This document shows, one piece after another, positions 1 through 64,000 of a stretch of 64,000 nt of DNA. Numbering within the stretch: position 1 is the first letter of the stretch; every line of letters begins with the position of its first letter. A program made the position numbers and the translations under genes. The notes beneath the pieces were generated by a model. It did no database searches. It saw nothing but the letters and a program-made list of their open reading frames with translations, and had not been told where the DNA came from. The stretch spans positions 992,001 through 1,056,000 of the forward strand of contig CAVOFT010000001.1 in NCBI GenBank assembly GCA_963695095.1. The letters are read 5' to 3'. The DNA comes from an uncultured bacterium (GTDB taxonomy: Bacteria > Krumholzibacteriota > Krumholzibacteriia > JACNKJ01).

Positions 1-1286
1 TGCCGCAGGCGCAGCAGGATGAGCAGGGTCTCGACCGTCTCGCTGCCCATGAGCAGCAGCGTGCCCAGGAGCGCGCCGTTCCAGGCGGGGCGATCCGCCA
101 CCAGCGCGAAGCCCACGACCACCACCAGGATCAGCTTCACGAGACTGGCGACGCCAATGCTCGCCGTGCGTTCCTGCGCCATCAGGTAGCCCGAGCTGAT
201 CGTGCGCAGGCCCAGCGTGATCGGCTGGTAGGGGATCCAGAGCATGGCGGCCGCGACGGCGGCGTAGAGCGGTCCCGCCGGCGGCAGCGAGAAGAGCCGC
301 TCCAGGCAGATGCCGAGCAGGGGCGTCCACACGCAGGCGGCCACGCTGAGCACGAAGAGCACGATGGTGGCCAGGCCGAAGCGCATCAGCACCGGCAGGT
401 CCTCGCGGCGCTTGCCGAGCACGGCGGCGGTGCTGGCGAAGGCCCAGAGCGGCGAGGCCGCCAGCAGGAGCAGGGGGAAGACGAGGCCGAAGCCGGCCAG
501 GGCGAGGTCGGGCGCCGCCGTGCGGCCGACGATGGCGTTGAGCACGGGTCGCATCGCCGACCAGGTCACCGCGTTGACCATCAGGGGTCCCGTGAAGGCC
601 CAGAGCCGCCGCCAGGCGACGGGCGCGTCGAACTCGGGGCCGTCCACGCCCGGCGCCTGCCGGCGCAGGAGCTGGCGGCCCCGCCAGCCCATGGCGAGGG
701 TCTCGACGGCGATGGCGATCGTCAGCGCGGCGGCGCTGATGAAGGCGCCCGAGAGCCGTCCGGCGCCGGCCGCCCCCAGCAGCAGGGCGGCCAGGGCGGC
801 CAGGCGCAGCAGCGTGGCCACGCCGATCGCCCGCGTGTCGCGCTGGCGCATCACGATCCCCTGGAAGTGGGCGCGCAGGGCGAGCAGGATGGGGATCGGC
901 CACTGGGCGAGGGCCACCTGCTGGGCCAGGCGCGATGCGGCCGGACTGGCGCCCATCGAGCGCTCGATCAGCGTCGCTCCCCCGGGAGCGAGGCCCAGGG
1001 CGAGCTCGAGGAGGGCGAGTGCCGCAGCGAGGGCGAGCTGCTTGCCGAGCAGGCTGCGGCGGGCCAGCGGTCCGACCCCGAGCACGGCGTTGGTCTGCAC
1101 GAAGGGATAGAGCGGCGAGTTGAGGAAGACCAGCAGGCCGAAGCCCACGGCGTAGGCGGCGAGCTGCGTGGCGGGATCCTCGCAGCGCCCCAGCGCCATG
1201 TTGATGAGCGGGCCGGCCAGGGTCAGCATCTGGCTGGTCAGGACGAGCGGCCAGTAGAAGTCGAAGATCTGCCGCTGCCTGAGCAT
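1..1286 (-). CDS. MATE-fold/ANKH-like membrane transporter (3' end outside window)
   Basis: Manual translation from ATG at 1286: MLRQRQIFDFYWPLVLTSQMLTLAGPLINMALGR...QLAAYAVGFGLLVFLNSPL; internal repeat of this motif (WRRLWAFTGPLMVNAV...LAGFGLVFPL) fits the two-fold MATE topology; open to window edge. Confidence 0.75.
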   Translation of the reverse strand, partial: MLRQRQIFDFYWPLVLTSQMLTLAGPLINMALGRCEDPATQLAAYAVGFGLLVFLNSPLYPFVQTNAVLGVGPLARRSLLGKQLALAAALALLELALGLAPGGATLIERSMGASPAASRLAQQVALAQWPIPILLALRAHFQGIVMRQRDTRAIGVATLLRLAALAALLLGAAGAGRLSGAFISAAALTIAIAVETLAMGWRGRQLLRRQAPGVDGPEFDAPVAWRRLWAFTGPLMVNAVTWSAMRPVLNAIVGRTAAPDLALAGFGLVFPLLLLAASPLWAFASTAAVLGKRREDLPVLMRFGLATIVLFVLSVAACVWTPLLGICLERLFSLPPAGPLYAAVAAAMLWIPYQPITLGLRTISSGYLMAQERTASIGVASLVKLILVVVVGFALVADRPAWNGALLGTLLLMGSETVETLLILLRLR

Positions 1287-1329
1287 GCTGCCTCGCGCGG
1301 GCCTGTGGGGAGGTGGCGCCCGCCGGGGG

Positions 1330-2554
1330 CTATTCGTAGCGCAGGGACTCGATGGGGTCAAGCCGGCTGGCCTTGACGGCCGGATAGAGGCCGAAGCCGA
1401 TGCCGGTGCCGGCGGAGACGACGAGCGCCCCGATCACGTAGGGCACCGGCACCGTGGCCGGCAGATGCATGGCGACGTGCAGGATCCAGCCGATGAAGAG
1501 ACCGAGGGCGACGCCGATGGCGCCGCCAAGGCCGGTCAGCGCGGCCGCCTCGACGAGGAAGAGCTGCAGGATGTCCCGCCGGGTAGCGCCCACGGCCATG
1601 CGCAGACCGATCTCGCGGGTACGCTCTTGCACGCTGACCAGCATGATCGTGATGACGCCGATGCCGCCCACCATGAGGCCGATCGAGGCGAGTGCCACCC
1701 CGACCAGCGTCAGGGGACCCGTCACCTTGCGCGTGAAGTCCACGGCCATGTTCTGCGAGCTGATGGCGAAGTCGTTCTCCTTGCCTGGACCCAGCTTGTG
1801 GCGCACGCGCATCAGGCCCTCGACATCTTCCTTGGCGCGCTCGAGCTGGTCGTTGCCTTCCGGGGTGATGAGGATGTTGATTTCATCGGCATAGGAGAAG
1901 TGCTTGAGGAAGGTGGGCAGGGGCATGATCAGGTAGTTCTGCGCCAGGGACCCGAAGATGCTCTCCCGCTTGGCGAAGATGCCCACCACCGTGAACTCCT
2001 GATCCTCGTCGACGCGGATCTGGCGCCCGATCGGATCGAGCCCGCCGAAGAGGTCCAGCGCCGGCTGGCGCGCGATGACGCAGACGCTGGCCGCGCTCGC
2101 GTACTCCACGCTGTTGAAGAAGCGCCCCGTCTCGACGAAGTCGTTCTCCGCCTCCTGGTACTCCAGGCCGGTGCCCGCCACCTGCATCAGGCTGGCCTTT
2201 TCCGGCCCGTGGCGGGCCACCGTGCCCGTGCCCGCGCGGGGATCGACCTGGCGCACGCTGGCGAGCGCGGCGATCGCCTCGGCGTCGTCGCGGGTCAGCT
2301 GGGGCCGGCTCATCCAGTCCTCGGTCTCGCCGAAGGGATCGTTGCGCGTCAGGTAGATCTGCGTGATGTCCGTGCTCAGGATCTCGTTCTCGAGCCGGCC
2401 CTTGAAGCCCTGGATCACCGAGACCTCGGCCATCAGCGTGGTCACGCCCAGGGCGACGCCGAGGATCACGAGCGCCGAGCGGCCCTTGTTCGCGCGCAGG
2501 TTGCGGCCCGCCATGAAGAAGTTCTCGCCCAGGGCCACCAGTCGCGCGTGGGGA

Positions 2555-2562
<8 letters not shown>
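1330..2562 (-). CDS. ABC transporter permease, MacB/FtsX family
   Basis: RSALVILGVALGV N-terminal TM, periplasmic domain, MLVSVQERTREIGLRMAVGA motif, PAVKASRLDPIESLRYE end. Confidence 0.93.
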
Positions 2563-3792
<1,230 letters not shown>

Positions 3793-3801
3793 GGGGAGCT
3801 C

Positions 3802-5098
3802 CTAGTCGGTTTCCACCTCGACGCGCACGCCGCTGCTGCCGCTCGCGGCGGCCTCGTCCTTGGCGGCGACGGCCTTGATGCGCTCGCCGTGGTGCAGGGT
3901 GCGCACGGCGCGCATGGGACCGGTGACGACCTGCTCGCCCTCGGCGAGGCCCTCGATGAGCTCGAAGTGCTTGTCGCCGGCGATGCCCGTGGTGACGGCG
4001 CGGAAGAGCGCGCGCCCGTCCACCTCCACGAAGACGCCTTCGAGCTCCTTGACGTCGTCGGCGAAGGCGAAGGGGGCCACCTTCACTCCTGCCTTCGCCA
4101 GCTGCGGCCCGAAGCGCTTCTCGTCGTCCTCCAGGGCCTTGCGCGTGCGCAGGATGAGGGCCTGAATGGGAATCGACAGCACGCTGTCGCGCTGAGCGGT
4201 GGTGATCTCGGCCGTGGCCGACAGGCCGGGCCGGAGGCCCGTGAGTCCCTCGGCCAGGGTGATCACGACGCGGAAATCGACGCCCTGGTTGCCGCTCTCG
4301 TTGCGCGGGCTGTTGGCGATCTCGGTCACGCGGCCCGGGGAAGATGGAGTCGGGGAAGGCGTCGATCTCGACCTTCGCCGCCTGGCCGATGGCCACCTGG
4401 GGGATCTCGGTCTCGTCGACGTCCACCTCGACCTCCATCACCGAGAGGTCGGCGATGACCATCAGCACCTGGATGCTGAGGGTGCTCTGGATGGCGATCT
4501 CGCCGGGATCGGCGTTGCGGCGCACGACGACGCCGGCCATCGGCGCGCGGATGGAGGTCTTGGCGAGCTGGTCGCGCTGCTGCTCGAGAATGGCCGCTGC
4601 CTGGTCCACGTTGCGCTCGGCCGAGACGAGGCGGGCCTCGGCCAGCTTGAAGGCGGCGCGCCGCGCTTCGAAGTCGCGGTCGCTCAGGGTCGCCGAGGCG
4701 TGCAGGGCCTGGCTGCGCTCCCATTCGAGCGCTTGCTGCTCGAGGCTGGCGCGGGCCTCCTCGAGGCTTGCCTGCGCCGATAGGTGCTGGGCCTCGGCGC
4801 TGCGGGTGGCCTCGCGGAACTGCGTGGGATCGATGCTGATCAGGAGGTCGCCCACGCGCACGGTGTCTCCCTCTTCAGCCGCCACGGCGACGATCTTGCC
4901 CGTGACATCGGCGCTCACGTCCACGGAGACCTTCGGCTGGACCTTGCCCGAGGCGCTGACCAGCTCGGTGAGATCGCGCGCCGCCACGGGCTCGACCTGC
5001 ACCTCGATGGCCTTGCCCCTTTGTTGCTTCAGATTGAGCAGGATGAAGACGGCGATGACGGCCAGGATCCCCAGCCCGATGAACAGCTTCTTCTTCAT
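3802..5098 (-). CDS. Efflux periplasmic adaptor subunit (HlyD/MacA family), frameshift near 4335
   Basis: MKKKLFIGLGILAV anchor, VSASGKVQP, lipoyl-type VSADVTGKI...EGDTVRVGDLL, coiled coil, IRAPMAGVV, VDETEI; C-terminus continues in ORF 3802..4329 (LRPGLSATAEI, EGLAEGEQVVTGP). Confidence 0.9.
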
Positions 5099-5303
5099 CT
5101 CGGTCCTTCCGCGCTGCCCGGCTGGCGCCGGCACGAGGGCAGCATACGAAGCTCCGGCGGCAAGTTACAGGAAAAAGGGGGTGGCCGGCGCCTGCAAAGG
5201 TCTTCGACCGGCGGCAACTGCCATGCTAGCCTTGCTCGAGGAGAGCTGCGGATTCCGGACGGGTCCGCGAGCGATCGCCGTGACTTGCACTGGAGGTGAG
5301 GAC

Positions 5304-5549
5304 ATGAGTCCCCTGCGCGTCGGCCTCATCCTGGCTTTGATCGGCAGCCTGATCCTGGGCGTGTTTGCCGGCTGGATCTTCCATCGTCTCTTCCTGGCTC
5401 ATGTCCCGGAGCAGTGTCTCTCCGGCTTCCAGGCGAGCGCCACGCCGATCACCTTCGTCGGCACCGGACTCGTGTTCGGCCTCGCCATCTGCATCTGGGC
5501 GCTCTTCGTGGCCTGGCTGGCGCCCGGTTTTCGTCGTCCCAAGTCCTAG
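5304..5549 (+). CDS. Small two-TM membrane protein
   Basis: GGAGGTGAGG RBS then MSPLRVGLILALIGSLILGVFAGWIF...; two hydrophobic segments; TAG at 5547-5549. Confidence 0.7.
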   Translation: MSPLRVGLILALIGSLILGVFAGWIFHRLFLAHVPEQCLSGFQASATPITFVGTGLVFGLAICIWALFVAWLAPGFRRPKS

Positions 5550-5648
5550 GGATTCGCCGAGCGCCGGTGCGAAACGCGGGCTTTGCCTGGCGATGCCTGC
5601 AATAGCGTGCTAGAATCACAGCGTGACCCCGCAGATTCGGGAGGTGTG

Positions 5649-7073
5649 ATGATGATGAAGCACGGATACTCGGCTCTGGCGTTCGCCATGCTCCTGCTCC
5701 TTGTCGGCGTCGCTCCCCTCGGCGCCACTCTGCAATTCTATCTGGTCTCCGACGGGCTGCGCGACGCCACCGAGTGCCGCGTGGCCGCCTCTGGCGATGC
5801 CGTGCTGATGACCTGGGTGGAGGCCGACAGCATCTGGACGCGGAGCTGGATGAATGGAGTGCTGGCCCCAGCCGTCAACCACGGTCCGGGCGCAAGGCCC
5901 GACGTGGCCATCAGCGGCCGCGCCATCCTGGCTTTCGAACAGCAGGGCGCCATCATCGTGAATGAGGAGAGATCGCAGGGCTGGACCCAGGAGGCCGTCT
6001 ACGCCTTCGCGCTGGATGTTCGCCTGCCGCGGCTGACCGCCTGGGACAAGGATGGCTGGTTCGCCAACGGCGTCTTCCTCTGCTTCCAGACCGATTACGG
6101 CACGGTTCGCCTTGCCGGTCGCGTCCAGGGCCAGTGGCAGGAGGCCGAAAACGTCTTCGACGGGGCGATGCCCGGCATGCCCATGTTCGCCCAGGCGGTG
6201 CCGGTACCCGACGGGCGGGGCTGGCGTCCGCGCGTCTACGCCATGTTGGAGGATCATCTGGTCTACTGCGATCGCGTGGGTGAGGTCTGGCAGGCGCCCG
6301 TGGGGGTGCACCAAGACGAGTTCATCTACGGCGGCGAGTTCGCCGTGGCGGAGGGGCTGGACAACGAGCAGCACGTGCTCAGCAACGGACCGCAGCCCAC
6401 CTGTCCCTGCAATGTGATCCACTACACGCACGGCGGCCTTGCGGGCGCCCTGGAGCGATCCGGAGGATCTCACCGTCGGAGTTCGACTACTACACCTGGC
6501 CGCAGGATCCGGCCATCGCCGTCGACGCCGCCGGCCGCGTGCACGCGGTCTGGTTCCAGCAGCACTACAGCATGAACATGCTGCCCACCTGGCGCGGGTT
6601 CTACTACCAGGTGCTCGACGGCGGCGTGTGGACGGACTACAGCGAGCAACTTCTGCTGCATGCGCGGCGAGCACGCGGACATGGACCTGCGCTACCGCTA
6701 CACGCCGGCCATGGTGTTCACGCAAGCCTACGACGCGCCGAGCCAGGTGGTGCTGGCCCTGGATCCGGATGCCACGGCAGTGCCGAATGCGCCCGCGGCG
6801 AGCTTCGCGCTCAGCGCCCAGCCCAATCCCTTCAACCCGAAGACCACCCTGCGCTTCGCGCTCGCCGCGCCGGCCGCGGTGGAACTGGCCATCTGCGACG
6901 TCAGCGGCCGGCGCCTGCGCACGCTGTGCACGGGGCTGCTGCCGGCCGGGGGGCAGCGTCTGGACTGGGACGGCCGCGACGACGCGGGCCGCGAGTTGCC
7001 CAGCGGGGTCTACCTGGCGCAGATCGTCGGCGGCAGCCAGCGGGCCATGGCCAAGCTAGTGCTCCTGCGCTGA
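5649..7073 (+). CDS. Secreted beta-rich protein with C-terminal FlgD-Ig/T9SS-like domain (about three frameshifts, 6440-6660)
   Basis: GGAGG RBS, signal peptide MMMKHGYSALAFAMLLLLVGVAPLGA; C-terminus PNPFNPKTTLRF...DVSGRRLRTL...WDGRDDAGRELPSGVYLA; pieces in ORFs 5583, 6439, 6539 and 6660. Confidence 0.8.
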
Positions 7074-7083
7074 TCGCCGCCCC

Positions 7084-7112
7084 TTGACAAGTCCACCCGC
7101 GGCCCCCAGCAT
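7084..7112 (+). promoter_or_regulatory. Putative sigma70 promoter of lipid operon
   Basis: TTGACA-17nt-CAGCAT upstream of ATG 7140. Confidence 0.4.
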
Positions 7113-7139
7113 CGCGTGCCTGGGTGCCGGGGGTGGCCG

Positions 7140-7905
7140 ATGTCCGGAAATCGCTTCGCACTGCTCACGCCGCTCGCACTGCTGGCCGCGCTGGCCGTGG
7201 CGAAGTGGCTCTCCTTCACCGCCGCGGCCTGGCTGATGGCCCTGGTCAGCTTCGCCGGCCTGCGCGAGTACCTCTCCCTCGCCGACCTGCGCGCCGAAGA
7301 TCGCTGGGCGATGCTCGCGGCCTATCTCGCCATCCCGCTGCAGTTCTGGCTGGTTGCAGCGGACTGGTACGGCTTCTTCATCGTCGCCGTGCCGGTCTAC
7401 GTTTTCGTGCTCCTGCCCTTCCTCGTGGCGCTGGGGGGCAGCCCCCGCGGCAGCGTCTTCTCGGTGGGCGCGCTCGATCTCGGCCTCTTCCTCTTCGTCT
7501 ACTGCCTGGGGCACCTGGCCTACCTGGCGCGCAGCGCGCCCGGACTCGCCCTGCTGCTGCTCCTCGCCGTCTACCTCACGGACCTGCTCGAGCGCGCCGT
7601 GCGCCGCGCAGGGGGCGGCCCCGTGCTCAGCTACATCGCCGCCGCGCCGCCCTGCTTCCTGCTCGCCATGGCGATCGGCTTGCCTGCGGGCCTCACGCGT
7701 CCGCAGGGTCTCGCCTGCGCGCTCATGCTTCCCCATCCTCGTGCTGAAGGGCAACTTCACCCTGCGGGCCTTGGAAGCCGATCTCGGCATCGACCCGGAG
7801 GCGCTCGAGCCCGGCCGCGGCCGCATCATCGACGGCCTGCGCCCGCTGCTCTTCGCCGCGCCGGTGGGCTTCCACCTGCTCCGCTTCGCCACGGACATCT
7901 TCTGA
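7140..7905 (+). CDS. Phosphatidate cytidylyltransferase-like (CdsA/YnbB-like) membrane protein, degenerate; frameshift near 7732
   Basis: SFAGLREYLSL, YLAIPLQF, WYGFFIVAVPVY and YCLGHLAYL match YnbB-type CTP_transf_1; C-terminus LEADLGID...PGRGRIIDGLRPLLFAAPVGFH is a degenerate KRDLGIKD..PGHGG.LDR motif. Confidence 0.7.
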
Positions 7906-7912
7906 GGCCGCC

Positions 7913-9310
7913 ATGGACGGGCGCTGCGCATTCCACGTGCTCGTCCTCAGGCCGCTGCTGCGCGCGCTCTTCGGTCTGCACGCCCAGGGGACGGCGCAGC
8001 TCGCCGCGCTGCCGCAGTTCGTCCTCATCGCCAACCACAACAGCCACCTCGATGCGCTGCTCCTGCTCAGCGCGCTGCCCCGCGAACGGCTCGCGCGCAC
8101 GCGCCCCGTGGCCGCGGCCGATCACTTCGGCCGTTCGCGGCGCCTGGCCCGGCTCATGGACCGCCTGCTCGCGCCCGTCTGGGTGGATCGCGCCGCCCCC
8201 GCTGCCGAGAGCGTGGCCGCGATGGAGCGGGCGCTGGCCGCCGGCGATAGCCTGATCCTCTTCCCCGAGGGCACGCGCGGCGCGCCGGGAGTGCTCGCGC
8301 CCTTTCGCAGCGGCATCGGCTGGCTGCTCGAGAAGCACCCCGACTTGCCCGTGATCCCCGCGGCGATCAGCGGCCCCGAGCGGGCGTTGCCCCGCGGCGC
8401 GGCGCTGCCCCTGCCCGTCTGGAATCGCGTGGTGCTCGGTCCAGCGCGACGCCTCACCGGTCCGCCGCGAGAGCTGGCCTTCAGTCTGCGCAGCGAGGTG
8501 GCCGAGCTGATGGGCGCCGAGCGCGCGCGCCGGCAGACGCGCTGCACGCCCCGCCGCGCGACGCGCGTGCTCGCGGTGCTCGGCATCGACGGCTCGGGCA
8601 AGAGCACCCTGGCACGGCGGCTGGCCCTCGAGCTGTCCATGGGGGGGACCAGCGCCTTGGTCGGCGACGAGCTGCAGCTCATCGCCGGCGGCGAGGCGCG
8701 GCCCTTGCAGCCCCTGCCCGCCGAGCGCCTGCGCCAGCACCTGAGTCGCCGCGCCAAGGCCGCGCGCAGCCTGGGCGGCTACAAGCTGCCCAAGCTGGCC
8801 GAGCTGCTGCTGCGCGAAGACCTGCTGCGCGAGAGCCGCCGCTGGTACGACCCGGACTGGGTGCTGCTCGACGGTTCGCCGCTCCTGAACCTGGCCGCCT
8901 GGCTCGCGCTCTATCGCGAGGGCGACCTCGATGCGGACTTCGCCGCCGCCGCGCTCTTGCAGCTCGCTGGCCGCGGCAGCGCCGGCGCGCGGCGCCGCTA
9001 CCGCGAACTGCGCCGCCTGCGGGCGCTGGTGCCCTTTCACCTCGAGCTGCCGGCGGCGGCCGTCTTCATCGCTCTGCCGCCGGAGATCGCAGTGGCGCGC
9101 ATCGCCGCTCGCGGCGAGGCGCGGCAGGTGCACGAGACGGTGGCGAAGCTCGCGCTCCTGCAGCGCTCCTACACGGCGGTCTGCGAGGCGGCGGAGGCGC
9201 AACTGAGCCTCGCCGTGCTGCGCCTGGACGCCACGCAGCCGATCGACGCGCTCACGGACGAGGCGGCGCGCTTCGCGCGCGCCCTCGGGGAGGGGAAGCA
9301 TGGTCAGTAG
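7913..9310 (+). CDS. 1-acyl-glycerol-3-phosphate acyltransferase (PlsC-like) fused to a thymidylate-kinase-like P-loop domain
   Basis: ANHNSHLD and LILFPEGTRG acyltransferase motifs, then VLGIDGSGKSTL Walker A and a dTMP-kinase-like lid (PEIAVARIAARGE). Confidence 0.85.
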   Translation: MDGRCAFHVLVLRPLLRALFGLHAQGTAQLAALPQFVLIANHNSHLDALLLLSALPRERLARTRPVAAADHFGRSRRLARLMDRLLAPVWVDRAAPAAESVAAMERALAAGDSLILFPEGTRGAPGVLAPFRSGIGWLLEKHPDLPVIPAAISGPERALPRGAALPLPVWNRVVLGPARRLTGPPRELAFSLRSEVAELMGAERARRQTRCTPRRATRVLAVLGIDGSGKSTLARRLALELSMGGTSALVGDELQLIAGGEARPLQPLPAERLRQHLSRRAKAARSLGGYKLPKLAELLLREDLLRESRRWYDPDWVLLDGSPLLNLAAWLALYREGDLDADFAAAALLQLAGRGSAGARRRYRELRRLRALVPFHLELPAAAVFIALPPEIAVARIAARGEARQVHETVAKLALLQRSYTAVCEAAEAQLSLAVLRLDATQPIDALTDEAARFARALGEGKHGQ

Positions 9311-10340
9311 GGAGGCCCGCATCGAGGTGATCGCCACGGCGGTCTCGGGTTCCATCGCCGACTGGAGCAAGGTCCAGCGCATCGAGCCGCTGTTTCGCGA
9401 GGCCGGCTGGACGGGGGTGCGCCTGTCCGCCATCGAGGGCCACCGCGAGGCCCGCGCGCGGGCAGCCGAACTCGTTGCCGATGGCGCGCGCATCCTGATC
9501 TCCGCCGGCGGTTCGGGCACCTTCGCCGCCGTGCTCGCCGGCATCCTCGATGCTCAGCCGCCGCTGGCGGAGATCCGCCTCGGCTTCCTGCGCAAGGGCT
9601 CGGCCGATCTCATCGGCAAGGTGCTCGGCATGCCCGACGAGATCGAGGCCGCCGTGCGGGTCTTCTCGACCGCCATCGAGCGCGATCAGGTAGAGCCCTG
9701 CGATCTCCTGCGCGTGGAAGCGATCGGCACCGGTCTGCCCGTGAAGCACTTCGTCGGCTACGGCGGCGCGGGCCTCTTCGGCCGCATCCCGCACTTCACC
9801 GAGAATCGCTTCATGAAGTGGTACAAGGGCGTGCTGAGTCAGGTCTTCGGGGACCTGGGGCCCTTCACGACGGGCATGGCGCTGGCTGTCGGCGAGCGCC
9901 TGCTCAAGGCGCCGCTGGCGCGAGCGCCCGGCTGGCGCCTCACGGTGGACGGCGACGAGGCCGCCAGCGGCCGCTTCCAGGCATTGATCCTCGTGAACGG
10001 CTACCTCGGGCCTCAGCTCGCCTACAGCGAGGATCGCCTCGGCTCGGGCCGCTTTCACTGCTACGCGCTGCGCGACCGCGGCGGCCTGGCCCTGCTGCGC
10101 CAGGCGGCGGCCGCGAGGAGCGGCGCCATCCGTCGCGATCCCACGCGCTGGGGCATGGAGCACTACCCGGCTGCCAGGAGCCTCGAAATCGCCTGCGATC
10201 GCCCCTTCCCGCTGAACGTGGACGGCTCCACGTTGCTCTGCCGCGAGCGGGCACTCATCGAGCGCGTGGGTTCGATTCCGCTACTCAGCGCGCCGCCGGC
10301 TGCGGGCGGGCCGAGCACGGCTCGCGCCTACAGCGCGTAG
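9300..10340 (+). CDS. Diacylglycerol kinase family (YegS/DAGK-like) protein
   Basis: ISAGGSGTF (GGDGT-like), GFLRKGSADL, NGYLG, PLNVDGS C-terminal motif. Confidence 0.75.
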   Translation: MVSREARIEVIATAVSGSIADWSKVQRIEPLFREAGWTGVRLSAIEGHREARARAAELVADGARILISAGGSGTFAAVLAGILDAQPPLAEIRLGFLRKGSADLIGKVLGMPDEIEAAVRVFSTAIERDQVEPCDLLRVEAIGTGLPVKHFVGYGGAGLFGRIPHFTENRFMKWYKGVLSQVFGDLGPFTTGMALAVGERLLKAPLARAPGWRLTVDGDEAASGRFQALILVNGYLGPQLAYSEDRLGSGRFHCYALRDRGGLALLRQAAAARSGAIRRDPTRWGMEHYPAARSLEIACDRPFPLNVDGSTLLCRERALIERVGSIPLLSAPPAAGGPSTARAYSA

Positions 10341-11665
10341 TCCTTGATCTTCTTGTAGAGCGTGGATTCGGCGATGTCGAGGCTCTTGGCAGCGCGCCGC
10401 CGGCTGCCGCCGCACTGCGCCAGCCGCCGCGCGATGGCCTCGCGCTCGACCTCGGCCAGGGTGAGCCCGCCGTCGAGGAAGTCCGTGGCCACCCCGCGCG
10501 CTTCCGGCAGCAGGATGTCGTCGGCGGCGATCTGCGCGCCCTCGGCGTAGAAGACGGCCTGCTCGACCACGTGCCGCAGCTCGCGAATGTTGCCCGGCCA
10601 GCGGTGGGCCCTGAGCTTCGCGAGCGCCGCGGGCGCGAAGCGCAGGCCGCGCCCCTCGGGGTCGGCGCGCAGGAAGTGCTCGGCGAGCAGGGGGATGTCC
10701 TCGGGGATCTCGCGCAGGGCCGGCGTCTGCAGGGCGATGATGTTCAGGCGATGAAAGAGATCCTCGCGGAAGCGTCCCGCCGCGATTTCCTGCTCGAGCA
10801 CGCGGTTCGTGGCCGCCACGATGCGCAGGTCCACGCGGATCGGCGAGTTGCTGCCCAGGCGCTCGAACTCGCGCGTCTCGAGCACGCGCAGCAGGCGCGA
10901 TTGCAGCTCGAGGTCCATCTCGCCGATCTCGTCGAGGAAGAGCGTGCCGCCGTCGGCGGCCTCGAACTTGCCGGGGCGATCGCCCACCGCGCCCGTGAAG
11001 GCCCCGCGCACGTGCCCGAAGAGCTCGCTGCTCAGAAGCTCGCGGTTCAGCGCCGCGCAGTTGATGGCCACGAAGGGCCGCTTTGCCCGCGGCCCATGGC
11101 GGTGGATGGCCCGCGCCACCAGCTCCTTGCCCGTGCCCGTCTCGCCGCGGATGAGCACCGTCTTCGCCGAGGGCCCCAGCTTGCGGCACTTGCTGCGCAG
11201 CAGCTCCACGGCGGCGCTGGAGCCCACCAGCTCCTCGCTGGCGGGCTCGAGGGCGACCTCGAGGCTGCGCGTCCGGCGCAGGAGCTGGCGGCGGCTGAGG
11301 GCCTGCTCCACGGCGAGCTCGAGCCGCGGGCCGAGCCCTCCGCGGGCGGGCTTTTCGAGAAAATCCAGCGCGCCGAGCTTGAGCGCCTCCACTGCCGCCT
11401 CCACGCTGCCGAAGGCGGTGATGAGCAGCGCGCTCACCTCGAGGCCCTCCTCGCCGAGCTTGCGCAGGAGGCCGAGGCCATCCAGGCGCGGCATGTTCAG
11501 ATCGGTGACGAGCAAGTCGAAGGGTTCGGCCTTCAGGCGGGCGAGGGCGTCCAGGCCGTCCACCGCCGTCTCCACGCGGTAGCCGCGCTCGACGAGCAGC
11601 TCCGCCATGTACTCGCGGTTGAGCTCCTCGTCGTCGACGAGCAGGATGCGGGGCGCTTCGGCCAT
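10328..11665 (-). CDS. Sigma54-dependent response regulator (NtrC/AtoC family)
   Basis: REC domain (ILLVDDE, TDLNMP), GETGTGKE, GAFTGA, LFLDEIG, WPGNIREL, C-terminal Fis HTH. Confidence 0.95.
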   Translation of the reverse strand: MAEAPRILLVDDEELNREYMAELLVERGYRVETAVDGLDALARLKAEPFDLLVTDLNMPRLDGLGLLRKLGEEGLEVSALLITAFGSVEAAVEALKLGALDFLEKPARGGLGPRLELAVEQALSRRQLLRRTRSLEVALEPASEELVGSSAAVELLRSKCRKLGPSAKTVLIRGETGTGKELVARAIHRHGPRAKRPFVAINCAALNRELLSSELFGHVRGAFTGAVGDRPGKFEAADGGTLFLDEIGEMDLELQSRLLRVLETREFERLGSNSPIRVDLRIVAATNRVLEQEIAAGRFREDLFHRLNIIALQTPALREIPEDIPLLAEHFLRADPEGRGLRFAPAALAKLRAHRWPGNIRELRHVVEQAVFYAEGAQIAADDILLPEARGVATDFLDGGLTLAEVEREAIARRLAQCGGSRRRAAKSLDIAESTLYKKIKDYAL

Positions 11666-11713
11666 GGCCTCACCTTTCGCCTCGGCGGAGTGTAGCGCAT
11701 GCGCGCGCCGCTG

Positions 11714-13357
11714 TCAGGAGCCCAGCTCCTGGAGAGCGAGCGGCAAGCCCAGGCGAAAGCAGGCCCCACCCGCCGGGCGGTTTTCCGCGCTCAGGCTGCC
11801 GTGGTGCTCGGCCACGAGATGCCGGCAGATCGCCAGCCCCAGCCCGCTGCCCCCGGACTTCGTCGTGAAGAAGTCCGCGAAGACGCGCTCGAGATCGGCC
11901 GCCGGAATGCCCGGGCCCTCGTCTTCCACCAGCACCTCCACCCAGTCGGGCTCGCTCGCCAGGCGGCAGAGGGTCCGCGCCGTGAGCCGGACGCTGCCGC
12001 GCCGCTCGCTCATGGCCTGGGCCGCATTGACGAGCAGGTTGCCGACCACCTGCTCGAGGGCCTCGGCGTCCCCCAGGACGATCAGCCCGCGCGGATAGTC
12101 GCGCTCCAGGCGCAGGCCCGCCTCCTGGAAGCGCGCGGCGCTGTCCACGGCCGCCGCCGTGAGCACGCGCGCGAGATCGATGGCCTCGCGCCGGCCGCCG
12201 CCGGGCCGCGCGAAGCGCAGCAGGCTGTTCATGCGGCCCTCGGCCTTGTCGATGCCGGCCAGCACGCGCTCCAGGCGCGCGCGCAGGTCCTCGTCGGCAA
12301 GGCCGCCGGCAGCGAGCTTGGCGAGCAGGTTCTCGGTGGTGCCGCGCACGTTGTAGAGCGGGTTCTTGAGCTCATGGGCGAGACGCCCGACCAGGGTGCC
12401 CAGCAGGGCCAGCTTCTCGGCCCGCGCCCGCGCGGCCTGGAGCTGCTCGGCTTCGATGACGCGCGCGGCCTGGGCGGCCACGGTCTCGAGCAACTCGCGA
12501 TCCGCCGCGGCGAAGGGGCCGGTGCCCGCCGTCCGCCGGTCCACGTAGAGCGCGCCGAGGCGCCGCTGGTCGGCGGCCAGCAGCAGCGGCACGCAGACCA
12601 GGCTCTGCACTTGCTGCGAGTGGAGGCTGGCCGCCGCTTCGAAGCGGGGATCGGCCATGGCCGTCTCCAGCGCGACCGGGCGGCCGCTCTCCAGCGCTTC
12701 CCGGAGCACGGTCTGACTCACCTGGCCGATCGCGCCCGCGTCCAGCGGGGGACTGGCCTCGCCGGCCGCCCCCGCCGCCTGCCAGGCGGCCTGGGCTTCG
12801 GGCCGCCAGCGGCCGCTCTCGGCGTCGAAGAGCAGGATGAAGCCGCGCTCGGCGCCGACGGCCTCGCCGGCCAGGCGGATCACGCCGGCGAGGATGGCGT
12901 CGAGATCGTGGCCGCCGGCGAAGAGATCGAGGATGCGCAGGAGCACGCGGTAGTGCCGCTCCTGCACCCCCGGCGTTGCCGGCGCCGACGCCGACTGGGC
13001 GACCGGATGGCTGAGCAGCGTGGCCTCATCGGCGGCGCTCTCGAGGTCGCTGGCGACCACGCGCAGTTCCAGGCGGCCGAGCAGGAGGCGATCGCCGGGT
13101 GCCAGCGGCGCCGCTGCGTCCAGCTTCTCGCCGTTGCGCTGGGTGCCGAAGCGGCTGCCGAGGTCTTCCACCCACCAGCGCTCGCCGTCCCAGACCAGGC
13201 GCGCGTGGCGGCGGCTCACGCTGCGCTCCTCCAGCGGCAGGGCGCAGCCGGCCTCCCGGCCGAGCACGAACTCCTGCCGGGCTCCCGAGCCGCAGGGCCC
13301 GAAGCTGGCAGCGCGCTGCTGGCCGCCGAGCGCGAAATGCAGGACGAGGGGTGTCAT
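11714..13357 (-). CDS. FHA-GAF sensor histidine kinase
   Basis: FHA (LGRE...SVSRRHARL...DLGSRFGT), GAF (AERGFILL, SLVCVPL, LGALYVDRR), H-box LAHELKNPL, HATPase (NAAQA, DEGPGIP, FFTTK, GSGLGL). Confidence 0.93.
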   Translation of the reverse strand: MTPLVLHFALGGQQRAASFGPCGSGARQEFVLGREAGCALPLEERSVSRRHARLVWDGERWWVEDLGSRFGTQRNGEKLDAAAPLAPGDRLLLGRLELRVVASDLESAADEATLLSHPVAQSASAPATPGVQERHYRVLLRILDLFAGGHDLDAILAGVIRLAGEAVGAERGFILLFDAESGRWRPEAQAAWQAAGAAGEASPPLDAGAIGQVSQTVLREALESGRPVALETAMADPRFEAAASLHSQQVQSLVCVPLLLAADQRRLGALYVDRRTAGTGPFAAADRELLETVAAQAARVIEAEQLQAARARAEKLALLGTLVGRLAHELKNPLYNVRGTTENLLAKLAAGGLADEDLRARLERVLAGIDKAEGRMNSLLRFARPGGGRREAIDLARVLTAAAVDSAARFQEAGLRLERDYPRGLIVLGDAEALEQVVGNLLVNAAQAMSERRGSVRLTARTLCRLASEPDWVEVLVEDEGPGIPAADLERVFADFFTTKSGGSGLGLAICRHLVAEHHGSLSAENRPAGGACFRLGLPLALQELGS

Positions 13358-13397
13358 GGCTGTGCAGGATCCTAGGGGCTGGCGGGCGGCCTGTCCA

Positions 13398-13487
13398 GGG
13401 GGCCGCCGCCTGCCCAGCGGCCTCTACCTCGTCCAGTTGCGCGGCGAGCGCGGGGCGGTGAGCGCCAAGGCCCTCCTCCGGCGCTGA
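13398..13487 (+). pseudogene. Orphan 3' fragment of a FlgD-Ig-domain gene
   Basis: Translates GGRRLPSGLYLVQLRGERGAVSAKALLRR*, closely matching the last ~28 aa of three other FlgD-domain proteins in the window; no upstream gene body. Confidence 0.6.
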
Positions 13488-13496
13488 TCCAGCGGC

Positions 13497-13525
13497 TTGC
13501 AAGGCCGCCCGGCGCCCCCTATGCT
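13497..13525 (+). promoter_or_regulatory. Putative sigma70 promoter of the Ser/Thr kinase gene
   Basis: TTGCAA-17nt-TATGCT, then GAGGAG RBS before ATG 13543. Confidence 0.5.
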
Positions 13526-13542
13526 TGGCGCCGAGGAGTGGC

Positions 13543-16500
13543 ATGCCCGAATTCATGGGTCCCTACCAGCTCAAGCGCTTGCTCGGCGAGGGCGGCATGG
13601 GCCAGGTCTACGAGGGCCTGGACCGCCGCAGCGGCGAGCGCGTGGCCGTGAAGCTGCTGCGGGGGGGCGCGCTGGCCATGGCGCGCGAAAAGGAGCTCTT
13701 TGCCCGCGAGGCCCGCGTGGGCATGGAGTTGGCCCATCCGGGTCTCGTGCGCGTCCTGGCCGTCGAGATCCAGGACGGCGTCCAGCCCTACCTGGCCATG
13801 GAATACCTGCCCGGGCCCACGCTCAAGGGCGTGCTCGCGGCGGGGCCGCTGGCGCCGCTCACGGCCCTGGATCTGGCCGGGGCCGTGCTCGAGGCGCTGG
13901 CCTTCGTCCACGAGCGGGGCATCATCCACCGCGACATCAAGTCCGGCAACATCATGCTGGACTTCGAGGGCCGCCCCCGCCTGATGGACTTCGGCCTCAC
14001 GACCTTTTCGGACGAGACGAGCCTGTCCCGCAGCGGCATCGTCTTCGGTTCGCCGCACTACATGTCGCCCGAACAGGGCCTGGGCGAGACGCTCGACGCG
14101 CGCAGCGATCTGTTCTCCCTCTGCATCACGCTCTTCGAGCTGCTCACGGGGCGCCTGCCCTTCCGCGGCGGCACGCCGCTGGCGGTGGTCTACGCGATCC
14201 TGAACGAAGAGCCGCAGCCCCTGCGGCGCCTGCGACCGGAGCTGCCCGAGGAGCTGGAGTGGGTCTTCGCGCGCGGTCTGGCCAAGCGGCGTGAGGACCG
14301 CTACCAGACGGCGGGCGCCCTGGCCGCGGACCTGCGCCAGGTCGAGCGACTGCTGCGCGGCGAGAGCGACGCGGGCGCTCTGCGCCTGGCCGCTGCGCCT
14401 CGGCGGCGCACGGTGGGCGAGGAGCTCTTCCCCCTGCCCCTGGCCGGCCGCGACGGCGAACTGGCCGCGCTGCAGGCGGTTTTTCGCGGCGAGGGCCCGC
14501 CGCTGCACTTCCTCGCCGGCGAGGCGGGCGCGGGCAAGACGCGGCTGGTGCGCGAGGTGCTCAACCGGCTGGGCTCGGCCGCGCCGTCCCTGCTCGTGGG
14601 TCGCACGCAGCCGGGTCGCGAGCACTTCCCCTATCAGCCCTGGCTGGAGGCCCTGCGCCCGGCGCTCGAAGCGCGCGAGCTCACCCACCCCGAGTCCCTG
14701 GCCCGGTTCCTGGGCGAGAGCGGCCAGGCCCGCGCGCGGATGCTGCATCCCTTCCTGGCCGGCGAGGGCGGCGGGCGCCTCGAGAACCGCGAGCAGCTCT
14801 TCGAAGGCCTGCGCAGCCTGCTCGCCGCGCTCTGCGCCGAGGAGCCCTGCGTCATCTGGCTCGAGGACCTGCACCGCAGCGACCAGGCGAGCCTGGACCT
14901 GCTCGCCTTTCTCGCCCGCGGCCGGGCGGGCGAGCTGCCGCCCATGCTGCTCAGCTACCGGCCCGAGGAGCTGCGCGAGGACGAAGGTCTGGCGCCTCTG
15001 CTCCGCGAGTTGAAGCTCGAGGGCCGGGCGGCCGTCCTGGAGCTGAAGCGCCTGGACGCGGCGGCCGTGGCCGAACTGGTGCGGGCCGTGCTGCCGGGCG
15101 TGGCCGATGCCGGGCGCGCGGCCCAGCGCCTGTGGGCGGAGAGCGACGGCAATCCCTTCATCCTGCGCGAACTGCTGCAGTTTCTCGACGGGCGGGCGCG
15201 AGGCCTCGCCGCCGCTCCCGAGGGCCGCACCCTGGCCCCCGGCGCCCTGCCCGCCAGCGTGCTGGACCCGGATCCCGAGCACTGGGAGCTGCCCCTGCCC
15301 GAGCGCATCCTCGATCTCGTGCAGCACCGCCTCGCCGGCCTGGGCCCCGAAGAGCGCGAGTTGCTCGAATTGGCGGCCGTGGAGGGCGAGGCCTTCAGCG
15401 CGGAAGTGCTGGCCGCCGTGCTCGAGCAGCGGCGGCTCTCCGTGCTGCGCCGTCTGCAGGAGCTCGAGCGGCGCACGCGCCTGGTGCAGGCGCGCGAAGG
15501 GCGCTTCCTCTTCGATCATGCCATCGTGCGCCGGGCCCTCTACGACGGTCTGGGCGATGCCCTGCGCCGCGAGTACCACCGCGAGGTGGGCGATTACCTC
15601 GAGCGCAGCGGCGGCGAGCAGGCGGCCAATGCCGCGGCCGTCGCGCGCCACTACGACGGCGCCGGCGAGCCGCGGCGGGCCCTGCCCTTCCATCTCGAGG
15701 CGGGACGCCACGCGCGCGCGCTCTACGCGCCCCGCGAAGCGAGGGGGCATCTGGAGCAGGCCCGCGAGGAGGCCGATCTCTGGTGGCTGGAGGAGCCCGA
15801 GGGCAAGGCCCGCGAGCTGCGCGTGCAGATCCTGCGCGAGCTGGGTCTCCTCGAGCAGACCGCGGGCCGCTACGAGCAGGCCGAGATTCTCTTCAGTGGC
15901 GCCGCCGGACTGCTGATCCCGATGCTCGAGGAGGCAAGCCGGGCCGAACTCGAGCGCCTGCGCGGCGAGTGCCTCTATCACGGCGGGCAGCCGGAGGCCG
16001 CGGCGCGGGCTTTTGCGAGCGCCCTGGCGCACTGCCCGGCCGACGATCGGGCGGAGCACGCCCGCATCCTGCGCAGCCGCGCCTACATCCAGGCCCGGGC
16101 CAACGACTGGGAGGAGGCCCTGGCCTCCTGCCGGGCGGCGCTGCTGCTCAGCGAGGGCGTGCCCGCCGATCGCCTGGCCGTGCGCCACACGATGGGCACC
16201 ATCCACCTGCAGCGCGGCGAGCTGGAGGCGGCCCGTGAAATCTTCGCGGAGGTGATCGCCGAGGCCGGCAGCGACGAACTGCAGTACCTGCGCACCGCGG
16301 CCCTGGCCAATCTCGGCACCGTGCTCTGGCGTCTGGGCGAGGGCGAGGAGGCCATTCGCTGCCTCGAGGAGAGCCTCGGCCTGCGCCGGCAGCTGGGTCT
16401 CGTGATCGAGTACGCGCAGATCCTGATGAACCTGGCCATCATCCGCACGAAGACGGGCGAACTGGACGCAGCGCGCCGCCTGCTGGCCGAGTCCAGCGAA

Positions 16501-17262
16501 TTGAAGGCGCGCATCGGCGATGCGGTGGGCCTGGCCTCGGCCGAGAACAGCCTGGGCAATCTGGAGCTGCGCGCCGGCCATCTGCCGGATGCCCTGCCGC
16601 ACTTCCAGCGCGCGGCCGCGCTTCACCGCAGCGCTCAGAATCGCGCCCGCGCCGCCGTGGCCCTGCACAATCTCGGCGAGTCGCTCGTGGAACTCGGTCA
16701 GCTCGACGACGCCGAGGCTCCGCTCGCCGAGTCGCGCGCCATCCGCGAGGAGCTGGGCCTGGAGGCCGCCCTCAGCTCCAGCCTGCGCGCGGGCGCCAGG
16801 CTGATGGCGGCGCGCGGCGACGCCGAGGCCGCACTGGCCGCCTTCGCGGCGGCGGCGGCCCAGGCCGAGCGGGCGGCGAGCCCCGACGAGGGGCTCAAGG
16901 TGGCCTGCGACCGCCTGGACTTCTTGCTGGACACCGGCGAGGTGGCCGCGGCCGCCGAGCAGCTCGCCGCCCTGCGCCGGGAACGGGAGGTCTGGCCCCC
17001 GCCCGGCCTCGAATTCGAGCTGGCGATGCTCGAGAGCCGCCTGGCGCGCGCACAGGGCGCGGCGCCGGAGCAGGCCTTCGCCGAATTGCTGGCCACGATC
17101 AGCGGGGAGAAAGAGCCATTTCAGCGGCTGCTGCTCCTCGGCGAGCGCCTCAAGGGCGCTCCCGTCGAGGAGGAGCCGCAGCTGGCCGCCGAGCTGGCGG
17201 CCCTGCGCTCCCGACCCGAGTTCGCCTGGCTGGCGGGGACTACTTCATCATCACGAGCTTGA
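13543..17262 (+). CDS. Ser/Thr protein kinase - AAA ATPase (STAND-like) - TPR protein
   Basis: LGEGGMGQVY, VAVKLL, HRDIKSGN, DFGL, GSPHYMSPEQ; then GRDGEL, GEAGAGKTRL, LEDLHRSD, DGNPFILREL; C-terminal TPRs (ANLGTV, NLAII, NSLGNL, HNLGE). Confidence 0.95.
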   Translation: MPEFMGPYQLKRLLGEGGMGQVYEGLDRRSGERVAVKLLRGGALAMAREKELFAREARVGMELAHPGLVRVLAVEIQDGVQPYLAMEYLPGPTLKGVLAAGPLAPLTALDLAGAVLEALAFVHERGIIHRDIKSGNIMLDFEGRPRLMDFGLTTFSDETSLSRSGIVFGSPHYMSPEQGLGETLDARSDLFSLCITLFELLTGRLPFRGGTPLAVVYAILNEEPQPLRRLRPELPEELEWVFARGLAKRREDRYQTAGALAADLRQVERLLRGESDAGALRLAAAPRRRTVGEELFPLPLAGRDGELAALQAVFRGEGPPLHFLAGEAGAGKTRLVREVLNRLGSAAPSLLVGRTQPGREHFPYQPWLEALRPALEARELTHPESLARFLGESGQARARMLHPFLAGEGGGRLENREQLFEGLRSLLAALCAEEPCVIWLEDLHRSDQASLDLLAFLARGRAGELPPMLLSYRPEELREDEGLAPLLRELKLEGRAAVLELKRLDAAAVAELVRAVLPGVADAGRAAQRLWAESDGNPFILRELLQFLDGRARGLAAAPEGRTLAPGALPASVLDPDPEHWELPLPERILDLVQHRLAGLGPEERELLELAAVEGEAFSAEVLAAVLEQRRLSVLRRLQELERRTRLVQAREGRFLFDHAIVRRALYDGLGDALRREYHREVGDYLERSGGEQAANAAAVARHYDGAGEPRRALPFHLEAGRHARALYAPREARGHLEQAREEADLWWLEEPEGKARELRVQILRELGLLEQTAGRYEQAEILFSGAAGLLIPMLEEASRAELERLRGECLYHGGQPEAAARAFASALAHCPADDRAEHARILRSRAYIQARANDWEEALASCRAALLLSEGVPADRLAVRHTMGTIHLQRGELEAAREIFAEVIAEAGSDELQYLRTAALANLGTVLWRLGEGEEAIRCLEESLGLRRQLGLVIEYAQILMNLAIIRTKTGELDAARRLLAESSELKARIGDAVGLASAENSLGNLELRAGHLPDALPHFQRAAALHRSAQNRARAAVALHNLGESLVELGQLDDAEAPLAESRAIREELGLEAALSSSLRAGARLMAARGDAEAALAAFAAAAAQAERAASPDEGLKVACDRLDFLLDTGEVAAAAEQLAALRREREVWPPPGLEFELAMLESRLARAQGAAPEQAFAELLATISGEKEPFQRLLLLGERLKGAPVEEEPQLAAELAALRSRPEFAWLAGTTSSSRA

Positions 17263-18946
17263 CGGCCCGGCTGCCCCGGCCATCGGTCAGACGCAGCAAG
17301 TAGACTCCGCTGGGCAGGCGCTGGCCGCTTTCGTCGCGACCGTCCCACTCCAGGCTGAAGGGCCCGGCGGGCTGATCACCCGCGATGAGCAGACGCTGGC
17401 GGCGACCCTGCAGGTCGTAGACGCCCAGCTCCACGCCGCCGGCCGCTAGCAGCTCGCCGCTGATCCGCGTGCTCGGATTGAAGGGATTGGGCTGCACCCG
17501 CAAGCTGCCGAGGAGCAGGGGCGTCTCGCCGACGCCGGTGGTGAAGCGGGTGATCAGGCAGCCGCCGATGGCGATGTCGTCCACCCAGCCCTCGACGGGC
17601 TCGGCGGCGGGGTGGCCCAGGCCGCGCGCGCGCAGGCGCAGCTCCTCGATCGCCAGCGCGTAGCCGCTGAAGGTGGCCCCGTCCACGAAGTTGCCGAGCT
17701 GATCCTTGATCTCGATGCCGATGAGCGCCGAGGGCGTGTACTGCGAGACCTGCACGCGCCGGATCTCGTTGATGGAGAGGTTCGGGAAGCGCTGATCGAG
17801 AACGAGGTGGCCGTCGTGCAGGAACTTGAAGCGGAGATCGTAGGTCTGGTCGCCGAAGGTGCTGGGAATGGCGAGCACGCGCAGCACATCGAGGCCGCCG
17901 GCCAGCTCGAGCAGCACCATCTCGCTCTGCGCGCCGGGCGCGCTCACCAGGTGGCTGAAGCGGATCGACCAGCTATCGCAGCCGCCGCCCTCGGGCATCA
18001 GCGGCATGGCGAGCACCGCGTCGCAGGTCGCCTCGCCATGGGCGGCGAAGCGGATGGCGTGCAGGATCGGATCCCAGTCCAGCTCATGCGGGGGGCAGAT
18101 GGAGACGGGCTCGAGATCCTCGAGGCCGTCCATGAAGTCCATGATGTCGTCGCCCTCGAAGCCCAGCCACTCGGAGTAGCCGCCCGTGAAGTCCGCGCGG
18201 GCGTAGGGATCGGCGATGGCCTCCATCATGACCGACTGGAAGTGCAGCGGGGCGGGCAGGTAGCGATTCGTGGAGACGGGTCCCGAGCTGCTGTCGCTGA
18301 GGCTGCCGGTGAGGAGACTGATCACGTCCGGGGCCGGAACGAGGAGGTCGCCCCGGGCAGGATCGGGATCGGGCAGGTTGCTGGTGTCCAGGCCGGTCCA
18401 GCCCATCTCGGGGAAGTAGCCGAGGTCGTCCGTCGGCTTGATGCCGACCACGTGGACGTCGACTGCGTAGTCCTCCACCCCGAGCTCGTGGTAGAGGAAG
18501 TCCCTGAGGTCGGGCGGGGCGAGCGCATTGACGATGCCCTGGCCGACCAGCATCAGCTTGCCGCCGAGGGCGCGGTAGTCGCGCAGGAGCATGCGCTCGG
18601 CGATGCTCAGCGGGATGCTGTCCGCGCTGGCGCAGTTCCAGATGACGTAGGGATAGGCGGCCAGGTCTTCGAGCGTCGGCAGGTTGCGCGGACCCTCGTC
18701 CGGCTGGATCTCGAAGACATCGAAGTCGTAGCCGAGGATGTCGAAGACCTCGAAGAAGTAGGTCTCGTAGTGGGGGTCGGCGTCCCCGGGCCCGCGCTCG
18801 ATGGGATCCCAGTCGTCATCGACGAAGGCCACCTTCTTTTCGCGGGCGAGGGCGCCGGGGGCGATGAGCGCGAGCGCGAGAAGCGCGGTGAGGATGAGCG
18901 CGACCGGCAGGCCGAGCGAATGCCGGCCAAGGCGGGGCTGGCGCAT
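17240..18946 (-). CDS. Secreted protein with C-terminal FlgD-Ig/T9SS-like domain
   Basis: Signal peptide MRQPRLGRHSLGLPVALILTALLALALIAPGALA; VDDD...YPYVIWNC...GGKLMLVGQ domain; C-terminus PNPFNPSTRI...YDLQGRR...WDGRDESGQRLPSGVYLLRL. Confidence 0.85.
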   Translation of the reverse strand: MRQPRLGRHSLGLPVALILTALLALALIAPGALAREKKVAFVDDDWDPIERGPGDADPHYETYFFEVFDILGYDFDVFEIQPDEGPRNLPTLEDLAAYPYVIWNCASADSIPLSIAERMLLRDYRALGGKLMLVGQGIVNALAPPDLRDFLYHELGVEDYAVDVHVVGIKPTDDLGYFPEMGWTGLDTSNLPDPDPARGDLLVPAPDVISLLTGSLSDSSSGPVSTNRYLPAPLHFQSVMMEAIADPYARADFTGGYSEWLGFEGDDIMDFMDGLEDLEPVSICPPHELDWDPILHAIRFAAHGEATCDAVLAMPLMPEGGGCDSWSIRFSHLVSAPGAQSEMVLLELAGGLDVLRVLAIPSTFGDQTYDLRFKFLHDGHLVLDQRFPNLSINEIRRVQVSQYTPSALIGIEIKDQLGNFVDGATFSGYALAIEELRLRARGLGHPAAEPVEGWVDDIAIGGCLITRFTTGVGETPLLLGSLRVQPNPFNPSTRISGELLAAGGVELGVYDLQGRRQRLLIAGDQPAGPFSLEWDGRDESGQRLPSGVYLLRLTDGRGSRAVKLVMMK

Positions 18947-18985
18947 GGCGTTCTCCCTGTCTGGCAAGTGATGCAACTATAGCAG

Positions 18986-19015
18986 ATTTTATCATCTGCG
19001 CTCCACCAGCGTCAA
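18986..19015 (-). promoter_or_regulatory. Putative sigma70 promoter
   Basis: Minus strand TTGACG-18nt-TAAAAT with TG extension upstream of ATG 18946. Confidence 0.4.
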
Positions 19016-19124
19016 TGCGGGTCAGTCTGGGAACGGGTCAAGATGAGGGTAGCTGAGCGCCCCGCCGAGTGGATCCGGCTCCCAACGCACAGCCCCTGAG
19101 CGCCTCGGCCCAAGTCGATTTTAC

Positions 19125-19153
19125 TTGACAGTCAAGAGAGTCGTCGCCATTCT
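19125..19153 (+). promoter_or_regulatory. Putative sigma70 promoter with palindrome over the -35 box
   Basis: TTGACA-17nt-CATTCT; CTTGAC-A-GTCAAG perfect inverted repeat at 19124-19136. Confidence 0.4.
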
Positions 19154-19265
19154 CCGTGGTGTCAGCTATGATATCCGCAGGAGCTGCTTGTATCTACCGG
19201 GGGAAGAAGTCCAGGAGGATGCGAATCCTCAGGGGGTGTAGTACACAGGTAGAAGGGAGCTTGCC

Positions 19266-19715
19266 ATGCGATATCGTCCAGTTCTCGTCGGCTTGCTGGC
19301 AATCTCGAGTTTCGCTTTCAGCGCGCCTGCCGCCTGCCTCGCCGATACGTTCCGCTGGATCGCCGGCACCGAGGCGGGGATTCTCGACGAGGTCAGCTAT
19401 ACGAGCGAGACCCAGTTTCAAGTACATGCCAGCCTGATTCCGGATCAGCAGCCGGCTTGGGTTTTCAGCAGCGAACCGCTCCATGAATGCTACGGGGCTC
19501 AGATCCAAGATGCTCAGGTTCTGCAGAGCATCGCGGCCGCGGTCTTTCCCGGATTGGCTACGAAGCCGGATTGGATCATCCTTCTCGTCGAAGGTGAGCA
19601 GGTTCACGTCGAGCTCGATCCCGTGACGCCGTGGGCGTCCTTGTTCGCCCTGTACCGAGACGAAAACCATCCTCCGCAGGAGGTCAGCTTCTCCTATATC
19701 AAGTCGCTCTACTAG
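19266..19715 (+). CDS. Small secreted hypothetical protein with C-terminal SFSYIKSLY tail
   Basis: GAAGGGAG RBS, signal peptide MRYRPVLVGLLAISSFAFSAPAACLA, ends PPQEVSFSYIKSLY. Confidence 0.75.
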   Translation: MRYRPVLVGLLAISSFAFSAPAACLADTFRWIAGTEAGILDEVSYTSETQFQVHASLIPDQQPAWVFSSEPLHECYGAQIQDAQVLQSIAAAVFPGLATKPDWIILLVEGEQVHVELDPVTPWASLFALYRDENHPPQEVSFSYIKSLY

Positions 19716-19859
19716 GCACCACGCTCTCTGGGGGTGGTGGCTGGGCCGCCCCTAGGGGCGAGCGATGCACACGCACTCCTGAGCCCTGTTTCGTGCAGTT
19801 GGGTTTCGGGATCAGCATGGCAGCCGCTGGCGCTCCTGCGGCTGGGGGAGGAGACAGAG

Positions 19860-21164
19860 ATGAACCGGGTAAGCCTCCGAGGTCGACGTCGCGCGAGGCT
19901 GGGTACTCTCCTTTGCGTGACCCTGGTAGTTGCGCTAGGCCCGAGCAAGGCGGTCGGCGCGCGGTTGTTGGACAAGGTAGCGCCCTACCGAGACGATGCG
20001 GCCGCCTACTACAAGCTCCTAGATGCGGAGCTGGCTTCGGGGAACTGGAGCGAAGCGCAACTCGTCGAGGCCTTCGAGGAGACGCGGGATTACATCGACA
20101 CCCCTGAGCTGCGACACCTTGCGGCTACCCGGCCCCGGCTGGTGTCACGACTCCTCGAACTGATGCCGACCTACGAAGCCCTGGCTGCGCGCATCGAGGC
20201 GGATTGGGCCGTCAATCACCGGGAGCTGATGTATGACGCGCTGATCGCCTTCCTCAAGGATCGTGGTCCGGAGATCTCCGACGCGGACTTCCAACAGGCG
20301 TTTTCGCGGCTGTACGAGGCAAGTGTCCAGGACTTCGGCCGGCATTGGGAGGAAGATGCAGCGCTCGCTATGGAGGCAGGTGCGAATACTCTGTGGGGCG
20401 TGCAGCGCATGCCGGCATTGGGGCACAAGTTGGACCAAGTTACTCGTGACCGGGTCTACACACTGGTGCTCGATAATTGGGGGCGCATCAGGAGCATTCA
20501 TGTCCGCACCACAGTCGCCAGGTGTCTTCGGAAGCTGAACCGAGGGCGCGCAGTCGAGGACTTTACAGCGATGCTCTTGGCTCCAGATTGGAAGGCGATG
20601 ACTGCAGGAGCTACGAATCCAATGGTGTCCGCGATCTGCAAGAGCAAGGATGCACTCGCCCGGTATCAGCGGATCGCGCATCATACGCGCGATCCTGAGG
20701 TCTTTCGGTACATTGTCATCGCGCGGGAACACAGAGCGACCTTCTCCGAGCTGAGAATCCTCTTCGATGTGCAGAGCGATCTCTCTCAGATCGAAGGGGT
20801 GCCGTTCCAAGAGCCGAATCTTGACCGCTGCTGGTCTTCGATCGCTGATTCCTTGGCGGTGGACGCAAGCTGTACCATGCGACGGCACTTCAACAAGCTA
20901 GCCATGCGCATGGGCCCTGACAGGGCATTCGAGTTCCTCGTTCAGCACCCAGACCTTCCCTGTCCGGAATTGAAGTCCGCTCTCATCGATGTTGTGATCA
21001 GGAAGGCCCCGACGCGCCCGTTCTCCGGCCTCAAGCCTGGATCCTCCTTAATCGAAAGGAAGGAGGCGCTTGAAGCGATGGGGCTGACCCCTGCTCAAGC
21101 CCGGCTCTTGGAATCATACCTGAAGGCGGTGAATCTCCTGGAGGTGCAACATGAGAAGCCATGA
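19860..21164 (+). CDS. Secreted alpha-helical hypothetical protein
   Basis: GGAGGAG RBS before MNRVSLRGRRRARLGTLLCVTLVVALGPSKAVGA signal peptide; 434-aa ORF, lower-GC codon usage. Confidence 0.7.
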   Translation: MNRVSLRGRRRARLGTLLCVTLVVALGPSKAVGARLLDKVAPYRDDAAAYYKLLDAELASGNWSEAQLVEAFEETRDYIDTPELRHLAATRPRLVSRLLELMPTYEALAARIEADWAVNHRELMYDALIAFLKDRGPEISDADFQQAFSRLYEASVQDFGRHWEEDAALAMEAGANTLWGVQRMPALGHKLDQVTRDRVYTLVLDNWGRIRSIHVRTTVARCLRKLNRGRAVEDFTAMLLAPDWKAMTAGATNPMVSAICKSKDALARYQRIAHHTRDPEVFRYIVIAREHRATFSELRILFDVQSDLSQIEGVPFQEPNLDRCWSSIADSLAVDASCTMRRHFNKLAMRMGPDRAFEFLVQHPDLPCPELKSALIDVVIRKAPTRPFSGLKPGSSLIERKEALEAMGLTPAQARLLESYLKAVNLLEVQHEKP

Positions 21165-21537
21165 CTCGATCTCCAGAGGGCGCCAGGGTATCGGCAGCGG
21201 TGGCGGCGCAAGGCGATGGCTGTACTTGCTTCCCCTCGCCTTGGTTCTAGCCCAGGCGAGTCCAGTCAATGCCCAGTTCGAATTGGGCGACGCAGTCTAC
21301 AACAGCATCGAAGTGGGGTGCTTCACCTTGTGCTATGACCACGCCGGCATCGTTGTTGGCGTGAAGCCCGACGAGTACGGCTTGCCGGAAGTGCGGATCG
21401 TGGAGGGTACGATTCCTGCGGCCCGAGAAGTGTCCCTGGGAGAATTCGGCATGGAATGGGGCCCATATACGCGGGCCAGCTACGACTTTGGAGTTCGCCG
21501 ATCCGCGGCTGAGAATGCTCTCGATCTGCGAGGGTGA
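21151..21537 (+). pseudogene. Permuted papain-like amidase (YiiX/YebB, NlpC/P60 superfamily), truncated by IS256
   Basis: Signal peptide, then LGDAVY...YDHAGIVVG...IVEG...AREVSLGEF matching the His-first half of permuted NlpC/P60; stop codon overlaps the IS left end; Cys half absent. Confidence 0.6.
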
Positions 21538-22853
21538 GTCTGTAAGGTTTTCTGTGTAACTGGCCTTGGGCTACACTCTATCGGAGGAGAGCGACCATGG
21601 CCAAACCAGATCCTGTGGACAAGCTGATCGACGAGCTGATCCTGGGCAAGCAGCCCGAGGAGATCCTCGGCAAGGACGGCGTGCTCAAGCAGCTCACGAA
21701 GCGGCTTGTCGAGCGCGCCCTCGAAGGCGAGATGACCCACCACCTGGGCTACGCGCCGCATGCCCCCGAGGGCCGGGGCAGCGGCAATTCACGCAACGGC
21801 AAGACGAGCAAGACCCTGCTGGCCGAGAGCGGGGAACTGGAGATCACCGTGCCCCGCGACCGCAGCGGCGAGTTCGAGCCGGTGCTCGTCCCCAAGCGCC
21901 AGCGCCGGCTCGCCGGCTTCGACGACAAGGTGATCGCGCTCTACGCACGGGGCCTGACGACGCGCGAGATCCAGGCTCACCTCGAGGAGCTCTACGGCGT
22001 CGAGGTCTCGCCGCAACTGATCTCGGCGGTAACCGACGCGGTGCTGGACGAGGTCGCAGCCTGGCAGAACCGGCCGCTGGATCCGGTCTATCCGATCGTC
22101 TACTTGGATGCGATCCATCTCAAGCTGCGCAGCGAGGGCCGCGTGCAAAACCAGGCGGTCTACCTGGCGCTGGGGATCACGCTCGAGGGGAGGAAGGAGC
22201 TGCTCGGCCTGTGGATCGGCGAGAGCGAAGGGGCCAAGTTCTGGCTGGGCGTGATCACGGAGCTGCGAAACCGTGGGCTGCAGGACATCCTGATCGCCTG
22301 CGTGGATGGGCTGAAGGGCTTCCCCGAAGCGATCGAGACGGTCTACCCGCGGACGCAGGTGCAACTGTGCATCATCCACATGGTGCGCCATTCGCTCAAG
22401 TACGTGGGCTGGAAGGAGCGCAAGGCGGTGGCGGCGGATCTGCGGACGATCTACACGGCGGCCACGGCCGAGGCCGGGGAGCAGGCGCTGACGGCCTTCG
22501 AGGCGAAGTGGGGAGCGCGCTACCCGTCGATCGGCAAGAGCTGGCGGGCCAACTGGGCGAACCTGATCCCGTTCTACAGCTACCCGCCGGCAATCCGGAA
22601 GGTGATCTACACGACGAACGCGATCGAGTCGATGCAGGCGAGCCTGCGCAAGCTGCTGCGGCATCGGGGTGCTTTCCCGAACGCGGAGAGCGTGCGCAAG
22701 GTGCTATACTTGGCGCTGCAGCGGATCGCAAAGGGCTGGAAGCGGCCGGTCCTGGACTGGGTCGCGGCCCTGAATCACTTCAGCGTGGTGTTTGAGGGGA
22801 GAATCTAGCGGTGATCGGAGATGGGTCAGTTACACAGAATTCTGGACACACTC
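21536..22853 (+). mobile_element. IS256-family insertion sequence
   Basis: 30-bp imperfect terminal IRs GAGTCTGTAAGGTTTTCTGTGTAACTGGCC (21536-21565) and reverse complement GAGTGTGTCCAGAATTCTGTGTAACTGACC (22824-22853), 23/30 identical, flanking the transposase. Confidence 0.92.
21597..22808 (+). CDS. IS256 family (Mutator) transposase
   Basis: GNSRNG, VPRDRSGEFEP, LYARGLTTREI, YPIVYLDAI, DGLKGFPEAI, QLCIIH, IYTTNAIES. Confidence 0.97.
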   Translation: MAKPDPVDKLIDELILGKQPEEILGKDGVLKQLTKRLVERALEGEMTHHLGYAPHAPEGRGSGNSRNGKTSKTLLAESGELEITVPRDRSGEFEPVLVPKRQRRLAGFDDKVIALYARGLTTREIQAHLEELYGVEVSPQLISAVTDAVLDEVAAWQNRPLDPVYPIVYLDAIHLKLRSEGRVQNQAVYLALGITLEGRKELLGLWIGESEGAKFWLGVITELRNRGLQDILIACVDGLKGFPEAIETVYPRTQVQLCIIHMVRHSLKYVGWKERKAVAADLRTIYTAATAEAGEQALTAFEAKWGARYPSIGKSWRANWANLIPFYSYPPAIRKVIYTTNAIESMQASLRKLLRHRGAFPNAESVRKVLYLALQRIAKGWKRPVLDWVAALNHFSVVFEGRI

Positions 22854-22970
22854 GCTCTCGCGGTTGCGGCGTCAGGTGCCCCGCTTCGGGCTGGTGAGGC
22901 GGGCTCGTCTGCGCTAGAGTGGCGAGCATCCCCCCGCGGGGAGCGATGACTACTCAGGAGCAGCCCAGCC

Positions 22971-25022
22971 ATGGCCCGTGCACTTTCGTCCCTCGCGACG
23001 CTCTTCGGATCGGCAAGCGGCGTCGTGCTGTTGGTTCTAACCAGCGCAGCGGCCTTCACGCTGCGTCTGGTCTATCTGCTGCCCCTGCGCGGCCAGGCGC
23101 TCTTCGACGAGCCGCACCGGGACTCGATCGAGTACGTCGATCGCGCGCGCGGCATCCTGGCCGGCGACTTCTGGGGCCGCGGCGTCTACTTCCACTCGGC
23201 GCCGCTGTACCCCTACTTCCTTGCCTTGGTGATGGGCCCGACCGGGGCCACCGGTCTCTGGTGGGTGCGCGTCGTGCAGGCCTTGCTGTCGGGGCTCACC
23301 GCCGGTCTGTTGGCGCTCACGGGCCGCCGCCTTTTCGGCCGCGCAGCCGGTGTCGCGACCGCCGCGCTCGCGGTGCTCTACGCCCCCTTCCTCTTCTATA
23401 GTGGCGAGCTGCTCGAGATCACGCTGACCCTCTTCTTCCTCGCCCTGCTGGCCTGGATCCTGGCGCGCGAGCAGCTCGCCGCGCGGCATCTCGTCGCGGC
23501 GGGGCTCTGCCTCGGTCTCGCCGCGCTCGGCAAGCCGAACCTGCTGATCTTGGCTCCCGTGGTGCTGGTGGCGCTGGGCTTCCTGCGGCCGCTGGCGCGG
23601 CCCGCGCGCTGGCCCTGGCGGCGAGGCCTGCTCTTCGCCGCAGGCATCGTCGTGGTCGTGGCGCCCTTCACCCTGCGCAACAAGCTGGTGGGCGACGACT
23701 GGGTGCTCATTAGCAGCAACGGTGGCATCAACCTGTTCATCGGCAACAACCCGCAGGCGACGGGCGGCTTCCAGGTGCCCACCGCCATGCAGTACGACCT
23801 CGAGCACTCGAGCCAGCGCGTCGCTGCGGAGGCCCTCGGCCACGCGGCGAAGCCCTCCGAGGCGAGCCGCTTCTGGGCGAGTCGAGCTTGGGCCTTCCTG
23901 ACCGAGCGGCCGGGGCAGGCGCTGAAGCTCGTCGTGCGCAAGGCGGGCCTGCTCATCGGCAGCTACGAGATTCCCAACCACTTCAACATCTACTTCTTTC
24001 GCGAGAACTTCGCGCCCGTGCTGCGCTGGCCGCTGGTCTGGTACACGCTGGCCCTGCCCTTCGGCGTGCTCGGCCTCGTCGCCGGACTGCGGCGCGGCCG
24101 CCGCAGCCGCCTGGCCGCGGCCTGCCTGCTGGCGATCGCCGCCACCGTGCTGCTCTTCTTCGTCACCAGCCGCTACCGGCTACCCCTGCTCATCTGGCTG
24201 CTGCCCTTTGCCGGCTACGGCCTGACGCTACTTGTGACGGCGCTGCGCGAGCGGCGCTGGCGCTTGATCGGCTTCTTGCTTGCGTTGCTCCTGGCGACCG
24301 GCGCGCTCATGCATCTGCCGCTGGTCAGGGCGAAGGACTTCCACGACGACTGGGAGACGCTGGCCTTCTACTGGGGCCGCCAGGGCGACTGGGACCGCGC
24401 GGCCTTCTACAACCAGCAGGCCCTGCGTGAGAACATGCGCTCGGCGGCGGCCTGGCAGAACCTGGGCTATGCCTACACGCAGCGAGGCCGCGACCTTGCG
24501 GACTGGGATCGCGCGGAGGAGTGCTTCTACAAGGCCATCGAGCTGGATCCCACCCTTGCGCATGCTTACGGCAATCTCGCCTTCGTCTATTTCACCTGGG
24601 ATCGGCCCGAGCTGTTTGCCGCCTGCCTGGATCGCGCGCTCCTGCTCGATCCGGCGCTCGCAGAGACCCTGGCAGAGATGGTCCGCTTCCGGGGCGCCAA
24701 GCTGAGTGGCTGGCGCGAGCGGGCCGAGCAGCAGCTCAGCGGCATCCGCGAGCGCCGGGCGGCGGCTCCCAACGATCCCTGGTTGATGATGGAGGAGGGC
24801 CGCATCCTGGGCATCCGCCTGGAGGATTACGCGGCCAGCCTGCAGATACTGAGCGGGATTCCCATGGCGACGCTGGCCGCGGACTCCGCGCTCACCGATC
24901 GCGTGTCGATGCTGCGCCAGCGCATCGAGCGGGCCGAGCGCTATGCGCCGCTGTTGAGCCGGCCCCTGCCGGGTGAGCGGCGCGCGCCGCTGCGTCCGCC
25001 GCTCAGCCTGCCGGCGCCCTGA
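22971..25022 (+). CDS. GT-C fold (PMT/ArnT-like) membrane glycosyltransferase with C-terminal TPRs
   Basis: DSIEY...APLYPYFLA, KPNLLI, PFTLRN, GGINLFIGNNPQATG, FFVTSRYRLP; TPR motifs AAAWQNLGYAY and AHAYGNLAFVY. Confidence 0.85.
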   Translation: MARALSSLATLFGSASGVVLLVLTSAAAFTLRLVYLLPLRGQALFDEPHRDSIEYVDRARGILAGDFWGRGVYFHSAPLYPYFLALVMGPTGATGLWWVRVVQALLSGLTAGLLALTGRRLFGRAAGVATAALAVLYAPFLFYSGELLEITLTLFFLALLAWILAREQLAARHLVAAGLCLGLAALGKPNLLILAPVVLVALGFLRPLARPARWPWRRGLLFAAGIVVVVAPFTLRNKLVGDDWVLISSNGGINLFIGNNPQATGGFQVPTAMQYDLEHSSQRVAAEALGHAAKPSEASRFWASRAWAFLTERPGQALKLVVRKAGLLIGSYEIPNHFNIYFFRENFAPVLRWPLVWYTLALPFGVLGLVAGLRRGRRSRLAAACLLAIAATVLLFFVTSRYRLPLLIWLLPFAGYGLTLLVTALRERRWRLIGFLLALLLATGALMHLPLVRAKDFHDDWETLAFYWGRQGDWDRAAFYNQQALRENMRSAAAWQNLGYAYTQRGRDLADWDRAEECFYKAIELDPTLAHAYGNLAFVYFTWDRPELFAACLDRALLLDPALAETLAEMVRFRGAKLSGWRERAEQQLSGIRERRAAAPNDPWLMMEEGRILGIRLEDYAASLQILSGIPMATLAADSALTDRVSMLRQRIERAERYAPLLSRPLPGERRAPLRPPLSLPAP

Positions 25023-25023
25023 G

Positions 25024-25575
25024 CTAGTCGGCGGCCTCGCTGCAGCGCTCGCTCTGGAAGCGGTAGAGGCGGCTGGCGGGATCCTGCCAGGCGGTGGGCG
25101 GCAAGAAGGCCTTTCCGCAGACTTCCGCGAGGAAGCGCTCCCTGTCCCAGCCCAGCTCGATAGGCACCTCCGGCAGCAGCAGCCCGCGCTGCCTTCCCCG
25201 CTCGATGATCAGGCCGTCCTCACCGAGGTGCAGATCGGCCACGTCCGCCAGCGGCTCGGGCGCGGTGAGCAGGCTGACGCCGATGTGCAGCGAGGGCAGC
25301 TCGCCCGCTTGCACGGGGGGGAAACGCGGGTCGCTGCCCGCGGCCTGCACTGCCATCTTCCGGAGGGTGGCGTCGAGGGAGTCCTGTCGCTCGAGCGTGC
25401 CGATGCAGCCGCGCAGGGCCTCGCCCTGCCGCAGCGTGACGAAGAGGCCGTCGACGGGGCGGTCCGCTTCCGGAGCCAGCGCCGGGCCGCCCTCCCGCCA
25501 GCTGGCGTCAGCGCACCAGCGCTCGAGGGTCCAGCGCGCCAGGGCCAGCAGCTGCGCGGCCAGTGGGGCTTCCAT
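25024..25575 (-). CDS. amrA: AmmeMemoRadiSam system protein A (AMMECR1 domain)
   Basis: GLFVTL...LRGCIGT, DPRFPPV, VSLLT, GLLLPEV, CGKAFL. Confidence 0.9.
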   Translation of the reverse strand: MEAPLAAQLLALARWTLERWCADASWREGGPALAPEADRPVDGLFVTLRQGEALRGCIGTLERQDSLDATLRKMAVQAAGSDPRFPPVQAGELPSLHIGVSLLTAPEPLADVADLHLGEDGLIIERGRQRGLLLPEVPIELGWDRERFLAEVCGKAFLPPTAWQDPASRLYRFQSERCSEAAD

Positions 25576-26076
25576 TCCGCACTCCTCCTTGGGCCGGCCA
25601 GGTCAGCCGGCCAGCCCAGGCTAGCATGGGGCCGCGATCCCGGCAGGGAGAAAGGCCGCGGCGGGAAGCGCGGAGCCGCTTCGGCCCCGACTCGCAACAG
25701 CCGGCGCGGCGCTGGGGGATTCCGCGCAGAGCGGGTGCGCTCACCCAGGGGGCCATCGAGGCGCGCGGGGGCGGGGGCCTTCCTCTCGCCCCGTCGCGCG
25801 GCGAACCGGGTGGCCGATCTCTGGGTGAACGCGCGCAGCTCGCGGCGGCAGGGCCGACGAAATGCCGGTCAGTCACGATTTTCCCCGCGATTCACCGGCC
25901 CCGATGATGCGGATTCCAACGCTATAATCCATTGTGGTTGTTGTGTTAGGTGCATCCAACGCAGGCTGCAAGGCCACGAACCCGCCCCTGGGGGCCGGTC
26001 CAGGCCGCGGCGCCTGGCATGGGATCCAGCCATGCACTGCCCTCCGTGAACTGAACAAACACAAGGAGTGGCAGTG

Positions 26077-26223
26077 ATGAAGAGCCTGACCCTTACTCTC
26101 TGGATCGTACTTGTCTCCCTGATCGGCTTCGGGTCCCTCAGAACGGCGAACGGGGTCGCCGCGGCGGTGCAGTTCGACGAGATTACCCAGCCGAGTGACG
26201 ACGCGGGCAAACCCAATCCCTAA
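26077..26223 (+). CDS. 48-aa secreted small peptide (not in ORF track)
   Basis: AAGGAG RBS at 26063-26068; MKSLTLTLWIVLVSLIGFGSLRTANGVAAAVQFDEITQPSDDAGKPNP*; signal-peptide-like N-terminus; followed by an intrinsic terminator. Confidence 0.7.
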   Translation: MKSLTLTLWIVLVSLIGFGSLRTANGVAAAVQFDEITQPSDDAGKPNP

Positions 26224-26267
26224 TCCCTTCATCACGCCGAGTTCAGTTCCTCCTCTCCTGTCGCGCT

Positions 26268-26293
26268 GGGCCCCGTCTTGACGGGGCCCTTTT
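26268..26293 (+). terminator. Rho-independent terminator
   Basis: GGGCCCCGT-CTTG-ACGGGGCCC-TTTT. Confidence 0.75.
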
Positions 26294-26335
26294 CGCACGG
26301 CTAGGCTCGCAGCAACCGCCTCCCCGGAGCTAGCC

Positions 26336-29300
26336 ATGGCCGCAGCCGCGCCCACACCGCCCCGCGATCGCCTCATTGCGGAAGGGGCCACGGCACGAGT
26401 CTTCGTCTCGAGAGATTCGACTGGACGGCCGGCGGCACTCAAGCTGAGCCGCAGCGCTGCCTGCGATGCGGCCCTGATCGCTGAAGCGGACGCAGCGACG
26501 CGTTTCAGCCACCCCGCACTACTTCCCATCCTGGGGCATGGCATTGATCGAGATGGCCGCACCTGGCTGCTTCTCCCTCTGCTATCCGGCAAGACGCTGG
26601 AAGATTGGGGTCCTTCGCCGGCTGCGCTGCTCGATGGCCTCGGACCCATCGCGGACGCTCTCGACTACATTCACCATCTCGGCTACGGGCACGCGGATCT
26701 CAAGCCAAGCAACCTGTTGCTGGCGCAGGAGGGCCACGAGGCCAGGCTGCTCTTGGCGGACCTTGGGCTCATCAGTGAGCTGGGCAAGCCCGCACCGGGC
26801 GGAACACCAGCCTACCTCTCTCCAGCACGGCTGGATGGCAACTCCCTCTCCTGGCGCGACGATCTGCATGCTCTTGCGGTCCTCGTCTACGAGCGCATTG
26901 CAGGGCAGATGCCTTGGCATGCCGTGGAGGGGGAGGCCCTCCTGCAGGATATCCGACTCGGGCGGGTGCGCTCCCTGCGTTCACGTCGACCCGATCTGCC
27001 AGGCACGATGGAGTCCCTTCTTGTGGCCACGCTTCAGGGAAAGGACGGGACGCACAGTGTCGCAGATTGGTTGGATCACTTGAGGGCAGAGCTCGGCCTC
27101 AGGCCCCTGCCCCGCAGGCTCTTCCTCCGCCCCGCGGCGAGCCAAGAGGAGGACATTTCCAGCCGTGAGCGCTTGGCTGCATGGTTGCGTACCCACCTGT
27201 ACTCATCGACCAGTCCTGCTGTCGGCGTTGGTCGTGAGGAATTGCGCAGCCTGGAGGAGCTGGCTCGTGGTGATGCAAGACGCCTTCGCAACCTGCTCGA
27301 TCATCTCCTCGCAGAACAGCATCTTCAGGATCAATCCGGCCAAGCAATCTTTGCAGGCGATCCGACCGAATTGCTCGATCGCCTTCGGGCGCAAGTCCCC
27401 GCTGCCTCCGACGAACCGACACAGTCTGGCCATCAGTGGGAGCGACTGCTCACCGCGCTGCCCATGGCCTTCTCAAGGGGGGATCTGCTGTCGGATGCCG
27501 AATCCAAGATCGAAGGGCTGGAGACGACCATATTCGACCTCCTGGAGCGTGGTCTATTGAGCGAGGCCGAAGAGGGACGCTTCGAGGCGCAGGGCATCGT
27601 GGACCTCCATGCCGCTGCAAGCAGCTCGCTTCCCCTTCCACGTGCGCTCTTCGCATCCCAATGGCAGGCTGCCGAATCCCGTCCCGGAGCACGGCTCCAG
27701 CTTCTCGCCCTCGCCCATGCGACGAATGCGCACTGCCTCATTGACTCGATTCCGCAGAACGCAATGCTCGATGTGGTTGAACGAGCTCCCGGCTGAGGTC
27801 TGCGATGCAGTGCGGGCTTTTCTAAGCGGACGGCCGACCGGCACACCTGGAACGAGGCTGTTGGGACTGCTTGATGTCGTGCGCCTTGTGCGGACGGACC
27901 AGCTTGCTGGTGCAATCGATCGCTTCTGGACCATCGATGAGACTCTGAACACCGCCACCAGCGCGGCATTGAACCGTTACCTGGTATACCAGTTGAGCGA
28001 TTCAGGTCGCGTTCAGGACGCCCGCTCCTTTCTGATGCGGTGGCGTGCGCGGCGGGATGACGAGATCAAGGGGACGCCGACAGAGATCCAGATCGCGGCC
28101 CGTGAGCTGAACATCCTTGGCACCTACGGTGCCCATGCAGAGGCGAGAGACTCGCCGCCACCTATCAACGGCGCTTCGCTGGACGCGAGGGTGCTTGGAT
28201 TCTTAATATCGCGCTTGCCAGCCTTGCGGAAGATCGCGGCGACCGGGCAGAAGCCCTGCGTCAGTCGGAGGCGGCGCTGGGCCAGATGAAGCCCGGTCCT
28301 GAGACCGCACAGCTCGAACTCGATCTTCTCGTCTACATGGCTACGACGGTCATCTCCGCGAGCGATCGGTCGCGCTGGCGATTGCTCGATGGCATATTCG
28401 ATCGCGCCTCAGAGCTGGCAGCGACTCTGGACATTCCCACCTACTCTCATCGGCTAGAAGCCGCCGTCGTTCTCAGAGCCCTTTACCGTGGGGACCTTGC
28501 AGAAGCCCGGAGCCAGACAGAGCGTCTGCGGAGATCTGCTGAACGAACCGGCGAACTGAAGCGAGCGCTGTACATCGAAACCAATCTCGCTATCATTGCC
28601 CGCGAGTCCGGAGACTATGTCGAACTGCGGCGCACTTGTTCCAGGCTAGAAGATCTCATCCAAGGCCAAGAGTCGGTCCGGCAGCATCTCAGCTACAGGG
28701 ATGAGATTGCTTGGCTCGAGCTCGCAGCAGGGGAGCTCGACGCTGCAGAACGGACGACAGAACTGGGCCTTTCTGCCACTGCGGACTCGGAGCTTCACCT
28801 CTTCCGAGGGCTCTTCCTCGGCATCAGTGGCCGCCTGCGCCACCTGGCCGGGGACAAGCCGGAGGCGATAGCGGCTTTCCGTGCAGCAATCGATGCCTTC
28901 GAAAGTACCTATGCACTGAGATATCGCAATGAACACCAACTTGAGCTAATCGCCGTCGATCCTGCGGCAGACCCCGATGGCGCCCTGATCGCCGCCGTGA
29001 TCGACCACGAAGACGCCGTCGGCGAGCGCCGCCTCCTGCCGCGCGCCTGGCAGCTCGAAGCACGCCGGCTCCGGCGGGCGGGGGCCATCCACGATGCGGC
29101 ACTGGCGCTCGAAGAGGCCTTCCGCATCGCCGGCACCTTGGTGAGCCCGGAGCATCGCTGGCCTTTGCACGTGGAGGCGGCTGAGCTGGCGCTCGCGGCC
29201 GGCGAGCGCGGCGCAGCGCGCGCCGAGCTGGAGCGCGCCGTCGAGATCCTCCACGACCTCTCCCTGCAGTTCATCGAGGCGGCGGTGCGCGAGCGCTTCC

Positions 29301-29356
29301 TGGCGCGGCCGGACCGGCGCGCGGTCCTCACGCGCCTGCGGGCCCTGGACGCCTAG
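26336..29356 (+). CDS. Degenerate Ser/Thr kinase - helical/TPR protein (frameshifts near 27790 and 28150-28290)
   Basis: LIAEGATARVF, AALK, HADLKPSN, ADLGL, GGTPAYLSP; continues through ORFs 27609..28289 and 28286..29356 with TPR-like helices ending ...RERFLARPDRRAVLTRLRALDA. Confidence 0.7.
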
Positions 29357-29455
29357 CAGATGTCTTGAGGATTCGCGGGTCCTCGATTATCATGCCGCCG
29401 ATCGCGCAGCGGCGGCGGGGCCGTACGGCGGCGCGAGCGACCCCAAAGGAGGATC

Positions 29456-30508
29456 ATGGCTCAGAGCACCAAGGACATCCTCGGCGGCGACCCCGAGGGC
29501 CTGCTCACGCACATCTGCAAGACCATCCCCAAGGACCAGCTCCATCTGCCTGGCGCCGACTTCGTCGATCGCATCTTCGCGCCCAGCGATCGCAACAACC
29601 GTGTGATCGGCAATCTGGAATGGCTCTTTCAGCATGGCCGCCTGGCCGGAACCGGCTATCTGTCCATCCTGCCCGTCGATCAGGGCATCGAACACACGGC
29701 GGGCGCCTCCTTCGCGCCGAACCCGATCTACTTTGACCCCGAGAGCATCGTCAAGCTCGCCATCGAAGGCGGCTGCAACGCGGTGGCCTCCACGCTCGGC
29801 GTGCTGGGCGCCGTCGCCCGCCGCTATGCCCACAAGATCCCCTTCGTGGTCAAGTTCAACCACAACGAGCTGCTCACCTATCCGACCAAGTACGATCAGC
29901 GCCTCTTCGCCAGCGTCGAGCAGGCCTACGACATGGGGGCGGCCGCTGTCGGCGCCACCATCTACTTCGGCTCGGAGGAGTCAGGGCGGCAGATCGAGGA
30001 AGTCTCCGAGGCCTTTGCGCACGCACATGAGCTCGGCCTGGCCACCATCCTCTGGTGCTATCTGCGCAACAACGCCTTCAACAAGGGCGGCACCGACTAC
30101 CATGTCGCCGCAGATACCACCGCGCAGGCCAACCATCTCGGCGTCACGATTCAGGCCGACATCATCAAGCAGAAGCTGCCGGAGAACAACGGCGGCTTCA
30201 AGGCGATCGGCTTCGGCAAGAGCCACCCGGCCATGTACGGCCAGCTCTGCACGGACAACCCCATCGACCTCTGCCGCTGGCAGGTGGCGAACTGCTACAT
30301 GGGTCGCATGGGGCTGATCAACTCGGGCGGCGCTTCGGGCGACAACGACTTCGCCGAGGCCGTGCGCACGGCCGTCATCAACAAGCGCGCCGGCGGCATG
30401 GGGCTGATCTCGGGCCGCAAGGCGTTCCAGCGGCCCATGGCCGAGGGCGCCAAGCTGCTGCACGCCATCCAGGACGTCTACCTGGACAAGAGCGTCACCG
30501 TAGCCTAG
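29456..30508 (+). CDS. fbaB: Class I fructose-bisphosphate aldolase
   Basis: [54 protein letters not shown]. Confidence 0.97.
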
Positions 30509-30534
30509 TCGGCCACCGTCGGTTCGCTTATCAG

Positions 30535-30563
30535 TGCCCGTCGCTTCTTGGCGGCGGGCATTC
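30535..30563 (+). terminator. Putative terminator hairpin after fbaB
   Basis: TGCCCGTCGC-TTCTTG-GCGGCGGGCA stem (one G-U pair); short T tail. Confidence 0.45.
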
Positions 30564-30633
30564 CAGTGCTAAGCGGTGCCGCGCCTCCTGTATACTCCCA
30601 TGGTTCGTTCCTGACAAAGGAGGGGGTAGCTAG

Positions 30634-31533
30634 ATGCCTACAGCTTGGGGACAAGTCCTGACGGTGGTGCACAGCTGGACCTACGTTGCACTAGGGTCTG
30701 CCCTCGGCGTTGGCGCGCTGATGCTCTTCCTTGGCGCAACTGGCTGGAAGACGCGCTTGCTCGCTCTGGGGGCGTTTTTTGGAATCCTGACCGGCCTGTT
30801 TGCGCCGATCCTGCCTTGGCTCGGACGGAGCATTGACTTCCAACCAGGCCCGATTGAGGCATTCTCAAGGGCAATCATCTTCCCTCTCTTCTATTCGGTG
30901 CCTGCAGTATCGCCGCTCGTGATACTGGCTTTCATTCTGTTGTCGACGCTCATACTCGGCAAGGTCTTCTGCGGCTGGGTCTGCCCGATTGGCGTCATCC
31001 AGGAGATCATCGCAGCGGTTCGCCCACATCCGCCGCGGCGCCTGACGCTGAAGGTCTCTCAGGCCGCGCGTGCAGGCCTGTTGTTGGCTTTCGTCGTTCT
31101 CGTACTATGGAAGCGGAGAATCCTCTTCGATTGGATAGATCCCTATCCAGTGCTGCGCGGAGACCGTCGTTCCGATATCGGGGCCTACATCGCGGCGGGA
31201 GTCCTCCTCCTGCTCTCCGCGATGGTCTATCGACCCTTCTGCGGCTTGGCCTGCCCAGTCGGGCTAGTGACCTCGGTTCTGGGCAAAATCAGTTTGTTTT
31301 CCATCCGCCTGACCCCTCACTGTGATCGCTGTGGAGACTGCCTGGGTGAGCGCGTCTGTCCCGGCTTCCGCGCTGCTGTGCAGGCGGAGCCGATCAGGAC
31401 GGAGTGTTTCGCCTGCGGCTCTTGCATTAGGGCCTGTCCGCACGGCGCCGTGCGCTACGCGCGACGGTCCTGGAATCAACCAGCGGTCCGACGCTTTCGG
31501 GGTCGTGGCGTCGCTGCGGGTGGGGGGATATGA
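30634..31533 (+). CDS. Membrane 4Fe-4S binding protein (NapH/RdxA/YccM-like)
   Basis: GKVFCGWVCPIG, RPFCGLACPVG, CDRCGDC...CP, CFACGSCIRACP. Confidence 0.88.
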   Translation: MPTAWGQVLTVVHSWTYVALGSALGVGALMLFLGATGWKTRLLALGAFFGILTGLFAPILPWLGRSIDFQPGPIEAFSRAIIFPLFYSVPAVSPLVILAFILLSTLILGKVFCGWVCPIGVIQEIIAAVRPHPPRRLTLKVSQAARAGLLLAFVVLVLWKRRILFDWIDPYPVLRGDRRSDIGAYIAAGVLLLLSAMVYRPFCGLACPVGLVTSVLGKISLFSIRLTPHCDRCGDCLGERVCPGFRAAVQAEPIRTECFACGSCIRACPHGAVRYARRSWNQPAVRRFRGRGVAAGGGI

Positions 31534-31537
31534 GGGT

Positions 31538-32665
31538 TTAGGGCGCGCTGCCGACGTCAGGGACCACCCGCCAGATCGTGCCCGCGAGGTCCGCATAGTA
31601 GATGGCGCCATCTGGGCCGGTAGCGAGCGAAACGACCAGCCCAGCGTTCTCGAGTAGTGTACCGGTGCGGACGATTGACTTCCCATCAGCATCGACCACG
31701 AGGTAGCGGATCCAGCCGCGGACATAGTCAGCGATCACGAGTGCATCATCCATCCCCGGATAGCGCCCGCCCCGGTAGACCATGCCGCAGATCACGGCAG
31801 CTCCGGTGCCAGCATGGGGATAGGAGTACAGGGGCGCCACGTGCGAGTTGCAATCGCAGGAGTCGAGCAGCGGATCGTCGCAGGGGCCTGAGCAGGGCGG
31901 GTATCCGAAATCGGCGCCGGGGTGGGCGAGATGGACATCCTCCCATGCTGTCATCTGATTGTTGCCTCCGACCTCGGCTATCCAGAAGCGGTGACTCTCC
32001 AGATCCCAGCAAGCCCGGAATGGATTGCGCAGCCCGATGGCCCAGATGCCATCCTGTGATGGGCCCTCACCATCCGCAAAGGGATTATCGTGGGGGATCC
32101 CACCATCAGGCTTCAGTCTGAAGATCTTCCCTCCCGCACGGCTGAGATCCCTTGGCTGGCTCGCATCGTCCTCATCTCCGGTGGTGAAGTAGAGCATTGA
32201 ATCTGGTCCGAATCCAAGACTACCGCCGAAGTGGATGGCGCCGCGAGCGGAGTCCGGGTCCTCCCAGACGATTTCCTCAGTCCCTGGTACCGCCAGATCC
32301 GAGTTGCCCTGCCAGTACGAGATGCGAAATCGCTGAGCAGATAGCGAACAGTAGTAGGTGTAGAAGCGGCGAGTGCGGGCGAAGGCGGGGTCGAAGCAAA
32401 AGTCCAAGAGGCCCGCTTCACCTTGGTTCAGGATATCCGGGAGTTGCAAGTACACTGCCGGCGCTGCGCTGCCGTATGGCTGAGAGTAGCGCATGATGCG
32501 GCCCGACTTTTCGGCAACGAATAACGAGCCGTCAGGTGCGAAGTGCAGGGCAATGGGCTGCTCAAGCCCCGTCACCACCTGTTCGCGGCTGTAATGGGCT
32601 TGCTTGGGGCGACTACAGCACAGGCCCAAGGTAAGCAGGATTAGCCAGGCCGCGCAGCGCTGCAT
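31538..32665 (-). CDS. PQQ-dependent sugar dehydrogenase (glucose/sorbosone dehydrogenase family), probable lipoprotein
   Basis: LFVAEKSGRI, GEAGLL, HFGGSLGFGPD.MLYFTTGD, GKIFRL...IPHDNPF, GLRNPFR. Confidence 0.9.
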   Translation of the reverse strand: MQRCAAWLILLTLGLCCSRPKQAHYSREQVVTGLEQPIALHFAPDGSLFVAEKSGRIMRYSQPYGSAAPAVYLQLPDILNQGEAGLLDFCFDPAFARTRRFYTYYCSLSAQRFRISYWQGNSDLAVPGTEEIVWEDPDSARGAIHFGGSLGFGPDSMLYFTTGDEDDASQPRDLSRAGGKIFRLKPDGGIPHDNPFADGEGPSQDGIWAIGLRNPFRACWDLESHRFWIAEVGGNNQMTAWEDVHLAHPGADFGYPPCSGPCDDPLLDSCDCNSHVAPLYSYPHAGTGAAVICGMVYRGGRYPGMDDALVIADYVRGWIRYLVVDADGKSIVRTGTLLENAGLVVSLATGPDGAIYYADLAGTIWRVVPDVGSAP

Positions 32666-32671
32666 TGGCGC

Positions 32672-33025
32672 TCACGTGAGCAGCGCGGCGGTTTCGTCGC
32701 GCGTGAGGACGTAGATCCCGTAGATGCCCAGAGCCGTGCCCAGGGGAATGTTGAGCAGGCTGAGAATGCAGACGAGCAGGCCCAGGATGCGTGCCCACTT
32801 CTTGCCGTAGAGCAGCCCAATGCCGGCGATGAGACCGGGCAGGGCCAGCAGGATGAAGAAGCCGCCGATCACGGCGGCCACCGTGCTGGTGATGGCGATC
32901 GCTGTCATGTCGCCCGAGAGCAAGCCGCCGCCGGCGATCGAGATGAAGATGATCATCGCCACGAGCAGGCTCAAGGCGCTGTGCGCGATGAGAAAGGCCC
33001 CGAGCAGGGTCAGGTGCTGGCGCAT
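32672..33025 (-). CDS. Small membrane protein (3-4 TM)
   Basis: MRQHLTLLG...LPGLIAGIGLLYGKKWARIL...LNIPLGTALGIYGIYVL; GAAGGGAG RBS. Confidence 0.8.
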   Translation of the reverse strand: MRQHLTLLGAFLIAHSALSLLVAMIIFISIAGGGLLSGDMTAIAITSTVAAVIGGFFILLALPGLIAGIGLLYGKKWARILGLLVCILSLLNIPLGTALGIYGIYVLTRDETAALLT

Positions 33026-33176
33026 GAGATCTCCCTTCGCCGGCGGGTTCGGCCCGCAGGGTAGCCCCAGCCGCGGCGCGTCGCAAGGAGATCTCCGTGG
33101 CCAAACGCTGTTCCCTGGACGCCAGGGCCGACGCGAGCTATAGTAAGCGGCTTCGCGCGCACCCTGGGGAGGACCG

Positions 33177-34160
33177 ATGATCGAGTCAAAGCGCCTGCTC
33201 GCAACGGGTGAGTTCCTGCTCTCCCAGCCGCGGGTGCGCCTGCTGCTGCACAAGCACCCGGACGGCGATGTCCTCGGCTCCTGCCTGGGCCTGGCGCGCT
33301 TCCTGGCCGGTCGCGGCATCGATGTCGCCGTCTTCGGCCCCTACGATCGCTCGGCGAAGTTCGATTTCCTGGCGGGATTCGCGGCGATCCAGGACGGCCG
33401 CGAGGAGGCCCGCGCACCTCGCTTCGCCGACACGCTCTACGTCGTCATGGACAGCACGGGCGTCGATCGCACGGGCTTCCAGGAGGGCGATTTCCAGCGC
33501 CTGCTGCGGCTCGACCACCACATCGGCGGCAGCGCCTACGACCCGCACGACCTCGTGGACACGCGCTACGGCGCCACGGCGCTCCTCGTGGCCGATCTCC
33601 TGCGCGCTCTGGATGAAGCGGCCATCGACGCGCCGCTGGCGACCTGCCTCTACACCGGCCTGATGACCGACACCGGTGGCTTCCGCTACACCAACACCGA
33701 CGCCCACGTGTTCCGCAGCGCGAGCTTCCTGGTGGAGCGCGGCGCCGAGCCGGCCACGATTGCGGCCTTCGTCCACGAGCGGCGCTCGCCCGTCTACTTG
33801 CAGCTCATGCAGAGGGCACTGGCCTCCCTGGAGTACCACGAGAACCGCCGGGTGGCCGTCATCACGCTGACGCCTGAAGGCCTGCCGCCGGAGGCCAGTG
33901 CGCTCTTCGGCGAGGATGACTTCATCAACCTCCCCCGCAGCCTGGCCGGCGTGGACGTCGTCGTGCAGTTCAAGCTGGCCCTCGATGGCGAGTGGAAGGT
34001 GGGCTTCCGGGGCAAGGGCCGGGTGAACGTCCAGGCGATCGCCCTGGCCCTGGGCGGCGGCGGCCATTTCTCGGCCTCGGGCTGCGAGTTGCGGGGCGAG
34101 CTGGCCGACGTGAGATCGCGGGTGCTCGAGCAAGTCCGTGCCGGCCTCCGAGCCGTGTAA
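33177..34160 (+). CDS. nrnA: DHH family phosphoesterase (oligoribonuclease/pAp phosphatase NrnA)
   Basis: HKHPDGDVLGS, LDHH, LYTGLMTDTGGFRY, GGGGHFSASG. Confidence 0.9.
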   Translation: MIESKRLLATGEFLLSQPRVRLLLHKHPDGDVLGSCLGLARFLAGRGIDVAVFGPYDRSAKFDFLAGFAAIQDGREEARAPRFADTLYVVMDSTGVDRTGFQEGDFQRLLRLDHHIGGSAYDPHDLVDTRYGATALLVADLLRALDEAAIDAPLATCLYTGLMTDTGGFRYTNTDAHVFRSASFLVERGAEPATIAAFVHERRSPVYLQLMQRALASLEYHENRRVAVITLTPEGLPPEASALFGEDDFINLPRSLAGVDVVVQFKLALDGEWKVGFRGKGRVNVQAIALALGGGGHFSASGCELRGELADVRSRVLEQVRAGLRAV

Positions 34161-34187
34161 GCGATCGGCGACAGCTATCGCCACCAG

Positions 34188-34216
34188 TTGACAGTCCGGG
34201 GAACCCTGGCTACACT
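34188..34216 (+). promoter_or_regulatory. Sigma70 promoter of the GAF-sigma54 activator
   Basis: TTGACA-17nt-TACACT, then GAGG RBS before ATG 34248. Confidence 0.65.
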
Positions 34217-34247
34217 TGCGGTGCCTCCTTCCTCATGAGGTGCCGAG

Positions 34248-36005
<1,758 letters not shown>

Positions 36006-36011
36006 ACATAT

Positions 36012-36163
36012 GGCGACATTGTGACGCTGAAGGCTGTCGCACCTAATCGCATGATTTTATGCAGGTTATGTCCGATCGTCGAGATATGTCGCCTATTGTT
36101 TACGAATGCCAACTCCGACTCCACCTCCATTGCGCTCGCGATCGAGATCTTAACCCACTGAAA
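36012..36163 (+). promoter_or_regulatory. Putative upstream activator sequences and IHF-like sites
   Basis: GGCGACAT (36012-36019) with inverted copies TGTCGC (36035-36040) and ATGTCGCC (36086-36093); minus-strand AATCATGCGATTA (36044-36056) and TTTCAGTGGGTTA (36151-36163) resemble WATCAANNNNTTR; AT-rich. Confidence 0.5.
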
Positions 36164-36214
36164 CATAGCGAGTTATGGCCTCTCTCCCGTTTCGGAAGCG
36201 ATGCGTAAGCTTGC

Positions 36215-36230
36215 GGGCACTCCGGTTGCT
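36215..36230 (+). promoter_or_regulatory. Sigma54 (-24/-12) promoter
   Basis: GGGCACTCCGGTTGCT = GG-N10-GC with GGCAC and TTGC flanks, ~57 nt upstream of ATG 36287. Confidence 0.8.
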
Positions 36231-36286
36231 CTAGGAAGGGTGACGACCTTCGGGGCGATTCGAGGACACCAACGGGAGGCAATGCA

Positions 36287-36361
36287 ATGTTGATCACTCT
36301 ACTGACTGCGCTGATGGGTGCCTACCTCACCAAGACCTGGTGGACCAAGACCTGGTGGTAG
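36287..36361 (+). CDS. 24-aa peptide MLITLLTALMGAYLTKTWWTKTWW (putative signal/RiPP precursor 1)
   Basis: GGAGG RBS 7 nt upstream; hydrophobic leader plus tandem TKTWW; paralogous to 36434..36511. Confidence 0.8.
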   Translation: MLITLLTALMGAYLTKTWWTKTWW

Positions 36362-36511
36362 GAGAGGTCTGACTCAAACGGATGATCACGCACCCTGGCG
36401 AAGGCGGGGAGTGATCCGACAAGGAGGTCACCAATGCTGTTCGTCTACTTGGCCATGATTTCGACCACTGTACTCACCGCGACCAAGACCTGGTGGAAGA
36501 CCTGGTGGTAG
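36329..36511 (+). repeat. Four copies of (ACC)AAGACCTGGTGG coding (T)KTWW
   Basis: ACCAAGACCTGGTGG at 36329, 36344 and 36482; AAGACCTGGTGG at 36497; both tandems end in TAGG. Confidence 0.9.
36434..36511 (+). CDS. 25-aa peptide MLFVYLAMISTTVLTATKTWWKTWW (putative signal/RiPP precursor 2)
   Basis: AAGGAGGT RBS 5 nt upstream; same C-terminal tandem motif behind a divergent hydrophobic leader. Confidence 0.8.
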   Translation: MLFVYLAMISTTVLTATKTWWKTWW

Positions 36512-36557
36512 GTCGCTAGCAGATTCCGCTCCGTTCCCCCCGGTACGAGTGGAACCA

Positions 36558-36644
36558 GGACCGGAGACCATTCCGGTCCACCTTCAAGGATGGCTCTGAC
36601 TGGATGTCAGAGCTCCGGCCTTCCCAATCGGGAAGGCCGGGTTC
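36558..36644 (+). terminator. Three consecutive perfect hairpins after the peptide genes (terminator or structured 3' UTR)
   Basis: GGACCGGA/TCCGGTCC (36558-36579), GCTCTGAC/GTCAGAGC (36593-36613), CCGGCCTTCCC/GGGAAGGCCGG (36615-36640). Confidence 0.55.
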
Positions 36645-36689
36645 ACTGAGCGAAAACTAGGGAGGCCGACGTTGAGGAGACGACGGAAC

Positions 36690-36800
36690 ATGGAGCGCGA
36701 TGGGAGCCGTGGCCGCAGCGGCCCCGGACCCCTGATCGCGGTCCTGAGATTTCTGGCCCTGCTGTCCACAGCGCCCGCAAAGGCGCGCTGGATCGGCTAG
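36690..36800 (+). CDS. Possible 36-aa small peptide MERDGSRGRSGPGPLIAVLRFLALLSTAPAKARWIG
   Basis: GAGGAG 10 nt upstream of ATG; short hydrophobic core; TAG at 36798-36800. Confidence 0.35.
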   Translation: MERDGSRGRSGPGPLIAVLRFLALLSTAPAKARWIG

Positions 36801-37026
36801 TCGGCGCCGCGCAGCGTCCCATCAACGCTGCGGGGAGTCAGCCGGGATCTTGCTGTCGTCTGCCTGTTGACCACGTCAAGGGCCTGCTGCGACTGCGGCA
36901 GGCCCTCTTCGTTGCTGCTAGCCGCGCTTGTGATGTTTTCCGCATTCCCTGCTTGATTCCGGAGAGGGCCCTGGCTATCCTGTCCCGGCTCCAAGATTCC
37001 AACTCCGCAACAGCAGCCGTAGGACC

Positions 37027-37320
37027 ATGGGTCGACTGCACCGATGGGCCAGACGCCTGGTGACAGGGCGGGGGCAGGACGCAAGCTCGTTCTCGCTCGC
37101 TCATGTCGGTCTGACCTATGGTGCCGCCGTCGCGCTCTACGCGCTCGGCGGCTGGTGGCTGGATCGGCGGCTGGGAACCCTGCCCTGGTTCACCTTGCTG
37201 GGCGTGATCTTGGGTGCAGGAGGCGGGTTTCTCTGGGTCTACCGCGAGGTGGCCCGGGCCGAAACCCAGTCGCGAGCAGACAAGACCGCCAGGAGGGAAA
37301 GGGAATCGAAGCCGCCGTGA
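37027..37320 (+). CDS. atpZ: ATP synthase-associated AtpZ/AtpI (ATPase gene 1) protein; start uncertain
   Basis: GGWWLDRRLGTLPWFTLLGVILG motif; first gene of atp operon. Confidence 0.8.
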   Translation: MGRLHRWARRLVTGRGQDASSFSLAHVGLTYGAAVALYALGGWWLDRRLGTLPWFTLLGVILGAGGGFLWVYREVARAETQSRADKTARRERESKPP

Positions 37321-37730
37321 GACGCCCTGCGGGCATCGGTTTCCTCGTGCTGGCGGGCCTGCTGCTGATCGCTCTGCTCGTCTCCCGGATGCTGTGGGCG
37401 GAGGATCCGCCCCGCCGGGATGGGGTGAGCGCCGGCCTGGGCGCGGTGGTCGTCGCCGTGGCCGCCAGCCTCATCCCGCTGCGCCGGAGGCTCTCGGGGA
37501 CCAACCTGAGCTTCCTGCAGGCTTACTTCGCGGGCATGCTCCTGCGCATCGCCCTGCTGGCGCTCATCGGTTTGGGCGTGTGGCGCGCCACGGATTGGGA
37601 CCTGCGCGCCTGGCTGATCGCGGTGGCCTTGAGCTATCCGCTGGCCATGGCCATCGAAGGCTGGGCCCTGTCGCGGGAGTTTGCCCGCCGGGAGCCGCCG
37701 GCGCGGAATGAAACTGGAGCGAAACGGTGA
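37317..37730 (+). CDS. atpI: ATP synthase protein I-like membrane protein
   Basis: GTG overlapping upstream stop; four TM segments, GMLLRIALL; lies between atpZ and atpB. Confidence 0.65.
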   Translation: MRRPAGIGFLVLAGLLLIALLVSRMLWAEDPPRRDGVSAGLGAVVVAVAASLIPLRRRLSGTNLSFLQAYFAGMLLRIALLALIGLGVWRATDWDLRAWLIAVALSYPLAMAIEGWALSREFARREPPARNETGAKR

Positions 37731-38728
37731 TGCCCCTCATGTTCGCGGCCATCCACACCGGAAGCCACGGCGCCGCCGCCGCGGACAGCCTCGCGCAGGG
37801 GGCCGGCGCCGCCGACAGTCTCGCCCACGCAGCAGGCGCCCTGCAGGCTGCTGCGCATGATGCCGGCCACGCCGTCGAGCAGGTGGCGGCGCACGCCGCC
37901 GAGCACGGCGCCAGCCTCGATCCGCTCGGGCACGTGATCAACCGCGACTACTGGGAGCTCACCCACGCGCTCAAGTGGAATCTGGCCGAGCTGATCCCGC
38001 TGCCCAGCTTCAAGATCGGCAGCCTGACGGTCGATCTCGCGCCCTCGCTGCATGTCATCATGCTCTGGCTGGCGGCGATCGTGCTCACGCTGCTCGTCGC
38101 CCGCGCCGCGCGCCAGACGGACCGGGACGGGCTCGTCCCGCGCGGGCGCCTGCGCAACTTCTTCGAGGCCATCGTCGTCTTCCTGCGCGACGAGGTGGTC
38201 TACACCATCATGGGGCCCAAGGTCGGGCGGCGCTACCTGCCGCTGCTGCTCACCTTCTTCTTCTTCATCCTCATTACCAGCCTGCTCGGGCTGGTGCCTT
38301 CCCTGGCCTCGGCGACGGGCAACATCAACGTGACCGCCACGCTCGCTCTGACCACCTTCTTCGCCACCCAGATCGGCGGCATGCGCGAGAACGGCTTCAT
38401 CGGCCACTGGAAGGCGCTGGTGCCGCCCGGCGTGCCCTGGCCGCTGGTGCCGATCATGATCCCCATCGAGATCATGGGCATGTTCACCAAGCCCTTCGCG
38501 CTCACGGTGCGACTCTTCGCCAACATGATCGCCGGGCACATCATCATCCTGTCCTTCTTCGGGCTCATCTTCAGCCTCAGCCTGAAGACCGCCTACATCT
38601 CCGTCCTGCCCTTCGCGGGCGCCGTGGCGATCAGCGCCTTCGAGATCTTCGTCGCCTTCCTGCAGGCCTTCATCTTCACGTTCCTGTCCACGATCTTCAT
38701 TTTCCAGGCGGTGCACCCCGAGCACTAG
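37727..38728 (+). CDS. atpB: F0F1 ATP synthase subunit a
   Basis: ATGNINVTATLA, KPFALTVRLFANMIAGH, FEIFVAFLQAFIFTFLS. Confidence 0.97.
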   Translation: MMPLMFAAIHTGSHGAAAADSLAQGAGAADSLAHAAGALQAAAHDAGHAVEQVAAHAAEHGASLDPLGHVINRDYWELTHALKWNLAELIPLPSFKIGSLTVDLAPSLHVIMLWLAAIVLTLLVARAARQTDRDGLVPRGRLRNFFEAIVVFLRDEVVYTIMGPKVGRRYLPLLLTFFFFILITSLLGLVPSLASATGNINVTATLALTTFFATQIGGMRENGFIGHWKALVPPGVPWPLVPIMIPIEIMGMFTKPFALTVRLFANMIAGHIIILSFFGLIFSLSLKTAYISVLPFAGAVAISAFEIFVAFLQAFIFTFLSTIFIFQAVHPEH

Positions 38729-38771
38729 TCGCCGGGGCGCGCGCGCACACCCTGACCCAGGAGGACTCTCA

Positions 38772-39011
38772 ATGCTTCCGGTTCTCGCTCAGATCAACGC
38801 TGCTCATCTGGCCGCGGGCTTCGGTGCGGGTATCGCCGTCTTCGGCGCCGGCTTCGGCATCGGCAAGCTGGCCTCGTCCGCGATGGAGGGCATCGCCCGC
38901 CAGCCCGAGGCCGCCGGCGACATCCGCGGCGCCATGATCCTGGCCGCGGCGCTCATCGAAGGCATCGGCCTGTTCGCGCTCGTCATCTGCATCATGCTCG
39001 CGACCAAGTAA
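38772..39011 (+). CDS. atpE: F0F1 ATP synthase subunit c
   Basis: GAGFGIG...ARQPE...AALIEG. Confidence 0.97.
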   Translation: MLPVLAQINAAHLAAGFGAGIAVFGAGFGIGKLASSAMEGIARQPEAAGDIRGAMILAAALIEGIGLFALVICIMLATK

Positions 39012-39038
39012 CCGAGGGTCAGTCGAAGGGATCCAGTC

Positions 39039-39590
39039 ATGCTTGACCTGACTCCCGCCGGGCTTCCCCTCCTGGCCGCCGTCGAGGGCGGCCGCAAGTT
39101 CGGCCTGCTCAGCCCCGACCCAGGATTGATCCTGTGGACGGTCCTCACCTTCCTGGGCCTGCTCTTCCTGCTGCGGAAGACGGCCTGGGGGCCGATCGTG
39201 GACGGCCTGGACCGCCGCGAGGAGACGATCCGCGCTGCGCTCGGCGACGCCGAGAAGGCGCGCGACGAGGGCAAGCGCCTGCTCGCCGAGCAGGAGGCCG
39301 CTCTCGTGGCCGCCCGCAAGGAGGCGCAGGCCTTCATCGATCAGGGGGCCGCCACCGCCCGCGCGCTGCAGGAGGAAATGGTCGCCAAGGCCCAGAGCGA
39401 GGCCAGCGCCATCGTGGCTTCCGCTCGGCAGGAGATCGAGCTGGAGACTGACCGCGCCCGCGAAGCGCTGCGCGCCGAGGTCGTCGATCTCAGCCTGCGC
39501 GTCGCCGGGCGCCTGCTCGAGCGCTCCCTCGCCGATCCGGACCACGAGCGCCTCGCCAAGGAGTTCATGAGCCAGGTGGAGAAGTCGTGA
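39039..39590 (+). CDS. atpF: F0F1 ATP synthase subunit b
   Basis: PDPGLILWTVLTF...AWGPI...RREETI, long coiled coil. Confidence 0.95.
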   Translation: MLDLTPAGLPLLAAVEGGRKFGLLSPDPGLILWTVLTFLGLLFLLRKTAWGPIVDGLDRREETIRAALGDAEKARDEGKRLLAEQEAALVAARKEAQAFIDQGAATARALQEEMVAKAQSEASAIVASARQEIELETDRAREALRAEVVDLSLRVAGRLLERSLADPDHERLAKEFMSQVEKS

Positions 39591-40142
39591 GGTACGCGGC
39601 CATCGCCCGGGTCTACGCCGCTGCGCTCCTGGAGCTTGCCGTCGAGCAGGACCAGGTGCCCGCCGTCGTGGCCGACCTGGAGCGCCTGGCCGCGCTCTGG
39701 GCCGAGAGCCCGGACTTCAAGCGGCTGCTCGAGTCGCCGGAGCTGAGCGCGACCCAGAAGCGGCGCGCGCTGGAGCGGATCCTCGCCGAGGCCGCCTCCC
39801 CGCTCACGCTGCGCTTCCTGCTCGCGCTGATGCGCCGGCACCGGGAGCCCCTGCTCGGCAATATCCTGGCCATGTTCCACCGCCTGCTCGACGAGCGCGA
39901 GCAGCGCCTGCGCGGCCGCCTCGTCAGCGCCCGCGCCCTGGGCGCGGGGGAGCACGGCCCGCATCGAGGCCGCGCTCAGCCGGCGCACGGGCGCCACCGT
40001 CCTCCTGGAGACGGCCACCGACGAAGAGCTGCTGGCCGGCATGGTGCTGCACCTGGCCGATCAAACCGTGGACGGCAGCCTCAGGACGCGCCTGGGCAGC
40101 CTGCGCGACCGTCTGCTGACGGCCACGCTGGGAAAGGAATGA
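39587..40142 (+). CDS. atpH: F0F1 ATP synthase subunit delta (frameshift near 39955)
   Basis: [14 protein letters not shown]-terminus; alternate frame gives ...[32 protein letters not shown]...KE*. Confidence 0.9.
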
Positions 40143-40143
40143 G

Positions 40144-41655
<1,512 letters not shown>

Positions 41656-41662
41656 GAACGCG

Positions 41663-42529
41663 ATGGCCAACGCCAAGGACATCCAGAAGCGGATCAAGAG
41701 CGTCACCAGTACGCACAAGATCACACGCACCATGGAGATGGTGGCCACCAGCCGCTTCAAGCGGGCCGTGGATCGTCTGGTGGCGGCGCGGCCCTTCGCC
41801 GAGACCCTGCCGCGCATGCTCGCCCTGCTCGCCGCCGGCGGCGAGGCGCACCCGCTCCTGGCCACGCGGCCGGTGGTGAAGCGGGTGGCGATCCTCGTGC
41901 TCACCACCAATCGCGGGCTCTGCGGCGCCATCAACACGAACATCCTGCGCCTGGCGCTACGCTTCGCGCGCGAGCAGGAGGCGCAGGGCCGGGCGGTGGA
42001 CATCTACGTCGCCGGGCGCAAGGGCGCGAACTACCTGCGCTTCATCGGCCGGCCGGTCAAGTTCCAGACCACCGAGCTCAGCGAGCAGCCCCAGCCGGAG
42101 GACGCCGAGCGCCTGGCGGGCATGCTGGCGGAGGCCTTCCTGGCCGGCGAGGTCGATGAGGTGCACGTCGCCTTCCCGCGCTTCAAGAACGCCGCCGAGC
42201 AGCCGGCCACGCTCGACCGCGTGCTGCCGCTCACGCTGCCCGCAGACAGCGAGGAGCCGGGAACGGCGCGCCCGCAGTTCATCCTCGAGCCCGATGCCGA
42301 GCGCCTGCTCGGCGAGCTGCTGCCGCTCTACTTGCGCAACAGCTTCTTCCGCGTCCTGCTCGAGATGGCGGCCAGCGAGCAGGGGGCGCGGCGCACCGCG
42401 ATGAAGGCGGCCTCGGACAGCGCCAAGGAGATGATCTCCAACCTGACCCTGTCCTACAACAAGGCCCGCCAGGCCCAGATCACCAAGGAACTCCTGGAAA
42501 TCGTCGGCGGCGCAGAGGCCCTGAAGTAG
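41663..42529 (+). CDS. atpG: F0F1 ATP synthase subunit gamma
   Basis: KITRTMEMVA, RGLCG, SEQGARRTAM, NKARQAQITKELLEIVGGA. Confidence 0.98.
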   Translation: MANAKDIQKRIKSVTSTHKITRTMEMVATSRFKRAVDRLVAARPFAETLPRMLALLAAGGEAHPLLATRPVVKRVAILVLTTNRGLCGAINTNILRLALRFAREQEAQGRAVDIYVAGRKGANYLRFIGRPVKFQTTELSEQPQPEDAERLAGMLAEAFLAGEVDEVHVAFPRFKNAAEQPATLDRVLPLTLPADSEEPGTARPQFILEPDAERLLGELLPLYLRNSFFRVLLEMAASEQGARRTAMKAASDSAKEMISNLTLSYNKARQAQITKELLEIVGGAEALK

Positions 42530-44243
<1,714 letters not shown>

Positions 44244-44271
44244 GCCGCCGCCGGCAGCCACCGACAACGCA

Positions 44272-44297
44272 AAGGCCCCGGCAGTCGCCGGGGCCTT
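44272..44297. terminator. Hairpin terminator between convergent genes
   Basis: AAGGCCCCGGC-AGTC-GCCGGGGCCTT. Confidence 0.7.
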
Positions 44298-44320
44298 CGC
44301 TGTTCGGGGCGCCGCGGGCG

Positions 44321-44845
44321 CTAGCGCAGGGTGACCGCGCTGCGATCGACGAGCGCCAGGCCGTCGATGCGCCAGACGGTGTAGGGCTCGTTCGTGCCGC
44401 CCTCGGCGAAGATCCGGGCGCCGTCGCCGACGAGGCCGATGCGGCCGCCGTCCAGCTCGGCGACCTGGTAGGCCAGCTCGAGCTTGGGCAGCAGGTTGAG
44501 GCTGAGCTCGCCGCCCGTGGCGGCCCGCAGATCCTGGGTGAAGCGGCGGCTGAGACCGCCCTTGGCGGCCTGGTCCGTTCGATGCTCCACGAGGAAGAGG
44601 GCCTGGATGCCCTCCAGGCTGCCGAGCGCCTTCCGATCGATGCTCAGGCTGCCCTCGGCGACCGTGAAGCTGCCGCGGGCGTAGGTGCTGTCGATGGGGC
44701 CCTCGACGGCCGCGAGGCCCTCGATGGCGGTGGCCTGGATGACGAGGAGCTTGCCCTCCGGAACGGCGGCGCTGGCCGCGCTCGCGGCGAAAAGCCCGAG
44801 CAGGAGGAGGGGAATCCCCAGTCGCCGCATGTTGCTGATGCTCAT
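44321..44845 (-). CDS. Secreted hypothetical protein
   Basis: Signal peptide MRRLGIPLLLLGLFAASAASA; GAGGACAGGA upstream. Confidence 0.65.
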   Translation of the reverse strand: MSISNMRRLGIPLLLLGLFAASAASAAVPEGKLLVIQATAIEGLAAVEGPIDSTYARGSFTVAEGSLSIDRKALGSLEGIQALFLVEHRTDQAAKGGLSRRFTQDLRAATGGELSLNLLPKLELAYQVAELDGGRIGLVGDGARIFAEGGTNEPYTVWRIDGLALVDRSAVTLR

Positions 44846-44983
44846 GATGTCCTGTCCTCGGGTGAGAGGGATCGGGCGGTGGAAGATCAATCTTACCAGT
44901 TTGTCGGGGGGCGCCACAAGGGCAGCGGCGCTTGCCGGGCGTCGGCGAAGGGGCTAAGTTCGCAGGGCGATACCGGAGGGTCA

Positions 44984-45853
44984 ATGCGCGCCAAGCTCTT
45001 GCTTCCCTTTGCTTTCTGCTCGTGCCTCGGGGTGGCCTATGCGATCGCCCGCGAGCCCGTCGAGCTGCCTTCCGCCGTAGCCCCAGGGGCCACCGTCAAG
45101 GCGGCCCCGACCGTGCGCAGCCTGCTCATGGCCTCGCGCCAGGGGGCGGCGGCCGGCGACACCCTCGTCCTGGGCGTTCTCCTGGAGCCCGCGGCCGGCT
45201 GGCACCTCTACTGGCAGGGCCTCAACGACAGCGGGCTGCCGCCGCGGCCGCAACTGGAGCTGCCGCCGGGGGCCGTCTACCTCGAGGACTGGCGCTGGCC
45301 GGCGCCGGAGCGCCTCGTCTCGCCGGGGAAGATCCTCGATCACGTCTACAAGGGCCGGCTGCTGCTGACCGCTGCCGTTCTGCTGCCCCCGGAGCTGCCC
45401 GCGGGCGATGACCTGGCCATCGCAGGGCGCGTGGACTGGGTGGCCTGCCGCGAAGCCTGCCACTTCGGGAGCGACACGCTCAGCCTGCACCTGCCCATCC
45501 GCCCGGCGGGGATGCCCCCGCAGGCCTCGGCTGCCGCCGAGCGCATCGCCCAGGTGCGGGCGGCGCTGCCGCGGCCCCTGGCCGCGGGCGAGCAGGGCCT
45601 GACCATCGAACGCGGCGAGCGCGGCCTGCTGATCAGCGTGGCCGGGGCCAAGAGCCTCGCGTTCTTTCCGGCCCTGGGTTGCGTCAAGCTCCTCAACCCG
45701 CTGGCGGACGGGGAGGCCATCGGCGCGCGCCTCAACCTGCGCCTCGCCCATGGCCCCCTGGCACAGGGGAGCTTGCGGGGCGTCCTCGCCGTGCTGGCCG
45801 ACGGCGAACGCAGGCACTATCTTCTGGATCACCCCCTCGACCCGCCGCCCTAG
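44984..45853 (+). CDS. DsbD N-terminal (protein-disulfide reductase) domain protein
   Basis: GWHLYWQGLNDSGLPP, WPAPER, WVACREAC; signal peptide. Confidence 0.85.
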   Translation: MRAKLLLPFAFCSCLGVAYAIAREPVELPSAVAPGATVKAAPTVRSLLMASRQGAAAGDTLVLGVLLEPAAGWHLYWQGLNDSGLPPRPQLELPPGAVYLEDWRWPAPERLVSPGKILDHVYKGRLLLTAAVLLPPELPAGDDLAIAGRVDWVACREACHFGSDTLSLHLPIRPAGMPPQASAAAERIAQVRAALPRPLAAGEQGLTIERGERGLLISVAGAKSLAFFPALGCVKLLNPLADGEAIGARLNLRLAHGPLAQGSLRGVLAVLADGERRHYLLDHPLDPPP

Positions 45854-45883
45854 CCGGGAGCGGGTCCAACCAAGGAGCGATCC

Positions 45884-46492
45884 ATGCACCGCAGCCTGCG
45901 CGGCAGCCTCGCCGTTTGCCTCCTCGTCGCCTTCGCCCTGCCGGCCGCCGCGCTCGGCATCGGCGAGGCGGCCCCCGACTTCACGCTTCGCGACCTCGAC
46001 GGCAAGGAGCACCAGCTCGCCGCCTACCTGAAGGCGGGCAAGACCGTCGTGCTCGAGTGGTTCAACCCCGGCTGTCCCTTCATCGTCAAGCACCATGCGA
46101 CTCACAAGACGATGAACGAGACCGCCGCCGCCGTGGCGGACTCCGGGGTGGTCTGGCTGGCCATCAACTCGGGCGCGCCGGGCAAGCAAGGCCATGGCCT
46201 GGAGCTCAACAGGGAGGCGGCGCTGGACTTCGATCTCAGCTTCCCGGTGCTCCTCGACGAGTCGGGCACGGTCGGCAAGGCCTACGGCGCCAAGACGACG
46301 CCGCACCTTTACCTGATCAGCGCGGACGGCAAGCTGCGCTACCAGGGCGCCATCGACGATGCGCCCAGCCCCGGCGGACCGGTGGGGGAGACCAACTACC
46401 TCGCCGCGGCGCTGGCGGACCTGCTCGCCGGCCGGCCGGTGGCCACGGCCGAGACCAAGCCCTACGGCTGCAGCGTGAAGTACGGGGACTGA
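45884..46492 (+). CDS. Thioredoxin-fold redoxin family protein
   Basis: APDFTL, VVLEWFNPGCPF, YGAKTTPH, YQGAIDD, PYGCSVKY. Confidence 0.92.
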   Translation: MHRSLRGSLAVCLLVAFALPAAALGIGEAAPDFTLRDLDGKEHQLAAYLKAGKTVVLEWFNPGCPFIVKHHATHKTMNETAAAVADSGVVWLAINSGAPGKQGHGLELNREAALDFDLSFPVLLDESGTVGKAYGAKTTPHLYLISADGKLRYQGAIDDAPSPGGPVGETNYLAAALADLLAGRPVATAETKPYGCSVKYGD

Positions 46493-46519
46493 TCGCCCGG
46501 CGGGGTCCCTTCCTGCGCT

Positions 46520-46548
46520 TTGACAGCTGACCAATTCCATGATATCCT
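46520..46548 (+). promoter_or_regulatory. Sigma70 promoter
   Basis: TTGACA-17nt-TATCCT with TG extension. Confidence 0.6.
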
Positions 46549-46575
46549 CCTCCTGAACTCTCAAGGCGGGGCATC

Positions 46576-48291
46576 ATGAAATTGCGCAGGACCCTGGCGT
46601 TGCCGGGCGCCCTGCTGCTCCTCGCAGGCAGCGGCGCCCCGGCGGCGGCTTGGCTCTGGGTTCAGGACGACTGGTCGGGCGGCCACTACGCCGAAGCCGT
46701 GCAGGCCGAAGCCGAGGCCGAGCCGGGCGAGCTGGTCCTGGCCAGCGATCCCGAGCGTTTCATCCCCGCCTTCGACGCCACCGATGCCTATGCGGGCATC
46801 TGGAGCCTGGTGCCCTACCAGGGGCGCCTCCACATGGCCGCCTGCACCGTGCCCATGTCCGACACAGGCGGCGACCTGCTCTCCTACGATCCCGCCACGC
46901 ATGCCACCACCCTCGACTACGCCGTCTTCGAAGAGGGCAACATCGTCCTGCGCGAAGAGGGCGGTCTCCTGATGAGCCCGGGCCTCGACAACCTGGGCAG
47001 CTGGGACTGGGGCAACCTCTATCTCAACGACGGCACGGGCTGGCTGCGCAAGGAGACGGTGCCCGGCGCCCTCCACGTGCACGACGTGGCCATGCACCTG
47101 GGCAGGCTCTACGTGACGACCGGCCTGGGCCCACCGGGCTTCGAGGGCGCCTTGCTCGTCTCCGACGACCTCGGCGACACCTGGCAGCAGGTGATGGCCG
47201 TGCCGCCGCACCCGCCGGACAACTACTTCCGGCGCCTCTACGGCCTGGCGAGCTGGGGCGGCGCCCTCTGGGTGCAGAGCGACTTCTGGTGGCCCGAGGG
47301 CAAGGTCGTCTACGAGCTGCGCGGCGGCGTCACCACCGCGCACACGGTGCCGGCCGGCGCCTACACCCTCTGCGGCTTCGCGAGCTTCGCCGGCCGTCTG
47401 CTCTGCCTCACGGGCACTCTATTGGACTCCTGGGACGGCAGCCTCTGGCGCGGCCTGCTGCTGGACCGGCCCTCCCACAACTTCGGCACGCGGGCCCTGC
47501 TGGTGCGTGGCGGGCGGGTCTACGTCGGCGGCTTCGAGGGCGCTTCCTGGACCGACGACTTGGCCACCTGGCATGCGCTCGAGTTCACCGATTTCGCCGG
47601 GAAGGAGGTGGAGGCCTTCGCCGCACTTCATGGCCGCCTCTACGCGGGCACGCTCGGGGCCGGGGAGGTCTACGTGAACCCGGCCGAGCCGGAGGGCCTG
47701 CTGGTCAGCGAGGCCTTCGGCGCGCCGGCACCATTCTGTGCGGGCAGCCTGGACTGGACGGGCATCCAACCGCCGGGAACGGGCCTTGCCTTTCAGCTGC
47801 GCTCCGCCGCCAGCGAGGCGCTGCTGGCCGCCGCCCCCTTCCTCGGCCCCGACGGCGGCGCCGAGAGCTGGTACACGCAGGCGGGCGCCCCGATCTCCTC
47901 GGCGCACTGCGGCGATCGCTGGCTGCAGTGGCGCCTGCGCCTGACGAGCGGCGATCCCGCCCTGAGCCCCGTGCTGGAGCGCGTGGCCATCGAGCTCGAG
48001 CCGGCGCAGGCGACGGCCGCGCCAGCCGCGGCCGCTGCGGGTGCGCTGCGGGCCTGGCCCAATCCCTTCACGGAGACGCTGCAGCTTGCCGCGCCCGGGC
48101 GCGCGGGGGGCGCCTTCGCGATCTACGACGCGGCGGGCCGCTGCCGGCGCCGCCTGCCGGCGAGCGGGAACGCCGCCGCCTGGGACGGCCGCGATGCGGC
48201 GGGCAGGCAACTGCCCGCCGGTGTCTACTTGGTTCGCCACGAAGGCGCGGGGGCGGCGGGAGCGACCTGCCGCGTGCTGCGTCTGCGTTGA
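46576..48291 (+). CDS. Secreted beta-propeller protein with C-terminal FlgD-Ig/T9SS-like domain
   Basis: Signal peptide; WVQDDWSGG; repeated GRLY.. blades and SDDLGDTW (BNR-like); C-terminus WPNPFT...YDAAGR...WDGRDAAGRQLPAGVYLVR. Confidence 0.85.
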   Translation: MKLRRTLALPGALLLLAGSGAPAAAWLWVQDDWSGGHYAEAVQAEAEAEPGELVLASDPERFIPAFDATDAYAGIWSLVPYQGRLHMAACTVPMSDTGGDLLSYDPATHATTLDYAVFEEGNIVLREEGGLLMSPGLDNLGSWDWGNLYLNDGTGWLRKETVPGALHVHDVAMHLGRLYVTTGLGPPGFEGALLVSDDLGDTWQQVMAVPPHPPDNYFRRLYGLASWGGALWVQSDFWWPEGKVVYELRGGVTTAHTVPAGAYTLCGFASFAGRLLCLTGTLLDSWDGSLWRGLLLDRPSHNFGTRALLVRGGRVYVGGFEGASWTDDLATWHALEFTDFAGKEVEAFAALHGRLYAGTLGAGEVYVNPAEPEGLLVSEAFGAPAPFCAGSLDWTGIQPPGTGLAFQLRSAASEALLAAAPFLGPDGGAESWYTQAGAPISSAHCGDRWLQWRLRLTSGDPALSPVLERVAIELEPAQATAAPAAAAAGALRAWPNPFTETLQLAAPGRAGGAFAIYDAAGRCRRRLPASGNAAAWDGRDAAGRQLPAGVYLVRHEGAGAAGATCRVLRLR

Positions 48292-48313
48292 AATGGGGAA
48301 AGGGAGGTCGAGG

Positions 48314-48964
48314 ATGAAACGAATGCTAGTGATCCTGCTGGGCCTGGCGCTGTGCGCCGCACCCGCGATGGGCGGCACTCAGAGCCTGGGGCCGACGAGC
48401 GGGCAGGCCCCCGTGGCGCCCACGGGGGAGCCGCCGGAGGGGGGGCGCTGGCTGATTGAGGACGGCAGCTTCGAGGAAGGCAATTGCGCTTACGGCTCCT
48501 GGTGGACCTGCACCAGCAACACCGACTGCGAGTGGATCGTCGATCCCTCGCCCATCTGGGGCTACCCAGCCTATGATGGCTACAATGCCGCCTGGCTGGG
48601 GGGCTTCTGCAACGATCAGCCCAACAGCAACTCCTTCTGCCAGGATGTCTTTCTCTGGGGCTGCCTCGGCGGGTGGATCGAGTGGAAATGGATGGGCTGG
48701 GTGCAGAACAACGACGGCAATACCATGCGCGTCACGGTCGACGGCGACGTCATCTTCGAGAAGGTGATGACGACGGCCGATCACACCGTCGGCACCTGGG
48801 GTACCCTCTGGGCGGAGGCCTGGCAGTACAACGGCACCTACGAGTTGTGCTTCGAGTTCGAGGCGACGACCGGCGCCAACATGCTGATCGACTACGTCAC
48901 GATGGCCTACTCGCCCACGGCGGTGATGCCGGCCAGCATCTCGACGGTGAAGAGCCTGTACTAG
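48314..48964 (+). CDS. Secreted Cys/Trp-rich beta-sandwich protein with C-terminal SISTVKSLY tail
   Basis: [28 protein letters not shown] signal peptide, [11 protein letters not shown]-like start, ends [16 protein letters not shown]. Confidence 0.8.
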
Positions 48965-48982
48965 GCGGGCGACGCGGGCGAA

Positions 48983-49949
<967 letters not shown>

Positions 49950-50143
49950 TCTCATGCCTCCCCCTGCGCCCCTAATCATAGGACTTGCCTGACGGGGCAC
50001 AAGGGCCAAAGCGAGCTTGGGAACCCTTTCCCATGGCGCCGCTTTTTGCTTGTCAGCCGAGCGGACCCCCTGCCATGATGCGCCGTTGGGACGCCGCTGC
50101 CATGCTGCCAAGCGGCCGCGGGTGGCGCCGAAAGGTAGGGTTC

Positions 50144-51362
50144 GTGCTTCAGCGACTGCTCTCGCTCGCCGCCTTGCTCGCTCTGCTCTACTTGCCCTCC
50201 CTCGCCATCGCTCAGGATTCGACCCTCGTCGCCACCTCCCTGCGGCCGCCCACGGGCCTTCTTGCCGCCGACAACCCCGACGACAACGGCCACGGGATCC
50301 TCCTGCGCTGGTCGGCCTCGCCCGATGACGCCGAGCTGCTGGTCTACGAGATCTGGCGCGGCCCGGCAGCGACGGCGCCGGATTCGTCCTGGTTCCAGGT
50401 CGGCAGCGAGCCCCGCGGCGGCGAGCGCTTCGTCCATTTCGACCAGGATCCCAGCTTCCACGGCGAGCCCAATCCCGCCTTTGTCGCCATCGGCGAGCCG
50501 GTCTTCCTGCGCCTGCGCGGCCGCGCGAGCGGCGGCCGCGTCACGGCCTGGACGCCGGTGGCGAGCGCCGCCGGGCGCGGCAACTGGTTCCACCGGGGCA
50601 AGACGAACATCCTCGCGGCGACGCTGCTCTTCGGCGGCGCCGTCATGTTCTTCATCGCCTCCTCGCGCCGGGGCCGCGAGCTCTACATCCGTCCCATCCC
50701 CGGCCTCAGCGCCGTGGATGAGGCCATCGGCCGCGCCACCGAGATGGGCACGCCCATCCTCTACGTGCTGGGCACGGGCACCGCCGGCGACGTCGCCACC
50801 ATCGCCGGCTACACCATTCTTTCCCGCGTGGCCCGCCGCACGGCGGAGTACCAGACGCCGATCCTGGTGCCGGTGAACGACCCGGTGATGCTGGCCATGG
50901 GCCAGGAGGTGGTCAAGGAGGCCTACACGCAGGCCGGCCGGCCCGAGGTCTACCGGCCCGAGAACATCAGCTACGTCTCGGCCATGCAGTTCCCCTACGT
51001 GGCCGCGGTGCAACGGCATCATGCTGCGCGAGAAGCCGGCGACCAACTTCTACATGGGCGTCTTCCACGCCGAGAGCCTGCTGCTGGCCGAGACCGGCAG
51101 CGGTACCGGTTCCATCCAGATCTCCGGCACGGACCAGGTGTCGCAGATCCCCTTCTTCGTCGCCGCCACCGACTACACCCTGATCGGCGAGGAGCTCTAC
51201 GCGGCCAGCGCCTACCTCTCGCGGGAGCCGGCCCAGCTCGGGCCGCTCAAGGCGCAGGACTATGCCAAGATCATCATCATCCTGATCATCGTCGCCGGGG
51301 TGCTCGCCCTCACCTTCGCGAAGTGGGACGGCATCCTTAATCTCGTGCGCACATCGGTCTGA
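50144..51362 (+). CDS. FN3-like plus DUF6754-like membrane protein (frameshift near 51010)
   Basis: Signal peptide, [23 protein letters not shown]3-like domain, then [62 protein letters not shown]. Confidence 0.8.
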
Positions 51363-51368
51363 GGCGCC

Positions 51369-51998
51369 ATGAAGAAGCAGATACCCATCCTGATCGTGTT
51401 CATCACCGGCCTCATCATGGTGATGCAGTTCTTCGTGCCCCACGCGTACTCGGAGATCCTGTTCGAGTACGCCAACGACTTCGTCATCGTGATCGGCATC
51501 CTCGCCTTGCCCCTGGGCATCTTCTCCCTGATGCGGGGCACCGTGAACAAGGCCCGCAAGGACCCGCGCGAGCGCTTCTACGCCATCGTGACCATCGCGG
51601 GCTTCTTGATCATGGTCGCAGCCGGCGTCCAGCGCACCCAATTCACGACGCCGGGCACCCTGCTGCAGAACATGTTCAACTACGTGATGATCCCCTGCCA
51701 GGCGACGATCTTCTCCATGCTGGCCTTCTACATCGCCAGCGCGGCCTACCGCGCCTTCCGGGTGCGCACCTGGCTGGCCACGGTGCTGCTGGTGACGGCC
51801 TTCATCGTCATGCTGCGCATCGTGCCTTTGCCCGAGCCGCTCTCGAGCTGGAACAGCGCCGCCGTGCAGTGGATCCTGGCGGTGCCCAACATGGCCTCCA
51901 AGCGGGCCATCATCATCGGCGTCGGCCTGGGCGCCATCTCCTACAGCATGAAGATCATCCTCGGCATCGAGCGGGGCTACATGGGAGGCGACAAGTGA
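51369..51998 (+). CDS. Multi-pass membrane protein of DUF6754-type operon
   Basis: ~6 TM; ATIFSMLAFYIASAAYRAFR and WILAVPNMASKRAIIIGVGLG...ILGIER. Confidence 0.85.
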   Translation: MKKQIPILIVFITGLIMVMQFFVPHAYSEILFEYANDFVIVIGILALPLGIFSLMRGTVNKARKDPRERFYAIVTIAGFLIMVAAGVQRTQFTTPGTLLQNMFNYVMIPCQATIFSMLAFYIASAAYRAFRVRTWLATVLLVTAFIVMLRIVPLPEPLSSWNSAAVQWILAVPNMASKRAIIIGVGLGAISYSMKIILGIERGYMGGDK

Positions 51999-52026
51999 CG
52001 CGCGAGCCGGCGAGGAGTGTGAGCGC

Positions 52027-52873
52027 ATGAACGGCGCGGGACAGGCCTGGTACGATCGACTGCTGAACATCGACCGGCGCTGGATCTACTTGCTGATGGC
52101 CATCGTGGTCATCGTGCCGGCCATCCGGCCCTTCGCGGTGCCCGTGGGCATCTCGGGCGAGGTGCGCTCCGTGCACGATTTCATCGAGGCCCTGCAGCCG
52201 GGGCAGGTCGTCCACCTCGCCATCGACTACGACCCGTCCACCCTCGCCGAGCTGCACCCGATGGCCGAGGCGATCCTGCATCAGTGCTTCGACCAAGGAC
52301 CTGCGCCTGGTGATTACCGCGCTTTCGCAGTTCGGGCCGGCGATGGCGGACGAGGTCGTCACCCGCGTGGCCGCCGAGTACGGCAAGCAGGTCGGCATTG
52401 ACTACACCTTCCTCGGCTACAAGCCCTATCCGGGCATCACCATCCTCGCCATGGGCACCGATTACCGGGTGCCCTTTCCGACCGACTACTACGGTACGCC
52501 GGTGGACGCGATCCCGATGATGCAGGACATCCACAACTACGCCAATGTCGCCTGCGTCGTCTCGCTGGCGGGCGGCAACGTGGCCGACATGTGGATCCAG
52601 TACGGCAACGCCAAGTACGGCGTGCCCGTGGCGCTGGGCGTCACCGGGGTGATGGCCTCCGATTACTACCCCTATCTCCAGTCGGGGCAGATCTTCGGGC
52701 TCCTGCCCGGCGTCAAGGGCGCCGCGGAGTACGAGAGCCTGCGCGGCCGCCCGGGCGAGGCCTCCCGCGGCATGCCCTATCAAGTGACCAGCCACCTGCT
52801 GATCCTCATCGCGATGGTGGTTGCCAATATCGGCTTCATCGCCCAGCGGCGGGCGCGCGCAGGAGCGAGGTAA
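52027..52873 (+). CDS. Membrane-anchored protein of DUF6754-type operon (frameshift near 52295)
   Basis: IDRRWIYLL TM, DYDPSTLAELHPM, DYTFLGYKP, YPYLQSGQIFGLLPGVKGAAEYE, C-terminal TM. Confidence 0.82.
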
Positions 52874-52876
52874 GGC

Positions 52877-53512
52877 ATGGACATGAGCTGGACATCGCTC
52901 GTCTGGCAAGGCGGAGCCGCCTTCCTGACCCTGGCCGTCTTCTCCTTCCTCTACGCGGACAACCCCTTCTACAAGTTCGCCGAGCGGCTTTGGGTGGGCG
53001 TGGCCACCGGCTACTGGACGATGCTGCTTTACCATCAGGGCTTCAGCGACAAGGTTCTCCTGCCCATCTTCACCGAGCACAAGTGGTACTACTTCGCCCC
53101 GGTGGTGCTCGGCCTGCTGATGTGGTTCCGTCTCTCGCCGCGCCTGGGCTGGGTGAGCCGCTATGCCCTGGGCTTCTACGTCGGCATCTCGACGGGCATC
53201 TTCATCCCGCTCGCCTTCAAGACGGCGATCTTCCTGCAGGTGGAGGGGACGATCCGCCCGGTGAGGGGATTCTGGCCGACGGTGAACTTCACGCTGGCGC
53301 TGCTGGGCGTGATCTGCGGGCTGGCCTACTTCTTCTTCTCGCGGCCCCACACCGGCCTGCTCGGCGTCATGTCGCGCACGGGCATCTACACGCTGATGAT
53401 CGGCTTCGGCGCCGGCTTCGGCCTGACCGTGATGGGCCGCGTCGCCCTGCTGGTGCAGCGCGTCATCTTCATGCGCGACTACTTCGCCGCCCTGTGGGGC
53501 AAGCTCTTCTAG
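52877..53512 (+). CDS. Multi-pass membrane protein of DUF6754-type operon
   Basis: LTLAVFSFLYADNPFYKFAERLWVGV, YFFFS, LMIGFGAGFGLTVMGR. Confidence 0.85.
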   Translation: MDMSWTSLVWQGGAAFLTLAVFSFLYADNPFYKFAERLWVGVATGYWTMLLYHQGFSDKVLLPIFTEHKWYYFAPVVLGLLMWFRLSPRLGWVSRYALGFYVGISTGIFIPLAFKTAIFLQVEGTIRPVRGFWPTVNFTLALLGVICGLAYFFFSRPHTGLLGVMSRTGIYTLMIGFGAGFGLTVMGRVALLVQRVIFMRDYFAALWGKLF

Positions 53513-53532
53513 CCTGGCCCGCGCCGCGGGCC

Positions 53533-54153
53533 TCAGCCGCCCTTGGGGCGCGGCAGCTCGAAGAGCGCTTCGCCGGCGACGTGCACGTACCAGTCGGCGC
53601 CCAGCCGGCCGATCAGGTCCAGCTTGCGCGCATCGGGCCCGTCCGCGGCGAGCACCTGCTCGGCGACGTGCACGTAGAGCGCCTCCCCGATGACGTAGTT
53701 GCTCGCCAGCGGCCCCTCGCCGTGGCGCAGGATGCGGTGGAGCCGGCACTCGATCGCCACCGGGCTCTCCGCCACCCGCGGCGGCTTCACGCGCAGGGAG
53801 GCCGCGCGCGCGAAGCCGACGGCGTCGAACTCGTCCACATCGGGCGGATAGCTCCAGGAGGCCTGGTTCATGCGGTCGGCCATGGCCCGCGTCACCACGT
53901 TGACCACGAACTCGCCCGTGGTCTCCACGTTGCGCACCGTGTCCTTCACCGAGCCGTCGCGCGTGTTGGTCGCGCAGAAGACGAGGCTGGGCGGGTTGAG
54001 GCCGCCCAGGTTGAAGTAGGAGAAGGGCGCCAGGTTGCCGCGGCCCGCGGGATCGAGACAGCTGACGAAGGCGATCGGCCGCGGCCCCACGATGCGCGTG
54101 AGCAGCTGGTAGCTGTCGCGGCGCTCCATGGCGCCCAGATCGTAACCGACCAT
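53533..54153 (-). CDS. Flavin reductase-like FMN-binding protein
   Basis: PRPIAFVS, NLAPFSYFN, KDTVRN, GEFVVN, IGRLG. Confidence 0.9.
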   Translation of the reverse strand: MVGYDLGAMERRDSYQLLTRIVGPRPIAFVSCLDPAGRGNLAPFSYFNLGGLNPPSLVFCATNTRDGSVKDTVRNVETTGEFVVNVVTRAMADRMNQASWSYPPDVDEFDAVGFARAASLRVKPPRVAESPVAIECRLHRILRHGEGPLASNYVIGEALYVHVAEQVLAADGPDARKLDLIGRLGADWYVHVAGEALFELPRPKGG

Positions 54154-54158
54154 GGCGC

Positions 54159-55310
54159 CTACTCCAGCCAGCTGAGGAGGTAGTCCGCGTCCTCCACCGC
54201 GAGCGCCGATTTGGCGACGCGCAGGGGGCGGAAGGTGTCGAGCATCACGGCCAGCTCGTCGGTGCGCGCGGCGCCGATCGACTTTTCCATCGTGCCCGGA
54301 TGCGGGCCGTGCGGCATGCCGTCGGGGTGCAGGGTGAGCGAGCCGTACTCGATGCCCTTGCGGCTCATGAACTCGTCCTTGGCGTAGTAGAGCACCTCGT
54401 CGGACATGGCGTTGCTGTGGTTGTAGGGCGCCGGCACGGCGTCCGGATGGAAGTCGTAGAGCCGGGGCACGAAGGAGCAGACGACGAAGCCGTCGCCCTG
54501 GAAGGTCTGGTGCACCGGCGGCGGCTGGTGCAGGCGGCCGACGATGGGCTCGAAGTCGCCGATGTTGAAGGCCCAGGGGAAGTAGTAGCCGTCCCAGCCC
54601 ACGACGTCGAAGGGGTGGTGGGCCATCACCAGCTCGTGCAGCGCATTGTACTGCTTCGTGAGCACGACGAACTCGCCCTCCTCGTCGACGGTCTCCAGGC
54701 GCTCGGGCGCGCGCAGGTCGCGCTCGCAGAAGGGGCTGTGCTCGAGGAGCTGGCCGAATTCATTGCGATAGCGCCGCGGCGTCTCGATGGCGCCGGCCGA
54801 CTCGATGATCAGCAGGCGCGCCGGGCCCTCCAGCACGAAGCGGTGGATGATGCCGCGCGGGATGACGACGTAGTCGCCCTGCCGCAGGCTGAGCGTGCCC
54901 AGCGTCGACTCGAGGCGGCCGCCGCCCTCGGCGAGAAAGACGAGCTCGTCGCCCTGGGCGTTCTTGTAGAAGAAGTCGTCCACCCGGTCCGGCTGCGCGA
55001 AGGAGACGGCCACGTCGCGGTTGAAGAGCACGGGCCGCCGGTCCAGCACGGGGCTGCCGCCGGCCGGCAGGCGGTGCAGGCGCAGGTGGCGCGGCCGCAG
55101 GCGCACATCCGGGTCCGCTGCCCAGACGACCGGCTCGCGCAGATTCACGGCCTGGTGCCGGGTGGGCCGGCGCAGGTGGTACATCAGCGAGGCGGGGCCG
55201 GTGAAGCCCTTGTTGCCCATCAGGTGCTCGTAATGGAAGGCACCGTCCTCGCCCTTGAAGACGGTGTGGCGCTTCTGGGGAATCCTGCCCAGGCGGTGGT
55301 AGAAGGGCAT
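54159..55310 (-). CDS. hmgA: Homogentisate 1,2-dioxygenase
   Basis: MPFYHRLGRIPQKRHT, HPFDVVGWDGY, GRLHQPPPVHQTF, PYNHSN, SLTLHPDGMPHGPHPG. Confidence 0.95.
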   Translation of the reverse strand: MPFYHRLGRIPQKRHTVFKGEDGAFHYEHLMGNKGFTGPASLMYHLRRPTRHQAVNLREPVVWAADPDVRLRPRHLRLHRLPAGGSPVLDRRPVLFNRDVAVSFAQPDRVDDFFYKNAQGDELVFLAEGGGRLESTLGTLSLRQGDYVVIPRGIIHRFVLEGPARLLIIESAGAIETPRRYRNEFGQLLEHSPFCERDLRAPERLETVDEEGEFVVLTKQYNALHELVMAHHPFDVVGWDGYYFPWAFNIGDFEPIVGRLHQPPPVHQTFQGDGFVVCSFVPRLYDFHPDAVPAPYNHSNAMSDEVLYYAKDEFMSRKGIEYGSLTLHPDGMPHGPHPGTMEKSIGAARTDELAVMLDTFRPLRVAKSALAVEDADYLLSWLE

Positions 55311-55389
55311 GCTGGTCTCCGGTTGGCTGAGGGGGTAAGGCGGCGAGTGTGCCCGAAACCCGCCCGCTTGTAAACCGGCTGGTCGCTGA

Positions 55390-56075
55390 CCCAAGGAGAG
55401 CCGGTGGGTCGCAGGCGCGGATCCGCCGGCGTTGCCGATGCCCACTGCGTAGAGGCCGACGCTGACGCCGAGGCGGGGATGCGTCTTGATGCGCTGCCAG
55501 GCGCGGAACATGCCGTCCGACCAGGAGATGTCATCGAAGACGAAGACAGCCTCCTCGGTGAGGTGCGGCAGCAGCAGCGCCAGGTACTGTAACGTGGCCT
55601 TTTCGTCGTGATGACCGTCGATGCCCGCGAAGTCGATGGCGGGGGCCCCCGCGAGATAGGAGACCAGGATGTCGGCGAAGCGTCCCTGTTCCGCGAGCAC
55701 ATTGGGCAGGCCCAGCTCCTCGAAACTGCGGCGCTAGCGCGACGCGGGGCGGCGAAAACTCCATCATGACCAGTTCGCCCCCGCCGTTTAGATCCAGGGC
55801 GCCGGCGGTGGAGGCGGCCGAGAGACCGATGCAGGTGCCGAGTTCGAGGCCATGCTCAGGTCGGAACTCGCGCAGCAGCCGAAAGAGCATGAGCAAGGAA
55901 AACGGTGCCCGCGGCTGTCGGCTCGAGCAACGTGCCCGATGGTCTATCCGTCCAGGTCGTCGCTGCGTCGCTCCAGGCGCTCGCGCAGGGCCCGCACCGG
56001 CGCAAGGCGTCCGGCCAGGGTATCCCGGAGCGCACGACTGAGAGCCGCCATCCGGGAATTGTCACTCGCCCGCAT
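55390..56075 (-). pseudogene. Class I SAM-dependent methyltransferase (Methyltransf_24-like), broken
   Basis: LFRLLREFRPEHGLELGTCIGLS and IDGHHDEKATLQY...VFVFDDISWS.GM..AW in different frames; apparent in-frame TAG at ~55944; stop not evident; boundaries approximate. Confidence 0.65.
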
Positions 56076-56098
56076 GCGGCGCAAACTGGGAGGCCGGA

Positions 56099-57160
56099 CT
56101 AGCGGCGTCGCCGGCAGAGCGTCCTCAGCCCCCAGATCAAGTGACGTGGCCGCAGCCGTAGCAGATCGCGCGGCTCGAGGCGCCGCAGGCGAGCCAGGGC
56201 CCCAGCGCGGACGCGCGGATCGGCGAAGAAGCGGTGGCGATCCAGCGTTGAGCGATCCGCCAAGCGGGCCTCGAAGTCGGCCAACTGCGCGGGGGACAGG
56301 GGGCCTGTGCGACCGTGCATGATGGCATTGGCAAAGGGGATTGCAAAGAGCTGAACCAATGCCCCGTCGCGTAGGCCCGCTACCAGGTGCATGCCGTCCG
56401 CCTCGGTATCGCCACCGTCCCAGGCAAAGAGGTGGTTGCCGAGTCCGAAGGCGATCGGCGCCCCGGGTCCCAGGACAACTCCCTTGACGAAATGACTTCC
56501 CGTGCAGACAAGCAGCCCGCTGCCGAAGCCGGCGAGCCGACGGGCAAGGCTGAGTTCGTGCGGGCTGGGGTAGATGCTCCGCGAGCCGAGATGGGGAAAG
56601 CCAATGCTGAAGGCGGCTCCGGCCAGAGCTTCGGCGATCAGCGCCAGATCGTCCGATCGCGGGCGCAGGACACGATGCCGGGGATCGGCTTGGTCGAGCA
56701 AGTCCGTGAGCGACCAGACCGCCAGGCGTCCGGCCGCGGTATCCAGCTTGGCCACGGGGCGCTCGCGCAGGCCGAAGACCGCAAGGCCAGCGGCCTCCAG
56801 GAGCCTCAGGTTGCGGTCGAGGCCGGGAGCGCCGAAGGCGAGGGCGTGGTTGTTGGCCAGGGAGACATGGGTGAAGCCCAGCTCGCGGATGAGCCCGAGC
56901 GCACAGGACTCGCAGTCCGCATCCGCGGGACGGCCCTGCTCGCCCGGCAGGATGAACTCCAGGTTCAGGAAGCGGTGCTGGAAGTGGCCCAGCAGAGGGG
57001 CCTCTCGCTTCACATGAGCCGCCAAGGCGGCAGGGTCCGGGCGCCGGTTCCAGAAGCCGAAGTCGCCCGTGAAGGAGATGTAGACCGTATCGCTGCGAAG
57101 CTTTGCCTCGCCCTCCAGGACGAGAACGGCATGTCCGGCCAGCTCCCAGATCGCGCTCAT
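56099..57160 (-). CDS. CapA/PGA_cap-like metallophosphoesterase family protein
   Basis: FTGDF, FLNLE, VSLANNHAL, GSHFVKG, FGLGNHLF; ATG overlaps the FAH stop. Confidence 0.75.
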   Translation of the reverse strand: MSAIWELAGHAVLVLEGEAKLRSDTVYISFTGDFGFWNRRPDPAALAAHVKREAPLLGHFQHRFLNLEFILPGEQGRPADADCESCALGLIRELGFTHVSLANNHALAFGAPGLDRNLRLLEAAGLAVFGLRERPVAKLDTAAGRLAVWSLTDLLDQADPRHRVLRPRSDDLALIAEALAGAAFSIGFPHLGSRSIYPSPHELSLARRLAGFGSGLLVCTGSHFVKGVVLGPGAPIAFGLGNHLFAWDGGDTEADGMHLVAGLRDGALVQLFAIPFANAIMHGRTGPLSPAQLADFEARLADRSTLDRHRFFADPRVRAGALARLRRLEPRDLLRLRPRHLIWGLRTLCRRRR

Positions 57161-58078
57161 CAGTCGGGTCCGCCGACCGTGCCGGCCAGCGTGCCCAGGC
57201 GCTCGATCTCGAGCTCGATGCGATCGCCCGGCACCAGCCAGCCGCCGGCCGTCTCCGGGCCGAGTTCGAGGATGCAGCCGCTGCCCACGGTGCCGCTGCC
57301 GAAGAGCTCGCCCGGCAGCAGGTCGACGCCGCGCGAGGCGCGCGCGATCATCTCGCCGAAGGAGTAGTGGATGCTCGCCCAGTTGCCGCGGCTGAGCTCG
57401 CGGCCGTTGCCGCCGGGCGATCATGGCCAGGTCGTAGCCCTTGCCGGCGCGGCGGTCCGCCAGCTCGTCGGGCGTGACCAGGCAGGGCCCGAGCGAGGTG
57501 GCGAAGTCCTTGCCCTTGGCGGGGCCGAGACCGACGCTCATCTCCTCGCGCTGCACGCGGCGGGCGCTCCAGTCGTTGAGCACGCAGTAGCCGGCGATGA
57601 GGGCCTCGGCCGCCGCCGGCTCGAGATCGCGCCCGCCGGCGCCGAGCACCGCGGCGACCTCCAGCTCGAAGTCCAGCCAGTCGCCGTCCGGCGGCACGGG
57701 GATCTCGGCCTCATGGCCGAAGAGCGCGTGCGGATTGGAGAAGTAGAAGACCGGGAACTGGTACCAGGCCTCGGGCACCGTGAGCCCCCGCCGCTCGCGC
57801 GCCCTGCGCACGTGCTCCTCGAAGGCGTAGAAATCGCGGAAGCTGGCCGCAGGCAACAGCGGCGGCAGCCAGCGCCAGCCGCCGGCCGGCAGCGCGGCCG
57901 CGGGGGACGGCGGGCGCCGGCCGAGCTGGGCCTGCCAGCGGGGCAGGCGGCCCAGATTGCCGCGGCCTAGAGGGCCGCCGCTGTCCTCCCCCAGGGCGGT
58001 GGCGAGATCGAAGCCCCGTCCATCCTGCCAGAACCCCAGGCGCGCCTGGCCCTGCAACTCGTAGTTGAACAGACGCAT
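57160..58078 (-). CDS. Fumarylacetoacetate hydrolase family protein (frameshift near 57412)
   Basis: SFRDFYAFEEH, PVFYFSNP, LDFELEVAAV, NDWSARRVQ, GPAKGKDF, GSGTVGSGCILE. Confidence 0.9.
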
Positions 58079-58110
58079 GGCCCCCCTCCCGCTGCGCAAC
58101 CGCCTGCCGT

Positions 58111-59200
<1,090 letters not shown>

Positions 59201-59370
59201 GAGGGGCTCCCGGATCGGATTGAGGGGTTTGGACCTGCAGGTCATCAGAGATTACGAGGCCGGGGAGGGCGGCGCAAGCGTGCAATTGGACTTGCCCGGT
59301 CCCAATCCCTCGATTAGGCTGGCGGCAGCCGCAGTCCAAGCGCCTGCGCAGGCCGCAAGAAGGAGGAATC

Positions 59371-59808
59371 ATGAACAAGGTCTCGGATATCCTCAAGCGC
59401 AAGGGGACGGATGTCGCCTCCATCGGCGAGGCGGCCAGCGTGCTCGAGGCGGCGCGCGCGATGAACGAGCGCCGGATCGGCAGTCTCGTCGTGCTCCGCG
59501 GCGAGACCGTGATTGGCATCTTTTCGGAGCGGGACATCCTCACGCGAATCGTCGCCGAGAGCCGCGACCCCGTCGCGACTCGCGTCGGCGAGGTGATGAC
59601 CGCTCCCGTCGCCTGCTGCAAGCTGGGAACCAGTCTCGAAGAGTGCAAGTCGGTGATGACGGAGCAGCGCGTTCGCCACTTGCCAGTGGTCGAGGCGGGG
59701 CGCCTGCAGGGGATCGTCACCTCGGGCGATGTGCTGGCCTTCGAGGCCAAGGAGCAGGAGCACACGATCGAATTCCTCTACAACTACCTCTACGGCACTT
59801 CGCCCTGA
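59371..59808 (+). CDS. CBS domain protein
   Basis: IGSLVV, GIFSERD, VRHLPVV, GIVTSGD. Confidence 0.92.
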   Translation: MNKVSDILKRKGTDVASIGEAASVLEAARAMNERRIGSLVVLRGETVIGIFSERDILTRIVAESRDPVATRVGEVMTAPVACCKLGTSLEECKSVMTEQRVRHLPVVEAGRLQGIVTSGDVLAFEAKEQEHTIEFLYNYLYGTSP

Positions 59809-59984
59809 GGCGCAGCGCTCGCGCCTGCCGATCGGCAGCCGCGCCGGCGGGGAATTACCTTGCGGGGCTGCAGGGCGCTGCCTAAACTGACCCGGCTTGC
59901 ACAGGCGTCGCCGCGAAGCTGCGGCAGCGAAGCGGTCTGACCGTCGGGGGACTCGGGGACGCCGAGGAGGAGGAGCTGCCAGCC

Positions 59985-61130
59985 ATGATCGTCGGCGTTG
60001 TCAAGGAGACCTATCCGGGCGAGCGGCGGGTCGCCATGATTCCCGCGCACCTGGGGCCACTGCTCAAGGCGGGCCTCGAACTGGTCGTCGAGCAGGCGGC
60101 GGGCGTGGCGGCGGGCTTTCCCGACGCGGCCTACACGGAGCGCGGCGCCACCCTGGCCACGCGGGCCGAAGTCTTCGCCCGCGCGGACATCCTGCTGCAG
60201 GTGCGCAGCCTGGGCGCCAATCCCGAAGCCGGCCAGGCGGACCTGCCGCTGCTGCGCAAGGGGCAGGTGCTGATCGGCCTCTCGGATCCCCTCGGCAATC
60301 CGGCCGCCGCGGCCGCGATCGCCGCCACGGGCGCCACCCAGTTCAGCCTCGAGTTGATCCCGCGCATCACGCGCGGCCAGGTGATGGACGTGCTGTCCTC
60401 GATGGCCACCGTGGCCGGCTACCGGGCGGTGATCCTGGCCGCCGAGCACCTGCCCCGCATGTTCCCGATGATGATGACCGCCGCGGGCACGCTGACCCCC
60501 GCCCACGTCTTCGTGATGGGAGCCGGCGTGGCCGGCCTGCAGGCGATCGCCAGCGCCCGCAAGCTGGGCGCGGTCGTCCAGGCCTACGATGTGCGCCCCG
60601 CCGTCAAGGAGCAGGTCGAGAGCCTGGGGGCCCGCTTCGTGGAGGTGCCGCTGGACACGGGGGCCGCCGAGGACGCCGGCGGCTACGCCCGCGAGCAGAG
60701 CGAGGAGTTCCTCGCCCGGCAGCGGGAGCTGCTGGCCAAGGTGATCGCCGCGAGCGACGTGGTGATCACCACCGCCGCGGTGCCCGGCAAGCGCGCGCCC
60801 ATCCTGGTGACGGCGGCCATGGTGGCGGGCATGGCGCCCGGCTCCGTCGTGGTGGACCTCGCGGCCGAGCGCGGCGGCAACTGCGAGTTGACCCGCCCCG
60901 ACGAGGTCGTCATGGCCGGCGGCGTGAGCATCCTGGGGCCCGCGAACCTGCCCAGCGACGTGCCCTTCCACGCCAGCCAGATGTTCGCCAAGAACGTGGC
61001 GAACTTCCTGCTCAACATGGTCAAGGACGGCGCGCTGGCGCTCGCCGCCGAGGACGAGATCGTGACCGAGACCCTGGTCGCCCGGGACGGCGCGGTCGTC
61101 CACCCGCGCGTCAAATCGCTGCTGGGCTGA
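59985..61130 (+). CDS. pntAA: NAD(P) transhydrogenase subunit alpha part 1
   Basis: ERRVA, MDVLSSMATVAGYRAV, GAGVAGLQAIA, VDLAAERGGNCE. Confidence 0.96.
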   Translation: MIVGVVKETYPGERRVAMIPAHLGPLLKAGLELVVEQAAGVAAGFPDAAYTERGATLATRAEVFARADILLQVRSLGANPEAGQADLPLLRKGQVLIGLSDPLGNPAAAAAIAATGATQFSLELIPRITRGQVMDVLSSMATVAGYRAVILAAEHLPRMFPMMMTAAGTLTPAHVFVMGAGVAGLQAIASARKLGAVVQAYDVRPAVKEQVESLGARFVEVPLDTGAAEDAGGYAREQSEEFLARQRELLAKVIAASDVVITTAAVPGKRAPILVTAAMVAGMAPGSVVVDLAAERGGNCELTRPDEVVMAGGVSILGPANLPSDVPFHASQMFAKNVANFLLNMVKDGALALAAEDEIVTETLVARDGAVVHPRVKSLLG

Positions 61131-61152
61131 GCGACCCGGCAAGGAGCGGAAC

Positions 61153-61440
61153 ATGGACTTCATCAGCATCCTCACCCTCTTCGCCCTGGCGATCTTCGTC
61201 GGCTTCGAGATCATCACGAAGGTGCCGCCGACCCTGCATACGCCCTTGATGTCCGGCTCCAACGCCATCAGCGGCATCACGGTCATCGGCGCCATCCTCG
61301 CCGCCGGGGCCGAGGGCGGCTCGCCCACGCTGGCTACCTGGCTGGGCGCGACGGCGGTGGTCTTCGCCACGATCAACGTCGTCGGCGGCTTCCTGGTCAC
61401 GCATCGCATGCTGGCCATGTTCAAGAAGAAGGAGAAGTAG
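61153..61440 (+). CDS. pntAB: NAD(P) transhydrogenase subunit alpha part 2
   Basis: KVPPTLHTPLMSGSNAISG, INVVGGFLVTHRMLAMF. Confidence 0.96.
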   Translation: MDFISILTLFALAIFVGFEIITKVPPTLHTPLMSGSNAISGITVIGAILAAGAEGGSPTLATWLGATAVVFATINVVGGFLVTHRMLAMFKKKEK

Positions 61441-61442
61441 CC

Positions 61443-62855
61443 GTGAGCGACGCTCTCCTCACCCATCTGATCAACCTGGCCTACCTGATCGCCTCGGTGC
61501 TCTTCATCGTCGGGCTCAAGGGCCTGGCCCACCCGCGCACGGCGGTGCGCGGGAACCTGACTGGCGGCATCGGCATGCTCATCGCCGTCATCGCCGTGCT
61601 GCTGGACCGCCACCTGCTCAGCTTCCAGTGGATCCTGATCAGCATCGTCATCGGCGGCGGCATCGGCGCCGTGCTGGCCAGGCGCGTGCCGATGACGGGG
61701 ATGCCCGAAATGGTCGCCCTCTTCAACGGCTTCGGCGGCCTGGCCTCGATCCTCGTCGCCGGTGCGGCGGTCTACCTGCCGCACATCGCGCTGCCGGACA
61801 ACGCCACGGCGAGCCAGATCCTGCAGGCGAACGTGGCGACGGGCGCGGCGGGCATCATCGGCGGCGTCACCTTCTTCGGCAGCCTGGTGGCCTACCTCAA
61901 GCTGGCCGAGCTGGCATTCAAGGGCAACGTCAGCTTCCCCGGGCTGAAGCTGTTCAATGCGTTGCTCCTGGCCGGCGCCGTGCTCTGCGCGGCCCTCCTC
62001 GTGCGCGAGCCGGGAGCCGACCTCTACTACTGGATCCTCGTCGGCCTCGCCTCCGTGCTGGGCGTCACCCTGACCATGCCCATCGGCGGCGCCGACATGC
62101 CGGTCGTGATCGCCCTGCTCAACAGCTACTCGGGCCTGGCCGCCGCCGCGACGGGATTCGTGCTCAGCAACAACGTGCTCATCATCGCCGGCTCGCTGGT
62201 GGGGGCTTCCGGCATCATCCTCTCCAACATCATGTGCAAGGCCATGAACCGCTCGCTCGGCAACGTCCTGTTCGGCGTCATGGCGGGGGGCGAATCGGCG
62301 AGCGCAGACGAGGTCTACGGTGGCCGCGTCAAGTCGACCAGCGCCGATGAGATCGCCATGATGCTGGATGGCGCAAGCCGAGTGGTCATCGTGCCGGGCT
62401 ACGGCATGGCCGTCTCCCAGGCGCAGCATGCCGTGCGCGACCTGGGCAACCTGCTCGAAAGCCGCGGCGCGACGGTGGAGTACGCCATCCATCCCGTCGC
62501 GGGACGCATGCCGGGGCACATGAACGTCCTGCTGGCCGAAGCGGACGTGCCCTACGACAAGCTGATCGAGATGGACCAGATCAACCCGACCATGGAGCAG
62601 GTGGACGTGGCGATCGTCGTGGGCGCCAACGATGTCGTCAACCCGGGGGCGCGCACCGATCCGCAGAGCCCCATCGCCGGCATGCCGGTCATCGACGTGG
62701 ACAAGGCGCGCACGGTGATCGTCATCAAGCGCTCCCTGAGTCCCGGCTTTGCGGGGATTCCGAATCCGCTGTTCGCCGCCGAGAATTGCCTGCTCTTCTT
62801 CGCCGACGGCAAGAAGGCCTTCCTGGAGATCGTCGCTGCGCTCAAGGCCCTCTAG
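61443..62855 (+). CDS. pntB: NAD(P) transhydrogenase subunit beta
   Basis: IGGADMPVVIALLNSYSG, IVPGYGMAV, HPVAGRMPGHMNVLLAEA. Confidence 0.97.
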   Translation: MSDALLTHLINLAYLIASVLFIVGLKGLAHPRTAVRGNLTGGIGMLIAVIAVLLDRHLLSFQWILISIVIGGGIGAVLARRVPMTGMPEMVALFNGFGGLASILVAGAAVYLPHIALPDNATASQILQANVATGAAGIIGGVTFFGSLVAYLKLAELAFKGNVSFPGLKLFNALLLAGAVLCAALLVREPGADLYYWILVGLASVLGVTLTMPIGGADMPVVIALLNSYSGLAAAATGFVLSNNVLIIAGSLVGASGIILSNIMCKAMNRSLGNVLFGVMAGGESASADEVYGGRVKSTSADEIAMMLDGASRVVIVPGYGMAVSQAQHAVRDLGNLLESRGATVEYAIHPVAGRMPGHMNVLLAEADVPYDKLIEMDQINPTMEQVDVAIVVGANDVVNPGARTDPQSPIAGMPVIDVDKARTVIVIKRSLSPGFAGIPNPLFAAENCLLFFADGKKAFLEIVAALKAL

Positions 62856-62879
62856 CCGGCGACCGAAGGGGGAGTGTCG

Positions 62880-64000
62880 GTGAGTCAGCCGCGTTCACTG
62901 CGACGGCGCTTCATCATCCACATGAGCGTAGTCCTGCTGCTCATTCTGCTGGCGACGCGGCTGTACATGCTCGGCATGGCGCATCTGGAAGGGCATCCAC
63001 GCGGTTTTTGGCCCAGCCTGGAAGTGGTTTTCGAGTCGCTGACGGGGACAGGCTACGGCCGCGATGCCGACTGGCAGCATCCCCTGATGAACCTGTTCGT
63101 GATCGTTCTGCAGCTCATGGGCCTCACGCTGCTGCTGTCGATCTTCCCGCTCTACCTTGTTCCCTTCTTCGAGTCGCGCTTCGAGCCCAGGCTGCCGAGC
63201 AAGGCGCGGGCGATGGAGGGGCACGTCATCCTCTATGGCTATGATCTGGCGGTGAGCTCACTCCTCGGCGAACTCGAGAAGGCCGGCCAGCCCGTCCTGG
63301 TGCTGGAGGAGGACGAGCATGAGGCCCGAGAGCTGCGGGATCTGGGGCATCGAGTCATTCACCGGGACCTGGATGACGATGCGCTTCTCGATGCCGGCCT
63401 CATGCGCGCCGCCTCGATTGTCGCCAACGGCACCGATGCCAAGAACGTGACGCTGGCGCTCTCCGCGCGCCAGCTCGGCTTCACCGGTCCGATCCTGGGC
63501 ATCGTCAACGACCCCACTTACCTCGAGGTGCTCGGCATCGCCGGCTGCAGCGAGGTCGTGGCCCCCCGGCATCTGCTCGCGGTGGCGCTGGCCAAGCGCG
63601 CCAGCGAGAAGGTGAGCCCGACGCTCGCCGGCGCTCACCAGCTGGGCGAGCGCCTGGAGATCTTCCAGATCCGGATCCACCAGAAGAGCCGCCTCGTGGG
63701 CCTCGATCTGAGGCAGGCCGCGCTGGGCGCCAAGACCGGCGTCGTGGTCATCGGCCAGTGGATGGGCGGCGAGCTGGTCACGAGTCCGGGTCCGGAGATG
63801 ATCATCTGGCCCGGCTGCATCCTCGTGGTGGCCGGCTCGCACGAGAGCATCGAGCGGCTGATCCGCCTCGAAGCCGGGACGCGCCCCGTCTCCAAGCACG
63901 GACCCTTCGTGGTGGTGGGGCACGGGGAGGTGGGCAGCCAGGTGGCGGAGCTCCTGCGCGAGGCCGGGGAGCAGGTGCTCTGCATCGATTCGCGCGCGCG
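62880..64000 (+). CDS. Potassium channel protein with TrkA-type RCK domains (3' end outside window)
   Basis: Manual translation from GTG 62880 (GGGGAG RBS): TM, FWPSLEVVFESLTGTGYGRD pore loop, TM, GHVILYGY RCK-N, RCK-C, second VVVGHGEVG; open to window end. Confidence 0.85.
   Translation, partial: MSQPRSLRRRFIIHMSVVLLLILLATRLYMLGMAHLEGHPRGFWPSLEVVFESLTGTGYGRDADWQHPLMNLFVIVLQLMGLTLLLSIFPLYLVPFFESRFEPRLPSKARAMEGHVILYGYDLAVSSLLGELEKAGQPVLVLEEDEHEARELRDLGHRVIHRDLDDDALLDAGLMRAASIVANGTDAKNVTLALSARQLGFTGPILGIVNDPTYLEVLGIAGCSEVVAPRHLLAVALAKRASEKVSPTLAGAHQLGERLEIFQIRIHQKSRLVGLDLRQAALGAKTGVVVIGQWMGGELVTSPGPEMIIWPGCILVVAGSHESIERLIRLEAGTRPVSKHGPFVVVGHGEVGSQVAELLREAGEQVLCIDSRA

What the first reader, a model, noticed from the sequence alone, without database searches (positions are those of the whole stretch)
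36287..36511. Two paralogous micro-peptides ending in tandem (T)KTWW repeats: candidate undescribed peptide signal or RiPP system
Seen: two ORFs missing from the ORF track, MLITLLTALMGAYL-TKTWW-TKTWW and MLFVYLAMISTTVLTA-TKTWW-KTWW, each with a strong RBS. The hydrophobic leaders have diverged completely while the C-terminal core is identical and duplicated, which points to selection on the peptide core. Known: a hydrophobic export leader plus a short C-terminal core is the layout of Phr/AimP/ComS pheromones (many ComS/XIP cores carry WW), tandem cores occur in multi-core RiPP precursors, and Lys-Trp and Trp-Trp crosslinks occur in streptide and darobactin. Inference: an exported TKTWW-type pentapeptide signal or modified product in a diderm lineage. 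No modifying enzyme is adjacent, which favours signalling or trans-encoded maturation.
Basis: partly seen in the sequence, partly recalled or inferred. Interest (0 to 1): 0.92.

Follow-up and report, generated by a model that had tools for sequence, protein, structure and literature searches.

The report
Sigma-54-driven TKTWW micro-protein genes
Two real, conserved and transcribed genes for 24- and 25-residue hydrophobic peptides ending in T-K-T-W-W sit behind a dedicated sigma-54 promoter and belong to a previously undescribed small-protein family confined to one uncultured bacterial order; their function is still unknown.

Summary
ORF1 (36287-36361) and ORF2 (36434-36511) exist, each with a strong Shine-Dalgarno site. 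They follow a sigma-54 promoter (36215-36230), which is served by the GAF-AAA+-HTH activator gene immediately upstream.

The same locus, between a DHH phosphoesterase/activator gene pair and the atp operon, carries one to three such peptide genes in 8 of 12 genomes of the order. A second family member (19-20 aa, ...TK[T/V]WW) lies about 40 nt upstream of a MASE9-HD-GYP phosphodiesterase gene in 11 of 12. It shows strong purifying selection (pN/pS 0.11).

I found no family member in 196 other genomes of the class or in a scan of 185,579 species. Short metatranscriptome contigs from four studies cover 36253-36577.

The RiPP or pentapeptide-pheromone reading is not supported:
- The genome has no SPASM maturase and the window has no maturase.
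- The tandem repeat is lineage-specific.
- Some members carry three residues after WW.
- The motif does not vary across the order.

Best reading (about 0.5): activator-induced single-pass membrane micro-proteins whose juxtamembrane TKTWW motif docks onto a membrane partner. The MASE9 sensor is the leading, untested candidate.

The parts
34248..36005 (+). Enhancer-binding protein (585 aa): N-terminal region, GAF, sigma-54 AAA+ domain, AAA lid, Fis-type HTH. It is the candidate dedicated activator of the peptide promoter.
   Evidence: Pfam: Sigma54_activat 4.1e-68, GAF 8e-09, HTH_8 1.1e-07. It is below the cut-off for every named NCBIfam equivalog; NifA and NorR score best. Orthologs (47-75% identity) sit in the same position in 10 of 11 other order genomes.
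36012..36093 (.). Putative upstream activator sequence: three half-sites, GGCGACA (36012), TGTCGCA (36035) and TGTCGCC (36087), lying within a 20-nt inverted repeat (36000-36019 / 36086-36105).
   Evidence: Inverted repeat I1 has 85% complementarity. A cluster of three or more such words with a sigma-54 promoter within 450 nt occurs only here in the 3.64-Mb genome, out of 3 clusters found. GGCGACA/TGTCGCC words recur upstream in relatives. That this is the binding site is an inference.
36215..36230 (+). Sigma-54 promoter GGGCAC-tccgg-TTGCT (-24 GG at 36216-17, -12 GC at 36228-29). Predicted start is near 36241.
   Evidence: Read from the sequence. The same element occupies the same position in all 8 peptide-bearing loci and in the extra copy of G008. 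rpoN is present in the genome. RNA contigs begin at 36253-36268.
36287..36361 (+). ORF1, a 24-aa micro-protein: a 14-residue hydrophobic stretch followed by TKTWW-TKTWW. The SD GGGAGG is at 36274-36279.
   Evidence: Orthologs occur in G001, G002, G008 and L140 with an in-frame 9-nt indel (24 vs 27 aa). It is the most conserved nucleotide stretch of the locus. GRAVY of the N-terminal part is 1.99.
36434..36511 (+). ORF2, a 25-aa micro-protein: a 16-residue hydrophobic stretch followed by TKTWW-KTWW. The SD AAGGAGGT is at 36421-36428.
   Evidence: Orthologs in G001, G002, G008 and L140 are 21-24 aa with a single TKTWW. pN/pS is 0.72 over the first 21 codons.
36509..36650 (+). Highly structured 3' region: four consecutive hairpins, the last one (36615-36640) terminator-like but without a U tract. 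It includes a conserved GTTCCCCCCGGT block.
   Evidence: MFE is -73.3 kcal/mol against -50.4 +/- 4.05 for shuffles, z = -5.67, 0 of 200 shuffles as stable. The consensus fold of 4 relatives has 9 of 37 pairs with compensatory changes. A covariance model finds it only in genera g1 and g7, with a weak hit in G007.
36672..36800 (+). ORF3, a 42-aa conserved small ORF: basic N-terminus, hydrophobic helix, ...AP.K.RW. It lies between the terminator-like hairpin and the atp promoter. Whether it belongs to the same unit is open.
   Evidence: tblastn matches at the same position in 6 relatives. SD AGGGAGG. No Pfam or NCBIfam match. It has no homolog other than itself in the 5.8-billion-protein collection.
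36953..36981 (+). Sigma-70-type promoter of the atp operon (TTGATT, 17 nt, TATCCT). It marks the downstream limit of the peptide unit.
   Evidence: A conserved block precedes atpZ in all aligned relatives, including those without peptides. atpZ at 37027-37320 matches ATPase_gene1 at 1.2e-11. That it is a promoter is an inference.

Best explanation
ORF1 and ORF2 are genuine genes for tiny hydrophobic proteins. They are the cargo of a short sigma-54-dependent transcript of roughly 330-400 nt. That transcript is switched on by the GAF-domain enhancer-binding protein encoded directly upstream, so the pair forms a dedicated sensor-activator and small-effector module.

The peptides belong to an order-restricted family defined by a hydrophobic stretch of 14-18 residues followed by T-K-T-W-W. 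The most likely mechanism is as follows. Each peptide inserts into the inner membrane of the producing cell as a single helix. The Lys-plus-Trp-Trp motif sits at the membrane-water interface, with Lys on the cytoplasmic side by the positive-inside rule. There it anchors the helix and docks it onto a conserved membrane protein whose activity it modulates.

The best candidate partner is the MASE9-HD-GYP c-di-GMP phosphodiesterase. The third family member in this genome carries the same LTKTWW end and is encoded about 40 nt upstream of that gene, an arrangement found in 11 of 12 genomes of the order. Under this model the sigma-54-induced peptides would compete with, or add to, the resident peptide at the MASE9 sensor.

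Shown here: the ORFs, SD sites, promoter elements, synteny, the selection pattern, restriction to the order, and presence in RNA libraries. Inferred: activator-promoter pairing, translation, membrane insertion and topology. Speculative: the MASE9 target.
For: Coding signal. All 30 of 30 family ORFs have an SD, and indels and internal duplications are in frame (9, 12 and 15 nt). In the sibling family, Leu, Phe and Asp codons are scrambled while the peptide is nearly invariant: pS 0.485, pN 0.054, pN/pS 0.11 over 7 orthologs. ORF1-type 27-mers give 0.26.

Sigma-54 control. GG-N10-GC elements occupy the same place in 8 of 8 loci. The activator gene is adjacent in all of them. The repeat cluster plus promoter is unique in the genome, and rpoN is present.

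The peptide is the product, not a leader. In G005 and G007 a single peptide gene is followed directly by an intrinsic terminator, and the atp operon has its own promoter.

Transcription. Whole RNA-library contigs of 104-315 nt from 4 of 4 runs laid, from four studies, cover 36253-36577. They start 12-27 nt after the predicted start site. No contig covers the activator gene or atp flank.

Membrane character. GRAVY of the N-terminal parts is 1.4-2.1. The only charges in the sigma-54-driven members are the Lys of the motif, one further Lys just before it in two members of one genome, and an Asp in two 3-residue tails.

A conserved cellular partner rather than a private signal. The motif is invariant in 12 of 12 order genomes while activator identity falls to 47%. 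In this genome the motif occurs only in the three peptides.

Link to MASE9. The sibling gene is syntenic with the HD-GYP gene in 11 of 12 genomes. The HD and GYP motifs are intact. The paper that defined MASE9 argues from charged intramembrane residues that its ligand binds within the membrane (passages read, bioRxiv 10.1101/2021.11.05.467447). The sibling peptide has conserved Asp residues inside its hydrophobic part.
Against: There is no direct evidence of translation, membrane location or any partner.

The RNA evidence comes from assembled contigs, which cannot give strand, ends or abundance. RNA libraries can contain DNA, and no DNA run was laid for comparison. Two DNA runs hold a similar share of sampled words (0.18-0.19), so part of the signal may reflect sequence conservation rather than expression.

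The hydrophobic stretch of ORF1 is only 14 residues, which is short for a membrane span.

The sibling peptide is not a classical transmembrane segment: it has a Lys and two or three acidic residues.

The sigma-54 peptides and the HD-GYP peptide are not co-distributed. The four genomes of genus g3 have only the latter and G005 only the former.

A search for MASE9 residues that track presence of the sibling peptide gave no clear signal. Of 217 columns invariant in peptide-bearing genomes, 17 differ in G005, and only about two of those match the outgroup state.

In genus g3 the same activator locus drives non-coding RNAs instead, so the module's output need not be a peptide.

ORF1 is more conserved at synonymous sites within the genus than its neighbours. 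pS is 0.058 against G001, and 1 nt of 75 differs from L140 while the activator is 77% identical. This hints at an added RNA-level constraint that the model does not explain.
Confidence: 0.5

Rival explanations
1. Exported signalling peptides. The hydrophobic precursor is cut in the membrane and a C-terminal TKTWW-containing fragment is released, in the manner of ComS/XIP and short hydrophobic peptides of streptococci. It is then sensed by the MASE9 receptor and/or, after re-import, by the GAF domain of the adjacent activator, closing an autoinduction loop.
For: The size and layout resemble ComS/SHP-type precursors, and a double-tryptophan motif is a recognised feature of ComS/XIP (term found in the search listing and abstracts). 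The gene sits next to its presumed regulator and behind a promoter that regulator controls. A sibling peptide is encoded next to a membrane sensor. Tandem gene copies (1-3) would raise signal dose.
Against: The adjacent regulator is a sigma-54 activator, not an RRNPP/Rgg receptor. The putative mature part is invariant across the whole order and across paralogs, unlike pherotype variation. Five members extend three residues beyond WW. There is no N-terminal positive region or cleavage motif, and no exporter or processing gene lies in the window. The organism is a presumed diderm, so a second membrane must be crossed. No export evidence of any kind was found.
Confidence: 0.12
2. Membrane-active effector peptides. 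These would be stress-induced peptides that perturb the membrane itself through depolarisation or surfactant-like action, comparable to type I toxins or to phenol-soluble modulins. Modulins are also encoded as tandem peptide genes of about 20-25 codons, each with its own SD, in a short transcript under one activator (comparison recalled, not tested).
For: The peptides are short hydrophobic helices with an aromatic and basic end. The genes form tandem arrays with individual strong SDs in a small transcript that is tightly gated by a sigma-54 activator. In G005 the peptide gene is the only cargo of the transcript.
Against: No antisense RNA or antitoxin feature was found (promoter and terminator scan; Rfam). 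The sigma-54 peptides are not amphipathic: the hydrophobic moment is 0.14-0.87 while GRAVY of the N-terminal parts is 1.4-2.1. An invariant five-residue motif shared with a peptide encoded about 40 nt upstream of a signalling enzyme gene suggests specific recognition rather than bulk membrane action.
Confidence: 0.12
3. Regulatory leader or arrest peptides. Translation of the Trp-Trp-stop end stalls the ribosome, through Trp-tRNA supply or nascent-chain arrest at release, and thereby controls the downstream RNA or gene. The peptide itself has no function.
For: Each ORF ends with two or four Trp codons. The sibling ORF lies about 40 nt before the HD-GYP start, which allows coupling. Its whole 20-residue sequence is nearly invariant, as in known arrest peptides. 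The stops are almost never TGA: TAG 24, TAA 5, TGA 1 of 30.
Against: In G005 and G007 the sigma-54 peptide gene is followed by a terminator and no downstream gene. No Trp-metabolism genes lie nearby. Five members do not end at WW. The stop-codon bias and the constant ACC codons largely follow genome-wide context bias: after TGG the counts are TAG 47, TGA 17, TAA 3, and before TGG they are ACC 486 against ACG 29. The hairpin over the HD-GYP SD is no more stable than shuffles, z = 0.0.
Confidence: 0.08
4. RiPP precursors. The Lys and Trp residues are cross-linked or otherwise modified by a maturase encoded elsewhere, and tandem motifs act as multiple cores.
For: Several precursor-like paralogs occur per genome.
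Against: No SPASM domain was found anywhere in the 93.5%-complete genome, while the control search rings in 8 of 14 reference genomes. No maturase-like domain appeared among 38 window ORFs. The leader is a bare hydrophobic stretch of 14-18 residues that drifts freely (pN/pS 0.72), whereas RiPP leaders are the conserved recognition part. Tandem cores are lineage-specific. The gene next to the sibling peptide has the fold of the LeuA-type amino-acid-binding regulatory domain, not an enzyme fold.
Confidence: 0.03
5. A non-coding regulatory RNA whose ORFs are incidental. The functional unit is the sigma-54-dependent small RNA with its structured 3' part.
For: In genus g3 the same activator locus drives small non-coding transcripts with C-rich loops and terminators. 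The 3' region here is unusually stable, z = -5.67. ORF1 synonymous sites are unusually conserved within the genus.
Against: SD sites, reading frames and the motif are kept in 30 of 30 ORFs with in-frame indels. In G005 there is no structured 3' part beyond a terminator. The same peptide motif is under strong purifying selection at an unrelated locus. The covariance model of the 3' region does not find the g3 RNAs. A dual function, peptide plus RNA, remains possible.
Confidence: 0.03

Closest known systems
Small inner-membrane regulatory proteins of bacteria (for example MgrB, AcrZ, KdpF, SgrT; examples recalled from general knowledge)
   Same: They are under 50 residues with one hydrophobic helix and are missed by annotation. 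They are induced by a specific regulator and are thought to act by binding a larger membrane protein. One family member is encoded directly next to a candidate partner, as KdpF is.
   Different: There is no sequence relationship: no Pfam or NCBIfam hit at E up to 10. A five-residue C-terminal motif is shared by two otherwise unrelated peptide types. The genes are under sigma-54/EBP control and form tandem copies. The partner is unknown.
Sigma-54 activator with an adjacent small-transcript target (LuxO-Qrr and GlrR-GlmY type modules; recalled) and dual-function small RNAs (reviews seen only as search listing and abstracts)
   Same: An enhancer-binding protein gene lies next to a short sigma-54-dependent transcript that is its apparently only nearby target. 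In a sister genus the transcript is non-coding. The transcript here also has a strongly structured 3' part.
   Different: Here the transcript carries one to three translated-looking ORFs. No base-pairing function was shown. No homology was detected between the 3' region and the non-coding RNAs of genus g3.
ComS/XIP and SHP pheromone precursors of streptococci
   Same: The precursor is about 17-30 residues and hydrophobic, has a Trp-Trp-containing C-terminal part, and is encoded beside its regulator (double-tryptophan term: listing and abstracts).
   Different: The regulator is a sigma-54 activator rather than an RRNPP/Rgg protein. The motif is invariant across an order rather than variable between pherotypes. 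The lineage is a presumed diderm. No exporter, processing or import evidence was found.
Phenol-soluble modulin operons of staphylococci (recalled)
   Same: Tandem peptide genes of about 20-25 codons, each with its own SD, sit in one short transcript under a dedicated activator.
   Different: The peptides here are uniformly hydrophobic rather than amphipathic. They share a specific terminal motif. No dedicated exporter was seen.

Membership tests
Sigma-54-dependent promoter / EBP regulon | -24 GG and -12 GC elements spaced GG-N10-GC upstream of the transcript | tested here: met
   GGGCACtccggTTGCT at 36215-36230. Equivalent elements occur in 8 of 8 peptide loci and in the extra G008 copy.
Sigma-54-dependent promoter / EBP regulon | An enhancer-binding protein, an upstream activator sequence, and rpoN in the genome | tested here: met
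   The adjacent gene has the Sigma54_activat domain at 4.1e-68 plus HTH_8. The repeat cluster at 36012-36093 is unique in the genome in combination with a promoter. One rpoN at 2.1e-64. Actual binding and dependence are not testable here.
RiPP precursor of the radical-SAM cross-linked kind (streptide, darobactin, triceptide) | A radical SAM/SPASM maturase adjacent to the precursor or present in the genome | tested here: not met
   PF13186 gave 0 matches in the own genome (93.5% complete), while the control rings in 8 of 14 reference genomes. None appeared among 38 window ORFs.
RiPP precursor of the radical-SAM cross-linked kind (streptide, darobactin, triceptide) | A conserved leader as recognition element with the core at the C-terminus | tested here: not met
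   The N-terminal part is a drifting hydrophobic stretch (pN/pS 0.72 for ORF2-type). Only the C-terminal motif is conserved.
ComS/SHP-type peptide pheromone | An adjacent cytosolic RRNPP/Rgg-type receptor that activates the precursor gene | tested here: not met
   The adjacent regulator is a GAF/sigma-54 AAA+/HTH_8 protein.
ComS/SHP-type peptide pheromone | Export, processing and re-import of a C-terminal fragment | not testable with these tools
   No exporter or processing gene lies in the window. Genome-wide transporters were not examined.
Trp-sensing leader peptide (trpL/TnaC kind) | A short ORF with Trp codons that controls downstream Trp-related genes through a terminator or release block | tested here: not met
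   In G005 and G007 the ORF is followed by a terminator and no operon. Here the next genes are ORF3 and the atp operon, which has its own promoter.
Type I toxin-antitoxin | A small hydrophobic toxin with an overlapping or adjacent antisense RNA | tested here: inconclusive
   The hydrophobic-peptide feature is met. No antisense promoter or terminator was seen in the consensus scan and there was no Rfam match. The RNA contigs are unstranded.
Single-pass small membrane protein (a kind, not a sequence family) | A hydrophobic segment long enough to span or embed in the bilayer, with flanking interfacial or charged residues | tested here: met
   The segments are 14-18 residues with GRAVY 1.4-2.1, followed by Lys and Trp-Trp. 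ORF1's 14 residues are at the short end. Localisation is not testable here.

The most novel reading that the evidence does not exclude
The TKTWW peptides are a peptide-based signalling system in a diderm, uncultured phylum. A membrane-derived or exported TKTWW ligand is read by the MASE9 intramembrane sensor of an HD-GYP phosphodiesterase, and possibly by the GAF domain of the sigma-54 activator that drives its own peptide genes. That would couple an autoinducing peptide circuit to c-di-GMP turnover and give the first ligand for a MASE-type sensor domain.
Probability: 0.1. Interest if true: 0.85.

Novelty: new variant of a known kind. Interest (0 to 1): 0.5.

Why it matters
Genes of 19-28 codons are invisible to standard annotation. 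This case shows a complete and well-delimited small-protein module: sensor-activator, enhancer site, sigma-54 promoter and one to three micro-protein genes. It is conserved across an order of an uncultured phylum, probably Krumholzibacteriota judging by the title of one record that carries a family gene (L076).

A second family member is encoded just upstream of a c-di-GMP phosphodiesterase whose MASE9 sensor has no known ligand. If the shared TKTWW end is a docking motif, it offers a concrete and testable handle on how MASE-type intramembrane sensors are regulated.

The locus also shows how a sigma-54 response can be delivered by peptides in some genera and by small RNAs in a sister genus. 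If the peptides prove to be generic membrane anchors, the finding is a tidy but ordinary lineage-specific small-protein family.

Tried and rejected
1. Family look-ups. Pfam and NCBIfam at E up to 10 gave nothing for ORF1, ORF2 or ORF3. Rfam found nothing meaningful in 35900-37100, with all matches far below gathering scores. It found nothing in five sibling loci.

The ESM Atlas, AF2 and complex prediction state minima of 30 residues, so I sent no peptide job. As a result no structure or complex test of the peptides, including peptide with MASE9, was possible.

3. ORF3 has no homolog other than itself.

4. Nucleotide-level constraint on the motif. The near-constant ACC-AAG-ACC-TGG-TGG-TAG looked like an RNA or DNA signal. 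Genome-wide context bias explains most of it: ACC 486 against ACG 29 before TGG, and TAG 47, TGA 17, TAA 3 after TGG. The first Thr codon (ACC 32, ACT 3, ACG 1 of 36) remains only partly explained, since ACC 241 against ACG 204 before AAG shows no bias.

5. ComQ-ComX-ComP analogy for the sibling locus. The 286-aa upstream protein has no Pfam match. Its AF2 model has mean pLDDT 72.8. The C-terminal domain matches the LeuA/citramalate-synthase regulatory domain at Foldseek E 8e-05 to 8e-04. That is not a prenyltransferase or other maturase.

6. Homology between the 3' region and the g3 sigma-54 RNAs. The covariance model R1 gave no hit at E up to 1 in L040-L042.

7. A hairpin masking the HD-GYP SD is not more stable than shuffles, z = 0.0 and 0.61.

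8. MASE9 residues tracking presence of the sibling peptide gave no clear signal.

9. Search for the same arrangement outside the order. Eleven best activator homologs in other families had no promoter-plus-peptide downstream. Eighteen HD-GYP orthologs in other families had no upstream hydrophobic small ORF.

10. Broader pattern searches. The four class-level pattern matches outside the order, and 68 of 74 matches in the 185,579-species scan, are chance or antisense frames.

11. Literature. 'TKTWW' anywhere in the full text returned one unrelated plant paper, seen as a listing only. I therefore found nothing in print on this motif in that library.

13. Habitat. Shares of sampled words in public runs were all below 0.2, so I make no habitat claim.
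Full report
**Observation**

The two ORFs are in the sequence as described. ORF1 (36287-36361) encodes MLITLLTALMGAYLTKTWWTKTWW behind GGGAGG. ORF2 (36434-36511) encodes MLFVYLAMISTTVLTATKTWWKTWW behind AAGGAGGT. The 12-mer AAGACCTGGTGG occurs four times, against 0.14 expected by chance (0 of 100 shuffles reach four). It occurs nowhere else in the window. It has to come from relatives.

**The locus**

The upstream gene (34248-36005) is a GAF / sigma-54 AAA+ / HTH_8 enhancer-binding protein. It falls below the cut-off of every named NCBIfam equivalog. Between it and ORF1 lie two features:
- A 20-nt inverted repeat with three GGCGACA/TGTCGC(C/A) words (36012-36093).
- A sigma-54 promoter, GGGCAC-N5-TTGCT (36215-36230).

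In the whole 3.64-Mb genome, a cluster of three or more such words next to a sigma-54-like promoter occurs only here. rpoN is present.

After ORF2 comes a 140-nt region that folds into four hairpins far more stably than shuffles (z = -5.67, 0 of 200). Next is a third conserved small ORF (36672-36800). After that comes a sigma-70-type promoter for the atp operon (atpZ at 37027). The peptide unit is therefore bounded on both sides and is not part of the atp operon.

**Relatives**

The window's order holds 12 species genomes in one family.
- A pattern for TKTWW-stop matched 9 of the 12, with no control match. One of these matches (G004) is a chance frame.
- The activator-adjacent locus carries one to three peptide genes in 8 of 12 genomes. 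Each copy has its own SD, and the same sigma-54 element is present in all 8.
- The synteny of DHH phosphoesterase, activator, small transcript(s) and atpZ holds in all 11 genomes in which the activator locus was fetched.
- Lengths differ by in-frame steps: 24 against 27 aa for ORF1-type genes. The TKTWW duplication in ORF1 is 15 nt and is shared by two genera. The KTWW duplication in ORF2 is 12 nt and is private to this genome, because a close metagenomic relative (L140) has the same ORF1 peptide with an AAA Lys codon and a single motif in ORF2.
- Five members continue for three residues after WW.
- In G005 and G007 a single peptide gene is followed directly by an intrinsic terminator. This shows that the peptide, not a downstream gene, is what the transcript delivers.

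**A second family member**

The pattern search also found a 20-aa ORF, MFKFI(F/I)DLFFGDLLLTKTWW, elsewhere in this genome (G000:C1, about 2.50 Mb). It lies between a 286-aa protein of no Pfam family and a MASE9-HD-GYP gene, about 40 nt before that gene's start.
- It is syntenic in 7 genomes. Genus g3 has a 19-aa variant ending in TKVWW (4 of 4 genomes). G005 has none, which gives 11 of 12.
- Its Leu, Phe and Asp codons are scrambled between genomes while the peptide hardly changes: pS 0.485, pN 0.054, pN/pS 0.11. This is the clearest coding signature in the study.
- For comparison, ORF1-type 27-mers give 0.26. ORF2-type leaders give 0.72, meaning only hydrophobicity is kept there.
- Every one of the 12 genomes has at least one family member.
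- In this genome the motif [TS]K.WW/KTWW occurs in the three peptides and in no credible long gene. The only other two matches lie in frames that do not look coding (a 56-codon open frame, and a frame with GC3 0.58).

**Distribution**

- Outside the order, 4 of 196 class genomes matched the pattern, against 2 control matches. None of the four is a small hydrophobic ORF.
- An exact scan of 185,579 species for L/F-TKTWW-TAG gave 74 stretches, about the number expected by chance. Six are family genes. The rest are unrelated or antisense frames.
- One family-bearing record is titled Candidatus Krumholzibacteriota (L076).
- The best activator homologs in other families (11 loci) and the HD-GYP orthologs in other families (18 loci) have no comparable peptide gene.

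The family is therefore an invention of this order. It has no Pfam or NCBIfam model. The only full-text match for the motif is an unrelated plant paper (listing only).

**Expression**

Thirteen RNA-library runs hold part of the 1.2-kb stretch. I laid four of them, from four studies.
- Whole contigs of 104-315 nt cover 36253-36577 with 0-4 differences. They begin at 36253, 36259, 36263 and 36268, which is 12-27 nt after the start predicted from the -12 element.
- No contig covers the activator gene or the atp flank.
- Further contigs carry the motif inside other, related leaders.

Contigs give neither strand nor true ends, RNA libraries can hold DNA, and no DNA run was laid. This is therefore a hint of a discrete and abundant small transcript, not proof.

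**What it is not**

*RiPP.* The genome has no SPASM domain and the window has no maturase. The leader drifts while the 'core' is fixed. The tandem cores are recent duplications. The protein beside the sibling gene models as a LeuA-type amino-acid-binding regulatory domain, not an enzyme.

*Trp attenuator.* There are no downstream Trp genes, and some loci have a terminator with no downstream operon.

*DNA or RNA motif.* The constant codons and the lack of TGA stops first looked like a nucleotide-level signal. They mostly follow genome-wide context bias.

*Pure sRNA.* The SD sites, frames and motif are kept in 30 of 30 ORFs.

In genus g3, however, the same activator locus has one or two sigma-54 promoters driving non-coding, terminator-ended RNAs with C-rich loops. 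My covariance model does not link these RNAs to the 3' region here. ORF1 is also more conserved at synonymous sites within the genus than its neighbours. A dual role, peptide plus RNA, therefore stays open.

**Most likely mechanism**

The sigma-54-driven peptides are uniformly hydrophobic, with GRAVY 1.4-2.1 over 14-18 residues. Charges are nearly confined to the motif: its Lys, one further Lys just before it in two members of one genome, and an Asp in two 3-residue tails. A Lys with two Trp at the end of a hydrophobic helix is the classic interfacial anchor, a comparison I recall from model-peptide work. The positive-inside rule puts that end in the cytoplasm.

The exact sequence T-K-T-W-W is fixed across an order and shared by two otherwise unrelated peptide types. 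That argues for recognition by a conserved cellular component rather than a private signal.

The only contextual clue to that component is the sibling's position just upstream of the MASE9-HD-GYP gene. That protein keeps its HD and GYP motifs. The authors who defined the MASE9 domain proposed that it binds its ligand within the membrane (passages read). I therefore propose activator-induced membrane micro-proteins that dock through TKTWW onto a membrane partner, with MASE9 as the leading candidate.

The first part I hold at about 0.5. The MASE9 step I hold at about 0.15-0.2. I could not test it, and a residue-tracking attempt gave nothing.

**Verdict**

This is a real, conserved, probably expressed and undescribed micro-protein family with a dedicated sigma-54 switch. 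The specific RiPP or pentapeptide-signal reading is not supported, though an exported signal is not excluded. Interest is moderate: the module is unusually complete and experimentally tractable, but its function is unknown and it is confined to one uncultured order.

Noticed in passing
L040 about 3303-3700, L042 about 3306-3900, L041 about 3320-3850 (genus g3, same locus between activator and atpZ): In genus g3 the orthologous activator (45-47% identity) is followed by one or two sigma-54 promoters (two in L041 and L042, one picked up in L040). These drive non-coding transcripts of about 170-200 nt with C-rich (CCCCCC) loops and clear intrinsic terminators, and there are no peptide genes. The same regulatory slot is filled by small RNAs instead of micro-proteins.
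   Followed up: partly
window 36672-36800: A third conserved small ORF (35-42 aa in relatives) has a basic N-terminus, a hydrophobic helix and ...AP.K.RW. It lies between the peptide transcript's terminal hairpin and the atp promoter. It has no family and no homolog outside the lineage.
   Followed up: partly
L026 about 6932-7080 minus strand (G000:C1 about 2.504 Mb) and the same region in 10 relatives: The leader of about 100 nt ahead of the sibling peptide gene carries a TTGACA box and two direct repeats, CAGCG(A/G/T)AGCG ... (C/A/G)(C/A/T)AG(C/T)G(A/G)AGCG. Their AGCG cores are invariant in 11 of 11 genomes. The leader has no Rfam match. It could be a protein-binding operator or an RNA element.
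   Followed up: partly
L021:1722-2579 minus strand (286-aa gene upstream of the sibling peptide): This order-conserved protein has no Pfam family. It has an N-terminal alpha/beta domain, an acidic Pro-rich disordered linker, and a C-terminal beta-beta-beta-alpha x2 domain. The C-terminal domain matches the leucine/isoleucine-binding regulatory domain of LeuA and citramalate synthase (Foldseek E about 1e-4).
   Followed up: yes
L139 (G008:C8:17000-30000), peptide at about 23215-23295: G008 has an extra ORF1-type gene with its own sigma-54 promoter but no adjacent activator. It sits between a polysaccharide-biosynthesis (Polysacc_synt) flippase gene and a PGA_cap capsule-synthesis gene. It may be controlled in trans.
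   Followed up: partly
whole genome G000: There is strong codon-context bias. Thr before a T-starting codon is ACC 2651 against ACG 225, although overall use is 45:48. After a final TGG codon the stops are TAG 47, TGA 17, TAA 3, against 50% TGA overall.
   Followed up: yes
window 10328-17262: This is a signalling cluster. It holds a response-regulator-type sigma-54 activator (10328-11665, minus strand), an FHA-GAF-HisKA-HATPase kinase (11714-13357, minus strand), and a 1245-aa Ser/Thr kinase with AAA_16 and TPR domains (13525-17262). The genome has many sigma-54 activators: 43 first-look candidates with the window's activator as query.
   Followed up: no
window 21597-22808: A Mutator-family transposase gene (Pfam 4.5e-127). 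The stretch of about 19000-21600 before it has no high-GC3 ORF.
   Followed up: no
L026 2863-4368 minus strand: A second sigma-54 activator (501 aa, without GAF) lies two genes downstream of the HD-GYP gene. In other families of the class, the best homolog of the window's activator also lies within about 5-18 kb of the HD-GYP ortholog on the same contig.
   Followed up: no
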